Part shown: one piece after another, positions 1-64,000 of the stretch | How positions within the stretch are numbered: position 1 is the first letter of the stretch | Layout of the letters: every line of letters starts with the position of its first letter | Source: Candidatus Scatosoma sp. | GTDB taxonomy: Bacteria; Bacillota; Clostridia; Christensenellales; Borkfalkiaceae | Reading direction: 5' to 3' | DNA length: 64,000 nucleotides | Assembly (NCBI GenBank): GCA_045655725.1 | Contig: JAZOPT010000036.1 | Coordinates: 6,542-70,541, forward strand | Notes under the pieces: generated by a model | What the model was told of the DNA's origin: nothing | The model's database searches: none | The model's input: the letters and a program-made list of their open reading frames with translations, nothing else | Made by a program: the position numbers and the translations under genes

Positions 1-60
1 GGCGTGTGCCTTGTTGGCTTTTTAGCCCTGTTTATACTTTTGCAAATAGGTAAGCGTTAA
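1..60 (+). CDS. 3' end of an upstream CDS (hydrophobic tail ...GVCLVGFLALFILLQIGKR*), truncated by the window edge
   Basis: Frame 1 is open from nt 1 to TAA at 58-60 and is followed by a terminator hairpin at 71-98. Confidence 0.3.
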   Translation, partial: GVCLVGFLALFILLQIGKR

Positions 61-70
61 ACAAAACATG

Positions 71-98
71 AAATCCTTGTGAAAAGCAGGGATTTTTT
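71..98 (+). terminator. Rho-independent terminator
   Basis: AAATCCTTG / CAGGGATTT 9-bp stem (one G-U), 7-nt loop, T6 run. Confidence 0.6.
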
Positions 99-109
99 CG
101 TTGAAACGA

Positions 110-138
110 TTGACTTTGTCGCCGTGAAAAAATATAAT
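110..138 (+). promoter_or_regulatory. Sigma-70-type promoter of the ABC exporter operon
   Basis: TTGACT (110-115), 17-nt spacer, TATAAT (133-138), about 35 nt upstream of the ATG at 173. Confidence 0.6.
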
Positions 139-172
139 AGTATTATATTTTGAAAAACATGAGGAGAGAAAA

Positions 173-1981
173 ATGCCCAACACGCTCAAAACGCTTTTAG
201 GCAGCGTAAGAGAATATAAAAAGCCGTCGCTGATCACGCCGATTTTTATGGCGTTGGAGGCGTTCTGCGAGTGCTTGATTCCGTTTTTTATGGCAAGAAT
301 GGTAAACGAGGTACAGGCAAGCGCAACCACGGCAATGACGCCTATTTTGAAATACGGAATTATTTTGATACTGCTTGCGATAGCGTCAATGACAAGCGGC
401 GTTCTGGCGGGGAGATTTGCGGCGAAAGCCAGCTGCGGATTTGCCTCCAACCTGCGCCACGATTTGTTTTATCGAGTACAGAAATTTTCCTTTTCCAACG
501 TGGATAAATTTTCCACGTCCTCGTTGGTTACCCGTTTGACAACGGACGTTACCAACGTACAGCAATCGTATCAAATGTGCTTGCGTATCGCTATCCGCGT
601 GCCCTTGCAGTTTATTTTCGCTATCATCATGAGCTTTACAATCAACGCGCGGCTTGCTTGGATTTTCCTCGTTATCATGCCGTTTTTGGCGTTGATTCTG
701 TTCTCCATTATGCGCTTTGTAATGCCCTTTTTTCGCCGTATCTTCAAAAAGTACGACGCGCTGAACAATTCGGTGCAGGAAAACGTGGGCGGTATCCGCG
801 TGGTAAAATCGTTCGTGCGGGAAAAGTATGAAACGGAGAAGTTCCAAAAGGCGGCGGGCGAAGTGAAAAACGACTTCACCAAAGCCGAAAAAATAATGGC
901 GTTGAACAACCCTATTATGACCTTTTTTATCAACTTCGCGGCAGTGCTTATCTCTTTCCTTGGCGCAACGGCGATTATCAAAACCGCAGAGGCAAACGGC
1001 GGAACGCTGCCCCTCGGCGCGTTCTCTACGGGCGATTTGTCCGCGCTGATTACGTACGGAATCCAAATTTTGTCTAGCTGTATGATGTTCTCGATGGTGT
1101 TCGTTATGATTACCATGTCGTTTGAATCTGCGCGCCGTATCAGCGAGGTGTTAAACGAGCAATCGGATATTGTCAGCCCCGAAAACGGTGAAACGGCGGT
1201 TAAGGACGGCAGTATCCGCTTTGAAAACGTCAGCTTCAAATACTCGGCGAAAGCCAATAAATACGCTCTTTCGGACATCGACCTTACCATTGCATCGGGC
1301 GAAACGGTGGGTATTTTGGGCGGAACGGGTTCTTCCAAGACCTCGCTTATTCAGCTCATTCCCCGTTTGTACGACGCGACGGAGGGAACGGTGTACGTTG
1401 GCGGTTTGGACGTAAGAAAGTACGATTTGGACGCTTTGAGAAAGGAAGTGGCGGTGGTGCTGCAAAAGAACGTTCTGTTCTCGGGTACGATTAAGGAAAA
1501 CCTGCGCTGGGGGGACGAAAACGCGACGGACGAAGAAATAGAGCGCGCTTGCAAGCTGGCGCAAGCGGACGAATTTATCCGTTCCTTCCCCGACGGCTAC
1601 GATACGTATATCGAACAGGGCGGCACGAACGTTTCAGGCGGTCAGAAGCAGCGGCTTTGTATTGCCCGCGCGTTGTTGCGGAAGCCGAAAGTACTTATTT
1701 TGGACGATTCTACCTCCGCAGTAGATACCAAGACGGACGCATTAATCCGTCATGCTTTTGCGCAGGAAATTCCCGATACGACGAAAATTATTATTGCGCA
1801 GCGCGTATCCTCCGTAGAGAACGCCGATAAAATTATCGTGCTGGACGGCGGCAAGATTATCGCGTGCGGCAATCATGCGAAGCTTATGGAAAACAGCGCA
1901 ATTTACCGTGAAATATACGAAGCGCAAACCAAAGGTAAGGAAGAAGATTCGACGGATTTGACGGAAGGGGGTGCAATGTAA
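173..1981 (+). CDS. ABC exporter, fused permease/ATPase subunit (heterodimer partner 1)
   Basis: 602-aa ORF with an N-terminal multi-TM domain. Walker A GGTGSSKTS, signature VSGGQKQR, Walker B LILDDSTSAVD. SD GAGGAG upstream; stop overlaps the next start (TAATG). Confidence 0.93.
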   Translation: MPNTLKTLLGSVREYKKPSLITPIFMALEAFCECLIPFFMARMVNEVQASATTAMTPILKYGIILILLAIASMTSGVLAGRFAAKASCGFASNLRHDLFYRVQKFSFSNVDKFSTSSLVTRLTTDVTNVQQSYQMCLRIAIRVPLQFIFAIIMSFTINARLAWIFLVIMPFLALILFSIMRFVMPFFRRIFKKYDALNNSVQENVGGIRVVKSFVREKYETEKFQKAAGEVKNDFTKAEKIMALNNPIMTFFINFAAVLISFLGATAIIKTAEANGGTLPLGAFSTGDLSALITYGIQILSSCMMFSMVFVMITMSFESARRISEVLNEQSDIVSPENGETAVKDGSIRFENVSFKYSAKANKYALSDIDLTIASGETVGILGGTGSSKTSLIQLIPRLYDATEGTVYVGGLDVRKYDLDALRKEVAVVLQKNVLFSGTIKENLRWGDENATDEEIERACKLAQADEFIRSFPDGYDTYIEQGGTNVSGGQKQRLCIARALLRKPKVLILDDSTSAVDTKTDALIRHAFAQEIPDTTKIIIAQRVSSVENADKIIVLDGGKIIACGNHAKLMENSAIYREIYEAQTKGKEEDSTDLTEGGAM

Positions 1982-3957
1982 TGGCAGAAGAAAGAATGCA
2001 ATCCCGACCCCGTCCTATGCGACCCATGCGGGGCAGAGGCATGCCCGTACCCAAGGGCGCAATCAAAAAAGGAACGCTCAAACGCCTTGTAAAATTGGTG
2101 TTACAGCATTATAAATGGCAGATGATCGTGGCGTTTGTATGTATCTTTTTCAACGCTATGGGTAGTTTGATATCCTCCGTGTTTATGCAGTCGCTTATCG
2201 ACGACGTGATCACGCCGGGGATAACGGCTGGCTACGGAGCGGTGGCAGGCAAGCTTATCGGCATGATTATCGGCATGGCTTCCGCTTATATGATCGTCAT
2301 CATCGCGGGATTTTTCTACAACCGTATTATGGCGGTGGTAACGCAGGGTATGCTGTATCATCTCCGCGCGGATATGTTTGCGAAAATGCAGACATTGCCC
2401 ATTAAATATTTCGATACGCACGCGCACGGCGAAATTATGAGTACGTACACCAACGATACGGACGCAACCCGTCAGCTCATCGGGCAATCGCTTCCTACGT
2501 TGCTTAGCAGTAGTTTGACGTTGCTTGTTTCCGTAAGCCTTATGATATGGTATAGCCTTTGGCTGTTTTTGGTGGTGTGCGTGTGCACGTTCGCCATGAC
2601 CTTTGTTATCAAAAAAATAGGCGGCAACAGCGCAAAGTACATGGTAGCGCAACAGCGTTCGTTGGCGGCGGAAGAAGGCTTTGTCGAAGAGATGATGAAA
2701 GGTCAGAAGGTGGTGAAGGTATTCACGCACGAAGAACGAGCCAAAAACGATTTCGACAAACTGAACAAGCAGCTTTACGAGGATAGCAAACGCGCGCACG
2801 TGTTTGGGAATATTCTCGGTCCTATTCTTGGGAATATCGGTAACTTCAATTACGTTCTGCTTGCCATTTGCGGCGGACTGCTCTATACGTTAGGCGCGCC
2901 CAATATCGCGCTCAGCAGTGTGAAAACGGGTATAGAAATCATTTCTATCGGTATGATTATTGCGTTTTTGGGAATGTCGCGTAACTTTACGCAAATCGTC
3001 AACCAAATGTCGCATCAGGTTTCCATGATTGCCATGGGTCTAGCGGGCGCAAGCCGCGTGTTCACGCTCATGGACGAACAGCCCGAACAGGACGAGGGCT
3101 ACGTTACGCTTGTCAACGCCAAATACGATGAAAATGGCGAGCTGACGGAAACGGCGGAACGTACGGGTCTTTGGGCGTGGAAGCACTATCATAAATCGGA
3201 CGATACCACTACCTATACGCAGCTGAAAGGGGATATCGTCATGGACAGCGTCGATTTTGGGTACGTAGAGGATAAACAGGTACTCACCGACGTTTCGTTG
3301 TACGCAAAGCCGGGTCAGAAGATAGCGTTTGTCGGCGCGACGGGTGCGGGCAAGACCACGGTAACCAACCTCATTAACCGTTTTTACGATATAGCGGACG
3401 GCAAGATACGCTACGACGGAATCAATATCAATAAAATACGCAAAAGCGATTTGCGGCGTTCGCTGGGCATCGTGTTGCAGGACGTCAATCTGTTTACGGG
3501 TACGGTAATGGAAAATATCCGTTACGGCAGATTGGACGCAACGGACGAAGAATGTATCGAGGCGGCGAAGCTTGCCAACGCAGACGATTTTATTTGCCGT
3601 TTGCCCGATGGGTATCAAACGATGCTTACCAATAACGGTGCAAATTTATCGCAAGGACAACGGCAGCTGTTGTCTATCGCCCGTGCGGCGGTGGCGGATA
3701 CGCCCGCAATGATTTTGGACGAGGCAACCTCCTCTATCGATACGCGGACGGAAGCGCTTGTCAACGACGGTATGGATAAATTGATGAAGGGCAGAACGGT
3801 ATTCGTTATTGCGCATAGGCTTTCCACCGTTCGCAATTCGGACGCCATTATGGTATTAGACCATGGAAAGATTATCGAGCGCGGCACGCACGAGCAGCTT
3901 TTGGAAGCGCGCGGAACGTATTATCAGCTTTACACGGGCGCGTTTGAATTAGAATAA
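1981..3957 (+). CDS. ABC exporter, fused permease/ATPase subunit (heterodimer partner 2)
   Basis: 658-aa ORF with a TM domain. Walker A GATGAGKTT, signature LSQGQRQ, Walker B ILDEATSSID. Translationally coupled to the upstream subunit. Confidence 0.93.
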   Translation: MAEERMQSRPRPMRPMRGRGMPVPKGAIKKGTLKRLVKLVLQHYKWQMIVAFVCIFFNAMGSLISSVFMQSLIDDVITPGITAGYGAVAGKLIGMIIGMASAYMIVIIAGFFYNRIMAVVTQGMLYHLRADMFAKMQTLPIKYFDTHAHGEIMSTYTNDTDATRQLIGQSLPTLLSSSLTLLVSVSLMIWYSLWLFLVVCVCTFAMTFVIKKIGGNSAKYMVAQQRSLAAEEGFVEEMMKGQKVVKVFTHEERAKNDFDKLNKQLYEDSKRAHVFGNILGPILGNIGNFNYVLLAICGGLLYTLGAPNIALSSVKTGIEIISIGMIIAFLGMSRNFTQIVNQMSHQVSMIAMGLAGASRVFTLMDEQPEQDEGYVTLVNAKYDENGELTETAERTGLWAWKHYHKSDDTTTYTQLKGDIVMDSVDFGYVEDKQVLTDVSLYAKPGQKIAFVGATGAGKTTVTNLINRFYDIADGKIRYDGININKIRKSDLRRSLGIVLQDVNLFTGTVMENIRYGRLDATDEECIEAAKLANADDFICRLPDGYQTMLTNNGANLSQGQRQLLSIARAAVADTPAMILDEATSSIDTRTEALVNDGMDKLMKGRTVFVIAHRLSTVRNSDAIMVLDHGKIIERGTHEQLLEARGTYYQLYTGAFELE

Positions 3958-3975
3958 TTGACGATAAACGCAAAA

Positions 3976-4016
3976 GCCGCCCTCTCCACGCGTGGAGAGG
4001 GCGGCTAATTTTTTTG
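3976..4016. terminator. Bidirectional rho-independent terminator
   Basis: Perfect 13-bp stem GCCGCCCTCTCCA / TGGAGAGGGCGGC, CGCG loop, T-run; lies between convergent genes. Confidence 0.85.
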
Positions 4017-4223
4017 TTATAAACCTAAAATATCGTCGGCAGATACGTCTAACAATTTGCATAAATTAGCAAACGTATCCAAGGACGGGAACTTGTTTTG
4101 TCGCATATATTTACTGACGGTGGACGGATTCACTCCCAATTTTTCCGCCAATTCTTTTTGCGAGAGGTGGCTGTATTTTATCGCTTCGCGCAACCGAACT
4201 TGTATTTCTTCAATCTTTATCAT
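4017..4223 (-). CDS. XRE-family helix-turn-helix transcriptional regulator (about 68 aa)
   Basis: MIKIEEIQVRLREAIKYSHLSQKELAEKLGVNPSTVSKYMRQNKFPSLDTFANLCKLL is a typical Cro/C1 HTH. The internal Met at 4223 is preferred over the ORF-track start at 4271. Confidence 0.8.
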   Translation of the reverse strand: MIKIEEIQVRLREAIKYSHLSQKELAEKLGVNPSTVSKYMRQNKFPSLDTFANLCKLLDVSADDILGL

Positions 4224-4255
4224 AGATAAATAATAGCACGTTGTACAATTTTTGT

Positions 4256-4285
4256 TTGACAAAAGGCACATTGTGCCACTATAAT
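4256..4285 (+). promoter_or_regulatory. Promoter with embedded operator-like palindrome
   Basis: TTGACA (4256-4261), 18-nt spacer, TATAAT (4280-4285). The perfect inverted repeat GGCACA-T-TGTGCC (4265-4277) lies inside the spacer. Confidence 0.5.
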
Positions 4286-4325
4286 ATTTGTAAATAATAA
4301 AAATATATGTATGGGAGGCGTTATT

Positions 4326-4640
4326 TTGAAGAAGAGAGTATTTTTGATGTGGATTAGTTCTATTATTTTCACGACAGGTTCATTTATTTTATTGATTTGC
4401 TTGTATATGGGATATCAAACGCAACTTTTTTGCTGTGAAGAAAAACAAGGTTTTATTGTTTGCGCTATTGCATTAGTGTTAAGTGTTTTAGGTGTGATAG
4501 CTACTATAATCGCTTCTTTTATGGAGGAAAAAGTGAATATTACGGATACATTATTATGGGAATTATTAACAAGCTTTATTTTTATTATGGCTATGGCGGG
4601 AATAGTAGTTGCGGCATTTGCTTTTATTTCGCATATTTAA
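4326..4640 (+). CDS. Small multi-pass membrane protein, unknown function
   Basis: The ORF-track ORF is 4311-4640. A TTG at 4326 is preceded by GGGAGG (4313-4318) at good spacing. Three to four hydrophobic helices; AT-rich. Confidence 0.55.
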   Translation: MKKRVFLMWISSIIFTTGSFILLICLYMGYQTQLFCCEEKQGFIVCAIALVLSVLGVIATIIASFMEEKVNITDTLLWELLTSFIFIMAMAGIVVAAFAFISHI

Positions 4641-4724
4641 GAAATAAGTAATAGTGAAAAAGTGCGGAAGAAAAAAAATTTTTCAAAAAGTTGTTTAAGG
4701 TGCGTTTTGGGTGGTTACATATAA

Positions 4725-6587
<1,863 letters not shown>

Positions 6588-6602
6588 GAAATAAGAAGTA
6601 AG

Positions 6603-6633
6603 TATGCTACGGGCTTGGCGCAAACCAAGCCCG
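6603..6633 (+). repeat. TATGCTACG box plus 9-bp GC hairpin (mini member of the intergenic element family)
   Basis: TATGCTACG at 6603-6611, then CGGGCTTGG-CGCAAA-CCAAGCCCG (6610-6633). The same box-plus-hairpin layout recurs at 25525, 26042, 54814 and 60362. Confidence 0.5.
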
Positions 6634-6657
6634 AAAAGCGTATAAATAGGAATTACC

Positions 6658-7812
6658 ATGGCGGATAAAAAGAATTATTACGATATTTTAGGCGTAGATA
6701 AAAAGGCTACGCCCGACCAAATAAAGTCGGCGTACAGAAAGCTTGCGATGAAATATCACCCCGACCGCAATCAAGGCGATGCGGCGGCGGCAGAAAAATT
6801 CAAGGAAATCAACGAAGCGAACGAAACGCTTTCCGACGAGCAAAAGCGCGCCGCGTACGATTACGAGCTGGAACACCCCGGTATGGGCGGTTTCGGCGGC
6901 TTTGGCGGCGGTGGCTTCGAGGGAAGTTTTAGCGGTTTCGAGGATATTTTTTCCAACATTTTCGGCGGCGGTTTTGGTGGCGGCTTCGGCGGCGGCAGAA
7001 CGGCGCGTTCGGAAGTGGGGGAGGATATCCAACGCGAAATGACGCTTTCGTTTATGGACGCGGCAAAAGGTTGCAAAAAGACGGTGTCTTATACGCGTAA
7101 CGCGCCTTGCGAAAGCTGTCGCGGAACGGGCGCAAAGAACGGTACGGAATACGCTACCTGCGGCAGATGTCAAGGTAAGGGCGTGGTGCAACAGGTGCAA
7201 AACACCATGTTTGGGCGTACCATTCGGCAAAGCGTTTGCCCCGATTGTAACGGCAGCGGTAGGCAGATAAAAGAAAAATGCCCCGACTGTAAGGGCAGAG
7301 GGTACGAGCGCAAGGAAACGACGGTAACGCTGGATATTCCCGCGGGCGTAAATACCAATAGTTACATGAAGAAAAAAGGCATGGGTCAAGCGGCGAGCGG
7401 CGGCGGTATGGCAGGCGATTTGATTATCGTGTTCCGTGTAGAACCGCATAAAATCTTCGTGCGCGATAACTTCGATTTGAAGATAGAGCTTCCCATTTCC
7501 TTTAAGACGGCGGCGCTTGGCGGCGTTGTGAAAGTGCCTACTATTGACGATACGTTCGATTTCACCATTCCCGAGGGAACGCAAAGCGGACAGGTGTTTA
7601 CCATTCGAGGCAAAGGCATACGTTCGGCACGGGGCGGTACGGGCAATTTGATTTTGCGCGTGCTAGTGGAAGTGCCTACCAAGCTTTCCAAGGACCAAAA
7701 GAAAGAGATAGAAAAGCTGGATAAAAATATCGAGCTGAAACAGCAAGAGCGAATGAAGAAATATTCCGATAACGTGGAGAGCCTGTACGGCGCAAAACCG
7801 TTTGGGAAATAA
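6658..7812 (+). CDS. dnaJ: Co-chaperone DnaJ
   Basis: J-domain with HPDRN, a G/F-rich linker, four CxxCxGxG zinc-finger repeats. Confidence 0.97.
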   Translation: MADKKNYYDILGVDKKATPDQIKSAYRKLAMKYHPDRNQGDAAAAEKFKEINEANETLSDEQKRAAYDYELEHPGMGGFGGFGGGGFEGSFSGFEDIFSNIFGGGFGGGFGGGRTARSEVGEDIQREMTLSFMDAAKGCKKTVSYTRNAPCESCRGTGAKNGTEYATCGRCQGKGVVQQVQNTMFGRTIRQSVCPDCNGSGRQIKEKCPDCKGRGYERKETTVTLDIPAGVNTNSYMKKKGMGQAASGGGMAGDLIIVFRVEPHKIFVRDNFDLKIELPISFKTAALGGVVKVPTIDDTFDFTIPEGTQSGQVFTIRGKGIRSARGGTGNLILRVLVEVPTKLSKDQKKEIEKLDKNIELKQQERMKKYSDNVESLYGAKPFGK

Positions 7813-7830
7813 TATAAGAATAAAAAAGTA

Positions 7831-7875
7831 AAACACACTATATTTCGTGAGAGCGAAACATAGTGTGTTTTTAAT
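7831..7875. terminator. Bidirectional terminator hairpin
   Basis: AAACACACTA / TAGTGTGTTT outer stem with inner TTTCG/CGAAA pairing, T-run; lies between convergent dnaJ and the 7886-8548 gene. Confidence 0.7.
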
Positions 7876-7885
7876 TAGTGTCGCG

Positions 7886-8548
7886 TTAGTTTTCTGCAAT
7901 TTCTGAACTTTCTGCAATTTCTCTATTTTCGGTGTTTTCTGCGGCTTCTGCTTTTTCGACGAGAACTTTTATTTTATATTCATCGATATTTTTCAAAGTG
8001 CCTTTGACTTTCTTAAAGGTAAGGAAAGGTGCAACGTACACGCAGAAAGCTGCCCAACACACAAAGCTTGCCGTGGCGGCGATATAAGCAAACAACAAAC
8101 CTTTTGTTTCCGTATGGGAAGAAACCTTGTATGTATTTCCGTATTCGTGTGTTACGTCAACGTAGGTTGTTTTTACCTGTTCTCCGACAATGAAACCAAA
8201 TTTGCTTGCATTGAAGACAACCTTAATCATTTTCTTGAAATACAGAAAAAAGGAGGCATATCCCCAACAAGTCAGCAACGTAAGGGGCAAAGCCAATACG
8301 GCTATAAACGGGATAACGGCGGTGGGAATATCTACTGCTTCATTTTCTAAAATGGCAGATACAAGGACAATAGCAAGTAAAGTGGTAACTAACGCTACGG
8401 CGGTAAAGACACCGTATAAAATAACCGTCTTTTTCAGCCACTTTTTCGCGTTGGCAACGTCTTCGTCCGTTTTGATAGGGTCTGGGGTGGAATAAGCGTA
8501 AAAGAAACACTTAAAAATGTTTTTAATTGCTGTTTTGAATGCGTTCAT
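7886..8548 (-). CDS. Multi-pass membrane protein, unknown function, acidic repetitive C-terminus
   Basis: 220-aa ORF with several hydrophobic helices and the tail AEAAENTENREIAESSEIAEN; SD AAAGGAG upstream. Confidence 0.7.
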   Translation of the reverse strand: MNAFKTAIKNIFKCFFYAYSTPDPIKTDEDVANAKKWLKKTVILYGVFTAVALVTTLLAIVLVSAILENEAVDIPTAVIPFIAVLALPLTLLTCWGYASFFLYFKKMIKVVFNASKFGFIVGEQVKTTYVDVTHEYGNTYKVSSHTETKGLLFAYIAATASFVCWAAFCVYVAPFLTFKKVKGTLKNIDEYKIKVLVEKAEAAENTENREIAESSEIAEN

Positions 8549-8561
8549 TTTTTTCTCCTTT

Positions 8562-8714
8562 TTATTTTTTTTGAACTGTTTGTGCTGCCTTCTTTCGTGC
8601 TACATTTTTGAAAAACCTCCTAAAATAAAAAAGTGCGCCAACCGAAGTCAACGCACCGAAAAATGCGAAACTCCAAGTTGTCGCCAAACGAACTTTTCCC
8701 ACAAGTATAAGCAT
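8562..8714 (-). CDS. Candidate 50-aa small membrane protein (below the ORF-track cutoff)
   Basis: Hand translation gives MLILVGKVRLATTWSFAFFGALTSVGALFYFRRFFKNVARKKAAQTVQKK*. Its stop lies 13 nt upstream of the 8548 start codon. Weak SD (GGGGA). Confidence 0.3.
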   Translation of the reverse strand: MLILVGKVRLATTWSFAFFGALTSVGALFYFRRFFKNVARKKAAQTVQKK

Positions 8715-8919
8715 AGTGATATCCCCATACCATTAAACGGGAGTCGCATTTTTACCAAATGGATTTCGTTTATTAGTATGGCAAAATAGAGCATAATTAT
8801 CCGTAAAAATAGACTATGCTTACTTTGTGGTTATTTAATTCGTTTGGCATAATTAGTATAGCACATATCAAAAAAATTATCAAGTAGTTTTCCCTACTAA
8901 AACAGTTGAGGGTGGATAT

Positions 8920-8963
8920 AAAAAAGTAAAAACAAAAGACCTTTCCGATATGGAAAGGTCTTT
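8920..8963 (-). terminator. Rho-independent terminator of the rpsF-ssb-rpsR operon
   Basis: 12-bp stem AAAGACCTTTCC / GGAAAGGTCTTT with a T-rich tract on the minus strand just downstream of the rpsR stop. Confidence 0.8.
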
Positions 8964-8979
8964 ATGCATTTGAGATAAA

Positions 8980-9228
8980 TTATTCTCCTTTGAAAGGGAG
9001 AAGAGCTGCGATTCTTGCACGCTTGATTGCCGTAGCAACAAGTCTTTGGTGCGCAGCGCACGTACCGCTCATTCTGCGGGGAAGGATTTTACCGCCTTCG
9101 GTGATGAATTTCTTCAAACGGTTTACGTCCTTATAATCGATTGCTTCGACTTTTTCTTGGCAGAATGCGCATACCTTTTTACGGGGCGCTTTTTTGAATA
9201 CCTTTTTTACAGGTGCTTTTTCTTCCAT
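8980..9228 (-). CDS. rpsR: 30S ribosomal protein S18
   Basis: 82 aa; CAFCQEK...[33 protein letters not shown] is the canonical S18 core. Confidence 0.97.
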
Positions 9229-9266
9229 GACAGTGTACTCCTTAAATTATTTTTCGCCTTCTTTGA

Positions 9267-9692
9267 TTAGAAGGGGATATCGCTGTCGTCGTCCATTGCC
9301 TGCAAAACAGGCTTGCGCTTGGGCGCGGCAGCACGGGGAGCGGCTTCCGATACGTCGTCAAACGAATCGCCGCTGTTCTTCGGCGTAAGGAATTCTACGT
9401 CCTGTGCGATAATATCCACAGCCGTACGCTTTACGCCTTGGTTGTCCTCATAGTTGCGAAGCTGAATGCTTCCCACAATGGCAACCTTGTTGCCCTTTTT
9501 GGTATAACGCGCAATCGTTTCGCCCATAGCACGCCATGCGGTTACGTTAAAGAAATCCGTTTGACGTTCGCCGTCTTGCGAAGCGTAATTTCTGTTTACC
9601 GCTATGGAAAAACGGCATACGGGAACACCCGAGGGGGTTTCCGTCAATTCAGGGTCGCGCGTTAAGTTACCGATTAAAAATACTTTGTTCAT
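9267..9692 (-). CDS. ssb: Single-stranded DNA-binding protein
   Basis: MNKVFLIGNLTRDPEL OB-fold start and the acidic C-terminal tip DDDSDIPF. Confidence 0.97.
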   Translation of the reverse strand: MNKVFLIGNLTRDPELTETPSGVPVCRFSIAVNRNYASQDGERQTDFFNVTAWRAMGETIARYTKKGNKVAIVGSIQLRNYEDNQGVKRTAVDIIAQDVEFLTPKNSGDSFDDVSEAAPRAAAPKRKPVLQAMDDDSDIPF

Positions 9693-9709
9693 TCCTTTTC
9701 CCTCTTAAC

Positions 9710-9994
9710 TTAGTTGAGCTTCGTAATCAAACGTCTAACAACGTCTGCGTCGATGCCTGCAACACGTTTTAACTCTTCAACAACTTTGCCGTCTGCTTCA
9801 AAGGACATAAGCACGTAGTAAGCTTCGTTTTTGAAGTTGATAGGGTAAGCGGTTTTTCTCGTGCCCCACTTGTCCGTGGATGCAACCGCGCCGCCCATCG
9901 ACGTTACGATGCCTTCATACTTCGCGATTTCCGCTTCCTTTGCTTCGTCCGTCAAATCGTTGTTGATCAGATAGAGCATTTCGTATTTAGCCAT
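9710..9994 (-). CDS. rpsF: 30S ribosomal protein S6
   Basis: 94 aa starting MAKYEMLYLI...; conserved rpsF-ssb-rpsR order. Confidence 0.95.
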   Translation of the reverse strand: MAKYEMLYLINNDLTDEAKEAEIAKYEGIVTSMGGAVASTDKWGTRKTAYPINFKNEAYYVLMSFEADGKVVEELKRVAGIDADVVRRLITKLN

Positions 9995-10093
9995 ACTTTT
10001 TCACCTCCTGGTCTTATTCGGTTCGCCTTAAATGCGAACAAGGTTGGTTTGACTCCCGTCAAGCCACGCAGCTTTTTCAAGTCGCGTAGAGAT

Positions 10094-10122
10094 ATTATAT
10101 CCCATTTTGGGTAATTAGTCAA
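10094..10122 (-). promoter_or_regulatory. Sigma-70-type promoter of the rpsF operon
   Basis: On the minus strand TTGACT (10122-10117), 17-nt spacer, TATAAT (10099-10094). It is followed by a leader of about 100 nt. Confidence 0.6.
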
Positions 10123-10213
10123 TCGTTTTTATGCGTTTTTTAAGGATTTTAGCGCGATTTTTGCCGAAAAATACGCAAAACGCATGGAAAACTTGATAGA
10201 AAGGAAACTTCGG

Positions 10214-12706
10214 TTATTCGCCCTCTTTCAAGGTGATATACAAATCTACGTAATTGATAAGCTCGTTTATCGTCAGCTCGCCAAGGTGCGTATAGGAGGC
10301 AAATTGAGGGTTGCTCGTTTTAATGTCGGCGGAAAGCTCGCGCTTGCGGAGGTGCTCGCCCGATTCGATAACGCCGTCCTCGCTCATTTCGTCCATGGAC
10401 GTGTTTTGCATATTATGCTCGATATTATATACCATTTCCGCCATGTCGCTGGTTACCTTATACCCGTAATGGTATATCTTGCCCGTGTCGTCTTGATAGG
10501 TGTCGGGGTCGGTCAAATCGCCCGTGTCCGTCCGCACCATATATTTCCACGTGGGGCGCAGAGCCTCATATTTCTCCGTCGCAAGCTCTCCGTAGCGGGT
10601 AATATACGCTCCCGCAGGAACGGTAACCGTGCCGCCCGTTTCGCTATCGGTATAGGTGTATGCCTCGCCTGTTAAAACGCGCTCGGTGGGGTCGGTTTTG
10701 CTTGTTTTTATCTTTTCGCCCGCAACGTTTCTAAAATGCATATCCTCGTCGAATATCTGACCGACGGTAAGCTTGTTCACTTCGTCGGTGAGCTTGGAGA
10801 TAGGAACGTCCTTTAAGTGCCGTAAAATTTTGTTGTCCTTTACGTCCAAAACGTCCGAAAGGCGCAAGCGGGAAGTGAGGTTGGTCAAAAGCTTGGTTTC
10901 GCCCGTAAGGTGCTTAAATTGCGTGCGGTCGTATTTGATTTTCGTCGTGCCCGTTTCGTCCCAAACGTAGAAGATAGGGGCTTCCGCTTCCACGGCAGGC
11001 GCGGCGTCGGTGGCAGGCGTTACCGTTACGGTAAGCGTTTTGCCTGTAATCGGCGTTAAGGCGTAGGTGGCGATTGCCGTTTCCGTTTCGCCGTTCGTTT
11101 GATACAAAGAGTACGCCGTATTGTCTTGGTTGGGCTTGGCGTTTTCAATGACTTCGCCGTATTCGTTATACACCTTTCCGTCGTAAACGGCTACCTGCTG
11201 TTGCTGCATATCCGGCTTGGTTTTGCCCGGATTTTTCTCGTCAGGAACAAGCTCGTAATGCACGCCCCGTCTGCCGTACAGCACGTACATGATAATCGAG
11301 TTGTCGTAGTTGGGCGCAATGATATTCGTAAGGTAAATATCGTCTATCATTTGCCGACTGTTACGCTTGAAATCGCCCACAGTGCGCGACGGGCCGTATT
11401 CTTTAATGCCCGTTTTGTTGCCGTCTTTATCGTAGGTAAAGTCAAAATCGATACCCTCTTCCCCAAACGCAATAGCAATGAGAATGCTATGGGAGTTGTG
11501 CGAAACGTTCAAGCCGTCCTTTAACGTAATCTCGTTGAGTACGGAAGCGGAATCGTCCTGCAACTGACCCACCGTTGTTTTGGGGAAACGAATAGCCGTT
11601 TTATATTCCTTATCGCTGAACGCGTAATAGGTGTCGTTTGGCTCGTTGTTGGGCTCTTCTTCTATATTATCGGAAAGGGGAGCTTGCGTTTCGCCGTCCG
11701 TTTCTTCGCCTTTCGTGTCGCCCTCTTTATCGTCCTCTTTATCTTTCGCCGCTTGCTTATGCAGATATTCCTTTGTGCCGTCAGGGAAAGTAAGAACGTA
11801 CGCGTCCGCGCCCACCGCCTTTGTCGCCGTGCATTCTACGGGTTCGCTCACGTCGTTTAATACGGTAATACCGTCCTCGGTTTCGGTAACCGAATAATAC
11901 TTCTGCTTCATCTGCACCGATTTCGTGCCGTCCTTGCCTGTTAAAACCTCGTAACGGTGTTCCTGACCGTACGCAAGCGCGGCGGTGGTTTTGTCGTTGA
12001 GGTTGATGTTCATAATCGCGTCCAAGGGCAGAGCGTCCATGCGCTTTTTCAGTCCGTCGCCGGCGAAATCGCCCACGGTCATCTGCGTTTTGCCCTCGCG
12101 CATTTGGATTTCGCCCTTTTCATCGATATCGTAATCCTCGCCCTCCACGCCGTAGCAGAGCGCGGTAAGAACCTTATTTCCGTTCCCGAATTTCTTGAAC
12201 ATATCTCCCGCGTTGGTGTGGTTTAAGCAGTCGCGGAAATATTTGTTGATGTCTTTCACGGGCGTTGTCAGCATTTTCCCGTCGTAATTGAGCGCGATTC
12301 CGTACGTCTCTCCCGCCTCGGTAATAAACTCGTTTAATTTCTCTTCCACGATAGGGGAGATTGCCGCAAGCTGACCAAGCGTTCCCTTGCCGTTGCCAAG
12401 TCCTTTCAGCGCGTTGCTTGCCGAGCCTACCATATCCCAAACGGTTTTGGTGGCGTATTCCTCGCTGAGATATTTTGAATAGTCCACCTTAAACGTAGTA
12501 AGTACCTCTTTCGCCGTTTTCTTCTTGGCTACGTAATAACCTACGCCCGCAATACCGCCGATACAGCCGATAAAGCCCATGACAAAACCTAGCAGCAAGG
12601 CAACCAGCCTGCCGCCAAGCCCGCCCTTTTTCTTTACGCGGGTTTGTTCGTCCTGTTCGTCTTTTTCGTTCTTTTCGTCTTGGTCGTAATAATCGTATTT
12701 GCTCAT
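10214..12706 (-). CDS. Large single-pass membrane protein with internal repeats, unknown function
   Basis: 830 aa. Acidic N-terminus, one TM helix (LVALLLGFVMGFIGCIGGIAGVGYYVA), then a large domain with recurring TVG[DQ]-x(25-35)-[AC][YF]G-x-E modules. Confidence 0.8.
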   Translation of the reverse strand: MSKYDYYDQDEKNEKDEQDEQTRVKKKGGLGGRLVALLLGFVMGFIGCIGGIAGVGYYVAKKKTAKEVLTTFKVDYSKYLSEEYATKTVWDMVGSASNALKGLGNGKGTLGQLAAISPIVEEKLNEFITEAGETYGIALNYDGKMLTTPVKDINKYFRDCLNHTNAGDMFKKFGNGNKVLTALCYGVEGEDYDIDEKGEIQMREGKTQMTVGDFAGDGLKKRMDALPLDAIMNINLNDKTTAALAYGQEHRYEVLTGKDGTKSVQMKQKYYSVTETEDGITVLNDVSEPVECTATKAVGADAYVLTFPDGTKEYLHKQAAKDKEDDKEGDTKGEETDGETQAPLSDNIEEEPNNEPNDTYYAFSDKEYKTAIRFPKTTVGQLQDDSASVLNEITLKDGLNVSHNSHSILIAIAFGEEGIDFDFTYDKDGNKTGIKEYGPSRTVGDFKRNSRQMIDDIYLTNIIAPNYDNSIIMYVLYGRRGVHYELVPDEKNPGKTKPDMQQQQVAVYDGKVYNEYGEVIENAKPNQDNTAYSLYQTNGETETAIATYALTPITGKTLTVTVTPATDAAPAVEAEAPIFYVWDETGTTKIKYDRTQFKHLTGETKLLTNLTSRLRLSDVLDVKDNKILRHLKDVPISKLTDEVNKLTVGQIFDEDMHFRNVAGEKIKTSKTDPTERVLTGEAYTYTDSETGGTVTVPAGAYITRYGELATEKYEALRPTWKYMVRTDTGDLTDPDTYQDDTGKIYHYGYKVTSDMAEMVYNIEHNMQNTSMDEMSEDGVIESGEHLRKRELSADIKTSNPQFASYTHLGELTINELINYVDLYITLKEGE

Positions 12707-12752
12707 AAAATAAGTCCTGTTTTATACAATTTATAAAAGAGAAAAGCGAGCG

Positions 12753-13289
12753 TTAGAAAAGCGGAATTTTCGCAAGGAAGGTAACGTCCGTTCTGTCCGC
12801 GGCGTCCGCTTCGGCAAGGACGAAGGCTTTCTGCACAAGAATACCGCCCGCCTTTTCTACTAGCGCCTCCAAGCCGTGCAAGGACGCGCCCGTGGAAATG
12901 ACGTCATCGACAATCGCTACTCTTTTGCCTGCAATCAGATCCACGTCGTGTTTGGACAGATACAGCTTTTGCTGCTTGCCCGTCGTGATAGACGATTCGA
13001 TATCCACTTCAATTCCGTCCTGCATATACAGCTTTTTGCTCTTCCGCGCTACGGCGTAGTACCGATGACCAAGCTCCCGCGCAACGCAATGCGCCAGCTG
13101 CAAGCCCTTGCTTTCCGCTGTGATAATTACGTCGCAGTCTTGCAAGCGAGCCGCAAGCTTTTTGCCGCAATGCTCCGTCATTTCGCTGTCGCCGTGCAGG
13201 TTGAAAAATGCGATTCCCACGCCGCCGGGCAGCGTCAAAATGGGCAGGTTTGCTTCAAATCCGTCGATATCCACCGTGTAATATTTCAT
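12753..13289 (-). CDS. Phosphoribosyltransferase-family protein (purine/adenine PRT-like)
   Basis: PRPP-binding motif VAIVDDVISTGASL. Start MKYYTVDI at 13289 is preceded by AAGGAG. The ORF-track N-terminal extension to 13655 is rejected. Confidence 0.8.
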   Translation of the reverse strand: MKYYTVDIDGFEANLPILTLPGGVGIAFFNLHGDSEMTEHCGKKLAARLQDCDVIITAESKGLQLAHCVARELGHRYYAVARKSKKLYMQDGIEVDIESSITTGKQQKLYLSKHDVDLIAGKRVAIVDDVISTGASLHGLEALVEKAGGILVQKAFVLAEADAADRTDVTFLAKIPLF

Positions 13290-13535
13290 ATCTTTTGCTC
13301 CTTGTATGCGTTTGGGGCGGTGTATAAGCCCACAAAACGCCGTTTTTATCATACTAACATTGTAACATATTTTTTCATAAAAGTAAATAGGTTGGGGAGA
13401 AATTCTTTTGTTTGGCGGGCAAATTCTTTGTCGTATCCGCGCATTTTTTGCTTTTTTGACGCCTGATAGATGAAACGGCAAGCACGGCGGTTGACTTTTT
13501 TTTCTAAACAGGCTATAATAATGGAAAGGAGAGGC

Positions 13536-14168
13536 ATGGAGAGCATGAACGAAATTACGGCGATTACACCGCAGGTAAAGGACAAAACGCGCTGCAATAT
13601 CTTTGTGGACGGCAGGTTTTATTGCGGTTTGAGCTTGGAACTTACGGTGAAGCACCGCTTAAAGGTGGGGCAAACGGTGGACGCGGAGCGGCTGGGCGAG
13701 ATACAGTTAGAGGGGGAAAAGGCGGCGGCGCTGGATAAGGCGTTGACGCATATTTCCGCTACGCGGAAAACGGAGAAAGAAATTCGGTTATTTTTAGAGA
13801 AAAAGGGATATTTGCCTGCCGTTTGCGATTATGTTTTAGAGAAGATGCGCGGGTATAATTTTGTCAACGACAGCGAATACGCGGAGGAATACGTTTCCTT
13901 TGCTTCCAAGAAAAAGGGCAGCCGACTTATCAAGTTAGAGCTTCGCGCCAAGGGCGTATCGGAATCGGAAATAGAGGGCGCGTTAAACAGCTTAGATGAG
14001 GAAGAGCAAATGCAGTCGGCGACGGCGATTTTGCAAAAATATATGCGGAATAAAACAGCCGACAGGGAAACGCTGGCAAAGGCGTTCCGTTATTTGATGG
14101 GGAAAGGATTTTCGCCCGACACGGCACGGTCGGCATTGTCCGCTTTTGGCGATATTGAGGAAGAATAG
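13536..14168 (+). CDS. recX: Recombination regulator RecX
   Basis: Three-repeat helical RecX pattern (...FLEKKGY..., ...LELRAKGVSESEIEGAL..., ...FRYLMGKGFS...). ATG at 13536 follows GGAAAGGAGAGG. Confidence 0.85.
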   Translation: MESMNEITAITPQVKDKTRCNIFVDGRFYCGLSLELTVKHRLKVGQTVDAERLGEIQLEGEKAAALDKALTHISATRKTEKEIRLFLEKKGYLPAVCDYVLEKMRGYNFVNDSEYAEEYVSFASKKKGSRLIKLELRAKGVSESEIEGALNSLDEEEQMQSATAILQKYMRNKTADRETLAKAFRYLMGKGFSPDTARSALSAFGDIEEE

Positions 14169-14217
14169 CAAGGGGCGTTTATAGATTTTTTTTGGATTGA
14201 CAGGGGGCAGGTACGCG

Positions 14218-14946
14218 ATGAATGCAAATTTTCAAGAGAATTTTCAAGGAAATTGGAAAACGGAATATTTTGACGAGCTTTCTTCGACAAGCGATTACGT
14301 AAAAGGCAAACGGCAGGAGGGAAACAACCTGATAGCGGTAGCCAAGCGGCAGTCGGGGGGCAGAGGAACGAAAGGTAGGTCGTTTTCTTCGGAAGCAGGG
14401 GGCGTATATTTATCCGCTCTTACCTTTTACGAAAACTTCCCTGCCAAGCGAGCGTTTGAAATTATGGCAAGTGCGGCGGTAGCGGTGTGCGAAACGCTGC
14501 GCTTTTACGGCGTAACGCCCGTTATCAAATGGGCGAACGACGTGCACGTAAACGGCAAAAAGATATGCGGAATCTTGATAGAAAACGTATTTTCGGGCGC
14601 AAACGTGTCCTCGTCGGTGGTGGGGATAGGCGTGAACGTAACCAACGCTCTGCCCGCCGAGCTTTCAGATATTGCCACGACGCTTGGCAAAGAAACGGGC
14701 AGGGAAATTTCCGCGGAGGAGGTAACGGCGAGGTTGATAGAACAGCTGAAAGCTCCGCATAGCATGGCAGATTACCTTTCTTACGTGGGATATATGGGCA
14801 AACGCGCCCAGCTGCTGATAGGGGAAAAACGTGTACGCGTAACGCTGATAAAGGTGGATAAAGAGGGCGGACTTATCGTTGAAAACGAGGACGGAACGCA
14901 AGTGCGGTACGTGGCGGCAGAAGTGTCGTTGCGGTTGGACGATTGA
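14218..14946 (+). CDS. birA: Biotin--[acetyl-CoA-carboxylase] ligase (group I, no HTH domain)
   Basis: GRGTKGRSF (the GRGRxGR motif) and KWANDVHVNGKKICGILIE. Confidence 0.88.
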   Translation: MNANFQENFQGNWKTEYFDELSSTSDYVKGKRQEGNNLIAVAKRQSGGRGTKGRSFSSEAGGVYLSALTFYENFPAKRAFEIMASAAVAVCETLRFYGVTPVIKWANDVHVNGKKICGILIENVFSGANVSSSVVGIGVNVTNALPAELSDIATTLGKETGREISAEEVTARLIEQLKAPHSMADYLSYVGYMGKRAQLLIGEKRVRVTLIKVDKEGGLIVENEDGTQVRYVAAEVSLRLDD

Positions 14947-14964
14947 CGGCTAAGGGAGGCAGAT

Positions 14965-16518
14965 ATGCGATTATTGACGGTGGAGCAAATGCGCGAAGCG
15001 GATAGATACACGATAGAAGAGGTGGGAATTTCCGCGTTAGAGCTTATGGAACGCGCGGGCAGAGCACTCTCTTTTCATGCGGAAGAAATGGTCGGCTTAA
15101 ACGGTAAGCGCATACGGGAAAGAGTTTTGTGCGTGTGCGGCGGCGGCAACAACGGCGGGGACGGGTTTGTGTGTGCGCGGCTCTTAAACGAACGCGGTCA
15201 GGAAGCGGACGTGGTGTTCGTAGGGGAGAAGTGTAGCGAGGAATGCGCGGTAAACAAGCAGCGTTTTGTTGCTTCGGGCGGTAAAATTTTAGAACAAATG
15301 CCCACGCGTGGGTATGCCGTGGTGGTGGACTGTCTGTTAGGTACGGGTTTTCACGGCGAGCCCAAGGTGAGTGCACAAGCCGCGATAGCGGGGATAAATT
15401 GCTTAAAGCAACAGGGAGCAAAAGTGCTTTCTGCCGATATTCCTTCGGGCGTAAACGGGAACAACGGAAGCGTGGCAGGGTGTGCCGTGCGCGCGGATAA
15501 AACGCTGTGTATCGGAGAGGTAAAGCGGGGCGTGTATTTAGGCGACGGGATTGATTATGCGGGCGAAGTACTTTGCGTGGATATCGGAATCGAGCTTCCT
15601 GCCGATAGGTACGCAACGCTGCTAACCGACAAAACGGTGGGTAGTTTATTGCCCAAGCGTAAACGCAATTCGCATAAAGGCACGTACGGCAAGGCGGCGG
15701 TAATCGCAGGGAGTGCGGCATATACGGGAGCGGCATATTTGTCTGCGGCGGCGTGCTTGCGCGGCGGCGCAGGATATACCTATTTATATCTGCCAAAAGC
15801 GCTTATCTCGGCGTTTGCATTGAAGCTTCCCGAAGCGTTGCTTATGCCCCTTTGCGAGGGGGGAAGTCTGTCGTTTGCGGGCGCGGATTTTCTTTCTGTA
15901 TGCGAAATGCAAAGCATCGGCTACGGAATGGGCATGGGAGCGAGCGAGGACGTTGCCGCGGGTGCGGAATACCTGATACGAAATTATACGGGGAAGCTGG
16001 TGCTGGACGCAGACGGAATCAATTCGCTTGCCGCTTACCGCGTTGAGTCGTTAGGCGAAATTTTTGCGAATAAAAAATGCGACGTAGTGCTTACGCCGCA
16101 CGTAAAGGAGTTCTCCCGTATCAGCGGGAAATCGGTTGCGGAAATCGTGCAAGACCCCGTTGCCGTCTCGGAGGAATTTGCTAAAAAACACGGCGTAACG
16201 GTGCTGTTAAAAAATGCGGTCAGCGTGATTACGGACGGAAAACAAACCTGTTTTAATGCCGAGGGGAACGCAGGTCAGGCGAAAGGGGGTAGCGGCGACG
16301 TGCTGTCGGGAGTGATTACTTCCCTTTGCGCTTGCGGACTTTCGGGGTATGACGCGGCGCGCATAGGGGCGTACGTTACGGGCAGAGCCGCCGTGCTTGC
16401 CGCGCAAAAGCAGGGAGAGTATTCTTTGTTGGCAAGCGACGTCATCGCATACCTGGGTAGGGCGTTTTTGTCGCTAACGGTAGCCGAAAATGCGGATACA
16501 CAGCGCGACGAGGAGTAA
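14965..16518 (+). CDS. nnr: Bifunctional NAD(P)H-hydrate repair enzyme (epimerase / ADP-dependent dehydratase)
   Basis: N-terminal YjeF_N (CGGGNNGGDG) plus a C-terminal carbohydrate-kinase-like domain (GSGDVLSG). Confidence 0.92.
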   Translation: MRLLTVEQMREADRYTIEEVGISALELMERAGRALSFHAEEMVGLNGKRIRERVLCVCGGGNNGGDGFVCARLLNERGQEADVVFVGEKCSEECAVNKQRFVASGGKILEQMPTRGYAVVVDCLLGTGFHGEPKVSAQAAIAGINCLKQQGAKVLSADIPSGVNGNNGSVAGCAVRADKTLCIGEVKRGVYLGDGIDYAGEVLCVDIGIELPADRYATLLTDKTVGSLLPKRKRNSHKGTYGKAAVIAGSAAYTGAAYLSAAACLRGGAGYTYLYLPKALISAFALKLPEALLMPLCEGGSLSFAGADFLSVCEMQSIGYGMGMGASEDVAAGAEYLIRNYTGKLVLDADGINSLAAYRVESLGEIFANKKCDVVLTPHVKEFSRISGKSVAEIVQDPVAVSEEFAKKHGVTVLLKNAVSVITDGKQTCFNAEGNAGQAKGGSGDVLSGVITSLCACGLSGYDAARIGAYVTGRAAVLAAQKQGEYSLLASDVIAYLGRAFLSLTVAENADTQRDEE

Positions 16519-17226
16519 AAACCCGCCGAAAATCAAATAATAGTAAGGGAAAGGGGTTAAGAACGCGGTAAGCAGTATCAACGCGCCGCCCGTCAAAAAA
16601 CGGCGGCTGTTCGATTTGGAAAAGCACAGGCGAAACAGCCGTTTCTTTTTGTCTTGCGGAGCAAGCTCGCCCAAATATTGCGGCGGGAACGCATCGCGCT
16701 CTTTTACCAACGCATACACGTCGTCGCCCGTTTGCAACCGAATGCCCAGCGTATGGCACAGCTTGGCGGCTTCCTCCTCTATTTTATGACAAAGCAAAAA
16801 TTTTTCCTTGTTGGTTTTGATACGCGCAAAGGTAGCCACGGCGTCGGCGGTTACGGGCGCGAAGTCGAAGCACAGGCGATAGATAGCGGAGGGAGAGGAG
16901 ACGCGCAGCTTGCCCACGCGGGTAACGCCGCCCTGTTCTTGGGCGAATACACGCAGAAAAAAGCGGGTGCGCTGCTCCTCGGAAAGCAGAGCCAAATGTA
17001 ATAAAAGTCGGCGTTTTTGTTCCTCGTCAGATTTTTTCAACCGCAGAGTTTTGCGTTTGCTTTGCAGTATCGCGGCAATCGCCAAGCCGACAAGAGCTCC
17101 GCAGACGGCAGAAAGCAGCAGGGATAAAAATAGCGTTATCCCCAAATATCGAAAAAGGCATAAAGTAAATAAAAACGCCAGACAAAAGGCAAACAGAACG
17201 TCGGAAAAGTAAGCGGATTTTTTCAT
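16474..17226 (-). CDS. Membrane protein, unknown function
   Basis: Start MKKSAYFSDVLFAF at 17226, with TM helices at both ends. The 3' end overlaps the nnr 3' end by 45 nt. The ORF-track extension to 17676 is rejected. Confidence 0.6.
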   Translation of the reverse strand: MKKSAYFSDVLFAFCLAFLFTLCLFRYLGITLFLSLLLSAVCGALVGLAIAAILQSKRKTLRLKKSDEEQKRRLLLHLALLSEEQRTRFFLRVFAQEQGGVTRVGKLRVSSPSAIYRLCFDFAPVTADAVATFARIKTNKEKFLLCHKIEEEAAKLCHTLGIRLQTGDDVYALVKERDAFPPQYLGELAPQDKKKRLFRLCFSKSNSRRFLTGGALILLTAFLTPFPYYYLIFGGFLLLVALCIRIFGYR

Positions 17227-17261
17227 ATACGGATTTTTGCCGTTTTTTATGCTTTCTAAAC

Positions 17262-17290
17262 TTGAAAAAAACGAAAATATATAGTATAAT
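17262..17290 (+). promoter_or_regulatory. Sigma-70-type promoter upstream of nadD
   Basis: TTGAAA (17262-17267), 17-nt spacer, TATAAT (17285-17290). Confidence 0.6.
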
Positions 17291-17385
17291 GTAAAAAAAG
17301 AGTAAAACGCAAGCGGCGAAAATTGCACGGCGAAAAACGAAAAATCGCCCAAAAACAGCGAAAAATTTTTAAGGAGCGGCAAAAA

Positions 17386-18537
17386 ATGCGTATAGGTATT
17401 TTCGGCGGGTCGTTCGACCCCGTCCACAAAGAACATATCGCTTTGGCACGCGAAGCGGTGCGTTCGCTTTGCTTGGACAAGCTGATTATCGTTCCTGCCG
17501 CCGCGCCGCCGCACAAGCCGGGCAAACGCCTTTCTCCCGATGAGGACAGGCTGCAAATGTGCCGTATTGCGTTTGCCCAAGTTGCTAATACAGAGGTAAG
17601 CGGCTACGAAACGGAGCGGGGCGGAACAAGCTACACCTATCTTACCTGTCGGCATTTTAAGGAACTGTATCCGCAAGCAAAGCTGTTTTGGTTGGTGGGT
17701 ACGGATATGCTGCGCGACTTTCCCACTTGGAAAAATACGCAGGATATTTTACAAAACGTAACCCTTGCCGTGTGCGCCCGAGCAGAACAAAGCGGTTGGT
17801 TGCAGCGGGAACAAACGGCGTTTTTTAGCAGGTTTGGGAAACAGTTTGCCGTGGTGGATTATCACGGCGCGGACGTATCCTCCACGCATATCCGCGTGCT
17901 TGCGGCGGCGGGAGAGGACGTTGCCTCTTACGTAGGCGAGGAAGTGCAAAATTATATAAAACAGCGGGGCATGTATGCGATGAACGGCGCAAAAGCGGCG
18001 TTAGAGCTGCAAAAACCCACGCGAAAAGCGCATACCTTGCGCGTAGCGGAAACGGCGGCGAAAAAGGCAGTGGAAATGCGTCTTGACGAAAGCAAGGCTA
18101 TCCAAGCGGCACTCTTTCACGACGTGGCGAAAAATTTGCAGTTAGGCAGTCCGCTTTTGCAGGGCTTTGACTTTGATAAGATTGTCGGCGTTCCCTTGCC
18201 CGTACAACACCAATTCACGGGTGCGTACGTAGCGGAAGCTGCGTTTGGCGTAACGGATAACGAGGTGTTAAACGCCATTCGTTTTCACACCAGCGGCAAA
18301 GCGGATATGACGGAATTAGAAAAGCTTATTTTTCTTGCGGATATGGTGGAAGCGGGGCGCGATTTTTCGGGCGTGGAACGCTTGCGCGCTCTGTTTTGGC
18401 AAAAAAAGGGCGCAGGAGCTTTGGACGAATGTCTTTTGGAAGCGCTTGCGCAAACGGTAGAACACGTACGGCAAAAGGGGGAGACGGTATATCCGCTTAC
18501 CTTGCAGGCGTATGAATTTTATAAAGAAAGAAAATAA
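17386..18537 (+). CDS. nadD: Nicotinate-nucleotide adenylyltransferase fused to a YqeK-type HD phosphohydrolase
   Basis: N-terminal MRIGIFGGSFDPVHKEH (HxGH-type motif) through SSTHIR. The C-terminal half carries HTLRVAETA...LFHDVAK (HD domain). Confidence 0.9.
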   Translation: MRIGIFGGSFDPVHKEHIALAREAVRSLCLDKLIIVPAAAPPHKPGKRLSPDEDRLQMCRIAFAQVANTEVSGYETERGGTSYTYLTCRHFKELYPQAKLFWLVGTDMLRDFPTWKNTQDILQNVTLAVCARAEQSGWLQREQTAFFSRFGKQFAVVDYHGADVSSTHIRVLAAAGEDVASYVGEEVQNYIKQRGMYAMNGAKAALELQKPTRKAHTLRVAETAAKKAVEMRLDESKAIQAALFHDVAKNLQLGSPLLQGFDFDKIVGVPLPVQHQFTGAYVAEAAFGVTDNEVLNAIRFHTSGKADMTELEKLIFLADMVEAGRDFSGVERLRALFWQKKGAGALDECLLEALAQTVEHVRQKGETVYPLTLQAYEFYKERK

Positions 18538-18574
18538 AAAATAAACACGAGAAACACTGACACGGGAGGCTGTT

Positions 18575-18961
18575 ATGGAAAACGTTCAAACGACAAGCAA
18601 ACAATTAGCATTAACGGTATGCAAGGCTCTTGCGGACAAGCGGGGCAAGGATATCATTGCGCTGTACGTGCGCGAAAAGACGGACCTTTGCGATTATTTC
18701 GTTATCGCAAGCGGGTCTAACGCGCCGCAGATTAGAGCCATGGGCGAACGGGTGGAAGAAATGGTAGAAAAGGAGCTTTCTCTCGTACCTTCGCGTACGG
18801 AGGGCGTGCGCGACGGAAGATGGGCGGTAGTAGACTACGGCGACGTCATCGTGCATATCTTCAACGATGAAACGCGGCTGTTTTATCACTTGGAACGGCT
18901 TTGGGCAGACGGCGCAAATATGCAAAAATTCAACGATAAAACGGGCGAATTTGAAGCGTAA
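18575..18961 (+). CDS. rsfS: Ribosome silencing factor RsfS
   Basis: 128 aa; DYFVIASGSNAPQIRAM and WAVVDYGDVIVHIF are typical of RsfS/iojap. Confidence 0.93.
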   Translation: MENVQTTSKQLALTVCKALADKRGKDIIALYVREKTDLCDYFVIASGSNAPQIRAMGERVEEMVEKELSLVPSRTEGVRDGRWAVVDYGDVIVHIFNDETRLFYHLERLWADGANMQKFNDKTGEFEA

Positions 18962-19040
18962 CGAGCAGCGAAGCGATGACGGAAAGCAAAAATAGCCCAC
19001 CATGTACGGGGCTATTGTGTTTAACTTGTAACATCGCGCG

Positions 19041-19460
19041 CTATTTGAAATGAATGCGCTTCGGCTCGGAAAAGGTGGTTTTGGTACGCCGCTTTTTCTC
19101 TACGATATAATATACAGGCTCTTGCGGGGCGTTCTCCGCGGGAGCTTTTTTCTCGCCGTTTTCTGCTTCCGCTTTCTTTTGCGAATTGTTTGAAGCTGAC
19201 GAGGAGGCGGAAGAGTTTGAGGTGTTGGAAGAGGTGTTGGAAGAAGCGGAGGTTTTGGCGGGAGCGTTGTCCGTTTGTCGGGTTTGCCGTTGGTATTTCC
19301 AACCGAATTTTGCCAAGCGCGCCAAGTGAATACAGAAAAAGCAAACGCCGAATAACAGCAGGACAAACGTTACGCCAAGCGCGGGCGAGACAAGGGCGGC
19401 GTTTAGCAAGGCACAAACGGCGACTTTTATCGGTGAAAGCATACAAAACAGAGTTCTCAT
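19041..19460 (-). CDS. Hypothetical small membrane protein with Ser/Asn-rich tail
   Basis: Two hydrophobic helices, then low-complexity TSASSNTSSNTSNSSASSSASNN. The start is uncertain (Met at 19460 chosen) and there is no clear SD. Confidence 0.35.
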   Translation of the reverse strand: MRTLFCMLSPIKVAVCALLNAALVSPALGVTFVLLLFGVCFFCIHLARLAKFGWKYQRQTRQTDNAPAKTSASSNTSSNTSNSSASSSASNNSQKKAEAENGEKKAPAENAPQEPVYYIVEKKRRTKTTFSEPKRIHFK

Positions 19461-19493
19461 ACGGACAGTATAAACGGAAATACCTGTCATAAA

Positions 19494-20639
19494 ATGGTAA
19501 AAAAGGGAATAAACGGACTTGCTTTGTCGCATACTTATTGCATGGACAAGAAATCGCAAACAATAACGGCACTCACGAAAGACAAGGCAAAGCAAGCGAC
19601 GAGGGTAGGCGTAAATGGTTGTACAGACAAACAGACGGCGTTCGGTGTGGTGTTATCCCCGCAGGACGCGGAGGAATACCGCTTGTATAAACGTCGTAAA
19701 CGCCAAGGAGAGATCGCCGCGGCAATCGCCGCTTCGGAGGGAACGCTAATGCACGGCGAGGACGTACAGCGCGTATGTGAGCGTGCTTGCCGATTAAAAC
19801 AGCGCGCAGTGAAATTGCCCCTTTCCAAAATGACCCAAGCCGCCTATTACCTTTCGGGCAGCAGAGTGGGCTTGGATTGCGTGGTGGGCGGCAGCGGCGA
19901 AACGCTTGCCAAGGTAAAGGCGTACGAAGCAAAACAGGCGGTAAAGCGCAAGGCTTCGGAAATTACCGTGCCGATTACTCCCTCCCTTTTGGATTGTTGC
20001 AGATACAGTGAAATTAAGCGAGAATTAAAACGGGTAATTCGTGCGGCGGGCAAAGCGGCGGTAAAGGTGCGATTGGAGGCAAATAAGATCACGACTCCGT
20101 ACGTGCGCGTGGCGCGGATTGCCTGCGAAGTGGGGGCGCGCTTTTTCTCCGTTCCTTATTTCAAGGGGTGCGAGGGGTTCTGTTTAGAACTTACAGGCGG
20201 GTGTAAATTAGAGGTAACGGGCGTGGAAACCACGGAGGATTTTCAACGCCTGACGGCGGCGGGAGTGGGTAGAATCGTAACCCACCGCGCGTTGGAGATT
20301 TATACGCAATGGGTAAAGGAAGCCGACGAGGAAACGCTTTCTATTTTTGCCAATCAAACACCCGTAGCGGAAAACGATTCCGCTTCCCCTCCTACTCAAA
20401 CGCTTGAAAATTCGACTGAAAATTCGGCTGAAAATCCGCCCGAAAATCCGCAACCTGAGCAACCTGTTTCGCCTACGCCCGACGGCGAAAAGCCGTCCGA
20501 CGAATGGATTGTTCCCGCCGACCCCAATGCCCCGCGGGAAGTAAATACTGCCACGCCGACGACGGTGGATACGGCGGTGCATAATCCCGAAACGGAATAC
20601 TGTTGCCGTTTGGAGGGTACGCAACTGAAATTTTTGTAA
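19494..20639 (+). CDS. DeoC-like (aldolase TIM-barrel-like) protein with Pro-rich repetitive C-terminus
   Basis: The central region follows the DeoC layout (CVVGGSGET...EITVPI...VKVRLEAN...GARFF...) but without the canonical FVKTSTG Lys motif. Tail ENSTENSAENPPENPQPEQP. Start uncertain (19494 or 19542). Confidence 0.5.
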   Translation: MVKKGINGLALSHTYCMDKKSQTITALTKDKAKQATRVGVNGCTDKQTAFGVVLSPQDAEEYRLYKRRKRQGEIAAAIAASEGTLMHGEDVQRVCERACRLKQRAVKLPLSKMTQAAYYLSGSRVGLDCVVGGSGETLAKVKAYEAKQAVKRKASEITVPITPSLLDCCRYSEIKRELKRVIRAAGKAAVKVRLEANKITTPYVRVARIACEVGARFFSVPYFKGCEGFCLELTGGCKLEVTGVETTEDFQRLTAAGVGRIVTHRALEIYTQWVKEADEETLSIFANQTPVAENDSASPPTQTLENSTENSAENPPENPQPEQPVSPTPDGEKPSDEWIVPADPNAPREVNTATPTTVDTAVHNPETEYCCRLEGTQLKFL

Positions 20640-20727
20640 TTATGATAAGGAGCAAAGTAAGAACGGAGCAAGTCGAACACGGCTTGCTCCGTTCATATTT
20701 ACATATAACACAGCATAGGATAAAGGT

Positions 20728-21459
20728 ATGAAAAGCAATACGAAAAGCAATATAAAAAGCGCGATTTTTGCGATATCCATGGCGGTAATTATGGGGTTTG
20801 TTACGGCGTTGGCGTTGTGCGTACAGGCGTTACGAGCTCCAAAGGCGGTGTTTTCGGCGGCGGACGCGGGAATGCGAGTGGTGGTAGATGCAGGGCACGG
20901 CGGCATAGACGGCGGCGTGGTAGGCAGAAAAACGGGCGTTAAGGAAAGCGACCTCAATTTATCCATTTCGCGCAAAACGGCGTTAGTGTTGGAAGATATG
21001 GGCTTTGCCGTTACGCAAACGCGCAAAACGGAAGCGGGTCTGTACGGAACGGCGGCAAAAGGCTTCAAAAAGCGGGATATGCAAAAACGCAAAGAGATTA
21101 TCGCGGAGGCAGACCCTGCTTTGCTCTTGTCTGTGCATCAAAATTTCTATCCTACCCAAATGACCCGCGGAGCGCAAGTTTTTTATGCAAAAAAGGACGA
21201 AAATTCCAAGCGGTTGGCGCTTTGCTTGCAGACAAAGCTCAATGGGTTATACGCGGAAGAGGGGGTGAAAGCGCGGACGGCGAAAACGGGCGAGTTTTTC
21301 ATGCTTACCTGTGCCGACTGTCCGTCGGTGATTGTGGAATGCGGTTTTTTATCCAACGTTGCGGACGAGAAGCTACTTTGCAGCGACGTGTGGCAGCGGC
21401 GGTTGGCGGAGGCGATTGCGGGGGGTGTAATAGCCTACCTCTCCGATAGTATGGCTTGA
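20728..21459 (+). CDS. cwlD: N-acetylmuramoyl-L-alanine amidase, CwlD-like (spore cortex)
   Basis: Signal anchor, VVVDAGHGGIDGG, LLLSVHQNFYP, GAQVFY, ECGFLSN. Confidence 0.88.
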   Translation: MKSNTKSNIKSAIFAISMAVIMGFVTALALCVQALRAPKAVFSAADAGMRVVVDAGHGGIDGGVVGRKTGVKESDLNLSISRKTALVLEDMGFAVTQTRKTEAGLYGTAAKGFKKRDMQKRKEIIAEADPALLLSVHQNFYPTQMTRGAQVFYAKKDENSKRLALCLQTKLNGLYAEEGVKARTAKTGEFFMLTCADCPSVIVECGFLSNVADEKLLCSDVWQRRLAEAIAGGVIAYLSDSMA

Positions 21460-21478
21460 TTTTATAAACGGCGCATCT

Positions 21479-21545
21479 CTGCGTTGCGCTACGTTTTCCT
21501 TGCTCACGTACGAAAGTACGCTCCCGGCGGAAAGCCTCGCGCGCC
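21479..21545 (+). repeat. Intergenic repeat, copy 1 (diverged module 2 with GAAA-tetraloop hairpin)
   Basis: CTGCGTTGCGCTACGTTTTCCTTGCTCACGTACGAAAGTACGCTCCCGGCGGAAAGCCTCGCGCGCC; hairpin CGTAC-GAAA-GTACG at 21507-21520. Confidence 0.85.
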
Positions 21546-21595
21546 TTGACCTGCTTGTTTCTAAAATCAAGCGACTTACTTCCGCGGTTTACGCA

Positions 21596-21662
21596 CTGCG
21601 TTGCGCTGCGTTTTCCTTGCTTACGTACGAAAGTACGCTCCCGACGGAAAGCCTCGCGCGCA
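21596..21662 (+). repeat. Intergenic repeat, copy 2 (117-bp period)
   Basis: Three mismatches relative to copy 1 over about 66 nt; hairpin CGTAC-GAAA-GTACG at 21624-21637. Confidence 0.85.
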
Positions 21663-21720
21663 TTCTTTTGCATTTTCCTCCAAGATATACGCAACACCAA
21701 GAAAAGATTTGCAAAAGTGC

Positions 21721-21749
21721 TTGTCATTTTTCTCCCGTTGTGCTATAAT
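21721..21749 (+). promoter_or_regulatory. Sigma-70-type promoter of mrnC-rlmB-sigH
   Basis: TTGTCA (21721-21726), 17-nt spacer, TATAAT (21744-21749). Confidence 0.6.
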
Positions 21750-21779
21750 ATAAGGAAGTAAATAGCGAGGGAAAGCAGT

Positions 21780-22214
21780 ATGCAGAAAATCGGCGCGATA
21801 ACGGAAACGGAAGCGGGACTTATCAGCCCCGTTGTTCTTGCGTTCTTGGGGGACGCCGTGTATTCGCTTTGGGTACGGGAACGGCTGGTGCGTTCGGGTG
21901 CGGGAAGCGCGGCAGACTTTCAACGCGCTGCGTCCAAGGTGGAGTCGGCACGCGGTCAAAGCGCGTACTTGGAGAAGATATTGCCCCTGTTTACCGAGCG
22001 GGAAGAGGAAATTTACCGCCGTGGCAGAAACGCGAAAAAGGGCACGAAAAGCAAAAATGCAGGCGCGGTGGAATATAACCGCTCGACGGGGTTTGAGGCG
22101 GTGCTTGGATATTTGCATTTGACGGGGAATAGCGAGCGTATAGAACAGCTTTTATCTGTCATAGACGAAGCGGATTTGAAAGGACAAGCCGCCGCAACCT
22201 ATTTCAAGCCCTAA
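21780..22214 (+). CDS. mrnC: Mini-ribonuclease 3
   Basis: LAFLGDAVYSLWVRERL RNase III-like signature in a 144-aa protein; conserved mrnC-rlmB-sigH neighbourhood. Confidence 0.9.
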   Translation: MQKIGAITETEAGLISPVVLAFLGDAVYSLWVRERLVRSGAGSAADFQRAASKVESARGQSAYLEKILPLFTEREEEIYRRGRNAKKGTKSKNAGAVEYNRSTGFEAVLGYLHLTGNSERIEQLLSVIDEADLKGQAAATYFKP

Positions 22215-22280
22215 TTTCAAACCCTAAAAAATCTTACTTTCAAACTCTGAAATTTACGATACGACAAAAAGGAACAAGAC

Positions 22281-23003
22281 ATGAAAACGGAAGGCAGAAA
22301 CGCTGTTATAGAGCTGTTAAAAACGGACAAAAATATCGATAAAATCCTGTTGGAAAAGGGAGCGCAAGGCTCGCTTGGACTCATTTTCGCGGAAGCGCGC
22401 AAAAAGGGAGTACGGGTGCAGTTTGTGGATAAACGCGCGTTGGACAAGGAGAGCGAATCTCGCCGCCACCAAGGCGTTATCGCGTTTACCACCGATTACG
22501 AATATTACGATTTAGAGGATATTATCGCCGAAAAAAAGCAGGAAAATAACGGCTTTGTCGTGCTTTGCGACGGCATAGAGGACGTGCATAATTTGGGCAG
22601 CATTTTGCGAGTAGCAGAGTGTGCAGGCGCGGATGGCGTGGTAATTCCCCGTTCGGGAAGCGCAAGCGTTACGGAAAGCGTTATCCGCATTTCCGCAGGC
22701 GCGGCAGAGCATATCAAGGTTGCCAAGGTATCCAATCTCAATCAAGCGGTGGAAACGCTGCAAAAAAACGGGTATTGGGTGTATGCGTTGGAAGCGGGCG
22801 GCGAGGATATTTATCGGCAAAATTTCCAGGGCAACGTTGCGCTTATCGTCGGCGGCGAGGACAGCGGCGTGAAGCGGCTTACCAAAGAAAAATGCGACAA
22901 AACGGTGTCTTTGCCGTTGCAGGGAAAGGTCAATTCGTTAAACGCCTCGGTGGCTCTAGGAATAGCGGCGTACGAGGTACTGAAAACGCGCTTGGGCAAA
23001 TAG
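22281..23003 (+). CDS. rlmB: 23S rRNA (guanosine-2'-O)-methyltransferase RlmB (TrmH/SpoU family)
   Basis: SpoU substrate-binding N-terminus, then NLGSILRVAECAG, LIVGGEDSGV and SLNASVA SPOUT motifs. Confidence 0.9.
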   Translation: MKTEGRNAVIELLKTDKNIDKILLEKGAQGSLGLIFAEARKKGVRVQFVDKRALDKESESRRHQGVIAFTTDYEYYDLEDIIAEKKQENNGFVVLCDGIEDVHNLGSILRVAECAGADGVVIPRSGSASVTESVIRISAGAAEHIKVAKVSNLNQAVETLQKNGYWVYALEAGGEDIYRQNFQGNVALIVGGEDSGVKRLTKEKCDKTVSLPLQGKVNSLNASVALGIAAYEVLKTRLGK

Positions 23004-23011
23004 GTAGGTAT

Positions 23012-23602
23012 ATGAGCGAAGAAAAATACGTCAATTTAACCCAGCAGACGGACGAAGCGTTGGCTTTTCTTTCGCAATCGGGCAACAGTCAAGCCACAGA
23101 CGTGCTGTTAAATCGGTACGCCGATTTCGTGCGCGGCAGAGCCCGCCGCTTCTTCTTGGTAGGCGGTGAATCGGAAGATTTGATTCAAGAGGGGCTTATG
23201 GGTCTGTTTTCGGCGATTCAGAGCTATAAAACGGAAGAAACGGATAAAAGCTTCAAAAATTTCGCGTATATGTGCGTGTCGAACAAGCTCATTGACGCGG
23301 TAAAGCGTTCGACAAGCAAGAAAAATCAGCCGCTCAACGACAGCATTTCCGAACAGATTGCAGACGCGTTTACCTCGCCTGCGCTCAGTCCCGAAGACGT
23401 TATTATCTTCATGGACGAAAGCCTTGAAATTCAGCAAAAAATGGGCGCACTGCTTTCCGATTTCGAGTTTAAGATTTTTACTATGTACATGGGCGGAATG
23501 TCGTGTGCGGAGATATGCAACACCACGGGCAAGCCGCAAAAGAGCGTGGATAACGCCGTACAGAGAAGCAAACGCAAGCTGTTAAAGTCGTTTGGTAAAT
23601 AA
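23012..23602 (+). CDS. sigH: RNA polymerase sigma factor, SigH-like
   Basis: Sigma-70 region 2 (EDLIQEGLMGLFSAIQSY) and region 4 (MSCAEICNTTGKPQKSVDNAVQRSKRKL). ATG at 23012; the ORF-track extension into rlmB is rejected. Confidence 0.85.
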   Translation: MSEEKYVNLTQQTDEALAFLSQSGNSQATDVLLNRYADFVRGRARRFFLVGGESEDLIQEGLMGLFSAIQSYKTEETDKSFKNFAYMCVSNKLIDAVKRSTSKKNQPLNDSISEQIADAFTSPALSPEDVIIFMDESLEIQQKMGALLSDFEFKIFTMYMGGMSCAEICNTTGKPQKSVDNAVQRSKRKLLKSFGK

Positions 23603-23671
23603 AAATACGCCTTTGCGCGGGTTTAGATTATATTGCATTGGCGAAACGAAAGAAACAAAAAGGAGAAAGAA

Positions 23672-25483
23672 ATGGCGTACTTGGCATTATACCGTACGTT
23701 TAGACCTACCACTTTAAGCGACGTGGTACGGCAAGAACATATCGTTACGGTGCTCAAAAACCAAATCGCGACGGGTAGGATAGGACACGCTTACCTGTTT
23801 TGCGGTCCGCGCGGTACGGGGAAAACGAGTATCGCGAAAATTTTCGCGGCGGCAATCAACTGCGAGCAGCCCAAAGACGGCTCGCCTTGCGGGAAGTGCG
23901 CGGCGTGTAAAGCGCTTTCCGACCCCTCTAACCTCGATATATCTGAAATAGACGCGGCGTCCAACAACGGCGTGGACGAAATGCGCGATTTACGCGAAAA
24001 AGTGCAATATCCCCCCGTTGCGGGTAAATACAAAGTATATATCATCGACGAAGTGCATATGCTTTCGACGGGAGCATTTAACGCTCTTTTGAAAACGCTG
24101 GAAGAGCCGCCCACGCACGCGGTGTTTATTCTTGCCACCACCGAGAGCGCGAAGATTCCCGCCACCATTTTATCCCGCTGTATGCGGTTCGATTTTAAGC
24201 TGATACCGCAAGAGGATTTGGAAGCGCGGCTTCGTTACGTGTTCGACAGTATCGGAAAAACGTACGAAGAGGAGGCGATTGCAGCGATTGCCCGCGCAGG
24301 TGCGGGGAGTGTGCGTGATATGCTCTCTATTGCCGATACCTGCGTTTCCTATACGGGCGGGAAGCTGACCTATCAGGACGTAACTTCCGTTCTCGGTACA
24401 GCCGATTTTGACGGCGTGGCGGCGCTTTGCGAAGCGGCGTTACAAGGCAATGCGGGCGGGGCGTTTGAAAAAGCGGAAGCCTTCTTGTCTGCAGGCAAAA
24501 GTGTGGGAACGTTGATAAAGGACGTAATGAACTTTTTCCATTCCTGCACGGTGGCGAAAACCTGTCGGGATGGGAAATCTATTTTGGGTTTGCCCGATAC
24601 TACCTACGCAAAAGTGCAAGCGATTGCTCGCGCAACGGACGGACGGCAGCTGCTCCGCGCAACGGAGATTTTTGCGGAAGCGGAACAGACGTTGAAATAT
24701 TCCACCTCTCCGCGAATCGTGTTTGAAACGGCGGTAATGAAGGCAAGTATGCCCCACACCGATTATGATATGGAAGCTCTGCTTGCGCGTATAACGCAAT
24801 TAGAAAACCGCATTACACAGGGCAATTTTGCAACTTCTGCGGCTTCTGCGCCGACTGCTTCGGCGGCGGTATCAGCGGCACAGCCCGTTATGCAAGCGCA
24901 ACAAAAATACGACGAGCCGACCGTAGAAGAACAGTTCATGGACGAACCACCTATGGATATACCGCCTGACGAAGCGGAAACGGGAGGGAACGTGTATTTT
25001 GATGCTCCCCCGCCCCGTAGGGAAAAACCGACGGCGACAACTCCGTCCGTTGCACCCGCAGCACCTGCAACGCCCATAGCACCCGTAGCCCCCGTAGCGG
25101 CAGAGCCTACTGCGCCTGTTGCGCCCGCTCCGTCGGTAAAGCCCGTGCGCCCCATGCAAAAGGGGGATGCGAAATCGACGTTCGGAGCGTTTTTGCGTTG
25201 CTTGCGTAAGACGGGAAAAAGCGGCGTTCTGTTTACCATTTGTATGGATTTAGACAGCGGGTACGAGGGAGACGTATTCGTGCTTTATACGGACAGCGAC
25301 ACCATTTACCGTTCGCTGACCAAGCCCGAGCATTACGCTTTACTGAAAGACTCGTTTGCGGGAATCGGCATAGAGGAATCGGGGTTTGCAGTGCACCAGC
25401 GCGGCAAGCAGGCAGACGATTTTAATCAAAAGTTAGACGAAATTAAAAACACCTTTCAAGGTGTAAAAATAGACGTAAAATAA
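23672..25483 (+). CDS. dnaX: DNA polymerase III subunits gamma/tau
   Basis: YRTFRPTTLSDVVRQEHI, Walker A GPRGTGKTS, zinc module CxxCxxC, Pro/Ala-rich linker. Confidence 0.95.
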   Translation: MAYLALYRTFRPTTLSDVVRQEHIVTVLKNQIATGRIGHAYLFCGPRGTGKTSIAKIFAAAINCEQPKDGSPCGKCAACKALSDPSNLDISEIDAASNNGVDEMRDLREKVQYPPVAGKYKVYIIDEVHMLSTGAFNALLKTLEEPPTHAVFILATTESAKIPATILSRCMRFDFKLIPQEDLEARLRYVFDSIGKTYEEEAIAAIARAGAGSVRDMLSIADTCVSYTGGKLTYQDVTSVLGTADFDGVAALCEAALQGNAGGAFEKAEAFLSAGKSVGTLIKDVMNFFHSCTVAKTCRDGKSILGLPDTTYAKVQAIARATDGRQLLRATEIFAEAEQTLKYSTSPRIVFETAVMKASMPHTDYDMEALLARITQLENRITQGNFATSAASAPTASAAVSAAQPVMQAQQKYDEPTVEEQFMDEPPMDIPPDEAETGGNVYFDAPPPRREKPTATTPSVAPAAPATPIAPVAPVAAEPTAPVAPAPSVKPVRPMQKGDAKSTFGAFLRCLRKTGKSGVLFTICMDLDSGYEGDVFVLYTDSDTIYRSLTKPEHYALLKDSFAGIGIEESGFAVHQRGKQADDFNQKLDEIKNTFQGVKIDVK

Positions 25484-25524
25484 TAAAGGCTCTGTCGCAA
25501 CACTCGGTTGTTTTTTGCCTACAA

Positions 25525-25578
25525 AATGCTACGTAATACGGCGTATAAGACCTTGGTTGCGTACCACAGAGGGTACGC
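25525..25578 (+). repeat. Degenerate member of the intergenic element family (ATGCTACG box plus GTAC-type hairpin)
   Basis: AATGCTACG at 25525-25533; hairpin GCGTACC-ACAGAG-GGTACGC at 25559-25578, followed by GCCCGCGG. A second hairpin GCGTATTG-CAAG-CAATACGC lies at 25625-25644. Confidence 0.4.
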
Positions 25579-25698
25579 GCCCGCGGCATATACTTGTCTT
25601 ACTTGCATTTTATAACGGCAAAACGCGTATTGCAAGCAATACGCTAATCAACCGCTTGTTGTGCCATCGCCCAAAAATAGAATTGGAGGAAAAGTAAA

Positions 25699-26031
25699 AT
25701 GGCAGGATTCAAAGGCGGCAACAACAATATGCAAAACCTGATGCGCCAAGCGCAGAAAATGCAAGAGGAAATGGAAAAGACGGCAGAGCTTCTTGACGAT
25801 TGGGAAGTGGTAGGCACGGCGGCAGGCGAAGCGGTTGTTGTGTACATGAACGCGAAGAAAATTATCAACGGTATCGAATTGGACGAAAGTATCGTCGATC
25901 CCACGGACGTAGAAATGCTGGAAGACCTCATCATGGCAGCCATCAACGACGGTTACGCAAAAGCGGACAAGGTGTATGAAGAGAAGATGGGGAGATATGG
26001 GGATATGGGGGCTCTCGGCGGCATACTCTAA
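25699..26031 (+). CDS. ybaB: Nucleoid-associated protein YbaB/EbfC
   Basis: 110 aa; NMQNLMRQAQKMQEEMEK and the conserved dnaX-ybaB-recR order. Confidence 0.93.
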   Translation: MAGFKGGNNNMQNLMRQAQKMQEEMEKTAELLDDWEVVGTAAGEAVVVYMNAKKIINGIELDESIVDPTDVEMLEDLIMAAINDGYAKADKVYEEKMGRYGDMGALGGIL

Positions 26032-26360
26032 AAACAAAGAATATGCTACGCATTTCTACGTCAAGCTTGCGTTTCCCCTTGGTCATGTACGGGTAAGTAC
26101 ACTCCCTGCGGGGAAGCCGCGCTTTCCTTGAACTGCTTGCATCTTGCTTCGTTTTTCGGGTCAACAGGCTTGGGTGGAAACCAAACTTTCCGCCGTTTTT
26201 CGGGATAAAGAGCTTGCGAGGTAACCATCAGTCGGGATAATAGGCTTGTACGGTTACGAACAGTTGGGGCAATGAACAAGCGGGGTCACCCAACAGTAAA
26301 TTATCTCACGCAAGAAAGATAGAAAGGCTTGGGGGCGGCAACCTGCCGCGTCAGTGGCGA
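26029..26360 (+). repeat. Composite structured intergenic element (module-1 ends flanking module 2 and extra hairpins)
   Basis: It starts on the ybaB TAA with TAAAAACAAAGAATATGCTACG. A 64-nt block at 26097-26160 is identical to 60516-60579. It ends AGATAGAAAGGCTTG...TCAGTGGCGACCCGCCAC, as module 1 does. Confidence 0.8.
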
Positions 26361-26385
26361 CCCGCCACGTTGGAGGGAATAACAC

Positions 26386-26979
26386 ATGGAAATCTTTATC
26401 GAACCTATCGGAAAGCTCGTCAACGAGTTTTCTAAATTGCCGGGAGTCGGCAAAAAAACGGCGCAACGCTACGCCTATAAAATTATCGATATGTCAGAAT
26501 CGGAAGCGCGTGCGTTTGCGGACGCGATTTTGGGCGTGAAACGCAAGGTAAAATACTGCAAAATTTGCGGGAACTTCACCGAAGAGGACGAATGCGCTAT
26601 TTGCCGTGTTCGCGACAAAAGCGTTATCTGCGTAGTCAAAGAACCCAAAGACGTCGCCGCCATTGAAAAATTGCGCGAATTTAAGGGCGTATATCACGTT
26701 CTGCACGGCGTAATCGACCCGCTTGCGGGCGTAAGCCCCAACGATATCCGTATTCGTGAGCTGCTTGCCCGGATTCAAGAGGGTGGAGTGAAGGAAGTAA
26801 TTGTGGCAACCAACCCCGACGTATCGGGCGACGCTACGGCGATGTATCTTGCCAAGCTTATCAAGCCCTTGGATATCAAGGTTACGCGCCTTTCGCGCGG
26901 TATTCCCGTTGGTTCTGAAATAGAATACACCGACGACGTAACGCTTGCTCGTGCGTTTGTCGAAAGAAATCAGATATAA
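26386..26979 (+). CDS. recR: Recombination protein RecR
   Basis: HhH (LPGVGKKTAQR), Cys4 zinc finger (CKICGNF...CAIC), Toprim domain. Confidence 0.96.
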   Translation: MEIFIEPIGKLVNEFSKLPGVGKKTAQRYAYKIIDMSESEARAFADAILGVKRKVKYCKICGNFTEEDECAICRVRDKSVICVVKEPKDVAAIEKLREFKGVYHVLHGVIDPLAGVSPNDIRIRELLARIQEGGVKEVIVATNPDVSGDATAMYLAKLIKPLDIKVTRLSRGIPVGSEIEYTDDVTLARAFVERNQI

Positions 26980-27008
26980 AAAACACATATAAAAAAGGAG
27001 AATTTTTC

Positions 27009-27998
27009 ATGAAAATTTCCGTACTTGGTTGCGGGCGTTGGGGGTCGTTTATCGCTTGGTATCTTTGTAATCACGGTCATGACGTGTGTTCTTGGGGAGC
27101 CGAGGACGGATATTCGTATAAAGTCTTGAAAGAGACGGGCAAAAACGAATACGTTACGTTAGACAGTCGCATAAGTCTTACCTGCAACTTACAAGAAGCG
27201 ATAAACCACGCGGACGTCGTTATCATCTCCATTTCTTCGCAGGGCTTGCGCGGATTTATGCAACGCATTATGCAATACGACGTTGCCGATAAAAAGTTTG
27301 TGCTTTGCATGAAAGGGATTGAAGTGGCAACGGGCGCGCGGCTTTCCGAAGTGCTTACCCAAAGCGGTATCGATAAAAATAACGTGGCGGTGTGGGTAGG
27401 GCCTGGGCATATTCAGGCGTTTACGCAGGGCATTCCCAACTGTATGGTAATCGATTCTGCCAACGAAAAGCTGAAAAAGGAGCTTGCCGACAATTTCCGC
27501 AGCGACCTTATCCGATTCTATTACGGAAGCGACCTCATCGGCACGGAAATCGGCGCGGCGGCGAAAAACGTTATGGGTATCGTGGCGGGAGTGTTGGACG
27601 GTTGCGGTTACGCTTCCTTAAAAGGCTCGCTGATGTCCCGCGGAGCGCGTGAAGTGGCAAGGCTTATCAAAGCTATGGGCGGGAACGAGCTTTCCGCATA
27701 CGGTTTAGCGCATTTGGGCGACTACGAAGCCACGCTTTTCAGTGAATATTCGCACAACAGAACGTACGGCGAAATGCTGGTAAAGGGAGAGAAGTTTGCC
27801 AAGCTTGCGGAGGGAGTTCCGACGGCGGCGGCAATGAAAGCGTTGGGCGAAAAATATAACGTGGATTTGCCCATTACCTGCGCTGTTTACGAGATTTGTT
27901 ACGGCGAAAACGCGGCGGGCGAAACGTATAAACAGCGTTGCGAAAAAATGCTTTCCAAGCTGTTTGCCCGCGATACCAAATCGGAATTTTATTGTTGA
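27009..27998 (+). CDS. gpsA: NAD(P)H-dependent glycerol-3-phosphate dehydrogenase
   Basis: MKISVLGCGRWGS Rossmann start, with GPGHIQAF and AAKNVMGI motifs. Confidence 0.93.
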   Translation: MKISVLGCGRWGSFIAWYLCNHGHDVCSWGAEDGYSYKVLKETGKNEYVTLDSRISLTCNLQEAINHADVVIISISSQGLRGFMQRIMQYDVADKKFVLCMKGIEVATGARLSEVLTQSGIDKNNVAVWVGPGHIQAFTQGIPNCMVIDSANEKLKKELADNFRSDLIRFYYGSDLIGTEIGAAAKNVMGIVAGVLDGCGYASLKGSLMSRGAREVARLIKAMGGNELSAYGLAHLGDYEATLFSEYSHNRTYGEMLVKGEKFAKLAEGVPTAAAMKALGEKYNVDLPITCAVYEICYGENAAGETYKQRCEKMLSKLFARDTKSEFYC

Positions 27999-28015
27999 TA
28001 CAACCGTATAAAAGT

Positions 28016-28057
28016 AGCCCCGGGCTTTGAAAAAAACCAAAGCTCGGGGCTTTATTT
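28016..28057. terminator. Bidirectional rho-independent terminator
   Basis: 13-bp stem GCCCCGGGCTTTG / CAAAGCTCGGGGC with A/T runs on both sides; lies between convergent gpsA and the 28072-29640 gene. Confidence 0.8.
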
Positions 28058-28071
28058 ACGTTATATATGCC

Positions 28072-29640
28072 TTATTCGTAAGAATTATCGTTGTTGAAAT
28101 CCTCTTCAAAATACTCCTCGCCCACCGCTTGCACGTACGCGTTGTCGCTCATAGCAGCTTCACGGAGCTTGGCTTGCTTTTGCAATTCCGCTTGCGCCAC
28201 GGCAGAGCTGTCGTGTTCGGAAAGAATACCCTTGGAGATTTTCTTCATTCTTCTGCGCAATCTGCCGTAATAGAACAGAACGAAGAACACGAAGAACACG
28301 CCGATGAAATAGGACACGATACCTGCGGAGAAGAAGGTAAGGGACAAGCTTTCCATTGCCGCCGCACCCATACTTCCCGCAAACGATTGCGTAATCACCT
28401 TTTTTGCCACCAGCATACCGACGGTGGGGAGAACGCACAAAATCAAGGGAGGAAGGCAGCCCAGCCAAATGGGAACGCCCAACCGAACGGCGTTGTTTTT
28501 TGCGTTGATTTTCGCCAGAATTTTAATGATAATATATATCCAAGTAAAGAACGTGAAGAATAGTAAATAAGATACGTAACGGAGCACGGTAACGATAGTG
28601 CTTGCCACGTCCGCGGGCAGTTCGTCCATAATTTTCGATTTTAATTCCGCTTTCAGCTGATACGTTTTGTTGGCCGCGTCGCTGCTTTCGCTTTCCATAT
28701 AGGAGACGCTAAGCGGTTTGTTTTGCGCTTCCGCTTCTTCGCCGCCGTCCGTGCTTTCGTCCGTCGCGGAATCTTCGCTTTCACTGCCCATGGCATTGAG
28801 AATGATATCCGCCACCAATTCGTCCATATTCATTTGCCCGTCCGACGTGGCAAATTTCTTCAACGAGTCCTCTACCTGCTTTCTTACGTCCGCTTCGTTG
28901 CTCAGTTTGGAGGGGATTTCGGGGTCTTGCAGACTCAATTTTTGCAAAACGCCGTTTACCGAATTGATAACGTCGCCCGACACCACGTCCACGGCAACGC
29001 CCTGCTCCATTTTCGTCATAATTTTTTCTACTTCGTTATCGAGATACGCGTCCGTTACGCCCGCCTTGGTCATCAGCTCCTGCACTTCTTCGTCCGTTTT
29101 ATTGCTGTAAGAGGGGAGCTGTTTTACGTGGTCGAACACGGCGTTGCGGATAGCCACCTTGGAAAGCGATTTCGTCGCGCCTTTGACAAGCTGATTGATA
29201 GGGTCAAGCAGCTGATCTACCATGCTGTCGATATTGCTTTCCAAAATCTTGCGCACAACTTCCGCTTCGTCGCTGTTAAAAAGTGCGCCGAACACGTCCG
29301 TCGTTTGAACGGTAATGCCAAGCTCTAACGTGATACCGTCCTCGCCGAGCACTTCCGCTACGTCGATGTCCAAGGTATCTGTCGCAAGCTGATCGGCTTT
29401 ATCGCCGATATCTGCATCGCCGTCGCCCTCTGCGCTCTCCGCGCCCTCGTCCGTTTCCTCGTCCGAGCTATCGCTGCTCACTTCCGACAGCATACTTTCT
29501 ACCGCTTGGGCGTCCAAGGTATAAGAAAGCTTTACCTTCCAAAAGGGGAACAGGAAATAGGTAATAATCGCCACCAAGCATAAAATGGCGATAATGACGT
29601 TACAAATATGTATTTTAGAACGGGTATTGCGTTTTGCCAT
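28072..29640 (-). CDS. Acidic membrane protein, unknown function
   Basis: 522 aa. N-terminal TM anchor, a long Asp/Glu/Ser-rich soluble region, four to five C-terminal TM helices, acidic tail. Confidence 0.75.
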   Translation of the reverse strand: MAKRNTRSKIHICNVIIAILCLVAIITYFLFPFWKVKLSYTLDAQAVESMLSEVSSDSSDEETDEGAESAEGDGDADIGDKADQLATDTLDIDVAEVLGEDGITLELGITVQTTDVFGALFNSDEAEVVRKILESNIDSMVDQLLDPINQLVKGATKSLSKVAIRNAVFDHVKQLPSYSNKTDEEVQELMTKAGVTDAYLDNEVEKIMTKMEQGVAVDVVSGDVINSVNGVLQKLSLQDPEIPSKLSNEADVRKQVEDSLKKFATSDGQMNMDELVADIILNAMGSESEDSATDESTDGGEEAEAQNKPLSVSYMESESSDAANKTYQLKAELKSKIMDELPADVASTIVTVLRYVSYLLFFTFFTWIYIIIKILAKINAKNNAVRLGVPIWLGCLPPLILCVLPTVGMLVAKKVITQSFAGSMGAAAMESLSLTFFSAGIVSYFIGVFFVFFVLFYYGRLRRRMKKISKGILSEHDSSAVAQAELQKQAKLREAAMSDNAYVQAVGEEYFEEDFNNDNSYE

Positions 29641-29819
29641 ACAAAAACCTCTTTAATATGCATAGATATAAATTTATATGCGCGTTTTTTCGCGACTATA
29701 ACTATACAATACTACTATACAGTTTAGCACGGAAAAAGAAAAATGTCAATACATTTGCTTTACAAACGCAATATTTTACCTTTCGCACCGCAAAACGGGT
29801 TTGGACTTTTCAAATCGCT

Positions 29820-29849
29820 GCATATTTTTCGACTTTTTTTATCAAATTA
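29820..29849 (+). promoter_or_regulatory. Possible forespore (sigma-G/F-like) promoter for the spoVA genes
   Basis: GCATA (29820-29824), 18-nt spacer, CAAATTA (29843-29849). This is only a partial match to GCATR-N17/18-CATxxTA. Confidence 0.3.
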
Positions 29850-29889
29850 TAGATAAGGTCGAAAGCAAAGACCTCTGGGGGAAGCGTTG

Positions 29890-30012
29890 ATGAACAGAGC
29901 GCAAATTTTTGACGGCGACGGCAAAACGCGGGAGGAGAGAGAAACTCTGTTTGCGATGCCAAAACCGCAGGAAAAACACAAAAAACAAGACAAAATAACG
30001 GAGCAGGTATAA
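29890..30012 (+). CDS. Candidate 40-aa ORF translationally coupled to spoVAC
   Basis: Hand translation gives MNRAQIFDGDGKTREERETLFAMPKPQEKHKKQDKITEQV*. SD-like GGGGGAAG upstream; its TAA ends 1 nt before the spoVAC ATG. Confidence 0.3.
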   Translation: MNRAQIFDGDGKTREERETLFAMPKPQEKHKKQDKITEQV

Positions 30013-30013
30013 G

Positions 30014-30466
30014 ATGACGGGAAAAAACAGGCAAAATTACAATAAGAATTATATTGCGTACGTCAATTCGTTTGACCCGCCCACGCAGCACTTCAAAAAC
30101 TGTTTCCGCGCGTTTATGGTAGGCGGATTTATCTGCGTAATCGGTCAATTTTTGCGGTATATGCTTGAATACGTATTTACGCTGTCGGGAGACGAGCTGG
30201 CGGGGGCAACCAGTGTTGCACTCATTTTCTTGGGTACGCTTTTGACGGGCTTGGGGGTGTATGACAGGATAGGCAGAAACGCGGGCGCGGGGTCTATCGT
30301 GCCCATTACGGGCTTTGCAAACAGCGTAGCTTCGCCTGCTATCGAGTTCAAAACGGAGGGCTTGGTGTACGGCATGGCGGCGAAAATGTTTATCGTGGCA
30401 GGGCCTATCATCGTGTTCGGCGTTTTGGCGGGTACAATCGTGGGCATTTTATATCTGTTTTTATAA
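30014..30466 (+). CDS. spoVAC: Stage V sporulation protein AC
   Basis: 150 aa; NCFRAFMVGGFICVIGQ and the ITGFANS motif are typical of SpoVAC. Confidence 0.92.
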   Translation: MTGKNRQNYNKNYIAYVNSFDPPTQHFKNCFRAFMVGGFICVIGQFLRYMLEYVFTLSGDELAGATSVALIFLGTLLTGLGVYDRIGRNAGAGSIVPITGFANSVASPAIEFKTEGLVYGMAAKMFIVAGPIIVFGVLAGTIVGILYLFL

Positions 30467-30507
30467 TGGTATAAGGATTTTTATGAGGATTGCCTAAGGA
30501 GAAATTT

Positions 30508-31497
30508 ATGCAGACGATACGATTCAAAAACAAACCGCGAATTATCGCCACGGGCACGGTGGCTGGTCCGAAAGAGTGCGCAGGGGTAGTGGGTCAATAC
30601 GTGGATATGGCGTTGACGGACGATATGTTTGGGGAAAGCACGTACGAAAAAGCGGAGTGTAAAATGCTTGCTTACGCCGTTAAACGCGCGATAGAAAACG
30701 CGGGGGAGCGGGAGGAAAATATAGATTTGATGATTTCGGGCGATTTGCTCAATCAAATTATTTCCGCTTCCTTTGCCGCGCGGGATTTCGATTTTCCCTT
30801 TTTAGGGGTATATGGAGCGTGTTCTACGCTGGCGGAAAGCTACGCGCTTGCCGCGGCGCTTATCGACGCGGGATATTACGAAAAAATCGTGGCGGCAACG
30901 GGGAGTCATTTTTCTTCTGCCGAACGGCAGTACAGATACCCGTTGGAGCTTGGCAATACGCGGCCTCCGCAAGCGCAATGGACGGTAACGGGCGCGGGCG
31001 GAGCGTTGATAGCCAAGACGGGCGGCGGCGTAGCGATTACCTCCGCAACGCTTGGGAAGGTAGTAGATTTCGGTATCACGGACGTCAACAACATGGGCGC
31101 GGCAATGGCACCTGCCGCTTGCGATACCATCTTAAACCATTTGCGGGATACGGGGCAAAAGGCGAGCGATTACGACTTGATTGTTACAGGCGATTTGGGC
31201 GCGCTGGGCAGTAGAATATTAAAGGATTTAACGTGGGAAAAGGGAGTGGATATTGCCGCCAATCACGTCGATTGTGGGGAGATTATCTACAACGTAATTG
31301 AGGACGAATTTCAAGGCGGCAGCGGAGCAGGTTGCAGTGCGGTGGTGTTTAATTCTTACCTATTTGATAAGCTGAAAAAGCGGGAGCTAAACCGCATTTT
31401 ATTAGCGGCGACGGGCGCTCTGCTTTCTACCGTATCCAGCGGTCAGGGGGAAAGTATTCCGTGCATCTGCCACGCCGTTTCCATTGAAACTGTATAA
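30508..31497 (+). CDS. spoVAD: Stage V sporulation protein AD
   Basis: Thiolase-like fold, GTVAGPKE, GACSTLAESYALAA. ATG at 30508 follows AAGGAG. Confidence 0.92.
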   Translation: MQTIRFKNKPRIIATGTVAGPKECAGVVGQYVDMALTDDMFGESTYEKAECKMLAYAVKRAIENAGEREENIDLMISGDLLNQIISASFAARDFDFPFLGVYGACSTLAESYALAAALIDAGYYEKIVAATGSHFSSAERQYRYPLELGNTRPPQAQWTVTGAGGALIAKTGGGVAITSATLGKVVDFGITDVNNMGAAMAPAACDTILNHLRDTGQKASDYDLIVTGDLGALGSRILKDLTWEKGVDIAANHVDCGEIIYNVIEDEFQGGSGAGCSAVVFNSYLFDKLKKRELNRILLAATGALLSTVSSGQGESIPCICHAVSIETV

Positions 31498-31507
31498 AAC
31501 AATAAAA

Positions 31508-31550
31508 GCCCGACCTTTGCAAATCATTAGCAAAGGTCGGGCGTGTGTTT
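31508..31550. terminator. Bidirectional terminator
   Basis: Perfect 13-bp stem GCCCGACCTTTGC / GCAAAGGTCGGGC; lies between convergent spoVAD and the acyltransferase gene. Confidence 0.8.
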
Positions 31551-31564
31551 ATAATCAAGGTTTT

Positions 31565-32650
31565 TTAATGTGCGTATTTCAGCCAACGCAATAAACGGAA
31601 CTTCTCCAAAAACAGTACCGCCGCGCTTACCGCAAGACAAATACCCAGCGTGATAAGAAAGGACAGGCAGTCGGGCGGGTTAGGCAACGTTCGGCAAAAC
31701 GGAGTAATCACCAAATACGCAAGCGAGGCGTGCAAGGCGTACACGATGGTACTCGTTTTACGTAAAATTACCGTCCACTTGGAAGCGGCAAGGTTGGTTT
31801 TGGTAAGCAACGCAAAAACGGCAATACAAACGGGAGCTAAAAACAGATAGCAATCGTTGTTGTATTTTTCCGTCCATTTGCGCACTAACAGCCATTCGAC
31901 GAAAAGTAAAGCCGCGGAAACTACCAAGCCTATCCACAAATACACCGTTTTGAAACGGAAGGTAAACGTGCCGTCGGCAAAGCATTTTCCGCTGACAATC
32001 CAAAACAGAGCCACCGTCAAATTAAACTGCGGCAAAGAGAAGAACTTTTCGTATAATTTGCTTGCGTTTACAATCCAGTCGTATTCGCTCAACAATGGGA
32101 AATAACTCGAACGCAAGCATACCAAAACGTGAATACATAAAGTGATACAAAACAGCGTTTTATTGCCGAGCTTTTTGGAGACGAAATAAACGATCCACAT
32201 TCCCAACACGGAAGCCATGATAAACCAAGACGCCAAAAACGTACTGTCGAAGAAAAACGAACGGCAAAGGTAAAAATACGACTTCAAAAAGCTATCCGAT
32301 TGCCACGAAGAAGCTTTCATTTTCAGCGTAAAGGGGAGTAGAACGAGAAACCAAAAGAGGTACAAGGCAAGGTTGCGCAGGGTAAATTTTTTCATGGCGG
32401 CAAGCCTTGCGTGCTCGTCCGTACATTTCCGTATTTTTCCGAATAAAAAGTACGCGCTGATCATAAAAAAGAGCGGTACGGCAAGCCGAAGCCAAGGATA
32501 TAAAAAATCGGGGTATAAATAGGTGTGGATTGCTACCACCAAGACGGACAAAACAAATTTAGCAACGTCAAACCCGCCCGTTGCATTGTCTTCGCGAACG
32601 GTATTGTCGAGTAATGCGTTTTCCGTTAAATTATTTTTGACAGTATTCAT
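31565..32650 (-). CDS. Acyltransferase-3 family integral membrane protein
   Basis: About ten TM helices with the N-terminal FDVAKFVLSVLVVAIH pattern of the acyltransferase_3 family. Start is ATG 32650 or TTG 32686. Confidence 0.75.
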   Translation of the reverse strand: MNTVKNNLTENALLDNTVREDNATGGFDVAKFVLSVLVVAIHTYLYPDFLYPWLRLAVPLFFMISAYFLFGKIRKCTDEHARLAAMKKFTLRNLALYLFWFLVLLPFTLKMKASSWQSDSFLKSYFYLCRSFFFDSTFLASWFIMASVLGMWIVYFVSKKLGNKTLFCITLCIHVLVCLRSSYFPLLSEYDWIVNASKLYEKFFSLPQFNLTVALFWIVSGKCFADGTFTFRFKTVYLWIGLVVSAALLFVEWLLVRKWTEKYNNDCYLFLAPVCIAVFALLTKTNLAASKWTVILRKTSTIVYALHASLAYLVITPFCRTLPNPPDCLSFLITLGICLAVSAAVLFLEKFRLLRWLKYAH

Positions 32651-32750
32651 GCTCGTATTATACCACGCTTTGGCTATGAAAGTCAAGTATTAAAAAGTAT
32701 AAAACCAAGCCTTTGCGCACACAATGGGAAGTAGAAACAGGAGCGTTGTC

Positions 32751-33134
32751 ATGTTTGAACAGTATTTTGAAATATTTTACGGATTTATAAAAGCGTTTGC
32801 GGTGGGCGGACTTATCTGCATGATCGCCCAAATCGTCATCAATTACACCGACCTCACGGCGGGTAAAATTTTGGTGCTTTTCATGCTGGCGGGGGTGGCA
32901 TTACAGGGTTTGGGGCTGTATCAATACCTCGTAGATTTTGCGGGCGCGGGCGCGACCGTGCCTATCAGCGGATTTGGGTATTTGCTTGCCAACGGTGCTA
33001 TCAAGGGGGCGGAAAAGGGCTTATTCGGCGCATTTACGGGCGCGCTATCCGCCGCGAGTGCGGGCATTTCTGCCGCCGTGATATTTTCCTTTCTTATGGC
33101 AATGCTGTTCAAATCCCGCAGTAAAAAGAACTAA
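32751..33134 (+). CDS. spoVAE: Stage V sporulation protein AE (SpoVAEB-type)
   Basis: FIKAFAVGGLICMIAQ and GAGATVPISGFG motifs; ATG at 32751 follows AGGAG. Confidence 0.9.
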   Translation: MFEQYFEIFYGFIKAFAVGGLICMIAQIVINYTDLTAGKILVLFMLAGVALQGLGLYQYLVDFAGAGATVPISGFGYLLANGAIKGAEKGLFGAFTGALSAASAGISAAVIFSFLMAMLFKSRSKKN

Positions 33135-33883
33135 GGCGATAAATCGGGCTTTTCCCCGAAAATATCCGATTGCAGATACGCGTCGGGGACTCTGCCGACG
33201 ATTACCCATTCGCCGACGAGAATATCGGTAACCACGGCGAAATTTTCCGTGCGGGAGGGCATGACGATACTGATATCGGCGATGACGTTTAAGTAAATGG
33301 AGTGCTTGGTTTGGTTGATGCCCACGCTTTCAAATACGGACGAAAATCCGCACGAAACGCTGCTGACGGGAATGATACGGAAATGAATGCTCGGTCCAAG
33401 ACCCGCAAACGCTTCGATGCCCGTCAACGCGCCAAGAGGAACGGGGATTCCGTTCAGACTTAAATTTTTTAAGTTGGATTGTGAAATGGAGGCGGTATCC
33501 CGTGCAATTTTGTTTATTTTCAACGGATTGGCTGCCACGGCGACAATCTCGCCCTCCTCGTCGCGCGTAATCGTAACCAAATCCTCGTAGCGCATTTCGT
33601 CGGAGAGGGTATAATACACGGCGTCGTTGACGGCAACGGTGGTGCTTGCACGCATGGTGGCTTCGCTGATAGAGATAAGCACCCGCGTTACGTTGCGCTG
33701 AAAATAGATAAACAAAACGATACATAAAAAAAGAATCGTCAACAACACGCAAAGCCACCGCCGTCTGCGATAGACGCGCGGTTGTTTACCGTTTTTACCG
33801 CGCTTTATGCCGCTTATCCCGTTGTTTATGCCGCCTTTCGGCGGGGTATAGACGGGCAAATCGTATTCATGAAATCTGCTCAT
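33131..33883 (-). CDS. yunB: Sporulation protein YunB
   Basis: N-terminal TM anchor, then the YunB-like region (ISEATMRASTTVAVNDAVYYTL ... IPVSSVSCGF). 4-nt start/stop overlap with murG. Confidence 0.75.
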   Translation of the reverse strand: MSRFHEYDLPVYTPPKGGINNGISGIKRGKNGKQPRVYRRRRWLCVLLTILFLCIVLFIYFQRNVTRVLISISEATMRASTTVAVNDAVYYTLSDEMRYEDLVTITRDEEGEIVAVAANPLKINKIARDTASISQSNLKNLSLNGIPVPLGALTGIEAFAGLGPSIHFRIIPVSSVSCGFSSVFESVGINQTKHSIYLNVIADISIVMPSRTENFAVVTDILVGEWVIVGRVPDAYLQSDIFGEKPDLSP

Positions 33884-34938
33884 GTTTGCCGTTGCAGGGC
33901 AGAGCGAAGCTCTCGTAAAATGTTGGCGTTGCCTTGTGAAAAATCACATTCGTACAGCCGAGCCTTTAAGGCGTCGTCAAAGAGCAAATTTTCAATGGCT
34001 TGTGGGAGGCGTGCAAGCTCGGCTTGGCGTAAGACGTGGCAAAGTCCTTTGCGCTGGAAGTAGGCGGCGTTTTCCACTTGGTCGCCCCGCGTTTCGCCCT
34101 CCAACGGGATAAACAGAGCGGGCTTTTTTAACGCCAAAATTTCAAACACCGTGCCTGCGCCCGCACGGGAAACCACAGCGTCGGCGGCGGCGTACATCGT
34201 GCCCATGTCCGATACGTATTCAAACTGCAAATAATTTTTCAGGTTGGTTTTTACCCCGTTTCCCTTGCCGCAAACGTGTAAAATAACGTATTTTTCCGTT
34301 AGAGAGCGAATATGCGAAAATAAAGCCTTGTTGATGGTTTCGCTGCCGCTCCCGCCGCCGAACACCAATACCACCGTTTCGTCGAAGCCTATACCTAAAC
34401 GAATACGAGCTTCTGCACGCGAGGTGTGTAATACGCTTCTTCTTAGCGGTGCGCCGCTGTATCTGCCTTGCCGTATCCGCTTCGCCGTTTCGGGAAAAGA
34501 GGTGAACACGCACTGACACGCCCGCGCGGACAGCTTGTTGGCAAGACCCACGGAAAAATCGCTTTCGTGCGCATAGCAGGGAATTTTCAGCTTCCTTGCG
34601 GCGACGATAACGGGCAACGCCACGTACCCGCCCTTGGAGAACACCACGTCGGGCGAAAAAGCCTTTAAGCCTGCTTTTGCCTGTTTTACGGCTCGGTGAA
34701 AGGCAAAGGGGATAGTGAGGTTGCGCTTGAACACGTTCCAACCCTTGCCGCGTATCAATTTAGGACATTCCATTTCAAAATAGGGAATTTTCCATTCGGA
34801 AACAAGCCGTTTTTCAATGCCGCCCGTACCGATATAGCACACGTCGGCGATTCCGCCCGACAAAATTTCCTCCATCAAAGCAATGTTGGGGATTACGTGC
34901 CCCGCACTGCCGCCACCCGTAAACAGTATTTTTTTCAT
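33880..34938 (-). CDS. murG: UDP-N-acetylglucosamine--N-acetylmuramyl-(pentapeptide)-pyrophosphoryl-undecaprenol GlcNAc transferase
   Basis: MKKILFTGGGSAGHVIPNIAL start and a GT28 C-terminal domain (RAGAGTVFEILALKKPALFIP). Confidence 0.88.
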   Translation of the reverse strand: MKKILFTGGGSAGHVIPNIALMEEILSGGIADVCYIGTGGIEKRLVSEWKIPYFEMECPKLIRGKGWNVFKRNLTIPFAFHRAVKQAKAGLKAFSPDVVFSKGGYVALPVIVAARKLKIPCYAHESDFSVGLANKLSARACQCVFTSFPETAKRIRQGRYSGAPLRRSVLHTSRAEARIRLGIGFDETVVLVFGGGSGSETINKALFSHIRSLTEKYVILHVCGKGNGVKTNLKNYLQFEYVSDMGTMYAAADAVVSRAGAGTVFEILALKKPALFIPLEGETRGDQVENAAYFQRKGLCHVLRQAELARLPQAIENLLFDDALKARLYECDFSQGNANILRELRSALQRQT

Positions 34939-35079
34939 ACTCCGCTTTCCGTCCTCTATAATAATCCCGTATATTATTATAGCCACGCAAGTACGCGAAT
35001 ATTCGTAATAGAAACGGAATAAAACAAGACCGCCGCTCCCGTAAAAGGAGCGGCGGTAGGGTACAGAACGAAAAAAATA

Positions 35080-36006
35080 TCAGTACGCCTTGATGATTTC
35101 TTGCGCGGCGGCAACCACTCTTTGACGGAGCGAAAGGGGTTCTAATACGGTAACGCCCGCGCCCAAAGCCAAAATGTGTTTCACCAACGCGTCATTGTCG
35201 GGCAGAGTAACGTTTGCAAACCACCGCCCGCCTACTTGGCGTAAATTTTCCACGCCCAGCCAGTCTTGCGCTTCCACAAACGCGGAGTCTGCAATGGCGA
35301 GCCGCACCTCAACGCTTTTCGCTTCGTCCGTCCAAAAGCTGAGCGGAATATCCTCCCGCGCGACCGTTCGGCGGGTGAACGTTTCGTCCGTTTTGATGGC
35401 GGAAAACACTCTGCCCAAGCGGAACAAACGGAAGGCGCGCTGATTATGACAAAAGGCGTAAACGTACCAAACTCCCTGCTTGCAGACCAAAACGTGCGCT
35501 TCTATTTTGCGCCTTGTTTTTTCGCCCAAGCGGGAATGGTATTCAATTTCCAGCACCGAGCGTTCGCGGATACATTCTTCCACGAGCTTTAATTTTTCGG
35601 AAAAGGCGCGGGTATCCCCCCACGTGCCGCCGTCCACCAAGATACTGCCGATATCACCCGAAAGCGCAATACTTCTCGCTTCCGTTTTCATCTGAGCGGA
35701 AAGCTTGTTGGACGCCTGCAAAAACCGAGCCTCAGGCAGCTGCGAATAGGCAAGCGACAAACCGTCTATCGCGGCTTGGTATTCTTCCTTTGTCATAAAC
35801 CCAACGGGGAGCTTATAGCTATCGGAGATACAAATTCCGCCGTCTCTACCCTGTTTGACGTACACAGGCACGGTGAGGGAGAGCAAATCGATATAGCGGT
35901 ACACCGTCCGAGTGGAAATTCCGTGCTTTTCGGCGAAATACCCTGCCGTGGCTTTCCGCTTTACCAATAAATCGAATAAGATGTCTAATAAAATCGCAAA
36001 TTTCAT
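35080..36006 (-). CDS. HTH plus WYL-domain transcriptional regulator (YafY-like)
   Basis: N-terminal HTH (GISTRTVYRYIDLLS) and a WYL core (GVWYVYAFCHNQRAFRLFRLGRV). Confidence 0.85.
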   Translation of the reverse strand: MKFAILLDILFDLLVKRKATAGYFAEKHGISTRTVYRYIDLLSLTVPVYVKQGRDGGICISDSYKLPVGFMTKEEYQAAIDGLSLAYSQLPEARFLQASNKLSAQMKTEARSIALSGDIGSILVDGGTWGDTRAFSEKLKLVEECIRERSVLEIEYHSRLGEKTRRKIEAHVLVCKQGVWYVYAFCHNQRAFRLFRLGRVFSAIKTDETFTRRTVAREDIPLSFWTDEAKSVEVRLAIADSAFVEAQDWLGVENLRQVGGRWFANVTLPDNDALVKHILALGAGVTVLEPLSLRQRVVAAAQEIIKAY

Positions 36007-36117
36007 GTTTTGAAGCCTACTTTTTATAGTTTCCTAAAAATATTTTATCAAATATGACAGATATTGTCAAGTTATATGCGTTATAATTTGCATGAAAAAA
36101 CAAGAAAGAGGTAAAAA

Positions 36118-36336
36118 ATGATGACGAAATTTGACGGATATATCGAAAGAATGCAGGAAAAACGCAAACAGCATAGAGAGGACGCTATCAATTACGCTCT
36201 GTTGACAAGCTTGCGTACCAAAACGCGGGAAGAGGTGTTGCAGGAGCTGTGGCAGGGCTTGACGTTTATCGCGGGCGTTTCGGAAATCTTGCCCAAGACC
36301 TCGACGAGAAGAGCGGAAAAGCAGCTTGTATATTGA
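36118..36336 (+). CDS. Hypothetical 72-aa protein
   Basis: Good SD (AAGAGG, 8 nt upstream); divergent from the WYL regulator; no recognisable motif. Confidence 0.45.
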   Translation: MMTKFDGYIERMQEKRKQHREDAINYALLTSLRTKTREEVLQELWQGLTFIAGVSEILPKTSTRRAEKQLVY

Positions 36337-36402
36337 TAGCTTTTTTCGTTCCCAAATACAGAATAAAGCGTGCGTAAAATATGCGCAAAGGCATGGAAAC
36401 GC

Positions 36403-36431
36403 TTGACATTGCGTAAAAAAAGTTGTAAACT
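36403..36431 (+). promoter_or_regulatory. Sigma-70-type promoter of tyrS
   Basis: TTGACA (36403-36408), 17-nt spacer, TAAACT (36426-36431). The leader is too short for a T-box. Confidence 0.5.
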
Positions 36432-36481
36432 TTATGCAATATTCCCGCTGTGTGCGGTATAAAGGAGCAAAGGAAAAGAAA

Positions 36482-37675
36482 ATGGCAAACGTAATGGACA
36501 CGCTGAGAGCGCGCGGTTTTGTAAAACAAACGGTTTATGAAGAGGAGCTGTACGAAAAGCTTGGGAAAGAAAGCGTTCCGTTTTATATCGGCTTCGACCC
36601 TACCGCAGATTCTTTGCACGTAGGGCATTTCATGCAGCTTATCGCTATGCACCATATGCAACAAGCGGGGCATAAGCCCGTCATTTTAATCGGCGGCGGT
36701 ACGGCGATGGTAGGCGACCCCTCGGGCAGAACGGATATGCGTTCGATGATGACCAAGGAAACCATTCGCCATAACGTAGAATGTTTCAAAAAGCAAATGT
36801 CGAAGTTTGTCAGCTTCGAGGGCGAAAACGCGGCGGTAATCGTGGATAACGGCGATTGGCTGTTAGATTTGAATTATATCGATTTCTTGCGTGAAATCGG
36901 CGCGCACTTCTCTGTAAACAGAATGTTGACGGCAGAATGCTTCAAGCAGCGTTTGGACAGAGGCTTGTCCTTCTTGGAATTTAACTATATGCTCATGCAG
37001 GCGTACGATTTCTTGGTGCTGTACAGAAAATTCGGTTGCCAGTTAGAGCTTGGCGGCGATGACCAATGGAGTAATATTTTGGCAGGCGCAAACCTTATCC
37101 GTATTAAGGAGCAAAAGCCCGCGTACGCGATGACGTTTACCTTGCTTACGACAAGCGACGGTAAGAAAATGGGCAAAACGGCGAAAGGAGCGGTATGGCT
37201 GGACGAAAACAAAACCACTCCGTACGAATTTTATCAATATTGGCGTAACACGGCGGACGAGGACGTGGAGAAGTGCATGAAGCTGCTCACCTTCCTGCCC
37301 GTAGAGGAGATAGAAGAGCTTTGCCGTTACAAGGACGAGCGCATGAATAAGGCAAAGGAAGTGCTTGCGTACGAGCTTACCAAAGAGGTACACGGCGAGG
37401 AGAAAGCCAATTTGGCGCAAAGTCAAGCCAAGGCGGCGTTCGGCGGCGGCGACGCGGAGCTGCTTACCAAAGAGGTAACGGGCGCGGAAACGGTGGTGGA
37501 CGTTATGGTGGCGGCAGGCGTGGCGAAATCCAAGGGCGAGGCAAGACGCTTGATAGAACAGGGCGGCGTTTCGGTGGACGAAAGTAAGGTAACGGACGCG
37601 AATATGCCTATTCCAGCCAAGGAATTTGTTCTGCATAAAGGAAAAAAAGTCCATTTGAAGATTGTTATCAAATAA
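36482..37675 (+). CDS. tyrS: Tyrosine--tRNA ligase
   Basis: HIGH-type motif (LHVGH), KMSKS-type motif (KKMGKT), C-terminal S4-like domain. Confidence 0.96.
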
Positions 37676-37703
37676 AAAATAAGAGATAAAAAGTTATCGG
37701 TAG

Positions 37704-37743
37704 TTACCCGTTGTGCTTACGGTACGGCGGGTAATTTTTTTTG
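37704..37743 (+). terminator. Rho-independent terminator of tyrS
   Basis: TTACCCG / CGGGTAA stem followed by a T9 run. Confidence 0.7.
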
Positions 37744-37772
37744 CCTAAAACCACGCAAGGATAGTCAAACAC

Positions 37773-37801
37773 TTGACAATACAAGAGAGCGGTGTTATAC
37801 T
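37773..37801 (+). promoter_or_regulatory. Sigma-70-type promoter of the lipoprotein gene
   Basis: TTGACA (37773-37778), 17-nt spacer, TATACT (37796-37801). Confidence 0.6.
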
Positions 37802-37835
37802 AAATGTAATATCATAAAATCAAGGAGAAAACAAG

Positions 37836-39746
37836 ATGAAAATGAAAAAGACTTTGGCGTTATTGCTTGCGGTGGGAATGTGCTTTGGGTTTGCCGCTTG
37901 CGAAGACGACGTAGCTTCTTCGTCCTCTTCCCCCTCTTCCTCTTCTTCGGGCGGCGGCGAACACGAGCATACGTATTCTACCGAATGGTCGAAGGACGAA
38001 ACGCACCATTGGTACGCTTGCACGGGCGAGGAATGCACGGAGGTTGACAAAAAGGCAGAGCACGAATGGGACAACGGGGAAATTACTACCGCTGCCACGC
38101 CGACGGCAGACGGCGTGAAAACGTTTACCTGCGAGGATTGCGGTCAGACAAAGACGGAAGCGGTGCAATACGTTGCGGATACGGAAGTAACGGCGGAAGA
38201 ATGGCTTGCGGCGATGTCTTTTGCAAATGAGGATAATTATAAGATATCCAGCGTTGCGACGGGGTTGGAACAGCACACGGAACACGACGGAACTATCATA
38301 CATATGTACGGTATTTCGATGACAGGCGAGGTTATCGACCAATATGCAACCAAAGAAGGCGAAACGTATGCTTTGTATTCCGTTTCGGGCGGTACGGTAA
38401 GGAAAACCACTGTTCCTAAAACCTCGTATGATAATATGAAGAGCGGCGGACTTGATACCACGTTCCCGTTTGAAGCTTTCCAATACGACGCGACAAGCAA
38501 AACGTATAAGGCAAGTGAAATTTCCTATGGACAGGCCGGGTTGCGCTATACAAACGTAGAAGTGGCGTTTGAAAACGACAAAGTGGTACGCATGACGTAC
38601 AATTATTTATATATGGGCGGCGTAGGCGGCACGTTTGCAACGACGACTACCGTAACCTACGGCAACGTACAAACGCTTTCCGTGCCTACGGCGCGGCTTG
38701 CCGACGAAGCGGCTTGGCTTGCGGCGTTTAATAAGGCGACGAGCATGGACGTTGCGAAAACAGTACGCGTTTATACGGGTACTTCCGCAGTGGAAGCCAA
38801 CCTTACTTTCGTTTATAAAATTACCGACACCGTTACGTACGAATACAATTCGGCGGACGACGGCATGGAACGCATTGCCGTTATGGACGGAACGACAACC
38901 GCAATGTATCAACGTGCGGGCGTAAATGCGACTAGCGTTTTAGGTGGGTGGATGTATTCCACTAATGCGGAATACGTTCCGACATATTTCAATATGTATA
39001 AAACGGCGCAAGCGGATTATATGGGCGCAGGTACGTTTGGTAGCTTTGCTTATGACGAGGATAAAGGCGAGTATTCTTATACGATACCCGGACCTTACAG
39101 CAGTAATACGCAATGCAAGGCGTACTGTGTAAACGGCGAGCTTCGCGCTTTGTATTGGCATGGATTGCGTGGTATGAAAGAGTATCAATATTATTACGTG
39201 TTCGATTACGCCGAGCCACAAATCGATATTCCCGTGCTGACGGTAACGGAAACGGAATACGCGGAAGCGTATGCGGACTTAAAGGACGCTACGGTGGCGA
39301 AATCTATTTCCGTGGACAGCGGAAGCGGTCGTACGCTGTACATGATGGACGGCGTAAGTATATTTGTGGGCGAAAGCGACTACGAGCTTATCTATACGAA
39401 AAACGGCACAAATTATTATTGCTATACCAGATACTATGACGACGGCGAGGGCGATTGGGGTGCTTGGCGTGTGCAAACGGTTACGCAAACAGGTTACGAG
39501 CAAGGTTATGCAATGTATTATATGAGTGCGATGTCTTTTGTGCAAGAGCCCGCTTATTCGGCTTTAACGCCTGAGGTTTACGGTTATACTTGGAGTGATG
39601 CCAATTACGAATATACCTATTATTTTGAAAACGGCAGATTCCAAGCTATGTATGCAGAGGGAATCAGCGGCAGCGATAGAGAACTTGCGGTAAATTACGG
39701 TGTTCCCGAAATTGAAATTCCGCAAAACGCTACGCCGATAGACTAA
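37836..39746 (+). CDS. Large lipoprotein, unknown function
   Basis: Lipobox signal MKMKKTLALLLAVGMCFGFAAC, a Ser-rich linker, a His/Trp/Cys-rich module (HEHTYSTEWSKDETHHWYACTGEECTE...HEWDNGE...FTCEDCGQ), then a Tyr/Thr-rich region. Confidence 0.8.
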   Translation: MKMKKTLALLLAVGMCFGFAACEDDVASSSSSPSSSSSGGGEHEHTYSTEWSKDETHHWYACTGEECTEVDKKAEHEWDNGEITTAATPTADGVKTFTCEDCGQTKTEAVQYVADTEVTAEEWLAAMSFANEDNYKISSVATGLEQHTEHDGTIIHMYGISMTGEVIDQYATKEGETYALYSVSGGTVRKTTVPKTSYDNMKSGGLDTTFPFEAFQYDATSKTYKASEISYGQAGLRYTNVEVAFENDKVVRMTYNYLYMGGVGGTFATTTTVTYGNVQTLSVPTARLADEAAWLAAFNKATSMDVAKTVRVYTGTSAVEANLTFVYKITDTVTYEYNSADDGMERIAVMDGTTTAMYQRAGVNATSVLGGWMYSTNAEYVPTYFNMYKTAQADYMGAGTFGSFAYDEDKGEYSYTIPGPYSSNTQCKAYCVNGELRALYWHGLRGMKEYQYYYVFDYAEPQIDIPVLTVTETEYAEAYADLKDATVAKSISVDSGSGRTLYMMDGVSIFVGESDYELIYTKNGTNYYCYTRYYDDGEGDWGAWRVQTVTQTGYEQGYAMYYMSAMSFVQEPAYSALTPEVYGYTWSDANYEYTYYFENGRFQAMYAEGISGSDRELAVNYGVPEIEIPQNATPID

Positions 39747-39772
39747 AAATTAAAAATGAACAAACTTACAGT

Positions 39773-39803
39773 AAAGCGGCGAGCCTTTCGCCGCTTTCTT
39801 TCA
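39773..39803 (+). terminator. Rho-independent terminator
   Basis: AAAGCGGCGA / TCGCCGCTTT 10-bp stem with a T-rich tail. Confidence 0.65.
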
Positions 39804-39804
39804 T

Positions 39805-39833
39805 TTGACAAGCTTTTCCGTTTGTGCTACAAT
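39805..39833 (+). promoter_or_regulatory. Sigma-70-type promoter of yigZ
   Basis: TTGACA (39805-39810), 17-nt spacer, TACAAT (39828-39833). Confidence 0.6.
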
Positions 39834-39854
39834 AATAGAAAGGAGCGTTAAAAA

Positions 39855-40487
39855 ATGGAAAAATCGGTACGCACGGTGTACGCACCTAACGAAAGTGAAA
39901 AGGTAATAGAAAAATCTCGATTTTTAACGTACAGCGCGCACGTGGAAAGCGAAGAGGAAGCACGGTCGTTTTTGGCGCAGGTGCGCGCAAAGCATTCGCT
40001 TGCCAACCACGTTTGCTATGCCTTTATTGCCGATAAAACGGGCAATTTGCAACGCTTCTCCGACGACGGCGAACCGCAGGGCACGGCAGGCGTTCCTATT
40101 TTAGAGGTCTTGAAAAATAAAAAGCTGTTTGAAACGGCGGTGGCGGTGGTGCGCTATTTCGGCGGGATAAAATTGGGCGCGGGCGGCTTGGTGCGCGCGT
40201 ATTCCTCCTCGGCTGCTGAAAATTTAGACGGAGCGGATATTCGAGTTTTGGAAATGTGCGTAGAGTACTCTGTTACCGTCGATTATACGGGTATAGACGG
40301 CGTGCAAAAATACCTGTCCACCCATGCTTGTACGCTTCTTAACACCGATTACGGGGAGCGGGTAAGCTTCACGGTGGCGGTGAAAAAAGCAGAGGAAGAG
40401 AATTTTATTGCCGCTCTTATCGACTATATGCAGGGCAGAGTGCAGACAAGCCGTGGTAAAGAATATTACGCTCCGTTTCGAGAATAG
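39855..40487 (+). CDS. yigZ: YigZ / IMPACT-family protein
   Basis: KSRFLTY..., HVCYAF, DDGEPQGTAGVPIL and VVRYFGGIKLGAGGLVRAY are typical of UPF0029/YigZ. Confidence 0.88.
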   Translation: MEKSVRTVYAPNESEKVIEKSRFLTYSAHVESEEEARSFLAQVRAKHSLANHVCYAFIADKTGNLQRFSDDGEPQGTAGVPILEVLKNKKLFETAVAVVRYFGGIKLGAGGLVRAYSSSAAENLDGADIRVLEMCVEYSVTVDYTGIDGVQKYLSTHACTLLNTDYGERVSFTVAVKKAEEENFIAALIDYMQGRVQTSRGKEYYAPFRE

Positions 40488-40523
40488 GCGGCAAATTTTG
40501 CTATAAAAAATAAAATTCGGCTC

Positions 40524-40552
40524 TTGACAAGAGAGTGTCTATATGTTATAAT
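40524..40552 (+). promoter_or_regulatory. Sigma-70-type promoter of the aldo/keto reductase gene
   Basis: TTGACA (40524-40529), 17-nt spacer, TATAAT (40547-40552). Confidence 0.6.
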
Positions 40553-40579
40553 TGGTATAATAAGGAAAGGGAGGGGAAT

Positions 40580-41500
40580 ATGGAATATTGCAAGCTTCGC
40601 GGTATGAACGTATCGCGTATCGTTATGGGCTGTATGCGGATAGCGGATAAGTCGTTACAGGAAGTGGAACGGCTGATTATCGACGCCACCAGCTGCGGCG
40701 TGAATATGTTCGACCATGCGGATATCTACGGCAAAGGGGATAGCGAACGCATTTTCGGCGTAGCGGTAAAGGACATCGGTCTGGCGCGTAAAGACTATCT
40801 TATCCAAACGAAATGCGGTATTATTTCGGGCGAAAAGGGTAAGTGGTTTAACTTTTCCCGCGAGCATATCGAAAACTCGGTGGAGAACAGCTTAAAACGG
40901 TTAAACACGGAATATATCGACCTGTTTTTATTGCACCGCCCCGATACGTTGGTAGAGCCTGACGAGGTGTGTGCGGCGTTTGATAAGCTGAAAGCGGAGG
41001 GCAAGGTGCGCGCGTTTGGCGTCAGCAATTTCTCTGCGGCGCAAATGGAATACCTGCGTGCAAACGGCGTGGAGATTGTCGCCAATCAGCTACAATTTTC
41101 GTTGGCGCACACCGCGCTTGTCGATGCGGGGTTCAACGTCAATATGTATAATAACGAAGCCGTTTGTCGGGCGGGCGATGCGTTGGAGTATGCAAGGCTG
41201 AAAGGCATTGCGTTGCAGGCTTGGTCGCCGTTGCAGTACGGATTTTTCGAGGGAGTATTTATCGGGAACGAAAAGTATGCTACGTTAAATGCCGCTCTGG
41301 ATAAATTGGCGGAAAAATACAACGTAACGCCTGCGGCGGTGGCGTTTGCTTGGGTGCTTCGTCATCCTGCGTTTGCACAGGTGGTAACGGGCACGACCAA
41401 CCCCGAAAGAATGAAACAGCTTTGCAAGGCGGCGGATATTACTCTGACGAGGGAAGAATGGTACGATTTGTATCTTTCTACGGGCAAGGTATTGCCTTAA
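40580..41500 (+). CDS. Aldo/keto reductase
   Basis: FDHADIYG, LHRPD and GVSNF motifs; start MEYCKLRG at 40580 follows GGGAGGGG. Confidence 0.88.
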   Translation: MEYCKLRGMNVSRIVMGCMRIADKSLQEVERLIIDATSCGVNMFDHADIYGKGDSERIFGVAVKDIGLARKDYLIQTKCGIISGEKGKWFNFSREHIENSVENSLKRLNTEYIDLFLLHRPDTLVEPDEVCAAFDKLKAEGKVRAFGVSNFSAAQMEYLRANGVEIVANQLQFSLAHTALVDAGFNVNMYNNEAVCRAGDALEYARLKGIALQAWSPLQYGFFEGVFIGNEKYATLNAALDKLAEKYNVTPAAVAFAWVLRHPAFAQVVTGTTNPERMKQLCKAADITLTREEWYDLYLSTGKVLP

Positions 41501-41538
41501 CCGCATAAAATAGAAAAAGAGAATAGGAGGATAAGGTT

Positions 41539-41862
41539 ATGAAAATGATTACGGCTATCGTCAATAAAAAGGACGCAGGGGAAGTGTGCGACGCGCTTGC
41601 GGAGGAGAAGTATGCTTTTACCAAAATGGCAAGTACGGGCGGATTTTTGAAGTCGGGCAACGTTACGCTTCTTATCGGTACGGACGACGAAAAAGTAGAT
41701 AGAGCTTTGGAAATTATCAAAAAGCACTGTGCGCAACGCATGGAACCCATGCCGTCTATGGTAAGTGCGGGCGTGCCTGCGTTTGGGTATTATAAAACGG
41801 AAGTGCTTGTCGGCGGCGCAACGGTGTTTGTGTCCTCCGTAGAACGCTTTGAGAAAATGTAA
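41539..41862 (+). CDS. darA: PII-like cyclic-di-AMP receptor (DarA/PstA, DUF970)
   Basis: 107 aa; MKMITAIVNKKDAGEVCDAL...FTKMASTGGFLKSGNVTLLIG is the characteristic YaaQ/DarA pattern. Confidence 0.8.
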   Translation: MKMITAIVNKKDAGEVCDALAEEKYAFTKMASTGGFLKSGNVTLLIGTDDEKVDRALEIIKKHCAQRMEPMPSMVSAGVPAFGYYKTEVLVGGATVFVSSVERFEKM

Positions 41863-41881
41863 AAGTACTTATTCATAAGAA

Positions 41882-41915
41882 AAGCGGAGCTTATCAAAGC
41901 TCCGCTTGTATTTTT
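41882..41915. terminator. Bidirectional terminator
   Basis: AAGCGGAGCTT / AAGCTCCGCTT 11-bp stem, ATCA loop, T-run; lies between convergent darA and pepT. Confidence 0.8.
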
Positions 41916-41931
41916 ATAAGGATATGCGCTG

Positions 41932-43140
41932 TTATTTTGAGTACGCTTGCACGATTTCGATAATCACTTGCACCGCCTTTTCCATGGACGGAACGTGCGC
42001 AAATTCTCGCACGGAATGGGCGTTATGACCGCCCGTAAACAGGTTGGGGCAGGGCAGTCCCATAAAGGACAGGGTGCTTCCGTCCGTGCCGCCGCGAACA
42101 GGCTCTTCCAAGACGGGAAGTCCTGCGCTTTTGTAAGCCGCCCGCGCGGCTTCGACGATATGGAAGCAGTTTTTAATCACTTCATGGCAGTTGTAATATT
42201 GGTCGCGTAAGGTATAGGAAACCGCCTCTTTACCGTACCGACGGATAAGCGACTCGCAAACGTCTTGCACGTACGCCTTGCGCGCCTCAAATTTTGATTT
42301 GTCGTGGTCGCGGATAATCAGTTGGATATAGCCCGTTTCCACCTCTGCTTTTACTTCGCAAACGTGGTAAAAGCCCTCGCGGTTTTCCGTGGTGGCGGGC
42401 GTTTCGTTTGCGGGCAACGCCGCCAAAAATTCGCCTGCTATCAGTGCACAGTTTACCATTTTACCCTTTGCCGACCCGGGGTGAATATTTTTGCCTTTGA
42501 AATAAATTTTCGCCTCCGCAGCGTTAAACGTTTCGTGGCCCAGCTCGCCCGCCTTGCCGCCGTCCAGCGTGTAGGCGAAATCGCAAGCAAAGCCCGCCAC
42601 GTCAAACCCGTCCGCGCCCTCGCCGATCTCCTCGTCGGGCGTAAACGCAATGCCGATTTTTCCGTGCGGAATTTCAGGGTGGGAAAGCAGGTGTTCCACG
42701 GCGGTCATAATTTCCGCTATGCCCGCCTTGTCGTCCGCACCGAGCAACGTATCTCCGCCCGTTACGATAAGCTCGTCGCCGATATATTCGGATAATACGG
42801 GGAATTCCGTAGGCGAAATGCAAACGCCGTCGCAAAGGGGAATATCGCCGCCCGCATACGTCAAACAGCGGGGCTTGACGTTTTCGCCCGAGCAAACGGG
42901 CTCGGTGTCAAGGTGCGCGATAAAACCGACGGCGGGCTTGCCCGAAACGTTTTCGGGGATAGAGGCGTAAACGTAGCACCTTTCATCTACAAATGCGTTG
43001 GTAACGCCCAAGGTGTGTAGCTCTTCCACTAATATACGCGCGAGGTTAAATTGCTTGGTGGTGGAGGGGTGCGTGCCCGTGGTGGGGTTAGACTGCGTGT
43101 CTATTTGTACGTATCTTAAAAATCTGTCTTTAACCGACAT
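41932..43140 (-). CDS. pepT: Peptidase T (tripeptide aminopeptidase, M20B)
   Basis: MSVKDRFLRYVQIDTQS start, with HLDT, GADDKAGIAE and TPDEEIG metal-site motifs. ATG at 43140 follows GGAG; the ORF-track extension to 43278 is rejected. Confidence 0.93.
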   Translation of the reverse strand: MSVKDRFLRYVQIDTQSNPTTGTHPSTTKQFNLARILVEELHTLGVTNAFVDERCYVYASIPENVSGKPAVGFIAHLDTEPVCSGENVKPRCLTYAGGDIPLCDGVCISPTEFPVLSEYIGDELIVTGGDTLLGADDKAGIAEIMTAVEHLLSHPEIPHGKIGIAFTPDEEIGEGADGFDVAGFACDFAYTLDGGKAGELGHETFNAAEAKIYFKGKNIHPGSAKGKMVNCALIAGEFLAALPANETPATTENREGFYHVCEVKAEVETGYIQLIIRDHDKSKFEARKAYVQDVCESLIRRYGKEAVSYTLRDQYYNCHEVIKNCFHIVEAARAAYKSAGLPVLEEPVRGGTDGSTLSFMGLPCPNLFTGGHNAHSVREFAHVPSMEKAVQVIIEIVQAYSK

Positions 43141-43369
43141 AAAGGTAACTCCTGTTGTCATTCTTAAAGCTATTATACGCCAAAAACGGAGGAAAATCAA
43201 GCGGTTGCGCCGTACAGAACAAAGGAAATGAACAAACGGCAATAAAACTTGTGCAAAATATACAAAGCAGGTAAGCAAGTTTGTTTATTTTGTCTATTGT
43301 ATTTTTTTTTGAAATGTTGTAAAATAGTAGTATCGAAATATATGTAAATCCATTTGGAGGAAAAAGATT

Positions 43370-44806
43370 ATGTCAGGACTTTTGCTGAAAGGCATTAACA
43401 AAGTGTACCCTTCCGGTGTACAAGCCGTGTTCGATTTCTGTCTCGATATCAGAGATAAAGAATTCATCGTTCTCGTAGGCCCTTCCGGTTGCGGTAAATC
43501 TACCACGCTCCGTATGATCGCAGGTTTGGAAGAAATCTCTTCCGGCGAACTGTATATCGACGGTAAGCTTGTAAACGACGTTGTACCCAAGGACAGAGAT
43601 ATCGCCATGGTTTTCCAGAACTATGCATTGTATCCCCATATGTCCGTGTACGACAACATGGCGTTCGGTTTGAAACTTAGAAAAGTACCGAAGGAAATTA
43701 TCGACCAAAAGGTAAAAGCGGCGGCTGAAATTCTCGGCATCACCGACTACCTTTCCAGAAAACCTAAGGCACTTTCCGGCGGTCAGCGTCAACGTGTTGC
43801 GCTTGGTCGTACCATCGTTCGTGAACCCAAGGTATTCTTGCTCGACGAACCTTTGTCCAACCTCGACGCAAAACTCCGTGCTTCCATGAGAACGGAAATT
43901 TCCAAGCTCCACGCACGTCTTGCTACGACGTTTATCTACGTTACGCACGACCAAGTAGAAGCTATGACGATGGGTACGAGAATCGTTGTTATGAAGGACG
44001 GCTTCATGCAACAAGTAGATACCCCTCAAAACTTGTACGATTATCCTATCAACCTTTTCGTTGCAGGATTCATCGGTACGCCTCAAATGAACTTCTTCAA
44101 GGAATCCACGCTTACCTCCAAGAAAGGTAAAGTGTTTGTAAACTTCATCGGCGGCAACCAAATTTTGCTTCCGAAGAGCGTTGCTTCCAGAATTAAAAAC
44201 ATCAACGAATATCTTGATACGGGTAAGGTAATCACGCTCGGCGTACGTCCCGAAGATATTCACCAAGACCAAGCGTTCATCGCAACGTCTCCCGAAACGG
44301 TTGTAAAAGCACGTGTAGAAGTTATCGAAAAGCTCGGTGCTGAAACGCAAATCTACTGCGAACTTGACCACGAAGGCAAGGAAAGCTCGGTTATCGACAA
44401 CTCCACGCAGATGATCGCGAAGATTTCCAGCCGTGCGGTTGTAGCGTTGAAAGACGTTATCGACCTCGCATTCGACGCACAGCACATTCACCTCTTCGAC
44501 GGCGAAACGGAAGCTACGCTTCTTGAAAGAGACGAGGGCTACGAAGTTATCGAAGAAAATGCGGAAGGTTCGGCGTTCGTGCCTCCCACACCGCAGGAAA
44601 TGCGTGAACGTATCGATTCCGCTCGTATCGTAACGAAGGAAATGAAAGCGCAGGCAAGAAAGGACGCAAGAATGGCGAAGTTGGCTGCGAAGCAGGCGGC
44701 GGTAGCTCCCGTAGAAGAAGCGGAAGCACCCGTTGAAGAAGCTCCCGTAGAGGAAGCTGCTGTGGAAGAAGCTCCCGCAGAAGAAGCAAACAAAGAGCAA
44801 GAATAA
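43370..44806 (+). CDS. Sugar-importer-type ABC ATPase (MsmX/MalK/UgpC-like) with a C-terminal extension of about 100 aa
   Basis: GPSGCGKST, LSGGQRQRVALGR, LLDEPLSNLD and a TOBE-like domain. An extra tail ends in PVEEA-type repeats. No permease gene is adjacent. Confidence 0.9.
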   Translation: MSGLLLKGINKVYPSGVQAVFDFCLDIRDKEFIVLVGPSGCGKSTTLRMIAGLEEISSGELYIDGKLVNDVVPKDRDIAMVFQNYALYPHMSVYDNMAFGLKLRKVPKEIIDQKVKAAAEILGITDYLSRKPKALSGGQRQRVALGRTIVREPKVFLLDEPLSNLDAKLRASMRTEISKLHARLATTFIYVTHDQVEAMTMGTRIVVMKDGFMQQVDTPQNLYDYPINLFVAGFIGTPQMNFFKESTLTSKKGKVFVNFIGGNQILLPKSVASRIKNINEYLDTGKVITLGVRPEDIHQDQAFIATSPETVVKARVEVIEKLGAETQIYCELDHEGKESSVIDNSTQMIAKISSRAVVALKDVIDLAFDAQHIHLFDGETEATLLERDEGYEVIEENAEGSAFVPPTPQEMRERIDSARIVTKEMKAQARKDARMAKLAAKQAAVAPVEEAEAPVEEAPVEEAAVEEAPAEEANKEQE

Positions 44807-44823
44807 TCGTTTATCAAAAACCG

Positions 44824-44858
44824 CAACCCCGTGCATACCGCACGGGGTTGTTTTGTTG
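44824..44858 (+). terminator. Rho-independent terminator
   Basis: Perfect 11-bp stem CAACCCCGTGC / GCACGGGGTTG followed by TTTTGTTG. Confidence 0.85.
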
Positions 44859-44925
44859 TAAATTGAAAAAGACTCCTTTGGAAAGGATGGCCTAAAAGTA
44901 GTAATATTTTTTAGGAAATGTCCTA

Positions 44926-44971
44926 GAATAATATCAAACCACTTGATATTATTCGAGAAATAGAATATAAT
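44926..44971 (+). promoter_or_regulatory. Promoter of the R-M islet overlapped by a 12-bp-arm palindrome (candidate operator)
   Basis: GAATAATATCAA-ACCAC-TTGATATTATTC (44926-44954). TTGATA (44943-44948), 17-nt spacer, TATAAT (44966-44971). The -35 box lies within the right arm. Confidence 0.5.
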
Positions 44972-45004
44972 ATAACTATATAATATTTTATTGAGGTTTT
45001 TGGC

Positions 45005-46075
45005 ATGATTCAATATATGTCGGCAAGAGAAGCCGCGGAAAAATGGAATATATCGCAAAGAAGAGTGTCTATTCTTTGTTCGGAAAACAGAATCCCGAAC
45101 GTTGCAATGCTTGGTAATATGTGGCTTATTCCCCGCGACGCAGAAAAGCCCGTCGATGCAAGAATGAAGCGTAATACCGCGATGGAAAAATCAAGCATGC
45201 ATCCTTTTGTAAAATGGGCAGGTGGAAAAGGTCAGCTTTTAGAAGTTCTTAAAGCAAATCTTCCTCATAGCATGGGAACGGAAATTACAAAATATGCCGA
45301 ACCTTTTGTTGGTGGGGGTGCGCTTTTATTTGCGCTTTTAAACGAATATGCTTTTGAAGAAGTTTATATCAATGACAATAATAAAGAACTTATGAACGCC
45401 TTTACCGTTATAAAAACGAATTGTGAGTCTTTGATTGAGAAATTGCAAAACCTTCAAGGCGAATACGAAAAGCTTTCTATGGAAGCACAACAAGCGTATT
45501 ATTACGCTCAAAGAGATAAGTTTAACGATTTGCAATTAAGCGAAGAAACGGCAACAGAAAAGGCGGCTTTGTTCATCTTTCTTAATAAAACCTGTTTTAA
45601 CGGTCTGTATAGAGTAAATAAGTCGGGGAAATTTAACGTTCCTGCGGGGAAATATAAAAACCCGTTAATTTGCGATAAAGAAAACTTAATAAATATCTCA
45701 AAAAGACTGCAAAACGTTGTTATACGCTCTTGCGATTATCACGATGTAGAGTCGTTTGCGGACAGTAAAACGTTGGTTTATTTTGATCCGCCTTACCGTC
45801 CTTTGAATGTTACTTCTGCGTTTACGTCTTATACGGAAAATCAATTTACTGATAAAGACCAAACCGAACTTGCACAATTATACAAGAAATTATCCAATAA
45901 AGGGGTAAAAGTATTGTTAAGTAATTCTGATCCGCACAATGTCAATTTTGAAGATAATTTTTTTGACGATTTATATGAGGAATTTGATGTTCAGCGCATT
46001 ACCGCAGTGAGAATGATAAACAGCAAAGCGGAAAAACGCGGAAACGTTACAGAGCTTTTAATTAAAAATTATTAA
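45005..46075 (+). CDS. Dam-family N6-adenine DNA methyltransferase (GATC-type) with an N-terminal excisionase/MerR-like HTH domain
   Basis: The N-terminal 50 aa are MSAREAAEKWNISQRRVSILCSENRIPNVAMLGNMWLIPRD. They are followed by PFVKWAGGKGQLL, EPFVGGGALL, NDNN and DPPY (alpha-class order). Confidence 0.9.
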   Translation: MIQYMSAREAAEKWNISQRRVSILCSENRIPNVAMLGNMWLIPRDAEKPVDARMKRNTAMEKSSMHPFVKWAGGKGQLLEVLKANLPHSMGTEITKYAEPFVGGGALLFALLNEYAFEEVYINDNNKELMNAFTVIKTNCESLIEKLQNLQGEYEKLSMEAQQAYYYAQRDKFNDLQLSEETATEKAALFIFLNKTCFNGLYRVNKSGKFNVPAGKYKNPLICDKENLINISKRLQNVVIRSCDYHDVESFADSKTLVYFDPPYRPLNVTSAFTSYTENQFTDKDQTELAQLYKKLSNKGVKVLLSNSDPHNVNFEDNFFDDLYEEFDVQRITAVRMINSKAEKRGNVTELLIKNY

Positions 46076-46087
46076 GGAGATTTATAA

Positions 46088-46945
46088 ATGAGAGAGTTTA
46101 ATACTTGGCTGGGTCAGTTTAAGAGTAGTATTTCCGATTATGCGTATTATGTTGACTTTCAAAAAGTTTACGATAAGGTTGAAGCAATAAAAGTAGAACT
46201 TAATATTTTGAATTCGCTTATCGGTTCAGCGGATATAGAAAAAGATTTTGATAAACTTCTTTCTAAATACCCTGAAATCTTGAAATGTATTCCACTTCTT
46301 TTGGCGGTAAGAGAAAATGAAATTCACGCGATGGATAGCGACGGGGCATTTATTTACCATTTTAATAAAGCTAATTATACCGTAGAACAATACAAAGTAT
46401 TCATGAGAAAAACGGGTCTATTTGATTTAATCAGCAATCATTTGATAAATAATCTTGTGGATTATGCAACAGGCGTTGAAGTTGGTCTTGATAGCAACGG
46501 CAGAAAAAACCGTGGTGGTCATCTTATGGAAGATTTGGTAGAATCCTACATAAAGAGAGCGGGATTGGTTAAAGGTCAAACTTACTTTAAGGAAATGTAT
46601 CTTTCTGAAATTGAAACAAAATGGGGGCTTGATCTTTCTTCGTTGTCTAACAATGGAGAAGCAAAGAAAAGATTTGATTTTGTGATTAAATCAAATAACG
46701 TTGTTTATGCTATTGAAACAAATTTCTACGCTTCTTCGGGCTCAAAATTAAATGAAACTGCTCGTAGTTATAAAATGCTTGCGCACGAGTCAAAGGCGAT
46801 AGACGGATTTGCTTTTGTATGGTTTACCGACGGAATTGGTTGGAAATCTGCAAGAAACAACTTAAAAGAAACGTTTGACGTGTTGGATAATATCTACAAT
46901 ATTACCGATTTGGAAAACGGCATAATTGACGAACTTATAAAATAA
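46088..46945 (+). CDS. DpnII/MboI-family type II restriction endonuclease (GATC)
   Basis: Recalled similarity to DpnII along the whole length: N-terminus NTWLGQFKSSISDYAYYVDFQKVYDKVEAIKVELNILNSLIGS, core KRFDFVIK...ETNFY.SSGSKLNETARSYK. Confidence 0.85.
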   Translation: MREFNTWLGQFKSSISDYAYYVDFQKVYDKVEAIKVELNILNSLIGSADIEKDFDKLLSKYPEILKCIPLLLAVRENEIHAMDSDGAFIYHFNKANYTVEQYKVFMRKTGLFDLISNHLINNLVDYATGVEVGLDSNGRKNRGGHLMEDLVESYIKRAGLVKGQTYFKEMYLSEIETKWGLDLSSLSNNGEAKKRFDFVIKSNNVVYAIETNFYASSGSKLNETARSYKMLAHESKAIDGFAFVWFTDGIGWKSARNNLKETFDVLDNIYNITDLENGIIDELIK

Positions 46946-46946
46946 T

Positions 46947-47696
46947 ATGGCTACAAAAAAGAACACAATTAAATGGGAGCCTGATAATTTCGAGCTGGAA
47001 ACGAACACGGTATGGTCTTTCCCCAATCGCGGTAAATGGGCAACGCACGACGCAAAATGGCGTGGAAATTGGTCGCCTTATATACCGCGTAACATAATAC
47101 TTCGATATTCGCAAGAGGGGGATTGGATTCTCGATCAATTTGCGGGCGGCGGAACTACGCTTGTCGAAGCAAAGCTTCTAAATAGAAACTGTATCGGCGT
47201 GGACGTGAATCCGATTGCTTTAGAACGGTGCAAGGATAAATGCTCCTTTGAGCGTGAACAGCAGGGCAACGTTGATATTCGGCTTGGAGATGCGCGCAAG
47301 CTTGATTTTATTGAAAACGAATCGGTGGATTTGATTTGTACACACCCGCCGTATGCCAATATAATTGAGTATAGCGAAGATATCGAAAGCGACCTTTCAC
47401 TTTTGGAAATGAAAGACTTTTTAACAGAAATGTACAAGGTTGCCGAGGAAAGTTACAGAGTATTGAAAAAGGGCAAATTTTGCGCTATTTTAATGGGCGA
47501 TACCCGTAAAAAAGGCATGGTGCAGCCGCTCGCTTTTGAAACCATGCGTATTTTTGAACTCGTGGGGTTTAAGACAAAAGAAATTATCATTAAAGAACAA
47601 CACAACTGCAAAGCAACGGGGTTTTGGAAAACAAGCAGTATAAAACATAATTTCTTGCTTCTCGCACATGAATATTTATTTGTATTTAAGAAGTAA
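46947..47696 (+). CDS. Second DNA methyltransferase (N6A/N4C type; motif I precedes motif IV)
   Basis: LDQFAGGGTTLVEA (motif I) at about aa 70 and THPPYANI (motif IV) at about aa 133. Starts 1 nt after the endonuclease stop. Confidence 0.8.
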   Translation: MATKKNTIKWEPDNFELETNTVWSFPNRGKWATHDAKWRGNWSPYIPRNIILRYSQEGDWILDQFAGGGTTLVEAKLLNRNCIGVDVNPIALERCKDKCSFEREQQGNVDIRLGDARKLDFIENESVDLICTHPPYANIIEYSEDIESDLSLLEMKDFLTEMYKVAEESYRVLKKGKFCAILMGDTRKKGMVQPLAFETMRIFELVGFKTKEIIIKEQHNCKATGFWKTSSIKHNFLLLAHEYLFVFKK

Positions 47697-47714
47697 TAGT
47701 TTTTCTTTACCAAC

Positions 47715-47744
47715 AAAAAAACGCTCCTATGGGAGCGTTTTTGC
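47715..47744. terminator. Bidirectional terminator
   Basis: AAAAACGCTCC / GGAGCGTTTTT stem; lies between the convergent methylase gene and mnmG. Confidence 0.8.
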
Positions 47745-47745
47745 G

Positions 47746-49620
47746 TTATTTTCTTGTGGCAAGCCAAACCATCAACACGGATACGTCCGCGGGGTTGACT
47801 CCTGAAATTCTGCCCGCTTGACCTAAGTTTAAGGGTCGAACACGGTTTAATTTTTCCTGTGCTTCCAAGCGCAAGCCCAAAATTTCATCGTAGTTGATAT
47901 CGGGCGGGAGCAGCTTATCCTCCAAGCGCTTGGCTTTTTCTATCTGCTCAAAGCCCTGTTTTAAGTACCCCTCGTACCGAACGGCAATTTCCGCCGTTTC
48001 TAAAACGTCTTTTCGGTATTCTCCGAATACACCGAATTTCGCTATGATATCCTTTAAGGGCACGGAACGCTTTAACATATCCGCATACGAAACGCTGCCG
48101 CTAGGCGCGTTGTAGCCGTAGTCTGCCAAAAATTCTGCCGCCTGCTTTTGCGGAACTCGTTCTTGCATTTGGGATAAAAGTTGTTCGTAGGCTTGCTTTC
48201 TTTCCTGATACCGTAAATACCGCTCGTTCGTTACCAAGCCTACCGCTTTACCCTTTTCGGTTAAACGGAAATCGGCGTTGTCTTGGCGTAAGATAATGCG
48301 GTGCTCGGCGCGGGAGGTCATCATACGATATGGCTCGTCCGTGCCTTTGGTAACCAAATCGTCTATCAGTACGCCGATATACGCCTCGTCGCGGCGTAAC
48401 ACAAAGGGGGGCAAACCGCGCAATTTCAGCGAAGCGTTCAAGCCCGCCATAAGACCCTGCGCCGCCGCTTCTTCATACCCAGACGTTCCGTTGATTTGAC
48501 CTGCCGTATATATGCCCGATATTTTCTTAAATTCTAAGGTGGGCAGCACGTCCAACGTGTCGATGCAATCGTATTCTATGGCGTAGCCGTAACGCATGAT
48601 GTCCGCGTTTTCCAAGCCCGCAATAGACGAATACATCTGCCGTTGCACGTCGTGCGGCATGGAGGTGGACATACCCTGCACGTAAACCTCCAACGTGTCC
48701 GCGCCCTCGGGTTCTAAAAATATCTGGTGGCGTTCTTTGTCCTTGAAACGCACCACCTTCGTTTCGATAGAGGGGCAATACCGCGGTCCTGTGGATACAA
48801 TCGTGCCGTTGTAGAGCGGAGAACGCTCTAAATTGTCCAAAATAACCTCGTGCGTATGCAGGTTGGTATAGGTGAGATAGCAGGGCATTTTGTTTTCGGG
48901 TGGAACGTCGTGCAGGAAAGAAAACGGGTAAATATCCACGTCGCCGTTTTGGATTTCGCATTTAGAATAATCAATCGTTCTGCCGTCCACGCGCGCGGGA
49001 GTACCCGTCTTAAACCGCCGAACGTTAAAGCCCAAATCTATCAAATTTTTCGTCAAAAAGGTAGCGGGCGCAAACCCGTTCGGACCCGATTTTTGTACCA
49101 CGTCGCCCGTAATGGTTTCGCCGTTGAGATACACGCCCGTGCACAAAATCACAGCACGGCAGTTTATCACGCCGCCGTAGGAGGTCTTTACCCCCACGCA
49201 CGCGCCGTTTTCCACCAAAATTTCGCTTGCTTCCGCTTGAATGATACGAAGGTTAGGCGTGTTTTCCAACACTCGTTTCATCTCGCGGTGATAGGCGTTT
49301 TTATCCGACTGCGCGCGCAAGCTTTGTACCGCCGCACCCTTGCCGACGTTCAGCATACGTATTTGCAGAGCGGTATTATCCGCAATAATGCCCATTTCGC
49401 CGCCCAAAGCGTCTATTTCGCGGACAAGATGACCCTTTGCCGTGCCGCCGATAGAGGGGTTGCAGGGCAAAAACGCAATGCTATCCAAATTGAGCGTCAA
49501 AAGAGCGGTTTTTTGTCCTGTGCGCGCCAAAGCCAACGCGGCTTCACAGCCCGCGTGCCCTGCGCCGACCACCACCGCGTCCGCCGTATATTCTGTAAAC
49601 GTTACCTTACTGTTTGTCAT
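47746..49620 (-). CDS. mnmG: tRNA uridine 5-carboxymethylaminomethyl modification enzyme MnmG (GidA)
   Basis: VVVGAGHAGCEAALALAR FAD motif; full-length GidA, 624 aa. Confidence 0.97.
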   Translation of the reverse strand: MTNSKVTFTEYTADAVVVGAGHAGCEAALALARTGQKTALLTLNLDSIAFLPCNPSIGGTAKGHLVREIDALGGEMGIIADNTALQIRMLNVGKGAAVQSLRAQSDKNAYHREMKRVLENTPNLRIIQAEASEILVENGACVGVKTSYGGVINCRAVILCTGVYLNGETITGDVVQKSGPNGFAPATFLTKNLIDLGFNVRRFKTGTPARVDGRTIDYSKCEIQNGDVDIYPFSFLHDVPPENKMPCYLTYTNLHTHEVILDNLERSPLYNGTIVSTGPRYCPSIETKVVRFKDKERHQIFLEPEGADTLEVYVQGMSTSMPHDVQRQMYSSIAGLENADIMRYGYAIEYDCIDTLDVLPTLEFKKISGIYTAGQINGTSGYEEAAAQGLMAGLNASLKLRGLPPFVLRRDEAYIGVLIDDLVTKGTDEPYRMMTSRAEHRIILRQDNADFRLTEKGKAVGLVTNERYLRYQERKQAYEQLLSQMQERVPQKQAAEFLADYGYNAPSGSVSYADMLKRSVPLKDIIAKFGVFGEYRKDVLETAEIAVRYEGYLKQGFEQIEKAKRLEDKLLPPDINYDEILGLRLEAQEKLNRVRPLNLGQAGRISGVNPADVSVLMVWLATRK

Positions 49621-49627
49621 ACTCTCT

Positions 49628-50962
49628 TTATTTCTTCAAAACGATGTTTTTGATGTCGTCTATTTCTTTGGCGATTTTATCGTTCAGCTTTTCTAATTTT
49701 TCCATTTTATCGCGCGCATACATAATGGTAGTGTGGTCGCGCCCGCCCAGCTTTTTCCCAATGGCATCAAGGGGGAGGGAAAGCATTTCACACATCAAAT
49801 ACGCACAAATTTGCCGAGCTTTGGCAAGGTCGGCTTTTTTGCCTTTGCCCAAGAGGTCCTCTTTTTTCTGTTTGAAATACGAACAAACCGCCGAAATGAT
49901 GCTTTCGGGCGTGATATCCTCTTTGGATTCTTCTTCGCTCACCGATTCTCTTAACGCACGTTGCGCAAGCTCTAACGTAATGGGTTCTTCGTGCAGTCTG
50001 CTAGCGAAAATAACCTTTGTCAGCCTGCCCTCCAACATACGCACGTCGTGCCCCGAATTGCGGGTAAGAAATTCTAAAACGTCGTCGGGAACGGAGCATT
50101 TTCTATCCATAGCCTTACGCTTCAAAATAGCGATTTTCGTCTCCGTTGTCGGGGGTTGGATATCCGCAATCATACCGCCCTCAAAGCGGGTGCGCAATCT
50201 TTCTTCCAAGGTGGCAATTTCCTTGGGCGGACGGTCGGAGGTTAAAACGATTTGCTTGTTTTGAGCGGAAAGCTCGTTAAAGGTGTGGAAAAACTCTTCC
50301 TGCACCTGCGTTTTATTTTTCAAAAACTGTACGTCGTCAATCATCAAAACGTCCACGTTGCGGTAATGCAAGCGGAAGCGCGCGCCGTTCTTTTGCGCGA
50401 TAGAATCGATAAACTCGTTAAGGAAGTTTTCGCAGGTGGTGTACAGTACCTTTTTTTCGGGCGAACGCTGCGCGATATCGTTGGCGATTGCGTGCATAAG
50501 GTGCGTTTTGCCAAGACCCGATTCCCCGTAAATAAACAGGGGGTTGAACGTTTCTCCGGGGTTTTCCGCAACGGCTTTTGCCGCGGCGTATACAAACTTC
50601 GTTCCAGGTCCTACGACAAAGGAATCAAAGGTAAAGCCTTTGTTGATAGGGGAGGGCTGGAAGGCGTCCATAGCGTCCTCTTCCGCGTCCAGAGTATAAA
50701 CGTCGCTGCCCTCTACGTACAGACGGAAATCGTTGACGCCCAAGTCGCACTTTACGATAGCCTCGCGAATTTTTTCCGCGTGCTTGTTCATGATAACGCT
50801 TGCCGCCATATCCGTTTCCGTTTTCAGAATAATTTTTCTGCCCGAGATATCAATGGGTTCAAGCGGTTTGATAAACGTATTGTACGATACTTGTGAAATT
50901 AAATTTTCCACCCGTTCGCTGATCTGTCGCCAAACGTAAAGAAGTTGCGTGCTTTCCGGCAT
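49628..50962 (-). CDS. dnaA: Chromosomal replication initiator protein DnaA
   Basis: AAA+ Walker A GESGLGKTHL, Walker B LMIDDVQF, domain IV (DHTTIMYA). ATG at 50962 follows AAGGTGG. Confidence 0.96.
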   Translation of the reverse strand: MPESTQLLYVWRQISERVENLISQVSYNTFIKPLEPIDISGRKIILKTETDMAASVIMNKHAEKIREAIVKCDLGVNDFRLYVEGSDVYTLDAEEDAMDAFQPSPINKGFTFDSFVVGPGTKFVYAAAKAVAENPGETFNPLFIYGESGLGKTHLMHAIANDIAQRSPEKKVLYTTCENFLNEFIDSIAQKNGARFRLHYRNVDVLMIDDVQFLKNKTQVQEEFFHTFNELSAQNKQIVLTSDRPPKEIATLEERLRTRFEGGMIADIQPPTTETKIAILKRKAMDRKCSVPDDVLEFLTRNSGHDVRMLEGRLTKVIFASRLHEEPITLELAQRALRESVSEEESKEDITPESIISAVCSYFKQKKEDLLGKGKKADLAKARQICAYLMCEMLSLPLDAIGKKLGGRDHTTIMYARDKMEKLEKLNDKIAKEIDDIKNIVLKK

Positions 50963-51106
50963 AAGTTTATTCCCACCTTGCAATTATTTTCCGTGATTTT
51001 TTCTTTGAATGCTGTATATAACCTTGAAATTTTGAAAATTATTTGATATAATTATAATACAAAACGCGTAAAAAAGAAAGCGGTTTTGGGCGGATTTTTA
51101 AGGATT

Positions 51107-52192
51107 ATGCAAATAAAAAAATTATTCCTTCAAAATTTCAGAAATTACGAAAGCGAAAACTTTACGTTTTCGGAGGGCTTAAACGTCCTTTTCGGCAAAA
51201 ATGCGCAGGGGAAAACCAACTGCGCCGAAGCCGTTTTCTATCTTTGCACGGGAGCGTCGCTCCGTATTCGCCACGATAAACAGCTTATCCGTTTGGGCGC
51301 AGACCACGCCAAAATCACCGCCGAGGCGCAAAACCGTTACGGCAAGGTGGTAATCGAGGCGATTATTTACGAAAATAAGCGGGAACTTCGCGTAAACGGC
51401 AATAAAATAAGCAAAAACGCCGACCTTATGGGTCATATCAACAGCGTGTTTTTCTCCCCGGGCGAACTGCGTTTGATTCAGGACGGACCTGACGAACGCC
51501 GCCGTTTCATGAATATTTCTATTTCCCAAACCTCGCCCGCCTATTATACCGCTTTGCTTCGGTACAATAAAATTTTAGACCAACGCAACGCGCTTTTGAA
51601 AAACCACGACGTGTCTTTGGTGCTGGATACGCTGCCCGTATGGGACGAACAGCTTTGCAAATATGCCGCGGTCATCGTGAAAAAGCGTGCGGAATTTTTG
51701 GAAAAGCTTGCCCCTTACGCCAAGGAAATGCACGCATTTTTAACGGACGGAGCGGAGGAGCTTGTCGTTCGCCCCGACAGACATTATCAAGGCACGGAAG
51801 AAGAGATTGCCAAAACGCTTGTGCGGCGGTTGGAAAACAATTACGAAAAGGATTTGCGGTTGGGCTTTACGACGGTGGGTCCGCATAGGGACGATTTGGA
51901 CGTATTGCTTTCGGGAGTAGATGCCAAATCGTACGCATCGCAAGGTCAAACGCGAACGGCGGCTTTGGCGTTAAAGCTTGCCGAGGTGCAAATTTTTCAC
52001 GACCTTTCGGGCGAATATCCCCTGTTGGTGTTGGACGACGTTATGAGCGAGCTTGACCTGCCTCGCCGTAAAAAGCTGCTGCAACGGATAAAGGGAATGC
52101 AGACCATCTTAACCTGCACGCACGCCGAACGTGTTTTATACGGCACAGAGTGCAACAAAATACGTATCGACAACGGACATATAAAAGAATAA
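51107..52192 (+). CDS. recF: DNA replication and repair protein RecF
   Basis: MQIKKLFLQNFRNYE start, Walker A GKNAQGKTN, signature ASQGQ, Walker B LLVLDDVMSELD. Confidence 0.94.
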   Translation: MQIKKLFLQNFRNYESENFTFSEGLNVLFGKNAQGKTNCAEAVFYLCTGASLRIRHDKQLIRLGADHAKITAEAQNRYGKVVIEAIIYENKRELRVNGNKISKNADLMGHINSVFFSPGELRLIQDGPDERRRFMNISISQTSPAYYTALLRYNKILDQRNALLKNHDVSLVLDTLPVWDEQLCKYAAVIVKKRAEFLEKLAPYAKEMHAFLTDGAEELVVRPDRHYQGTEEEIAKTLVRRLENNYEKDLRLGFTTVGPHRDDLDVLLSGVDAKSYASQGQTRTAALALKLAEVQIFHDLSGEYPLLVLDDVMSELDLPRRKKLLQRIKGMQTILTCTHAERVLYGTECNKIRIDNGHIKE

Positions 52193-52206
52193 GACAAAGT
52201 TTTTGG

Positions 52207-52250
52207 CAAGCCCCAAGCGTTATACAACGGCGTTTGGGGCTTGTATATTT
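52207..52250 (+). terminator. Rho-independent terminator of recF
   Basis: 13-bp stem CAAGCCCCAAGCG / CGTTTGGGGCTTG with a T-rich tail. Confidence 0.75.
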
Positions 52251-52372
52251 TCCTAATTTTTGTGCATACTGACAGTAAAATACCCCACCCGTGTATGCGA
52301 TGAACGTAAAAATAACGTAGAAATATCGAAGCAGGGTTGGGGATAAGATGCGGCGAGAGAAACGAAATACGT

Positions 52373-53272
52373 ATGCAGAAAAGACGAACGATATCGACAA
52401 TGAAACCCGTGCAAAAACGGATACGCCAAGCTTTTGCCTCGCTCCTTTTTTCGGGGGCGTTTTTCTTTTGCGCGGGCGTATATCCCTGCGCATATCCCTG
52501 CGCATATCCCTGTGCCCTGCAATCGTGGGTGCAATTAGGGGTGCAATCGAGTGCGCAAGCAAGCGAGCAAACGGAATGGCAAACGATATCCTCCTACACC
52601 ACCTATTATAACGTAAAAGAAGCGGGTAGAAGTGAAAATATCCGTATAGCGGCTTCGCTTATCAGCGGGGTAACGTTGCAGGCGTACGGCGAATTTTCCT
52701 TTAATCAAACGGTGGGCAAGCGCACGGAGGAGGCGGGCTTTCAGCAGGCGAAAATCATCGTCGGCGGCGAATACGTTTTGGGTACGGGCGGCGGCGTTTG
52801 TCAGGTAAGCACCACCTTGTATAACGCTGCCTTAAAATCGGGCTTGACGGTAACGGAATACCACCCGCACACGCTTGCACCTGCCTACGTAGACCCCTCG
52901 CGCGACGCCATGGTTTCCACACAAAGCGATTTGAAGCTGTTCAATCCCTATCCCTATTCCGTTCGACTGATAACGCAGGTATCGGAGGGAAGCGTCCGAG
53001 TTCGGTTTTTGCGCAAGCAAAGTGAAAAACAGCCCGTTTACCGATATGAAATATCCTCTTGTACGTTGGAGGAGATTTCGCCGCCACCGCCCGTTATCAA
53101 GGAGGACGAAGAGGAGAAAATTTTGCGTTCCCCGAAAAACGGAGTGAAAAGCGAGGCGTACCTTGCTTGTTATCGGGGAGAAGCTTTGTTATGGAAAAAA
53201 TTGCTGCGCAAAGACGAATACCGACCTGTTCAGGGAATAATCGCCAAAAAAATCCCTTTTACGAGCGATTAA
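52373..53272 (+). CDS. VanW-family protein
   Basis: GGGVCQVSTTLYNAALKSGL is the VanW core. Signal-anchor N-terminus. The start is uncertain (52337 TTG, 52373 ATG or 52400 ATG). Confidence 0.8.
   Translation: MQKRRTISTMKPVQKRIRQAFASLLFSGAFFFCAGVYPCAYPCAYPCALQSWVQLGVQSSAQASEQTEWQTISSYTTYYNVKEAGRSENIRIAASLISGVTLQAYGEFSFNQTVGKRTEEAGFQQAKIIVGGEYVLGTGGGVCQVSTTLYNAALKSGLTVTEYHPHTLAPAYVDPSRDAMVSTQSDLKLFNPYPYSVRLITQVSEGSVRVRFLRKQSEKQPVYRYEISSCTLEEISPPPPVIKEDEEEKILRSPKNGVKSEAYLACYRGEALLWKKLLRKDEYRPVQGIIAKKIPFTSD
52476..52511 (+). repeat. 3 x 12-bp in-frame tandem repeat inside the VanW signal region
   Basis: GCGTATATCCCT GCGCATATCCCT GCGCATATCCCT, encoding (V/A)YPC repeats. Confidence 0.8.
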
Positions 53273-53306
53273 CAGGGATTAAATGCGATTAAATGCGTTC
53301 AAACGA

Positions 53307-53335
53307 TTGTCTTTTTTTTGAAAAAATGCTATAAT
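53307..53335 (+). promoter_or_regulatory. Sigma-70-type promoter of asnS
   Basis: TTGTCT (53307-53312), 17-nt spacer, TATAAT (53330-53335). Confidence 0.55.
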
Positions 53336-53410
53336 AAAACAGTATAAAATTAGGAAAAGTGTCGCAAGGCGAAGTTTCGGCTTTCCCATGCGGACAAAGG
53401 CAGGTTGACT

Positions 53411-54802
53411 ATGGAAAGACTTACGTTAAAACAGCTGAACGCAGACGTGTCGCAATATGGCGGCAAATCGGTAACGGTAGCGGGTTGGGCAAGGACCATT
53501 CGTGATTCCAAGGCGTTTGGATTTATCGAGCTCAACGACGGGAGCTGTTTCAAAAGCACGCAAATCGTATTCGAGCGGGCGAATATAAGCAATTACGACG
53601 AAATTGCGCACGGAAACGTGGGTATGTCGCTGATTGTCAAGGGGGAAGTGGTATTAACTCCCGAAAACAAACAGCCGTACGAAATCAAGGCGACGGAGAT
53701 AGCGATAGAGGGAGCTTCCACGCCCGATTATCCCTTGCAAAAGAAACGCCACTCGGTGGAATTTTTGCGGGAAATCGCCTATTTGCGCCCCCGTACCAAT
53801 CTTTTTGGCGCGGTGTTTAGAGTCCGCAGTGAAGCGGCGATTGCGGTGCATAAATTTTTCAATGAACGCGGATTTGTCTACGTGCATACGCCCATTATCA
53901 CGGGTAGCGATTGCGAGGGCGCGGGTGCGATGTTCCAAGTAACCACTTTGGATATGGACGCTCTTTCCAAGGGTGAGAAATTAGATTATAAATCGGACTT
54001 TTTCGGCAAAAAAGCCGCGCTTACGGTGTCGGGTCAGTTGAATGCGGAAACGTATGCGATGGCGTTTGGGAACGTATATACGTTTGGGCCTACCTTCCGT
54101 GCGGAGCATTCCAACACGGCGCGCCACGCTGCGGAATTTTGGATGATAGAGCCTGAAATGGCGTTCTGCGACCTCGCGGGCGACATGGACGTAGCGGAAG
54201 CAATGGTGAAATACGTCATCGATTACGTAAGCGAAACGTGCGCGGACGAGATTAACTTCTTTAATCAGTTTGTGGATACAGGCTTAAAGGAACGGTTAAA
54301 GAACGTTTCCGAAAACGCGTTTGTTCGCTTGACGTATACGGAAGCGATAGAGATATTAAAGCAAAACGCGGACAGGTTTGACGATAAAAACATTTTCTGG
54401 GGCAAGGATTTACAGAGCGAACACGAACGTTTCCTTACGGAAAGCGTGTTCAAAAAACCCGTGTTCCTTACCGATTATCCCAAGGAAATCAAGGCGTTTT
54501 ACATGAAGCTGAACCCCGACAACAAAACGGTGGCGGCGGCAGACTTGTTAGTGCCGGGTATCGGGGAATTGGTAGGCGGTTCGCAAAGAGAGGACGACTA
54601 CGATAAATTGGTAGCTCGTATCAAAGAGCTTGGTATGAATCCCGAGGATTATTCTTGGTATCTCAATTTACGCAAATACGGCGGAACGACGCACAGCGGC
54701 TTCGGTCTTGGTTTCGAGCGTATGATTATGTATTTAACAGGCGTTGCGAATATCCGCGATGTGGTGCCGTTCCCGCGCACGGTTAGCAATCTCGAATACT
54801 AA
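53411..54802 (+). CDS. asnS: Asparagine--tRNA ligase
   Basis: Class IIb synthetase: OB anticodon domain, [30 protein letters not shown]. Confidence 0.95.
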
Positions 54803-54946
54803 AAACGAAGAATATGCTACGGCGGGTGCGCCCGCAGCGAAACCGTATCTATCCTCTTATGGGGAAGTAAGATAGGTGCGTGTACGCGAGCGTAACGGTG
54901 TTTACGGATAAAGGATAGAAAGACTTGTCAGTGGCGACTCGCCACC
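54800..54946 (+). repeat. Structured intergenic element, module 1 (asnS-plsX copy)
   Basis: It begins on the asnS TAA. About 90% identical by eye to 60350-60498. Hairpins GCGGG-TGCG-CCCGC and GTGGCG-ACT-CGCCAC. Confidence 0.85.
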
Positions 54947-54968
54947 CCAAAGCAAGGAGAAAACAAAT

Positions 54969-56039
54969 ATGGTAAAAATAGTCATCGACGCCATGGGCGG
55001 GGATTACGCGCCCAAACAGCAAGTGCTCGGCACGGTAGCTGCTCTTAATAACGACAAAGAACTGTCCGTCATTTTGGTAGGCGACAAGCCGCAAATAGAA
55101 GCGGAGCTTTCCACACTCAAATACGATAAATCCCGCTTGGAAATCGTACATACGACGGAAGTGATTACAATGGAAGAAGTTCCCACAAAGGCGGTCAAAA
55201 CCAAAAAGGACTCCTCTTTGGTAGTCGCTTTCAGACTCTTAAAAGAGGGAAAAGCGGACGGCTTGGTGTCGTCCGGTTCTACGGGCGCGGTGCTGACGGC
55301 AGGCGTGCTTATATTAGGCAGAATCAAAGGGGTATCCCGCCCTGCGCTTTGTCCGCGTATTCCCAATCACAGAGGGGAAGGCACTTTAATTTGCGATTGC
55401 GGTGCAAATCTGGAATGCAAGCCTATCAATTTGGTGCATTTCGCCATTATGGCAACGGCATACGCACAGGCAACGTACGGTATAGATAAACCTCGCGTAG
55501 GGCTTTTGAATAACGGCACGGAAGACCACAAAGGCACTCTGTTGCACCAAACGACCAACGCCGCGTTAAAACAGCTTGACTGTATCAATTACAGCGGCAA
55601 CGTAGAGGCGCGCGACCTCATGTACGGCGACATTGACGTTATGGTTGCGGACGGCTTTACGGGCAATATAGCCATGAAAGCGGTAGAGGGCTGCGGAAAA
55701 GCGGTAAGCAACATTATCAAAGGGGAATTCAAGAAAAATCTTTGGACGAAATTGCGCGCACTCCTTTGCGGCGACATTCTCAAAGGCATTAAAAAGGGCT
55801 TGGACTACGAACGCATGGGCGGCGCAACCTTTTTGGGCTTGACCAAAACGGTAGTAAAAGGGCACGGAAATTCTAAGGCTCGTGGCTTCTCCGTGTGCAT
55901 TTCGCAAGCGGCGAACGCCGTTCGAGGCAACATGGTAGAGAAAATTAAAGAAATGATAGAGAGCGTAGATATGGAAGCGGTAAATAACGCCACCACGCTT
56001 GCCGACTCTGCCACCGCAACGCCGACGGCGCAGGCATAA
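54969..56039 (+). CDS. plsX: Phosphate acyltransferase PlsX
   Basis: MVKIVIDAMGGDYAP start and full-length PlsX pattern. Confidence 0.95.
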   Translation: MVKIVIDAMGGDYAPKQQVLGTVAALNNDKELSVILVGDKPQIEAELSTLKYDKSRLEIVHTTEVITMEEVPTKAVKTKKDSSLVVAFRLLKEGKADGLVSSGSTGAVLTAGVLILGRIKGVSRPALCPRIPNHRGEGTLICDCGANLECKPINLVHFAIMATAYAQATYGIDKPRVGLLNNGTEDHKGTLLHQTTNAALKQLDCINYSGNVEARDLMYGDIDVMVADGFTGNIAMKAVEGCGKAVSNIIKGEFKKNLWTKLRALLCGDILKGIKKGLDYERMGGATFLGLTKTVVKGHGNSKARGFSVCISQAANAVRGNMVEKIKEMIESVDMEAVNNATTLADSATATPTAQA

Positions 56040-56062
56040 CGCAGGCGTAGGCGCGACAGGCT

Positions 56063-56731
56063 ATGTTTCCGTATCAGGAGATAGAAAACAAAATAGGGTA
56101 CGTGTTTGCGGACAAGCAGCGGCTGGAAGAAGCGTTTACCCATTCTACCTATGCCCATAAAAACGGCGGCGAGGACAACGAGCGTGTAGAGTTTCTCGGC
56201 GACACGGTGTTGCAGTTTGTCGTTACCGATTGGCTGTATCACGCCTATCCTAAGGCGCACGAGGGCGAGCTGACGAAAATACGCGCCAAGCTGGTATGCG
56301 AGGAGGCGTTGTTAGAGGCGGTAGAAAGGCTGGATATCGGCAAATATTTGCTGATAGAGGGAAGCAAAGCCAACGTGGGCAAGAAAACGGTTTCCAGTCT
56401 GTTTGAAGCGGTGGCGGGCGCAATCTATTTAGACGGCGGCTACGAAGCGGCGAAAGCGTTCGTAACAGAGCACGGAATTTGCCACTATCAAAAGCAAACG
56501 CAAAACCCTAAATCTAAATTACAAGAATACCTGCAAGGCAGAGGCGAGGAATTGCCCACCTATCAAACGCAAAAGTCGGGTAAGGACAACGCGCCGCAGT
56601 TTACCTGTACGGTAACGGCGGGCGGGAAAAGCGCGCAGGGCGTGGGCGGAAGCAAGAAGCTTGCCGAAACACAGGCGGCGGAAAATTTATTGGCGCGCTT
56701 GATTAAAACTGCCACCCGAAAGAAAAAATAA
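56063..56731 (+). CDS. rnc: Ribonuclease III
   Basis: ERVEFLGDTVL signature, plus a C-terminal dsRBD. Confidence 0.95.
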   Translation: MFPYQEIENKIGYVFADKQRLEEAFTHSTYAHKNGGEDNERVEFLGDTVLQFVVTDWLYHAYPKAHEGELTKIRAKLVCEEALLEAVERLDIGKYLLIEGSKANVGKKTVSSLFEAVAGAIYLDGGYEAAKAFVTEHGICHYQKQTQNPKSKLQEYLQGRGEELPTYQTQKSGKDNAPQFTCTVTAGGKSAQGVGGSKKLAETQAAENLLARLIKTATRKKK

Positions 56732-56755
56732 AAGTACAAAAAAAGGAGTACGGTT

Positions 56756-59700
56756 TTGAACTTAAAGGAAATACAACTTGTCGGCTTCAAATCCTTTGCC
56801 GATAAAACCACCATTCGTTTTGACGAAGGCGTAACGTGCATTGTCGGCCCTAACGGTTGCGGTAAGAGTAACGTAGCGGACGCGGTGCGTTGGGTGCTTG
56901 GCGAGCAATCGGCAAAATCCCTGCGCGGTTCTAATATGCAAGACGTTATTTTCGGCGGTACACTGTCGCGCAATCCGCAGTCGTTTTGCGAAGTAACGCT
57001 TGTTTTTGATAACGAACAGCACATATTCGATATGCCCACGCCGGAGGTGTCCATGACCCGTCGGCTTTACCGCACGGGCGAAAGTAAATACCTCATTAAC
57101 AACCAACCTAGCCGCTTGCGCGATTTGGTAACGCTGTTCCACGGTATCGGCTTGGGCAAAGAGGGGTATTCTATCATCGGTCAGGGCAAGGTAGAGCAAA
57201 TTATGAACGCGCGCTCCGAGGACAGACGCTTGATTTTCGAGGAAGCGCTTGGGTTAATGGTATATAAAACGCGCAAGCAGGAAATCGAGCGCAAGATAGA
57301 AAGTGCCAACGACAACCTCTTTATTTACCGTCAGCGTATCGACGAGGTAGAGGGTCGCCTCGGCAGAATGAGCAAGGAAGCGGCAAAGGCGAAAGAATAT
57401 TTAGAATACAGCGAGGCTTTGAAGCTGCAAGAGGCGAACACGTACATATACCGCTACGAAAACGCCGAATCGGAAAAGAGCAAGTTCAAAAAGGACATCG
57501 CCGTTATTTCCGATAAAATCATCGATTTGAACACGAAAATAGAGCTCATCAACCGCCGTTTGGAGGAGAACAGAGAAAAGATAAACCAAGCGGATATCCG
57601 CCTTACCGATTTGAACGACAAGCGCGTAGAGCTTTCCGTCGGCAACGAGAGAAAGGACGGCGAATTGAAGCTGGTACAAGAGCGTATCAAAACGTATAAA
57701 AGTCAGATAGAGGCAGCGACGGAAATGCTTGCCGCAAGTAAGGTGCGAATCGGGGAGATAGACGACGAAATCGCGCTGACCACCAAGAAAAACGCAGAGG
57801 ACACCAAGCGAATTGCGGAAGTGGAAACGCAAGCGGAGGTTTTGCGTTCGGCTATCGCCGCTTTGGATAAAAAGATAGAAGTCTTTGAAAAAATATCGGA
57901 CGAAAACCGTTTGAGTCAGCTTGGCGCGGCGGACGATTTATCCGAATTGAAGAAAAATTTGGGTACGCTTGCCGCTCGTATGGAAGCGACGAAAGAGAAA
58001 ATTAAAGAGCTGCAATCGGCAGTGGAGAAAACAAAGGAAAGAAAAGAGCGTTTAAGCGACGAGCTTTCCTCTGTAAAAAAAGACTTAAAAAGCTTAAAGG
58101 ACTTCACTTCCACGGGCATGCGCGACTTTGAGGAGAAGCAGGAAGAAGCACGTGAAATGCAGCTTACTATCAACGATTTCAACCAAGAGCTGTTTAACGC
58201 CAACGGTCAAATTGCCTCTCTCAAAGAAAACTTGGAGATGTACGTAAGCTTAAAAAACCGTTTCGAGGGGTATAAAGAATCGGTGCGCAGACTTTTGTCG
58301 GTAGCGAAAACCAATCCCGAGATAGGCAAGCGGCTTCACGGCGCACTTGCGGACGTAGTATCCACCGAGCAACGCTATGAAACGGCAATCGAAACGGCGA
58401 TAGGCGGGGCAATGCAAAACGTAGTAACGCCCACGGCGGACGACGCTCGGTATCTTATCGAGTATTTGAAACGTGCCAACGGCGGTATCGTAACCTTTTT
58501 GCCCGTATCGGGTATGCGCCCTCGCCCCGACTCCCGTGAAATACGCCGTGCCTTGGACGAACGCGGCGCAATGGGTCTTGCCACGGAGCTTGTTAAATAC
58601 GACGATTATTACTATAACGTGGTAAGCAATTTGCTTGGCAACACGCTGATTTGCGATAACATTGCCAACGCCACGGCGATTGCGAAAAAGTACGGGAACC
58701 TGTTCAAAATCGTTACGTTGGACGGCGATACTATCGCGACGGGCGGTTCGATGACGGGCGGTAGCCGCAGAAAGGACGCAGGTTCTTTCCTGTCCACCGA
58801 ACGTAAAATTCAGGAATGTAAAGAAAATATCGCCAAGAAGCAGAAATATATCGAAAAACTGAAAACGGCGATAGCGGAAAGCGAAAAGGCGCGTGCGGAA
58901 GCGGAGCGTGCGGTGGAAGCTTTGCGTGAAAAATATCAGGGCGCAAACAGCGAAATCGCGGGCTTGATGCAACGCCAAACCGCTTTGGAACAACAAATCT
59001 CCGAAACGGACTTGGATTTGGAAACGTACACCCAAGCTCTGCACGAATTTGAGGAGAAATTAAAGTCTTTGGAATACGAGGAAGCGCATTCCACGCAAAG
59101 CGAAGCGGAAATCAGTTCCTTGCGCCAAAAAGCGGAAGCGGAAATGGCGAGCCAGAAAAAGCAATCCGACCTGTTCAGAGAAGAGCGCGCGGAAAAGAGC
59201 AAAATTTTGCGCGAAACGGAGCTGGAATATACCGCACTTAGCTTGGCTATCGAAAAGCAAACGGACGCCATCGCTCGTTTGACGGTAGAAAAGGAAGAGC
59301 TTGTCAAGCGTATTTTGGACGTAGAATACGAAAAGACGGAAACGCAGACTCGCTTAAACGGTTTGGAAGCGGAAGCGCAGGAAAAGGAGCTTACCGAAGA
59401 GGAAAAGGCGGCTGTACAGGCGATCGTGGACGAGATTTCGGCAATCAATGCGGAAAAGGAAACGGTAAACGCGCAGCAGCTTACCTTGGAAGAGGAGAAA
59501 ACGCAGCTGCAAGAAACGCTTACCAAGCAATCGGACAAGCGGTATAAATGCGAAATAGAAATTAGTAAAATAGACACCAATTTGGAAAATATGCGTCAGC
59601 GTGTGGAAGAGGCGTACGGCATGGACTACGAGGCCTGCTTGCCTTATAGAAAGGAATCGTTCGACGTAGCGGAGGCGGCAAACCTTATTACCGCATTAAA

Positions 59701-60352
59701 GCGTAAAATTACCAACTTGGGTGCGGTAAACCCCAACGCCGTGGAAGAATACGAGTACGAAAAACAGCATTGCGACGAAATGATCACCCAGCGCGACGAC
59801 CTGCAAAAAGCTATTGACGATTTGCAAGCGGCGTTGGACGAGATTCGCGGGGAAATGCTGCGTATCTTCAACGAGGGCTTTGAGCAAATCAACGAGAACT
59901 TCAAAATTACGTTCAAAGAACTGTTCGGCGGCGGGAAAGCGGAATTGCAAATCAATTACGACGAAGCGGAAGACCCGCTTGCGGCAGGTATAGAAATCGT
60001 GGCTTGTCCTCCGGGCAAAAAGCTGACGAAAATATCCCTGCTTTCGGGCGGCGAACGCGCGCTTACGGCAATCGCGATTCTGTTTGCGATTTTGCGTGCA
60101 CGGCCTATGCCGTTCTGTATCTTGGACGAGATAGAAGCGGCTCTGGACGACGCAAACGTGGATAGATTTGCTTCTTACCTCAAACGTTTCGCGGAAGAAA
60201 CGCAGTTTATCGTTATCACGCACAGAAAGCCGACGATGAACCAAGCAGACTCCCTGTTCGGCGTTACCATGCAGGAAAAGGGTGTTTCAAAAATCGTTTC
60301 CGTGAAGCTGGCTGAGGTGGAGAGTAAGTTGGGCGCAGGCACTGTGGAGTAA
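56756..60352 (+). CDS. smc: Chromosome partition protein Smc
   Basis: TTG start. FKSFADKT...GPNGCGKSN, long coiled coils, hinge, LSGGERALTAIA, ILDEIEAALDDANV. Confidence 0.97.
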   Translation: MNLKEIQLVGFKSFADKTTIRFDEGVTCIVGPNGCGKSNVADAVRWVLGEQSAKSLRGSNMQDVIFGGTLSRNPQSFCEVTLVFDNEQHIFDMPTPEVSMTRRLYRTGESKYLINNQPSRLRDLVTLFHGIGLGKEGYSIIGQGKVEQIMNARSEDRRLIFEEALGLMVYKTRKQEIERKIESANDNLFIYRQRIDEVEGRLGRMSKEAAKAKEYLEYSEALKLQEANTYIYRYENAESEKSKFKKDIAVISDKIIDLNTKIELINRRLEENREKINQADIRLTDLNDKRVELSVGNERKDGELKLVQERIKTYKSQIEAATEMLAASKVRIGEIDDEIALTTKKNAEDTKRIAEVETQAEVLRSAIAALDKKIEVFEKISDENRLSQLGAADDLSELKKNLGTLAARMEATKEKIKELQSAVEKTKERKERLSDELSSVKKDLKSLKDFTSTGMRDFEEKQEEAREMQLTINDFNQELFNANGQIASLKENLEMYVSLKNRFEGYKESVRRLLSVAKTNPEIGKRLHGALADVVSTEQRYETAIETAIGGAMQNVVTPTADDARYLIEYLKRANGGIVTFLPVSGMRPRPDSREIRRALDERGAMGLATELVKYDDYYYNVVSNLLGNTLICDNIANATAIAKKYGNLFKIVTLDGDTIATGGSMTGGSRRKDAGSFLSTERKIQECKENIAKKQKYIEKLKTAIAESEKARAEAERAVEALREKYQGANSEIAGLMQRQTALEQQISETDLDLETYTQALHEFEEKLKSLEYEEAHSTQSEAEISSLRQKAEAEMASQKKQSDLFREERAEKSKILRETELEYTALSLAIEKQTDAIARLTVEKEELVKRILDVEYEKTETQTRLNGLEAEAQEKELTEEEKAAVQAIVDEISAINAEKETVNAQQLTLEEEKTQLQETLTKQSDKRYKCEIEISKIDTNLENMRQRVEEAYGMDYEACLPYRKESFDVAEAANLITALKRKITNLGAVNPNAVEEYEYEKQHCDEMITQRDDLQKAIDDLQAALDEIRGEMLRIFNEGFEQINENFKITFKELFGGGKAELQINYDEAEDPLAAGIEIVACPPGKKLTKISLLSGGERALTAIAILFAILRARPMPFCILDEIEAALDDANVDRFASYLKRFAEETQFIVITHRKPTMNQADSLFGVTMQEKGVSKIVSVKLAEVESKLGAGTVE

Positions 60353-60590
60353 AAACGAAGAATATGCTACGGCGGGTGCGCCCGCGGCGAAACCTTATCT
60401 ATCCTTTTTTTGGGGGAAGTAAGATAGGTGCGTGTACGCGAGCGTAACGGTGTTTACGTAAGAATGATAGAAAGGTTGGTCAGTGGCGACCCGCCACCTT
60501 GGTCGTGTACGTAAAGTACACTCCCTGCGGGGAAGCCGCGCTTTCCTTGAACTGCTTGCATCTTGCTTCGTTTTTCGGGGTAACAAGCTT
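60350..60590 (+). repeat. Structured intergenic element, module 1 (60350-60498) joined to module 2 (60497-60590)
   Basis: It begins on the smc TAA. Module 2 contains a 64-nt block (60516-60579) identical to 26097-26160 and the hairpin GTGTAC-GTAAA-GTACAC. Confidence 0.85.
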
Positions 60591-60642
60591 ACGTAAAAAG
60601 ACCGCTACGGGCGGCAAGACTTAAACAAAAAAGGAACAACGT

Positions 60643-61539
60643 ATGGGAATATTCGGCAAATTATTCGGAGCACTAAAAAAAACAAAGGCGGGGTTGTCTG
60701 AAAAACTCCGTTTGCTGTTTGCAAAAAATAAATTAGGCAACGAATTTTATGAAGAGTTGGAAGAAATTCTCATTTCCTCCGACGTATCGGTAACCACAGC
60801 GGAAGAAGTGGTTGCGCGGGTAAAACAACAGGCTATTGCGGAAAAGCTCAAAGACGAAGCGTACGTTATTTCTCTGCTTCGCGGTGTTTTGACGGATATG
60901 CTGAAAGAATCGGAAGTAGAACCGCCCGCATACCCTTGCGTCATTATGTTGGTAGGGGTAAACGGCGTAGGCAAAACCACCACGGTGGGTAAGCTGGCGC
61001 ACTATTTCTTAAAGCAGGGCAAAACGGTAACGGTAGCGGCGGCGGACACCTTCCGCGCGGCGGCAAGCGAACAGCTTTCCGTTTGGGCGGAGCGCGCAAA
61101 GGTTCGTATCGTCAAGCACGAAGAGGGGAGCGACCCCTCCGCCGTTATTTTCGACGCGGTATCCTCCGCAAAAGCAAAGAAAACGGACGTGGTCATTGTG
61201 GATACGGCGGGTAGACTGCACGTCAAGGAAAACCTCATGAACGAGCTTCGCAAAATGGACAGAGTGGTTTCCCGCGAATATCCCGAAGCGGATTTTCTAA
61301 AACTGCTTGTTTTGGACGCGACGACAGGTCAAAACGCCGTCAATCAAGCCCGCGTGTTCGACGAAGCGGTAGAACTTGACGGTATCGTCTTAACCAAATT
61401 AGACGGAACGGCAAAAGGCGGCTTTGTCTTTTCCCTTTCCTCCGAGCTGTCCCTGCCCGTCATTTTTGCGGGCGTTGGCGAAAAAATGGACGATTTGGAA
61501 TTTTTCGACAGCGAAAGCTTCGTAGAAGCGATACTCTGA
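60643..61539 (+). CDS. ftsY: Signal recognition particle receptor FtsY
   Basis: NG domain with GVNGVGKTTT, DTAGR and TKLD. Confidence 0.96.
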   Translation: MGIFGKLFGALKKTKAGLSEKLRLLFAKNKLGNEFYEELEEILISSDVSVTTAEEVVARVKQQAIAEKLKDEAYVISLLRGVLTDMLKESEVEPPAYPCVIMLVGVNGVGKTTTVGKLAHYFLKQGKTVTVAAADTFRAAASEQLSVWAERAKVRIVKHEEGSDPSAVIFDAVSSAKAKKTDVVIVDTAGRLHVKENLMNELRKMDRVVSREYPEADFLKLLVLDATTGQNAVNQARVFDEAVELDGIVLTKLDGTAKGGFVFSLSSELSLPVIFAGVGEKMDDLEFFDSESFVEAIL

Positions 61540-61602
61540 TTAAAATTCAGCATTTCATAAAAAATAAGCCACCATGTATAAGATGAAAAGGAAAAACGGG
61601 CT

Positions 61603-62268
61603 ATGAAAATCGACATTTTAACGCTGTTTCCCGAAATGTTTTCGGCAATGAAAGAAAGCATTTTAGGCAGAGCGCAAAAGGACGGAAAAATCCAAATCAA
61701 CGTCGTCAACCTGCGAGATTATACGGAGGATAAACACTTAAAATGCGACGATTATCCCTTTGGCGGTGGCGCGGGAATGGTCATGATGCCGCAACCTATC
61801 GGCGGCGCGATTGACGCTCTTGACCCCAACCACCAAGCCCGCCGTATTTATATGTCGCCCAAAGGCGAAACGTTCCGTCAGCAAAAGGTGTTCGACTTGC
61901 TTCAATACGAGCATTTGATACTGCTTTGCGGTCATTACGAGGGAGTAGATCAGCGCGCCATAGATTTATTTATCGATGAAGAGATATCCATAGGCGATTA
62001 CGTGTTGACGGGTGGCGAGCTGCCCGCCATGGTGGTTGCCGATTGCGTATCCCGCTACGTGGACGGAGTGATAAGTCCCTCTTCTTTGGTGGACGAGAGT
62101 TTTTCGGAAAACCTGCTCGAATACCCTCATTACACCCGACCGCAGGAATACCGCGGCATACCCGTTCCCGAAATTTTGCGCAGCGGCGATCACGGAAAAA
62201 TAGACGCTTGGCGCAGAGAACAGGCGTTAAACATTACCAAGCAACGCCGACCCGATTTGTTAAAATAA
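61603..62268 (+). CDS. trmD: tRNA (guanine37-N1)-methyltransferase
   Basis: MKIDILTLFPEMF start, SPKG, GHYEGVDQR, GDYVLTGGELPAMV. Confidence 0.96.
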   Translation: MKIDILTLFPEMFSAMKESILGRAQKDGKIQINVVNLRDYTEDKHLKCDDYPFGGGAGMVMMPQPIGGAIDALDPNHQARRIYMSPKGETFRQQKVFDLLQYEHLILLCGHYEGVDQRAIDLFIDEEISIGDYVLTGGELPAMVVADCVSRYVDGVISPSSLVDESFSENLLEYPHYTRPQEYRGIPVPEILRSGDHGKIDAWRREQALNITKQRRPDLLK

Positions 62269-62369
62269 AGAAAAAGCACAACCCGAACGCCGATTCGTTA
62301 TTCCAACGCGGCGTTTTGTTTCACTAATCCAATATAATAGAAAGTATTCCTAAAAAGGAGCGTAATCAA

Positions 62370-63230
62370 ATGAAAAATATCCAATGGTTTCCGGGGCACA
62401 TGACGCGTGCCATGCGCGATATGGAAGCCAAGCGCGACTTATGCGACGGCGTGGTGTGCGTGTTAGACGCTCGCGCGCCGATAGCCACGGTCAATAAAAA
62501 TTTGCAGAAGATATTCGGGGAAAAGCCCGTTTTATACGTGCTGAACAAAGCCGACCTTTCCGACGCAAATAAAACGGACGGCTTTATGAAGCTTATGGAA
62601 AGTAAGGGGAAATATTGCGTGAAATGCAATTCGACAAACCCCTCTTCCAAGCGCATATTACTGCAAAAATTAAACGAAATAACACAAGAAAAACGCGCTC
62701 GAGCAGAGGCAAAGGGGCTAAACCGCACCTTCCGATTTATGGTGGCGGGCATACCCAATACTGGCAAGAGCACTCTTGTCAATTTAATCAGCGGTCAGAA
62801 AAGAGCGAAAACGGGCGACAAAGCGGGCGTAACGCGGGACGTGCGCTGGCTCAAATGCGGCGCATTCGATTTGTTGGATACACCCGGAACAATGCCGCCC
62901 GCATTCGATAACCAGTACCACGCGCGGCACTTGGCGTATATCGGCAGTATCAACGACGATATTTTGGATATGGACGATATCGCGTTAGAACTCCTTGGCG
63001 AGCTTGCCCAAACGTACCCCCAATGCCTCACCGAACGCTACGGCATTACCGATTATTCGGAAAAATTGGCAATGTACGAGGCGTTGTGCAAACGCAGGGG
63101 CTTTATTTTCCGTGGCGGCGAATACGATTACGAACGCGGCGCAAAGGCTCTTATCGACGATTTCCGCAAGGGCAGAATAGGCAAAATCTGCCTTGAAAAC
63201 CCGTCCGACTATCAAGACTACACTTTTTGA
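62370..63230 (+). CDS. rbgA: Ribosome biogenesis GTPase A (YlqF/RbgA)
   Basis: Circularly permuted GTPase: IQWFPGHM, NKADL (G4) ahead of GIPNTGKST (G1), then DTPG. Confidence 0.94.
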   Translation: MKNIQWFPGHMTRAMRDMEAKRDLCDGVVCVLDARAPIATVNKNLQKIFGEKPVLYVLNKADLSDANKTDGFMKLMESKGKYCVKCNSTNPSSKRILLQKLNEITQEKRARAEAKGLNRTFRFMVAGIPNTGKSTLVNLISGQKRAKTGDKAGVTRDVRWLKCGAFDLLDTPGTMPPAFDNQYHARHLAYIGSINDDILDMDDIALELLGELAQTYPQCLTERYGITDYSEKLAMYEALCKRRGFIFRGGEYDYERGAKALIDDFRKGRIGKICLENPSDYQDYTF

Positions 63231-63261
63231 TATAACGTAAAATAAGTAAGGGGAAACGCAG

Positions 63262-63882
63262 ATGAAAAAACAGTGGAACGCAGAAGAAAAGCTGCAAATA
63301 GAACGCGCGTTGCAGGCGCAAGGGGTAAAGTATATCGCAGGCGTGGACGAGGTGGGCAGAGGTCCGCTTGCAGGACCTGTGGTGTGTGCGGCGGTGATTA
63401 TGCCGTTGGAAGAAGATAAATTGGTAATCGGTGTGGACGATAGTAAAAAGCTTTCTATCAAGAAACGGGAAGAGCTTGCCGAAAAGATAAAAGCCACCGC
63501 GCTTTGCTATACCATTGTGGAGATAGACGAAAAAACAATAGACGAAATCAATATTTTGGAAGCGACCAAACGGGGCATGAAACAGGCGATAGAAAGTCTG
63601 AAAATACCGCCCGAAATCGTGCTTACGGACGGCAATATGACGATAGATATCACGCACAAACAGAAAAGCGTGGTGCACGGCGACGCACTTTCGTATTCTA
63701 TCGGAGCGGCGAGTATCATAGCCAAGGTATATCGGGATAATTTAATGGACGAATACGCCAAGCAGTACCCTTGTTACGACTTTGAAAAAAATAAAGGTTA
63801 CGGCACGGCAGCGCATATTCAAGGAATAAAGGAGTTCGGTTTATGCCCTATTCATCGCAGGACGTTCACAAAAAAGTTTTAG
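63262..63882 (+). CDS. rnhB: Ribonuclease HII
   Basis: GVDEVGRGPLAGPVV, DSKKLS, GYGT..H. Confidence 0.95.
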   Translation: MKKQWNAEEKLQIERALQAQGVKYIAGVDEVGRGPLAGPVVCAAVIMPLEEDKLVIGVDDSKKLSIKKREELAEKIKATALCYTIVEIDEKTIDEINILEATKRGMKQAIESLKIPPEIVLTDGNMTIDITHKQKSVVHGDALSYSIGAASIIAKVYRDNLMDEYAKQYPCYDFEKNKGYGTAAHIQGIKEFGLCPIHRRTFTKKF

Positions 63883-64000
63883 GCAAAAAAGGGGAACGGC
63901 TGGTAGAAGAATACCTCAAAAAGCAGGGTTGTAAGATACTCAAACGTAATTATAAAACGCCGTTTGGGGAAGCGGATATCATAGCCGAGGACAAGGACGA
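63843..64000 (+). CDS. yraN: YraN-family (UPF0102) endonuclease-like protein, 5' part truncated by the window edge
   Basis: Hand translation gives MPYSSQDVHKKVLGKKGERLVEEYLKKQGCKILKRNYKTPFGEADIIAEDKD, matching G.xGExxAxxYLxxxGxxILxRNxxxxxGExDIIA. It overlaps the rnhB 3' end. Confidence 0.75.
   Translation, partial: MPYSSQDVHKKVLGKKGERLVEEYLKKQGCKILKRNYKTPFGEADIIAEDKD

Follow-up and report, generated by a model that had tools for sequence, protein, structure and literature searches.

Patchwork copies of a small, BOX-like hairpin repeat family lie on the stop codons of housekeeping operons in gut Clostridia

The BOX elements of Streptococcus pneumoniae and S. suis are modular repeats with the arrangement boxA-boxB(n)-boxC, and are considered MITE-like (Croucher et al. 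2011, PMC3049150). In the pneumococcus, these modular repeats with inverted terminal arms supply the stop codon of 36 genes without truncating the protein (PMC3049150). The repeat family described here is a variant of this already known, BOX-like type, and is set apart from it by stop-codon anchoring as the rule. As with BOX, these are intergenic repeats of Firmicutes assembled from modules, with two complementary terminal modules around variable internal ones, and they are clustered, nested and of strain-dependent size. Both form predicted long stem-loops co-transcribed with their neighbours, which for the present family is inferred from the co-directional genes around it and from scans that predicted neither promoters nor terminators. 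Unlike BOX, the family is anchored to stop codons at nearly all sites (24/26), all of its copies lie in the orientation of the gene, and its inner stems vary with compensation. A parent, ISSpn2, has been proposed for BOX, whereas this family has no known candidate. The likeness is architectural, and no sequence relationship to boxA, boxB or boxC is claimed. We found no described stop-codon-targeting MITE of Clostridia in the literature, the nearest precedent being BOX.

Other described systems share part of this architecture. The Correia/NEMIS elements of Neisseria and the ERIC/IRU elements of enterobacteria resemble the family in their length (100-160 nt), inverted ends and long mRNA hairpins, but they occur in both orientations, have no tie to stop codons and are not modular mosaics. 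Correia elements have a TA target. Their hairpins are cut by RNase III, and ERIC elements act in an orientation-dependent manner via RNase E (PMC10969869). Mycobacterial MIRU are fixed-orientation intercistronic insertions in operons, which overlap a translation signal and little disturb the neighbour (PMC12548453). MIRU enter at start codons and contain an ORF that is translationally coupled, whereas the present family overlaps stop codons and has no conserved ORF. The attC sites of integrons are hairpin sites of 57-141 nt directly past stop codons, in fixed orientation; their AAC...GTT ends alone are conserved, the centre being variable with its pairing kept. REP/BIME/REPIN sequences, like the family, form extragenic mosaic clusters dispersed in the genome, with short hairpins of variable stem beside conserved motifs. 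Liang, Rudd and Deutscher reportedly found in 2015 that REPs near stop codons can alter the expression of the upstream gene.

The locus was analysed within a 64-kb stretch of DNA from Candidatus Scatosoma sp. (the window). The original prediction described a structured element of about 147 nt, here called module 1, in two copies: copy A in the asnS-plsX spacer (54800-54946) and copy B in the smc-ftsY spacer (60350-60498). The copies are 90.6% identical over 149 aligned columns (blastn), close to the value of about 90% estimated by eye, and the alignment bore out that the 5' 36 nt and a 46-nt core are the same in both. It also contains one 2-nt indel, through which the reading frame differs between the copies as claimed. 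The window contains a 38-nt core pattern exactly two times, whereas 100 shuffles gave an expectation of 0. Each copy was said to begin on a stop codon, and the TAA at 54800-54802 is indeed the stop of ORF 53405..54802 (asnS), that at 60350-60352 the stop of ORF 56756..60352 (smc). The predicted hairpins GCGGG-TGCG-CCCGC and GTGGCG-ACY-CGCCAC were both found in module 1. Scans of 54800-54946 and 60350-60498 returned no terminator-like site, as foreseen, and no promoter-like site. Rfam gave 0 matches at gathering score in the whole window, in keeping with the view that no known riboswitch or leader is present, and permissive scans of both copies and a related array gave chance-level matches only.

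Three of the claims required revision. The count of two copies was too low, as a third locus (26029-26369) has the same 5' 22 nt and 3' ~35 nt, and other strains of the window species have more copies of the module 1 interior. The supposed single 147-nt element is chimeric, joining a hairpin unit's terminal arm to a separable module X. The claimed absence of terminal inverted repeats holds within 54800-54946 and 60350-60498 and fails beyond them, where the 5' end TAAAAACGAAG complements CTTCGTTTTT (60566-60575). Module 1 is not a free-standing RNA gene; it is a patchwork copy of a small hairpin-forming repeat family on housekeeping stop codons. The parts of the two spacers are as follows.

54800..54821, + strand: copy A head, the left terminal arm of the hairpin unit, TAAAAACGAAGAATATGCTACG; the first 3 bases are the asnS TAA
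54822..54946, + strand: copy A module X, made up of X body (54822-54912) and T module (54913-54946)
54822-54835, + strand: hairpin GCGGGTGCGCCCGC of the copy A X body
54913-54946, + strand: copy A T module, GGATAGAAAGACTTGTCA and hairpin GTGGCGACTCGCCAC at 54931-54945
60350..60371, + strand: copy B head; the first 3 bases are the smc TAA
60372..60498, + strand: copy B module X, X body and T module
60499..60575, + strand: 3' two-thirds of a canonical unit (apical GTAC hairpin, right inner arm, right terminal arm)
60576..60642, + strand: rest of the smc-ftsY spacer, a CGGGGTAACAAGCTT linker module and a weak hairpin

Module X of copy A is not followed by a right arm and, judged against the empty sites in L092 and L017, the native spacer with the ribosome-binding site (CCAAAGCAAGGAG...) begins at 54947. 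Copy A has lost the remainder of the unit, which copy B retains. The right terminal arm of copy B lies at 60555-60575, beyond the originally predicted element, and within it CTTCGTTTTT (60566-60575) complements bases 60351-60360 of the head. This complementarity, together with the stretch 60499..60575, identifies copy B as a complete unit whose left inner arm has had 27 nt replaced by X. The remainder of the canonical unit after copy B is 100% identical over 66 nt to 26095-26160. A second TAA in this spacer (60622-60624) lies directly 5' of the ftsY ribosome-binding site and agrees with the native junction TAA-GAAAAAGGAA that L093 has at its empty site. In the metagenome-assembled genome (MAG) RGIG6424, the same 22-mer head (with one R position) opens 9 units.

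The basic unit of the family is a rod-like hairpin of 104-128 nt, present in dispersed non-coding copies whose size is within the MITE range (under about 300-500 bp). Its left terminal arm, the head, has the consensus TAAAAAC[GA]A[AC]G.AT..., and its right terminal arm reads ...C[TG]TTTGTTTTTA; between them lie the inner arms and an apical (G/T)TAC-loop-GTA(C/A) hairpin. The terminal modules are constant and the interior is variable, comprising classes of 104, 125 and 127 nt, X, T modules and 5'-shortened units. Arrays are made of one full unit, followed by 5'-shortened units that retain the right arm. Module 1 is the 22-nt head joined to the ~125-nt module X, itself an X body with a T linker bearing a variable-stem hairpin. 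Module X has a GC-rich hairpin at either end and no inverted ends. It stands for 25-27 nt of the left inner arm in two unit subfamilies, in both of which the alleles with and without X are collinear on both flanks. It was found after two different heads and within a T module, and is present or absent among strains of one species.

The head is complementary to the right arm in every complete unit. The inverted ends TAAAAACAAAG...CTTTGTTTTTA and their subfamily variants co-vary, the left/right variants ATTTC/GAACT, AATAC/GTCTT and ACTTC/GAATT being perfectly associated; in module 1, only copy B has both ends. In the canonical unit, 96.3% of cells are paired, as compared with 84% in shuffles (0/500 reach the observed value), and pairing falls to 22-48% when the partners are slid. 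Compensatory double changes occur in 9 of its 22 pairs, and covariation in the canonical unit is strong. The inner stems vary with compensation and the asymmetric internal loops are conserved, as is, across unit subfamilies, an unpaired CUCC(C/U) 3' of the apical hairpin. The folding of module 1 alone is only slightly stronger than that of shuffled sequences (z -1.3 and -2.1). In module X, RNAalifold found 3 of 39 pairs covarying among five X copies, so that module X is unsupported as a structured RNA by itself. Predicted folding is stronger in antisense (-42.4 kcal/mol) than in sense (-35.6 kcal/mol).

Family copies were found at 5 loci in the window and at 15 sites or more in RGIG6424. The further window loci contain the following features.

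26029..26156, + strand: complete canonical 128-nt hairpin unit without X, beginning at the ybaB TAA stop (HMM 107.6 bits)
26157..26369, + strand: remainder of the ybaB-recR array, three CGGG-TAA..GCTTG linker modules and T modules
26311-26369, + strand: ybaB-recR T modules, GAAAGATAGAAAGGCTTGG, hairpin GGCGGCAACCTGCCGC and hairpin GTGGCGACCCGCCAC at 26354-26368; their 3' end is common to module 1
21463..21671, + strand: two degenerate units in tandem (family D4); the head-like TAAACGGCG begins 5 nt past the TGA stop of ORF 20728..21459
25524..25611, + strand: headless decayed unit in the dnaX-ybaB spacer

The original prediction had proposed tabulating how often copies adjoin stop codons. Across the distinct sites found, the head TAA or TAG coincides with the stop codon of a long ORF in 24 of 26, against a base rate of 5-15% for TAA trinucleotides that close a frame of at least 100 codons. 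The two heads off a stop codon, one 5 nt past a TGA stop and one after a terminator-like hairpin, point to a putative TA(A) target instead of a stop-codon function. The left end adjoins TAA, and no bases further upstream are conserved. A second TAA before the ribosome-binding site, arranged as in the native junction, was seen in smc-ftsY (three species) and in asnS-plsX (RGIG6424) and is missing in other arrays. At the right end, TA is missing from several units, among them L007:492 and the window units, which end GTTTTTCGGG. A-rich leaders in any case often carry TA[AG] 5' of the ribosome-binding site. Among very close strains, no pair of a filled site and a clean empty one was seen.

Every HMM match lies on the strand of the gene, no right end adjoins an opposite-strand gene, and sense orientation is complete in about 35 non-redundant copies. 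Shine-Dalgarno-like tetramers number 3 in sense vs 42 in antisense in 12 units, and 31 vs 95 in whole arrays. The same stop codons have been occupied repeatedly by different unit subfamilies. Since a palindromic TA target predicts both orientations, the complete bias must, with such a target, be ascribed to selection. GC skew has no switch in the window despite the presence of dnaA and is thus uninformative on gene versus replication direction, the two being inseparable here.

The family is confined to a few related gut Clostridia, in which it is patchy and dispersed. The unit HMM matched the window species, the RGIG6424 and P0005 groups, L011, L012, L015 and L093, and had no match in 73 distant PlsX loci (879 kb), L100-102 or L092. 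The asnS-plsX and smc-ftsY spacers are empty, at only 11-23 nt, in relatives with 84-87% identical PlsX, and L100 has the whole 21-kb syntenic region without any unit. Among strains of the window species with identical YbaB, the ybaB-recR spacer measures 354, 491 or 651 nt, and the composition of this array differs completely among strains with identical flanking proteins. A 109-nt indel distinguishes L094 from L096, and L097 carries another head. Small dispersed copies, terminal inverted repeats and presence/absence polymorphism at orthologous sites, all of them marks of MITEs, are found in the family. Viral contigs (two patterns), a phage collection and a plasmid collection contained no family match, and neither a transposase nor a parent insertion sequence sharing the ends was seen in about 400 kb of the lineage. 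An exact-sequence look-up of the window PlsX and FtsY returned no record.

Several of the described systems were set aside. REP/BIME/REPIN are imperfect palindromes of 20-40 nt that alternate in orientation and have a GTAG or CGTC head, absent here; all modules of the family have one orientation, and no RAYT was seen. Identity with MIRU is ruled out by the frame-changing indel and the ATG-less H2 heads. The ends TAAAAAC/GTTTTTA do not fit the RYYYAAC/GTTRRRY of integron attC, no integrase is nearby, and the neighbours are not cassettes but the syntenic housekeeping genes asnS, plsX, rnc, smc and ftsY. An IS200/IS605-derived PATE, with its subterminal hairpins, lack of inverted ends and insertion 3' of a fixed 4-5-nt target, is at odds with unit ends that are inverted complements and with TAA alone being conserved upstream; for X by itself, a PATE would suit the hairpin at each end, yet 25-27 nt are replaced, which is no simple insertion. 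An intrinsic terminator or SPRITE-like element was rejected, as copies A and B contain no GC-rich stem with a U-tract.

Our preferred explanation, which we regard as probable though with considerable reserve, is that the family is a co-transcribed, BOX-like modular MITE-type repeat that inserts at the stop-codon TA where operon junctions are tight. The stop-codon-targeting miniature mobile element suggested at the outset is largely borne out for the family, which is dispersed, lineage-limited, present or absent between relatives and between strains, and on a stop in 24/26 sites. Units would insert at TA(A) sites, and as the operon junctions of the lineage are 11-23 nt long (TAA, then the ribosome-binding site), the stop-codon TA would be nearly the sole tolerated target. 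Because the element opens with an A run, the TAA stop would be regenerated and the protein left unaltered. Arrays would then be co-transcribed as hairpins within the operon mRNA, only the pyrimidine-rich orientation free of Shine-Dalgarno-like motifs would survive, and recombination between modules would cause the arrays to grow, shrink and reshuffle. A putative effect on mRNA processing or stability would be a by-product. Two observations run counter to the MITE reading: an end-binding transposase needs no covariation of inner stems, and arrays of 5'-shortened units that keep the right arm are unusual for cut-and-paste MITEs. There is some chance, which we put rather low, that the family is instead a strand-specific hairpin element mechanistically anchored to stops (ssDNA- or RNA-linked), or a domesticated intercistronic RNA module, and not an ordinary cut-and-paste MITE. 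The full sense orientation, the compensation in inner stems, the 5'-shortened, 3'-intact arrays and the reoccupied stop codons favour this. In the domesticated variant, the unpaired CUCC motifs and the stop-codon-embedded stem would tune operon termination, processing or re-initiation.

It is similarly doubtful that the units serve first of all as functional, cis-acting RNA modules within the operon mRNA and spread only secondarily. Roles in processing (e.g., by RNase III), in 3'-end protection or in tuning the next cistron via the unpaired, anti-Shine-Dalgarno-like CUCC have been considered. The strong covariation, the conserved asymmetric internal loops and the conserved unpaired CUCC(C/U) 3' of the apical hairpin agree with such roles, as do the strictly sense orientation, the start of the hairpin exactly on the stop codon, the depletion of Shine-Dalgarno-like motifs on the sense strand and the location in terminator-less junctions of co-directional genes. 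Correia and ERIC hairpins, as targets of RNase III and RNase E, offer a precedent (PMC10969869). However, the empty 11-23-nt junctions of close relatives and the unit-free 21-kb region of L100 indicate that the modules are dispensable, and array content at one locus is wholly different among strains with identical flanking proteins. Moreover, copy A, without a right arm, is unable to fold into the unit hairpin, predicted folding favours antisense over sense, and no Rfam family matches.

Somewhat less likely still, the units may be ssDNA hairpin elements moved by a strand-specific HUH/Y1 transposase, in the manner of REP/REPIN-RAYT or of an IS200/IS605 PATE. By inserting them on one strand, 3' of the short target TAA, such an enzyme would fix the orientation without selection, consistent with the uniform orientation and with a left end always at TAA and nothing conserved further upstream. 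The variable-stem hairpins recurring beside conserved linkers in arrays (T modules; hairpin and AATTCAC arrays), the GC-rich hairpin at each end of X without inverted ends, and the unequal folding of the two strands also fit. Against it, the unit ends are mutually inverted complements, unlike the left and right ends of IS200/IS605, and the GTAG/CGTC REP head is absent. A target of 3 nt is too short for the known IS200/IS605 range, being to our knowledge shorter than any known for that family, and the TAA kept at the right flank of several arrays suits duplication better. A tblastn search with an IS200 TnpA sequence had no match in about 400 kb of the lineage, a weak test, and the GC skew without a switch in the window leaves gene and replication direction inseparable. 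That copies A and B are a chance local duplication, or short-peptide genes like MIRU-type coupled ORFs, is very improbable and refuted as far as sequence evidence reaches: an ATG in the head (GAATATGC) does open ORFs of 19-27 codons in both, but copies occur at several loci in several genomes, the 2-nt indel shifts the frame between A and B, H2-type heads have no ATG, and the downstream start codon is not overlapped.

If the preferred reading of a stop-codon-entering MITE-type repeat is correct, a BOX-like system of uncultured gut Clostridia colonises the stop codons of essential housekeeping operons harmlessly. Such a mobile element would be neutral by design, as it restores the stop codon and keeps free of ribosome-binding motifs. 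The family would offer a ready set of covarying intercistronic hairpins for relating RNA structure at stop codons to termination, processing and coupling. It would account for broken contigs, and for joins that may be chimeric, when these organisms are assembled from metagenomes, and its hypervariable loci would be usable for strain typing. The operons concerned are asnS-plsX-rnc-smc-ftsY, ybaB-recR, glmS, def-fmt and trmD; the RNase III gene, rnc, belongs to the same operon as asnS, plsX, smc and ftsY.

Module 1, the 147-nt element, is a genuine feature of this DNA. Blastn and alignment gave 90.6% identity between copy A (54800-54946, asnS-plsX spacer) and copy B (60350-60498, smc-ftsY spacer) over 149 aligned columns, with a single 2-nt indel and, as the original prediction had it, no differences in the 5' 36 nt or the 46-nt core. 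A 38-nt core pattern occurred exactly twice in the window and never in 100 shuffles. Both copies indeed open on the stop TAA of a long ORF (AsnS-like, 53405..54802; Smc, 56756..60352), and the AsnS C-terminus at copy A is full length against relatives, indicating that the TAA under copy A is the native stop codon. The lack of resemblance to known RNA families was borne out by Rfam, with 0 matches at the gathering score over the whole window and only chance-level matches in permissive scans of copies A and B, and a sequence scan of both copies found no terminator-like or promoter-like sites. The predicted fold of module 1 was marginally better than that of shuffled sequence. Chance local duplication as the origin of the two copies, and a coding role, were excluded.

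A low-stringency search of the window recovered a third locus (26029-26369, ybaB-recR spacer), which begins on the upstream gene's TAA and has both ends of module 1 (22 nt on the 5' side, ~35 nt on the 3' side) around a different interior; within this interior, a "module 2" is 100% identical to 60514-60579. When one genome per species was scanned, the 22-nt head was found nine times in one MAG, "Clostridia bacterium RGIG6424" from sheep rectum, and otherwise in one Flavobacterium match, which we put down to chance. Each 22-mer in RGIG6424 opens, at the left, a unit of 105-127 nt that closes at the right with the inverted complement of this head (TAAAAACAAAGAATATGC ... GCATCTTGCTTTGTTTTTA). Such units were located in the window as follows:

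26029-26156, complete unit, from the 22-mer head to the inverted-complement right end
60499-60575, right two-thirds of a unit, directly after module 1 in copy B, containing CTTCGTTTTT, which pairs with the head

Thus, the 147 nt had been wrongly delimited as a single element, since its ~125-nt module X is separable from the head and copy B runs on into the rest of the unit. The reported absence of terminal inverted repeats holds for copy A, which has no right arm, and fails for copy B once the adjoining right arm is counted. The window has a linker module, (T)TTTTCGGG-[AT]-TAA/CAAC-N-GCTTG, at three places in the ybaB-recR array and at one place past copy B (26151-26260, 60570-60600), preceded every time by a right arm.

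Alleles with and without X, aligned in two unit subfamilies, are collinear over their first 23 nt and last ~80 nt, and X (~126 nt) stands where X-less alleles have 25-27 nt of left inner arm. Among strains of the window species, recovered by a YbaB identical to that of the window, X is part of the second ybaB-recR unit in L108, L114 and L115 and is missing from it in L107 and L110, the latter having X inside a T module instead. This variation in presence and position between strains means that X occurs behind two heads and is separable from both. The 3' ~35 nt of X are module T (GATAGAAAGNNTTGNNCAG and a hairpin), which also stands alone at 26311-26369 and in another species (L103), the hairpin stems of these standalone copies differing yet staying complementary. 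The five X copies are 91% identical with almost no covariation (3 of 39 predicted pairs, 2 of them in the terminal hairpin). Module 1, in our reading, is a head joined to X and a recombinant within a new BOX-like family. A strain with a 98% identical PlsX shares the asnS-plsX insertion, with a contig break inside the repeat; here (L091:1-45, where the contig begins) the 3' hairpin of module 1 has grown to three tandem GAC(C/A)CGCCACC copies. Many window-species contigs (L111-L113) stop just past the ybaB head. In a hairpin inside X (54863-54880), an anti-Shine-Dalgarno-like CCUC pairs with an SD-like GGGG(AAG); the L108 version reads CUUC...GAGG, with the pairing kept.

The hairpin of the unit is conserved. 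A consensus fold of 22 pairs was built from eleven ~104-nt units of four genomes, and the proposed covariation check, run on this unit, revealed compensatory double changes in nine pairs. Paired cells amounted to 96.3%, as compared with 84% in shuffled alignments (observed value reached by 0 of 500), and pairing fell to 22-48% of cells when partners were slid by 1-3 columns. Depending on the copy, an inner stem of 5 bp occurs as GCCTT/AAGGC, GCTAC/GTAGC, GGTGC/GCACC or GTCGC/GCGAC, and the arm variants go together without exception (ATTTC/GAACT, AATAC/GTCTT, ACTTC/GAATT), whatever the head type or interior class. An asymmetric internal loop, conserved in position, breaks the terminal stem. Pyrimidines make up 59% of the sense strand and most of its unpaired and mismatched positions. 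Consequently, 22 of 24 units are predicted to fold better as the antisense strand (-42.4 versus -35.6 kcal/mol for sense), and the sense strand is all but free of Shine-Dalgarno-like tetramers (3 versus 42 antisense in 12 units; 31 versus 95 in whole arrays). Longer unit classes have an unpaired CUCC(C/U) 3' of an apical (G/T)TAC-loop-GTA(C/A) hairpin. The covariation, the CUCC motif and the uniform orientation of the units would suit a primarily functional RNA.

The distribution of the family is patchy and polymorphic. PlsX relatives were gathered from metagenomes and MAGs, and their asnS-plsX and smc-ftsY junctions compared:

Empty junctions, 11-23 nt, TAA then ribosome-binding site: L092, L100-102, L014, L017
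Junctions filled with other arrays of the unit family: RGIG6424 group, P0005 group (other relatives), L011, L015

An HMM of the unit had no hits in L092, in L100-102 or in 73 PlsX loci that are more distant (879 kb in all). Arrays proved unstable inside single species. In the window species, the ybaB-recR spacer measures 354, 491 or 651 nt, with differing first units and identical flanks. A 109-nt difference between L094 and L096 has a 21-nt direct repeat at its borders, and at the same stop codon of smc, L097 has a different head. L103:9525-10006 and L104:9667-10006 are almost identical arrays ahead of plsX, with asnS upstream in one contig and a DUF711 gene upstream in the other; both of these genes end on TAA, and the head follows. 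The cause is either recombination between the elements of two loci (or rearrangement) or chimeric metagenome assembly at the repeat. A typical array has one complete unit at the stop codon, then 5'-shortened units that retain a right arm, along with further hairpin modules. Of the two readings originally offered, these data, together with the stop-codon anchoring, favor a miniature mobile element; a primary role in RNA processing or stability is kept as a rival, which we consider unlikely, as the units are dispensable in close relatives and freely reshuffled between strains.

RGIG6424 also has arrays of 6-8 short hairpins with differing stems (L094:9762-10000; L003:3091-3330; L006, minus strand from 7122), which begin on a stop codon with the same family head; GTGAATT flanks the first half and AATTCAC the second, with a central palindrome between, in a REP/BIME-like logic. 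In a window-species strain (L109:3386-3639), the first ybaB-recR unit is broken at its apex (GGTTA|...) by unrelated sequence with repeated GGCGGATTTT/AAAATCCGCC motifs, which contains the contig end, matches nothing among the sequences compared and may be another mobile element targeting the unit. A contig with an 86% identical PlsX (L093) has a TAG-headed unit (TAGAAAGTC...GCCTTTC) after recF, and a short repeat of another kind, GAGAGGTCAAGGAACTTAGTTCCTTGCGGGAGG, which includes the hairpin CAAGGAAC-TTA-GTTCCTTG, after three stop codons (TAA, TAA, TGA):

L093, 6649-6694, short repeat
L093, 13676-13860, short repeat
L093, 14690-14851, short repeat

Stop-codon tabulation, which the original prediction had called for, showed that the head TAA (once TAG) is the stop of a long ORF at 24 of 26 distinct head-bearing sites. 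Across these sequences, just 5-15% of TAA trinucleotides terminate a frame of at least 100 codons, and even at a background of 0.15 the binomial chance of 24 in 26 is below 1e-17. The exceptions, a head-like TAAACGG in the window 5 nt past a TGA stop and an L007 unit after a terminator-like hairpin, suggest that the anchor is TA(A) rather than termination itself. After TA, the run of A is 3 to 7 long, varying between copies and strains in what looks like slippage. A second TAA directly precedes the ribosome-binding site at smc-ftsY (three species) and asnS-plsX (RGIG6424), as in empty junctions, and is missing from other arrays; it is what a putative TA/TAA target duplication would leave. All units and fragments found lie on the upstream gene's strand, and none of their right ends abuts an opposite-strand gene. 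A strand-specific single-strand DNA (HUH) mechanism would account for this orientation without selection, but seems improbable, slightly more so than a functional RNA, since it agrees poorly with inverted ends, a target of 3 nt and the TAA retained at the right flank.

We prefer the mobile-element explanation, as the anatomy and behavior of the family fit a known class of modular MITE-like repeats. Units would insert into the TA of TAA at very short operon junctions, the A-rich terminus would regenerate the stop codon, and selection would retain only the orientation poor in Shine-Dalgarno-like motifs; selection is thus a presumed cause of the bias, and the arrays are probably co-transcribed. 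The closest precedent is pneumococcal BOX, whose terminal boxA and boxC pair with each other around internal boxB modules that vary in number; it has target duplications and sizes of 67 to 637 bp and supplies the stop codon of 36 genes with no sign of truncation, and BOX-type modules occur in several permutations in S. suis (PMC3049150). MIRUs follow the same insertion logic, but at start codons (PMC12548453). Possible mRNA consequences of such insertions are illustrated by Correia/ERIC hairpins, which undergo RNase III cleavage and orientation-dependent RNase E cleavage (PMC10969869). The present case is unusually clean in its near-universal stop-codon anchoring, complete orientation bias and compensatory hairpin evolution.

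In the window, dnaA (49628-50983) and mnmG lie on the minus strand beside a plus-strand recF-like gene. Cumulative GC skew rises over the whole window without a switch, so that gene and replication direction are inseparable there, and the origin may therefore not adjoin dnaA. The GC content is 0.40 at 44001-48000, as compared with about 0.49 in the rest.

What the first reader, a model, noticed from the sequence alone, without database searches (positions are those of the whole stretch)
60497..60590. Second repeat module (about 94 nt) with a 64-nt perfectly identical block shared by the smc-ftsY and ybaB-recR spacers
The segments 60497-60590 and 26077-26171 are nearly identical. A 64-nt exact match (60516-60579 = 26097-26160) reads GTACACTCCCTGCGGGGAAGCCGCGCTTTCCTTGAACTGCTTGCATCTTGCTTCGTTTTTCGGG.

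Just upstream, each copy has a GTAC-based hairpin whose stem and loop differ: TGTAC-GGGTAA-GTACA versus GTGTAC-GTAAA-GTACAC. Structure is kept while sequence drifts.

In the smc-ftsY spacer this module is fused directly to the 3' end of module 1. The family is therefore modular and mosaic. A 64-nt identity in non-coding DNA 34 kb apart implies recent copying or strong constraint.
Basis: seen in the sequence. Interest (0 to 1): 0.65.

Follow-up and report, generated by a model that had tools for sequence, protein, structure and literature searches.

The report
Structured hairpin repeat behind stop codons
The 64-base identical block is the outer half of a ~127-base hairpin-shaped DNA repeat that has spread to many spots just behind gene stop codons in a group of uncultured gut Clostridia; this kind of repeat is known from other bacteria, but this family is undescribed.

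Summary
60516-60579 equals 26097-26160 exactly, and the match runs 66 nt (60514-60579 = 26095-26160).

The 94-nt "module 2" is not a unit. It is the tip and 3' arm of a ~127-nt rod-like imperfect hairpin, here called R1.
- A full copy sits at 26030-26156, directly behind the ybaB stop codon.
- In the smc-ftsY spacer the R1 5' head (60351-60371) still pairs perfectly with the tail (60566-60575). "Module 1" (60372-60497) is nested in the 5' arm.
- The window holds 5-6 copies, all on the + strand.

A degenerate core found about 76 real loci in MAGs of one gut Clostridia clade. Across 79 copies, 25 of 41 base pairs covary.

About half of the copies abut a co-oriented stop codon. That codon is TAA in 88% of cases, against 60% background.

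Orthologous spacers in close relatives range from an empty 12-54 nt, through remnants, to full or tandem copies. Copies are more alike within a genome than between genomes.

No match was found in Rfam, phage or plasmid collections, and no transposase lies nearby.

Best reading: a new family of BOX/ERIC-like interspersed structured repeats, co-transcribed as 3'UTR hairpins. How it spreads and what it does to RNA are unproven.

The parts
26030..26156 (+). Full R1 element in the ybaB-recR spacer. Its terminal helix P1 (26030-26039 AAAAACAAAG with 26147-26156 CTTCGTTTTT) includes the last two bases of the ybaB stop codon (TAA, 26029-26031). It contains the 64-nt block 26097-26160.
   Evidence: Covariance-model hit 26025-26165, 130.5 bits, E 1e-35. 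The MFE structure is a single rod. YbaB and RecR were identified by Pfam.
60351..60371 (+). R1 5' head in the smc-ftsY spacer. The P1 5' strand AAAAACGAAG (60351-60360) overlaps the smc stop codon TAA (60350-60352). The P2 5' strand is ATGC (60364-60367).
   Evidence: It is perfectly complementary to 60566-60575 and 60558-60561 (read). The same 22-mer stands at 26029 and 54800.
60372..60497 (+). 'Module 1' body. This is a separate sequence of about 126 nt nested in the R1 5' arm. It replaces the 5' strands of helices P3-P6.
   Evidence: Direct repeats D3 and D7 with 54822-54946. It folds on its own within the spacer, but its structure is only weakly supported (z -2.05 and -1.56). The orthologous spacer in L081 has an uninterrupted R1.
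60498..60584 (+). R1 apical domain and 3' arm: the reported finding. It comprises the apical hairpin 60505-60521, the 64-nt block 60516-60579, and tail P1 3' strand 60566-60575.
   Evidence: Covariance-model hit 60451-60584, 54 bits. The exact repeat with 26095-26160 is shown.
21448..21582 (+). R1 copy of a second subfamily behind the amidase gene. Its P1 5' strand covers the last codon and the TGA stop codon.
   Evidence: Covariance-model hit, 108 bits. Fold -45.1 kcal/mol, z -3.5.
21597..21664 (+). Partial tandem R1 copy (model positions 33-105). A strong promoter-like site follows at 21721-21749.
   Evidence: Covariance-model hit, 54 bits. Direct repeat D4. Promoter scan.
25508..25632 (+). 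Diverged R1 variant lacking P5/P6, in the dnaX-ybaB spacer. It is absent from that spacer in all six relatives examined.
   Evidence: Covariance-model hit, 40 bits, E 6e-9. Fold z -5.0. The spacer is 215 nt here against 15-57 nt in L082-L089.
54800..54946 (+). R1-type head (54800-54821, including the stop codon TAA of the class II aminoacyl-tRNA synthetase gene) followed by a module-1 body. There is no R1 tail. It lies in the spacer before plsX.
26318..26368 (+). The 3' half of module 1 (GATAGAAAGG...GTCAGTGGCGACCCGCCAC), just upstream of the recR ribosome-binding site.

Best explanation
The block belongs to R1, a ~125-130-nt non-coding interspersed repeat that folds into one long imperfect hairpin. 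It has seven helices. The head and tail pair with each other, and the tip is a GTAC-loop-GTAC hairpin flanked by GGTC and CTCCC.

Shown:
- R1 is multi-copy. The window has 5-6 copies in 64 kb, and a clade of uncultured gut Clostridia has several copies or more per MAG.
- It lies in intergenic DNA, mostly in the sense orientation.
- In about half of the copies its head starts at or inside the stop codon of the upstream gene, often supplying the AA of TAA.
- It is gained, lost, duplicated in tandem, internally deleted and interrupted by other hairpin modules between close relatives.
- Copies within a genome resemble each other more than copies at the same site in other genomes. This means recent copying or gene conversion, and it explains the 64-nt identity.

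Inferred:
- It behaves as a non-autonomous selfish repeat of the BOX/ERIC/Correia kind.
- It is tolerated right behind stop codons, because that is the only free site in tight gene junctions.
- It is transcribed as part of the upstream gene's 3'UTR or intercistronic RNA. There the ~50-bp rod would act as a barrier to exonucleases or as a site for a double-strand-specific RNase, changing the stability of the flanking message.

The enzyme or process that copies it is unknown.
For: Family and copy number:
- The degenerate core is found in 81 loci. About 76 are real, nearly all from Ca. Scatosoma, Ca. Borkfalkia and unnamed Clostridia MAGs, with up to 9 per MAG.
- The covariance model finds 98 copies in 77 sources, and 5 hits in the window (4 full-length, 1 partial), all on the + strand.
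- In bovine gut metagenomes, k-mer depth over the element is about 50-94 against 5-7 in the flanks.

Structure:
- On a MAFFT alignment, 83% of cells are paired, against 35-53% when the partners are slid.
- There are 353 double-sided changes against 89-145 in the slid controls, 25 of 41 pairs covary, and 0 of 500 shuffles reach the observed score.
- MFE folds of diverse copies give the same rod.

Context:
- In co-directional contexts, 35 copies are sense and 7 antisense.
- 46-48 of 98 copies (by the distance cut-off used) have a co-oriented stop codon within a few bases of the head.
- Of the 48 counted, the codon is TAA in 42, against 205 of 342 in the background (p = 1e-4).

Turnover:
- ybaB-recR spacer: full copies in L084 and L086, a tandem pair in L085, a 58-nt mini-element in L088/L089, and other repeats in L082.
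- dnaX-ybaB spacer: a copy only in the window.
- smc-ftsY spacer: 12-26 nt in distant relatives and 39-54 nt in many close ones. L092 keeps a solo head. R1 is present in 5 of 80 loci.
- An uninterrupted R1 stands behind smc in L081 and L049.

Homogenisation: mean identity is 0.78 within genomes and 0.64 between them. The nearest neighbour lies in the same genome for 43 of 69 copies.

Transcription (weak): metatranscriptome contigs cover the elements, and one runs from the dnaX 3' end into the spacer copy.

Precedent: pneumococcal BOX repeats mirror the coding bias, pair their termini, and supply the stop codon of 36 genes (PMC3049150).
Against: - No transposase, target-site duplication or autonomous parent was found (and inspection of ends).
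- The folded strand is undecided. G-U pairs (215) exceed A-C mismatches (161), but the antisense strand folds more stably on average (-51 against -46 kcal/mol). For the ybaB-recR copy the values are -50 against -39.
- The RNA evidence comes from unstranded contigs of a single metatranscriptome, which may contain DNA.
- Gene orientation and replication direction could not be separated.
- The strict search pattern makes part of the apical motif invariant by construction and biases the census.
- Genes in the loci were called with a crude ORF rule.
- The proposed RNA-level effect was not tested at all.
Confidence: 0.6

Rival explanations
1. R1 is a host-functional structured RNA element, forming a 3'UTR regulon. 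A clade-specific protein, or the terminating ribosome, recognises the conserved tip (GGUC / GUAC-loop-GUAC / CUCCC). Placement at the stop codon couples translation termination to mRNA fate or to expression of the next gene.
For: - Covariation is extensive while the internal loops and tip stay conserved.
- The element shows a sense bias of 35:7.
- The head is fused to the stop codon in about half of the copies, so a terminating ribosome must open P1.
- Orthologous copies show compensatory changes: L003 GCTCGTC/GACGAGC against L005 GCCCGCCTCA/TGAGGCGGGC.
Against: - Close relatives manage without it at the same junctions, with empty spacers of 12-54 nt.
- Copies decay, are deleted internally or are interrupted.
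- Host genes are functionally unrelated housekeeping genes.
- Antisense copies exist.
- Conservation of the tip is partly an artefact of the search pattern, and the tip degenerates in lower-GC relatives.
Confidence: 0.15
2. R1 is a single-stranded-DNA hairpin element copied by a single-copy HUH/Y1 transposase. It would be a REPIN/RAYT-like system in which the conserved apical hairpin is the enzyme's binding site.
For: - Both strands fold, and the antisense strand often folds better.
- The loop length of the tip varies from 4 to 7 nt while the stem is kept. This fits recognition of a hairpin rather than of duplex DNA.
- Copies are homogeneous within genomes, with vertical persistence at some sites.
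- Copies in one locus are almost always co-oriented. This is also expected for strand-biased ssDNA transposition.
Against: - There is one conserved hairpin per element, not an inverted doublet of REPs, and no GTAG-type motif.
- No Y1-transposase-like or any other recurrent gene lies next to copies in about 0.6 Mb of flanks.
- The one gene flanked by inverted copies is ispDF.
Confidence: 0.12
3. R1 is an ordinary MITE: an internally deleted insertion sequence whose terminal inverted repeats are used by a transposase encoded elsewhere.
For: - The termini are complementary (TAAAACG...CGTTTTA).
- Internally deleted minis keep both ends (L088).
- Presence and absence vary between relatives.
Against: - The terminal sequences differ between subfamilies and covary (AAAACGCA/TGCGTTTT, AACTGCG/CGCAGTT, GCTCGTC/GACGAGC, TTTTTCGTC.../...GACGAAAAA). 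The most conserved part is the tip, the reverse of what transposase-bound ends predict.
- No consistent target-site duplication was found (inspection).
- No parent IS was seen.
Confidence: 0.08
4. R1 is a family of elaborate intrinsic terminators, like the pneumococcal SPRITE repeat.
For: - It lies at gene 3' ends.
- The tail ends in a T-run, and the A-tract/T-tract symmetry resembles bidirectional terminators.
- A canonical terminator follows only 13 of 91 copies, and only 3 of 22 between convergent genes.
Against: - The T-run is only 3-5 nt and is paired with the A-tract. The base of the stem is weak.
- Copies sit inside conserved gene clusters (dnaX-ybaB-recR, smc-ftsY), where strong termination would be harmful.
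- The simple terminator scan did not call them.
Confidence: 0.05

Closest known systems
BOX elements of Streptococcus pneumoniae (boxA-boxB(n)-boxC)
   Same: - Small interspersed non-coding repeats of a Gram-positive bacterium, modular and mosaic.
- Tightly folded, with the two ends paired.
- Orientation mirrors the coding bias, and they are co-transcribed with neighbours.
- In 36 genes the repeat supplies the stop codon.
- Restricted to a narrow clade and judged parasitic, with slow turnover (PMC3049150).
   Different: - A different clade: uncultured gut Clostridia.
- No sequence relationship was tested or is expected.
- R1 is one rod with a conserved tip, not a variable number of boxB units.
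- No IS with similar ends is known here. BOX ends resemble ISSpn2.
ERIC/IRU elements of Enterobacteriaceae and Vibrio
   Same: An imperfect palindrome of about 127 bp, in transcribed intergenic regions, with orientation-dependent effects on mRNA stability (as summarised in PMC3049150, and from my own knowledge).
   Different: A different phylum and sequence. As far as I know, ERIC is not reported to be locked to stop codons.
Correia repeat-enclosed elements (CREE/NEMIS) of Neisseria
   Same: Hairpin-forming repeats of 100-150 bp that are co-transcribed and are bound or cleaved by RNase III. They change expression of adjacent genes and are mobile between strains (PMC2649163).
   Different: CREE have defined terminal inverted repeats and a TA duplication (my own knowledge), and can create promoters. 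R1 shows no duplication, and its ends vary.
REP/REPIN-RAYT systems
   Same: Extragenic hairpin repeats that form within-genome populations, persist vertically, and are predicted to fold in ssDNA or mRNA (PMC3116915).
   Different: REPINs are inverted doublets of short REPs and are linked to a flanked RAYT gene. R1 has a single conserved tip hairpin, and no such gene was found near it.
SPRITE (pneumococcal terminator-like repeat)
   Same: A repeat enriched close to the 3' ends of genes (PMC3049150).
   Different: SPRITE is an 18-bp duplex followed by a long U-rich tract. R1 is a ~50-bp rod with a short U-run that is itself paired.

Membership tests
Any Rfam 15 family | Covariance-model score at or near the family's gathering threshold | tested here: not met
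   There were 0 hits at gathering threshold in the whole window. A permissive scan of 25400-26450 gave only chance-level hits with E of 5 or more.
BOX-like interspersed repeat (kind, not homologous family) | Multi-copy, intergenic, clade-restricted, with the two ends paired in a folded structure | tested here: met
BOX-like interspersed repeat (kind, not homologous family) | The repeat often overlaps the extreme 3' end of a gene and supplies its stop codon | tested here: met
   Of 48 abutting stop codons, 42 are TAA, and 31 merge into the A-tract of P1.
BOX elements proper (S. pneumoniae) | Sequence homology to the boxA, boxB and boxC modules | not tested
   No BOX models or sequences were available in the tools. 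The taxon is different.
REP/REPIN-RAYT | Short (20-40 nt) REP palindromes arranged as inverted doublets | tested here: not met
   Each element is a single ~127-nt rod with one conserved apical hairpin.
REP/REPIN-RAYT | A RAYT (Y1 transposase) gene flanked by the repeats | tested here: inconclusive
   No recurrent or transposase-like ORF was found in about 0.6 Mb around the copies. The gene flanked by inverted copies in L021 is ispDF. Whole genomes could not be searched.
MITE | Conserved terminal inverted repeats recognised by a transposase | tested here: inconclusive
   The ends are complementary, but they differ between subfamilies and covary. The tip, not the ends, is the conserved part.
MITE | Target-site duplication flanking each copy | tested here: not met
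   TA or TAA on both sides occurs in only about half of the copies inspected, and is absent from the window copies.
Integron attC site | R''/R' core sites (RYYYAAC ... GTTRRRY) at the base, in arrays of cassettes next to intI | tested here: not met
   The base sequences do not fit the cores. The flanking genes are conserved housekeeping genes in conserved order.
Intrinsic terminator | A stable GC-rich stem immediately followed by a U-tract | tested here: inconclusive
   The tail's T-run is 3-5 nt in 85 of 98 copies and is paired with the 5' A-tract. The consensus scan did not call the elements as terminators.

The most novel reading that the evidence does not exclude
R1 is not just a tolerated parasite. 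It would be a clade-specific system in which a dedicated factor recognises the conserved tip. Candidates are a domesticated HUH-type enzyme acting on the DNA hairpin, or an RNA-binding protein or RNase acting on the transcript. The factor would install or use the element exactly at stop codons, so that the terminating ribosome opens helix P1 and thereby sets the fate of the message or of the next cistron.
Probability: 0.15. Interest if true: 0.75.

Novelty: new member of a known kind. Interest (0 to 1): 0.4.

Why it matters
- It gives a name, a structure and a searchable model to a repeat that fills many intergenic spacers in an abundant but uncultured group of gut Clostridia from cattle, rabbit, deer, chicken and human samples.
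- Such repeats break metagenome assemblies. Contigs end at the element.
- They mislead ORF callers and are candidate post-transcriptional modulators of housekeeping operons (dnaX-ybaB-recR, rnc-smc-ftsY).
- With 25 covarying pairs, the family is also a clean natural data set on how a hairpin repeat keeps its fold while its sequence turns over.
- It is an independent Gram-positive parallel to pneumococcal BOX elements, including the habit of supplying stop codons.

Tried and rejected
- **RNAalifold on the raw MAFFT alignment.** It recovered only the apical hairpin. The full structure came from single-sequence folds plus pair counting by hand.
- **Choosing the strand by thermodynamics or by G-U against A-C counts.** Contradictory.
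- **Separating the transcription link from the replication link.**
  - Whole-locus GC skew is confounded by coding strand.
  - GC3 skew is invalid. Genes on both strands show the same negative coding-strand GC3 skew in most MAGs, so it reflects codon usage.
- **Regex search for orphan heads and tails, as a trace of an autonomous parent.** The patterns were poorly specific and gave nothing usable.
- **RAYT-like arrangement.** The only gene flanked by inverted copies is ispDF. Recurrent neighbours are housekeeping genes.
- **attC, target-site duplication and terminator readings.** Rejected or left open; see the membership tests.
- **Other collections.**
  - Viral contigs gave one chance pattern hit and no model hit.
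  - Plasmid and phage collections gave no match.
  - The literature held no mention of the motif or of repeats in these taxa.
- **Stranded RNA data.** Only one metatranscriptome holds the organism, and only as contigs.

Full report
**Observation**

- 60516-60579 and 26097-26160 are identical. The exact match is 66 nt long (26095-26160 = 60514-60579).
- The two ~94-nt segments agree at 88 of 95 aligned positions.

**The block is part of a larger unit**

Two tandem, diverged relatives of the block lie in a fourth spacer, at 21479-21679 (D4).

I derived a degenerate core from the four copies: GTACRCTCCCNNCGG(2-3)AGCC(0-2)GCGC. I scanned it over one genome per GTDB species.
- It returned 81 loci, of which about 76 are real.
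- Nearly all come from MAGs labelled Candidatus Scatosoma, Candidatus Borkfalkia or unnamed Clostridia, from rabbit, ruminant, chicken and human gut.
- There are up to nine matches per MAG.

Printed in register, the copies share about 60 nt upstream and about 40 nt downstream of the core. The unit is therefore about 125-130 nt. The ybaB-recR copy is complete: the sequence AAGAATATGCTACGCATTTCTACGTCAAGCTTGCGTTTCCCCTTGGTC in front of the block belongs to it.

**Structure**

Minimum-free-energy folds of unrelated copies all give the same single rod. The rod has these parts:
- a terminal helix P1 between head and tail, for example (T)AAAACGnn with nnCGTTTT(A);
- five further helices (P2-P6) separated by small loops;
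- an apical domain, the seventh helix: GG-UC-RYGUAC, a loop of 4-7 nt, then GUACRY-UC-CC.

I counted this 41-pair structure on a plain MAFFT alignment of 79 copies.

| Measure | As drawn | Controls |
|---|---|---|
| Cells paired | 83% | 35-53% with partners slid |
| Cells changed on both sides | 353 | 89-145 with partners slid |
| Pairs that covary | 25 of 41 | - |
| Shuffles reaching the observed covariation score | - | 0 of 500 |

Examples of pairs that change together:
- ATGCG/CGCAT, ATACG/CGTAT, ACACG/CGTGT, AAGCG/CGCTT and AGACG/CGTCT;
- AAGC/GCTT, GGGC/GCCC and AGGC/GCCT;
- TTTGCC/GGCAAA, TTCCCC/GGGGAA and TTCTCC/GGAGAA.

Caveat: the 3' half of the apical motif is invariant partly because the search pattern required it. 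In copies found later by the model alone, it is visibly degenerate.

**Copies in the window**

A covariance model built from the alignment (R1) finds these copies, all on the + strand:

| Coordinates | Bits | Notes |
|---|---|---|
| 26025-26165 | 130 | complete copy, ybaB-recR spacer |
| 21448-21582 | 108 | second subfamily, behind the amidase gene |
| 60451-60584 | 54 | the reported finding, smc-ftsY spacer |
| 21597-21664 | 54 | partial tandem copy |
| 25508-25632 | 40 | previously unnoticed variant, dnaX-ybaB spacer |

In the smc-ftsY spacer the element is split.
- The head AAAAACGAAG (60351-60360) overlaps the smc stop codon. It pairs perfectly with CTTCGTTTTT (60566-60575).
- ATGC (60364-60367) pairs with GCAT (60558-60561).
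- Between the head and the point where R1 resumes at 60498 lies module 1 (60372-60497). It replaces the 5' strands of the inner helices.
- The orthologous spacer of a relative (L081) carries an uninterrupted R1 directly behind smc, followed by two partial tandem copies. L049 also has R1 there.

Module 1 is thus nested in R1 and does not sit in front of an independent "module 2".

Other genomes show different insertions into the R1 5' arm: at a comparable junction in L018, L019, L027 and L066, and at a different point in L058.

**Genomic context**

Among 98 model hits in 77 sources:
- 68 have a co-oriented upstream ORF.
- In co-directional gene contexts, 35 copies are sense and 7 antisense. The ORF caller was crude and produces some false "opposite" calls.
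- 46-48 hits (depending on the distance cut-off) have the stop codon of that ORF within a few bases of the head.
- Of the 48 counted, the codon is TAA in 42, against 205 of 342 for other genes (Fisher p = 1e-4).
- In 31 cases the TAA runs straight into the A-tract of P1 (TAAAACG...). A few ORFs end inside the head.

Neighbouring genes are unrelated housekeeping genes: obg, ychF, clpX-like, cotF, ypeB, ABC transporters, smc and ffh. No transposase-like or otherwise recurrent gene accompanies the copies. The one gene flanked by inverted copies is ispDF.

**Turnover between relatives**

I fetched RecR orthologues at 89-95% identity with their contexts.

*ybaB-recR spacer*
- Full R1 in L084 and L086.
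- Two tandem copies in L085.
- A 58-nt mini-element retaining only P1-P3 in L088/L089: TAAAAACGACGTATATACGTCGCAATATTTCGTCTTGCTCGTATCTACGCCGTTTTA.
- Entirely different GC-rich repeats in L082.

*dnaX-ybaB spacer*
- 15-57 nt in all of these relatives.
- 215 nt, with an R1 variant, only in the window.

*smc-ftsY junction* (80 FtsY-orthologous metagenome loci)
- 12-26 nt in distant relatives.
- 39-54 nt in many close ones. L092 has a solo R1 head followed directly by the ribosome-binding site.
- Hundreds of nt elsewhere, filled by R1 in five loci or by unrelated repeats in others.

*Within against between genomes*
- Copies are more alike within a genome (mean identity 0.78) than between genomes (0.64).
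- The nearest relative of a copy lies in the same genome for 43 of 69 copies.
- The window's smc-ftsY copy is about 60% identical (58-60%) to the orthologous copies in L081 and L049, yet 100% identical over 64 nt to the ybaB-recR copy 34 kb away.

This is the signature of recent copying or gene conversion within a genome.

**Other evidence**

- In bovine gut metagenomes, k-mer depth over the element is about ten times that of the flanks, and contigs break there.
- One metatranscriptome holds contigs that cover R1 and module 1. One contig runs from the dnaX 3' end through the spacer copy. The contigs are unstranded and may include DNA, so transcription is suggested but not shown.
- Rfam has no matching family.
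- Phage, plasmid and viral collections hold no copy.
- The literature search found nothing on this motif or on repeats in these taxa.

**What could not be settled**

- *Which strand folds.* Sense G-U pairs outnumber A-C mismatches (215 against 161). But the antisense strand is on average more stable, and much more so for the ybaB-recR copy (-50 against -39 kcal/mol).
- *Orientation relative to replication or transcription.* GC3 skew in most of these MAGs is a codon-usage effect, so the two could not be separated.
- *Target-site duplication.* No consistent duplication flanks the copies.
- *Termination.* A canonical terminator follows only 13 of 91 copies, and R1's own T-run is 3-5 nt. A role in termination can be neither claimed nor excluded.

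**Interpretation**

R1 is a new family of small interspersed structured repeats. The closest analogue in behaviour is the pneumococcal BOX element, which:
- is modular and tightly folded, with paired ends;
- mirrors the coding bias and is co-transcribed;
- supplies the stop codon of 36 genes;
- is restricted to a narrow clade and was judged parasitic, with slow turnover (PMC3049150).

ERIC, the Correia elements (RNase III substrates; PMC2649163) and REPINs (PMC3116915) are further parallels.

A simple reason for the stop-codon position is that in ancestral 12-26-nt junctions the only insertion site that spares both the upstream ORF and the downstream ribosome-binding site is directly behind the stop codon. 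The enrichment of TAA and its fusion with P1 suggest that the element often brings or reuses that codon.

That the transcribed rod protects or exposes the flanking message to RNases is an inference from the known families. It was not tested here.

Noticed in passing
window 54822-54946 and 60372-60497; 3' half also at 26318-26368: 'Module 1' is a second repeat of about 126 nt. It always follows an R1-type head. Its 3' hairpin GTCAGTGGCGAC(C/T)CGCCAC ends 12-25 nt before the start codons of plsX and recR. Its own fold is only weakly supported (z -1.6 to -2.1). It was not found in any fetched MAG locus, but it occurs in bovine gut metagenome and metatranscriptome contigs.
   Followed up: partly
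window 26157-26260: Three successive short repeats of the R1 tail extension (CGGG-T/A-nAAnA-GRGCTTG). They look like stacked remnants of earlier tails. The first is followed by a terminator-like hairpin at 26173-26194 and a weak promoter-like site at 26214-26241.
   Followed up: partly
window 21721-21749: A near-consensus sigma-70-type promoter (TTGTCA, 17 nt, TG-TATAAT; 11 of 12 matches) lies between the tandem R1 copies and a 144-aa gene that has only an RNase III catalytic domain (Mini-III-like, 21780-22214).
   Followed up: no
L082 2721-3003; L049 7440-7900; L021 6460-6560: Relatives carry other families of GC-rich hairpin repeats in the same spacers. Examples are GGCTCCCTCCCCGAGGGAGC, CCCCTTCGGGGC, GGGGGAGGGGTAGGGGAGGGG and a poly-C run. 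Intergenic mosaics of several repeat families seem typical of the clade.
   Followed up: no
L101 and L103, smc-ftsY spacers (1220-1501 and 1259-1501): These spacers are built from a different short motif repeated many times (TGACGG/TGACAA...). It is unrelated to R1.
   Followed up: no
L021 6319-6455: An R1 copy lies antisense to the surrounding genes and directly abuts the start codon of ispDF. A second, sense copy behind the same gene has the gene's TAG stop codon inside its head.
   Followed up: yes
window 44001-48000, with 44698-44778: This region has lower G+C (0.40 against about 0.49). It contains 15-nt tandem coding repeats (GAAGAAGCTCCCGTn) inside overlapping long ORFs on both strands (43370-44806 + and 43373-45058 -).
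   Followed up: no
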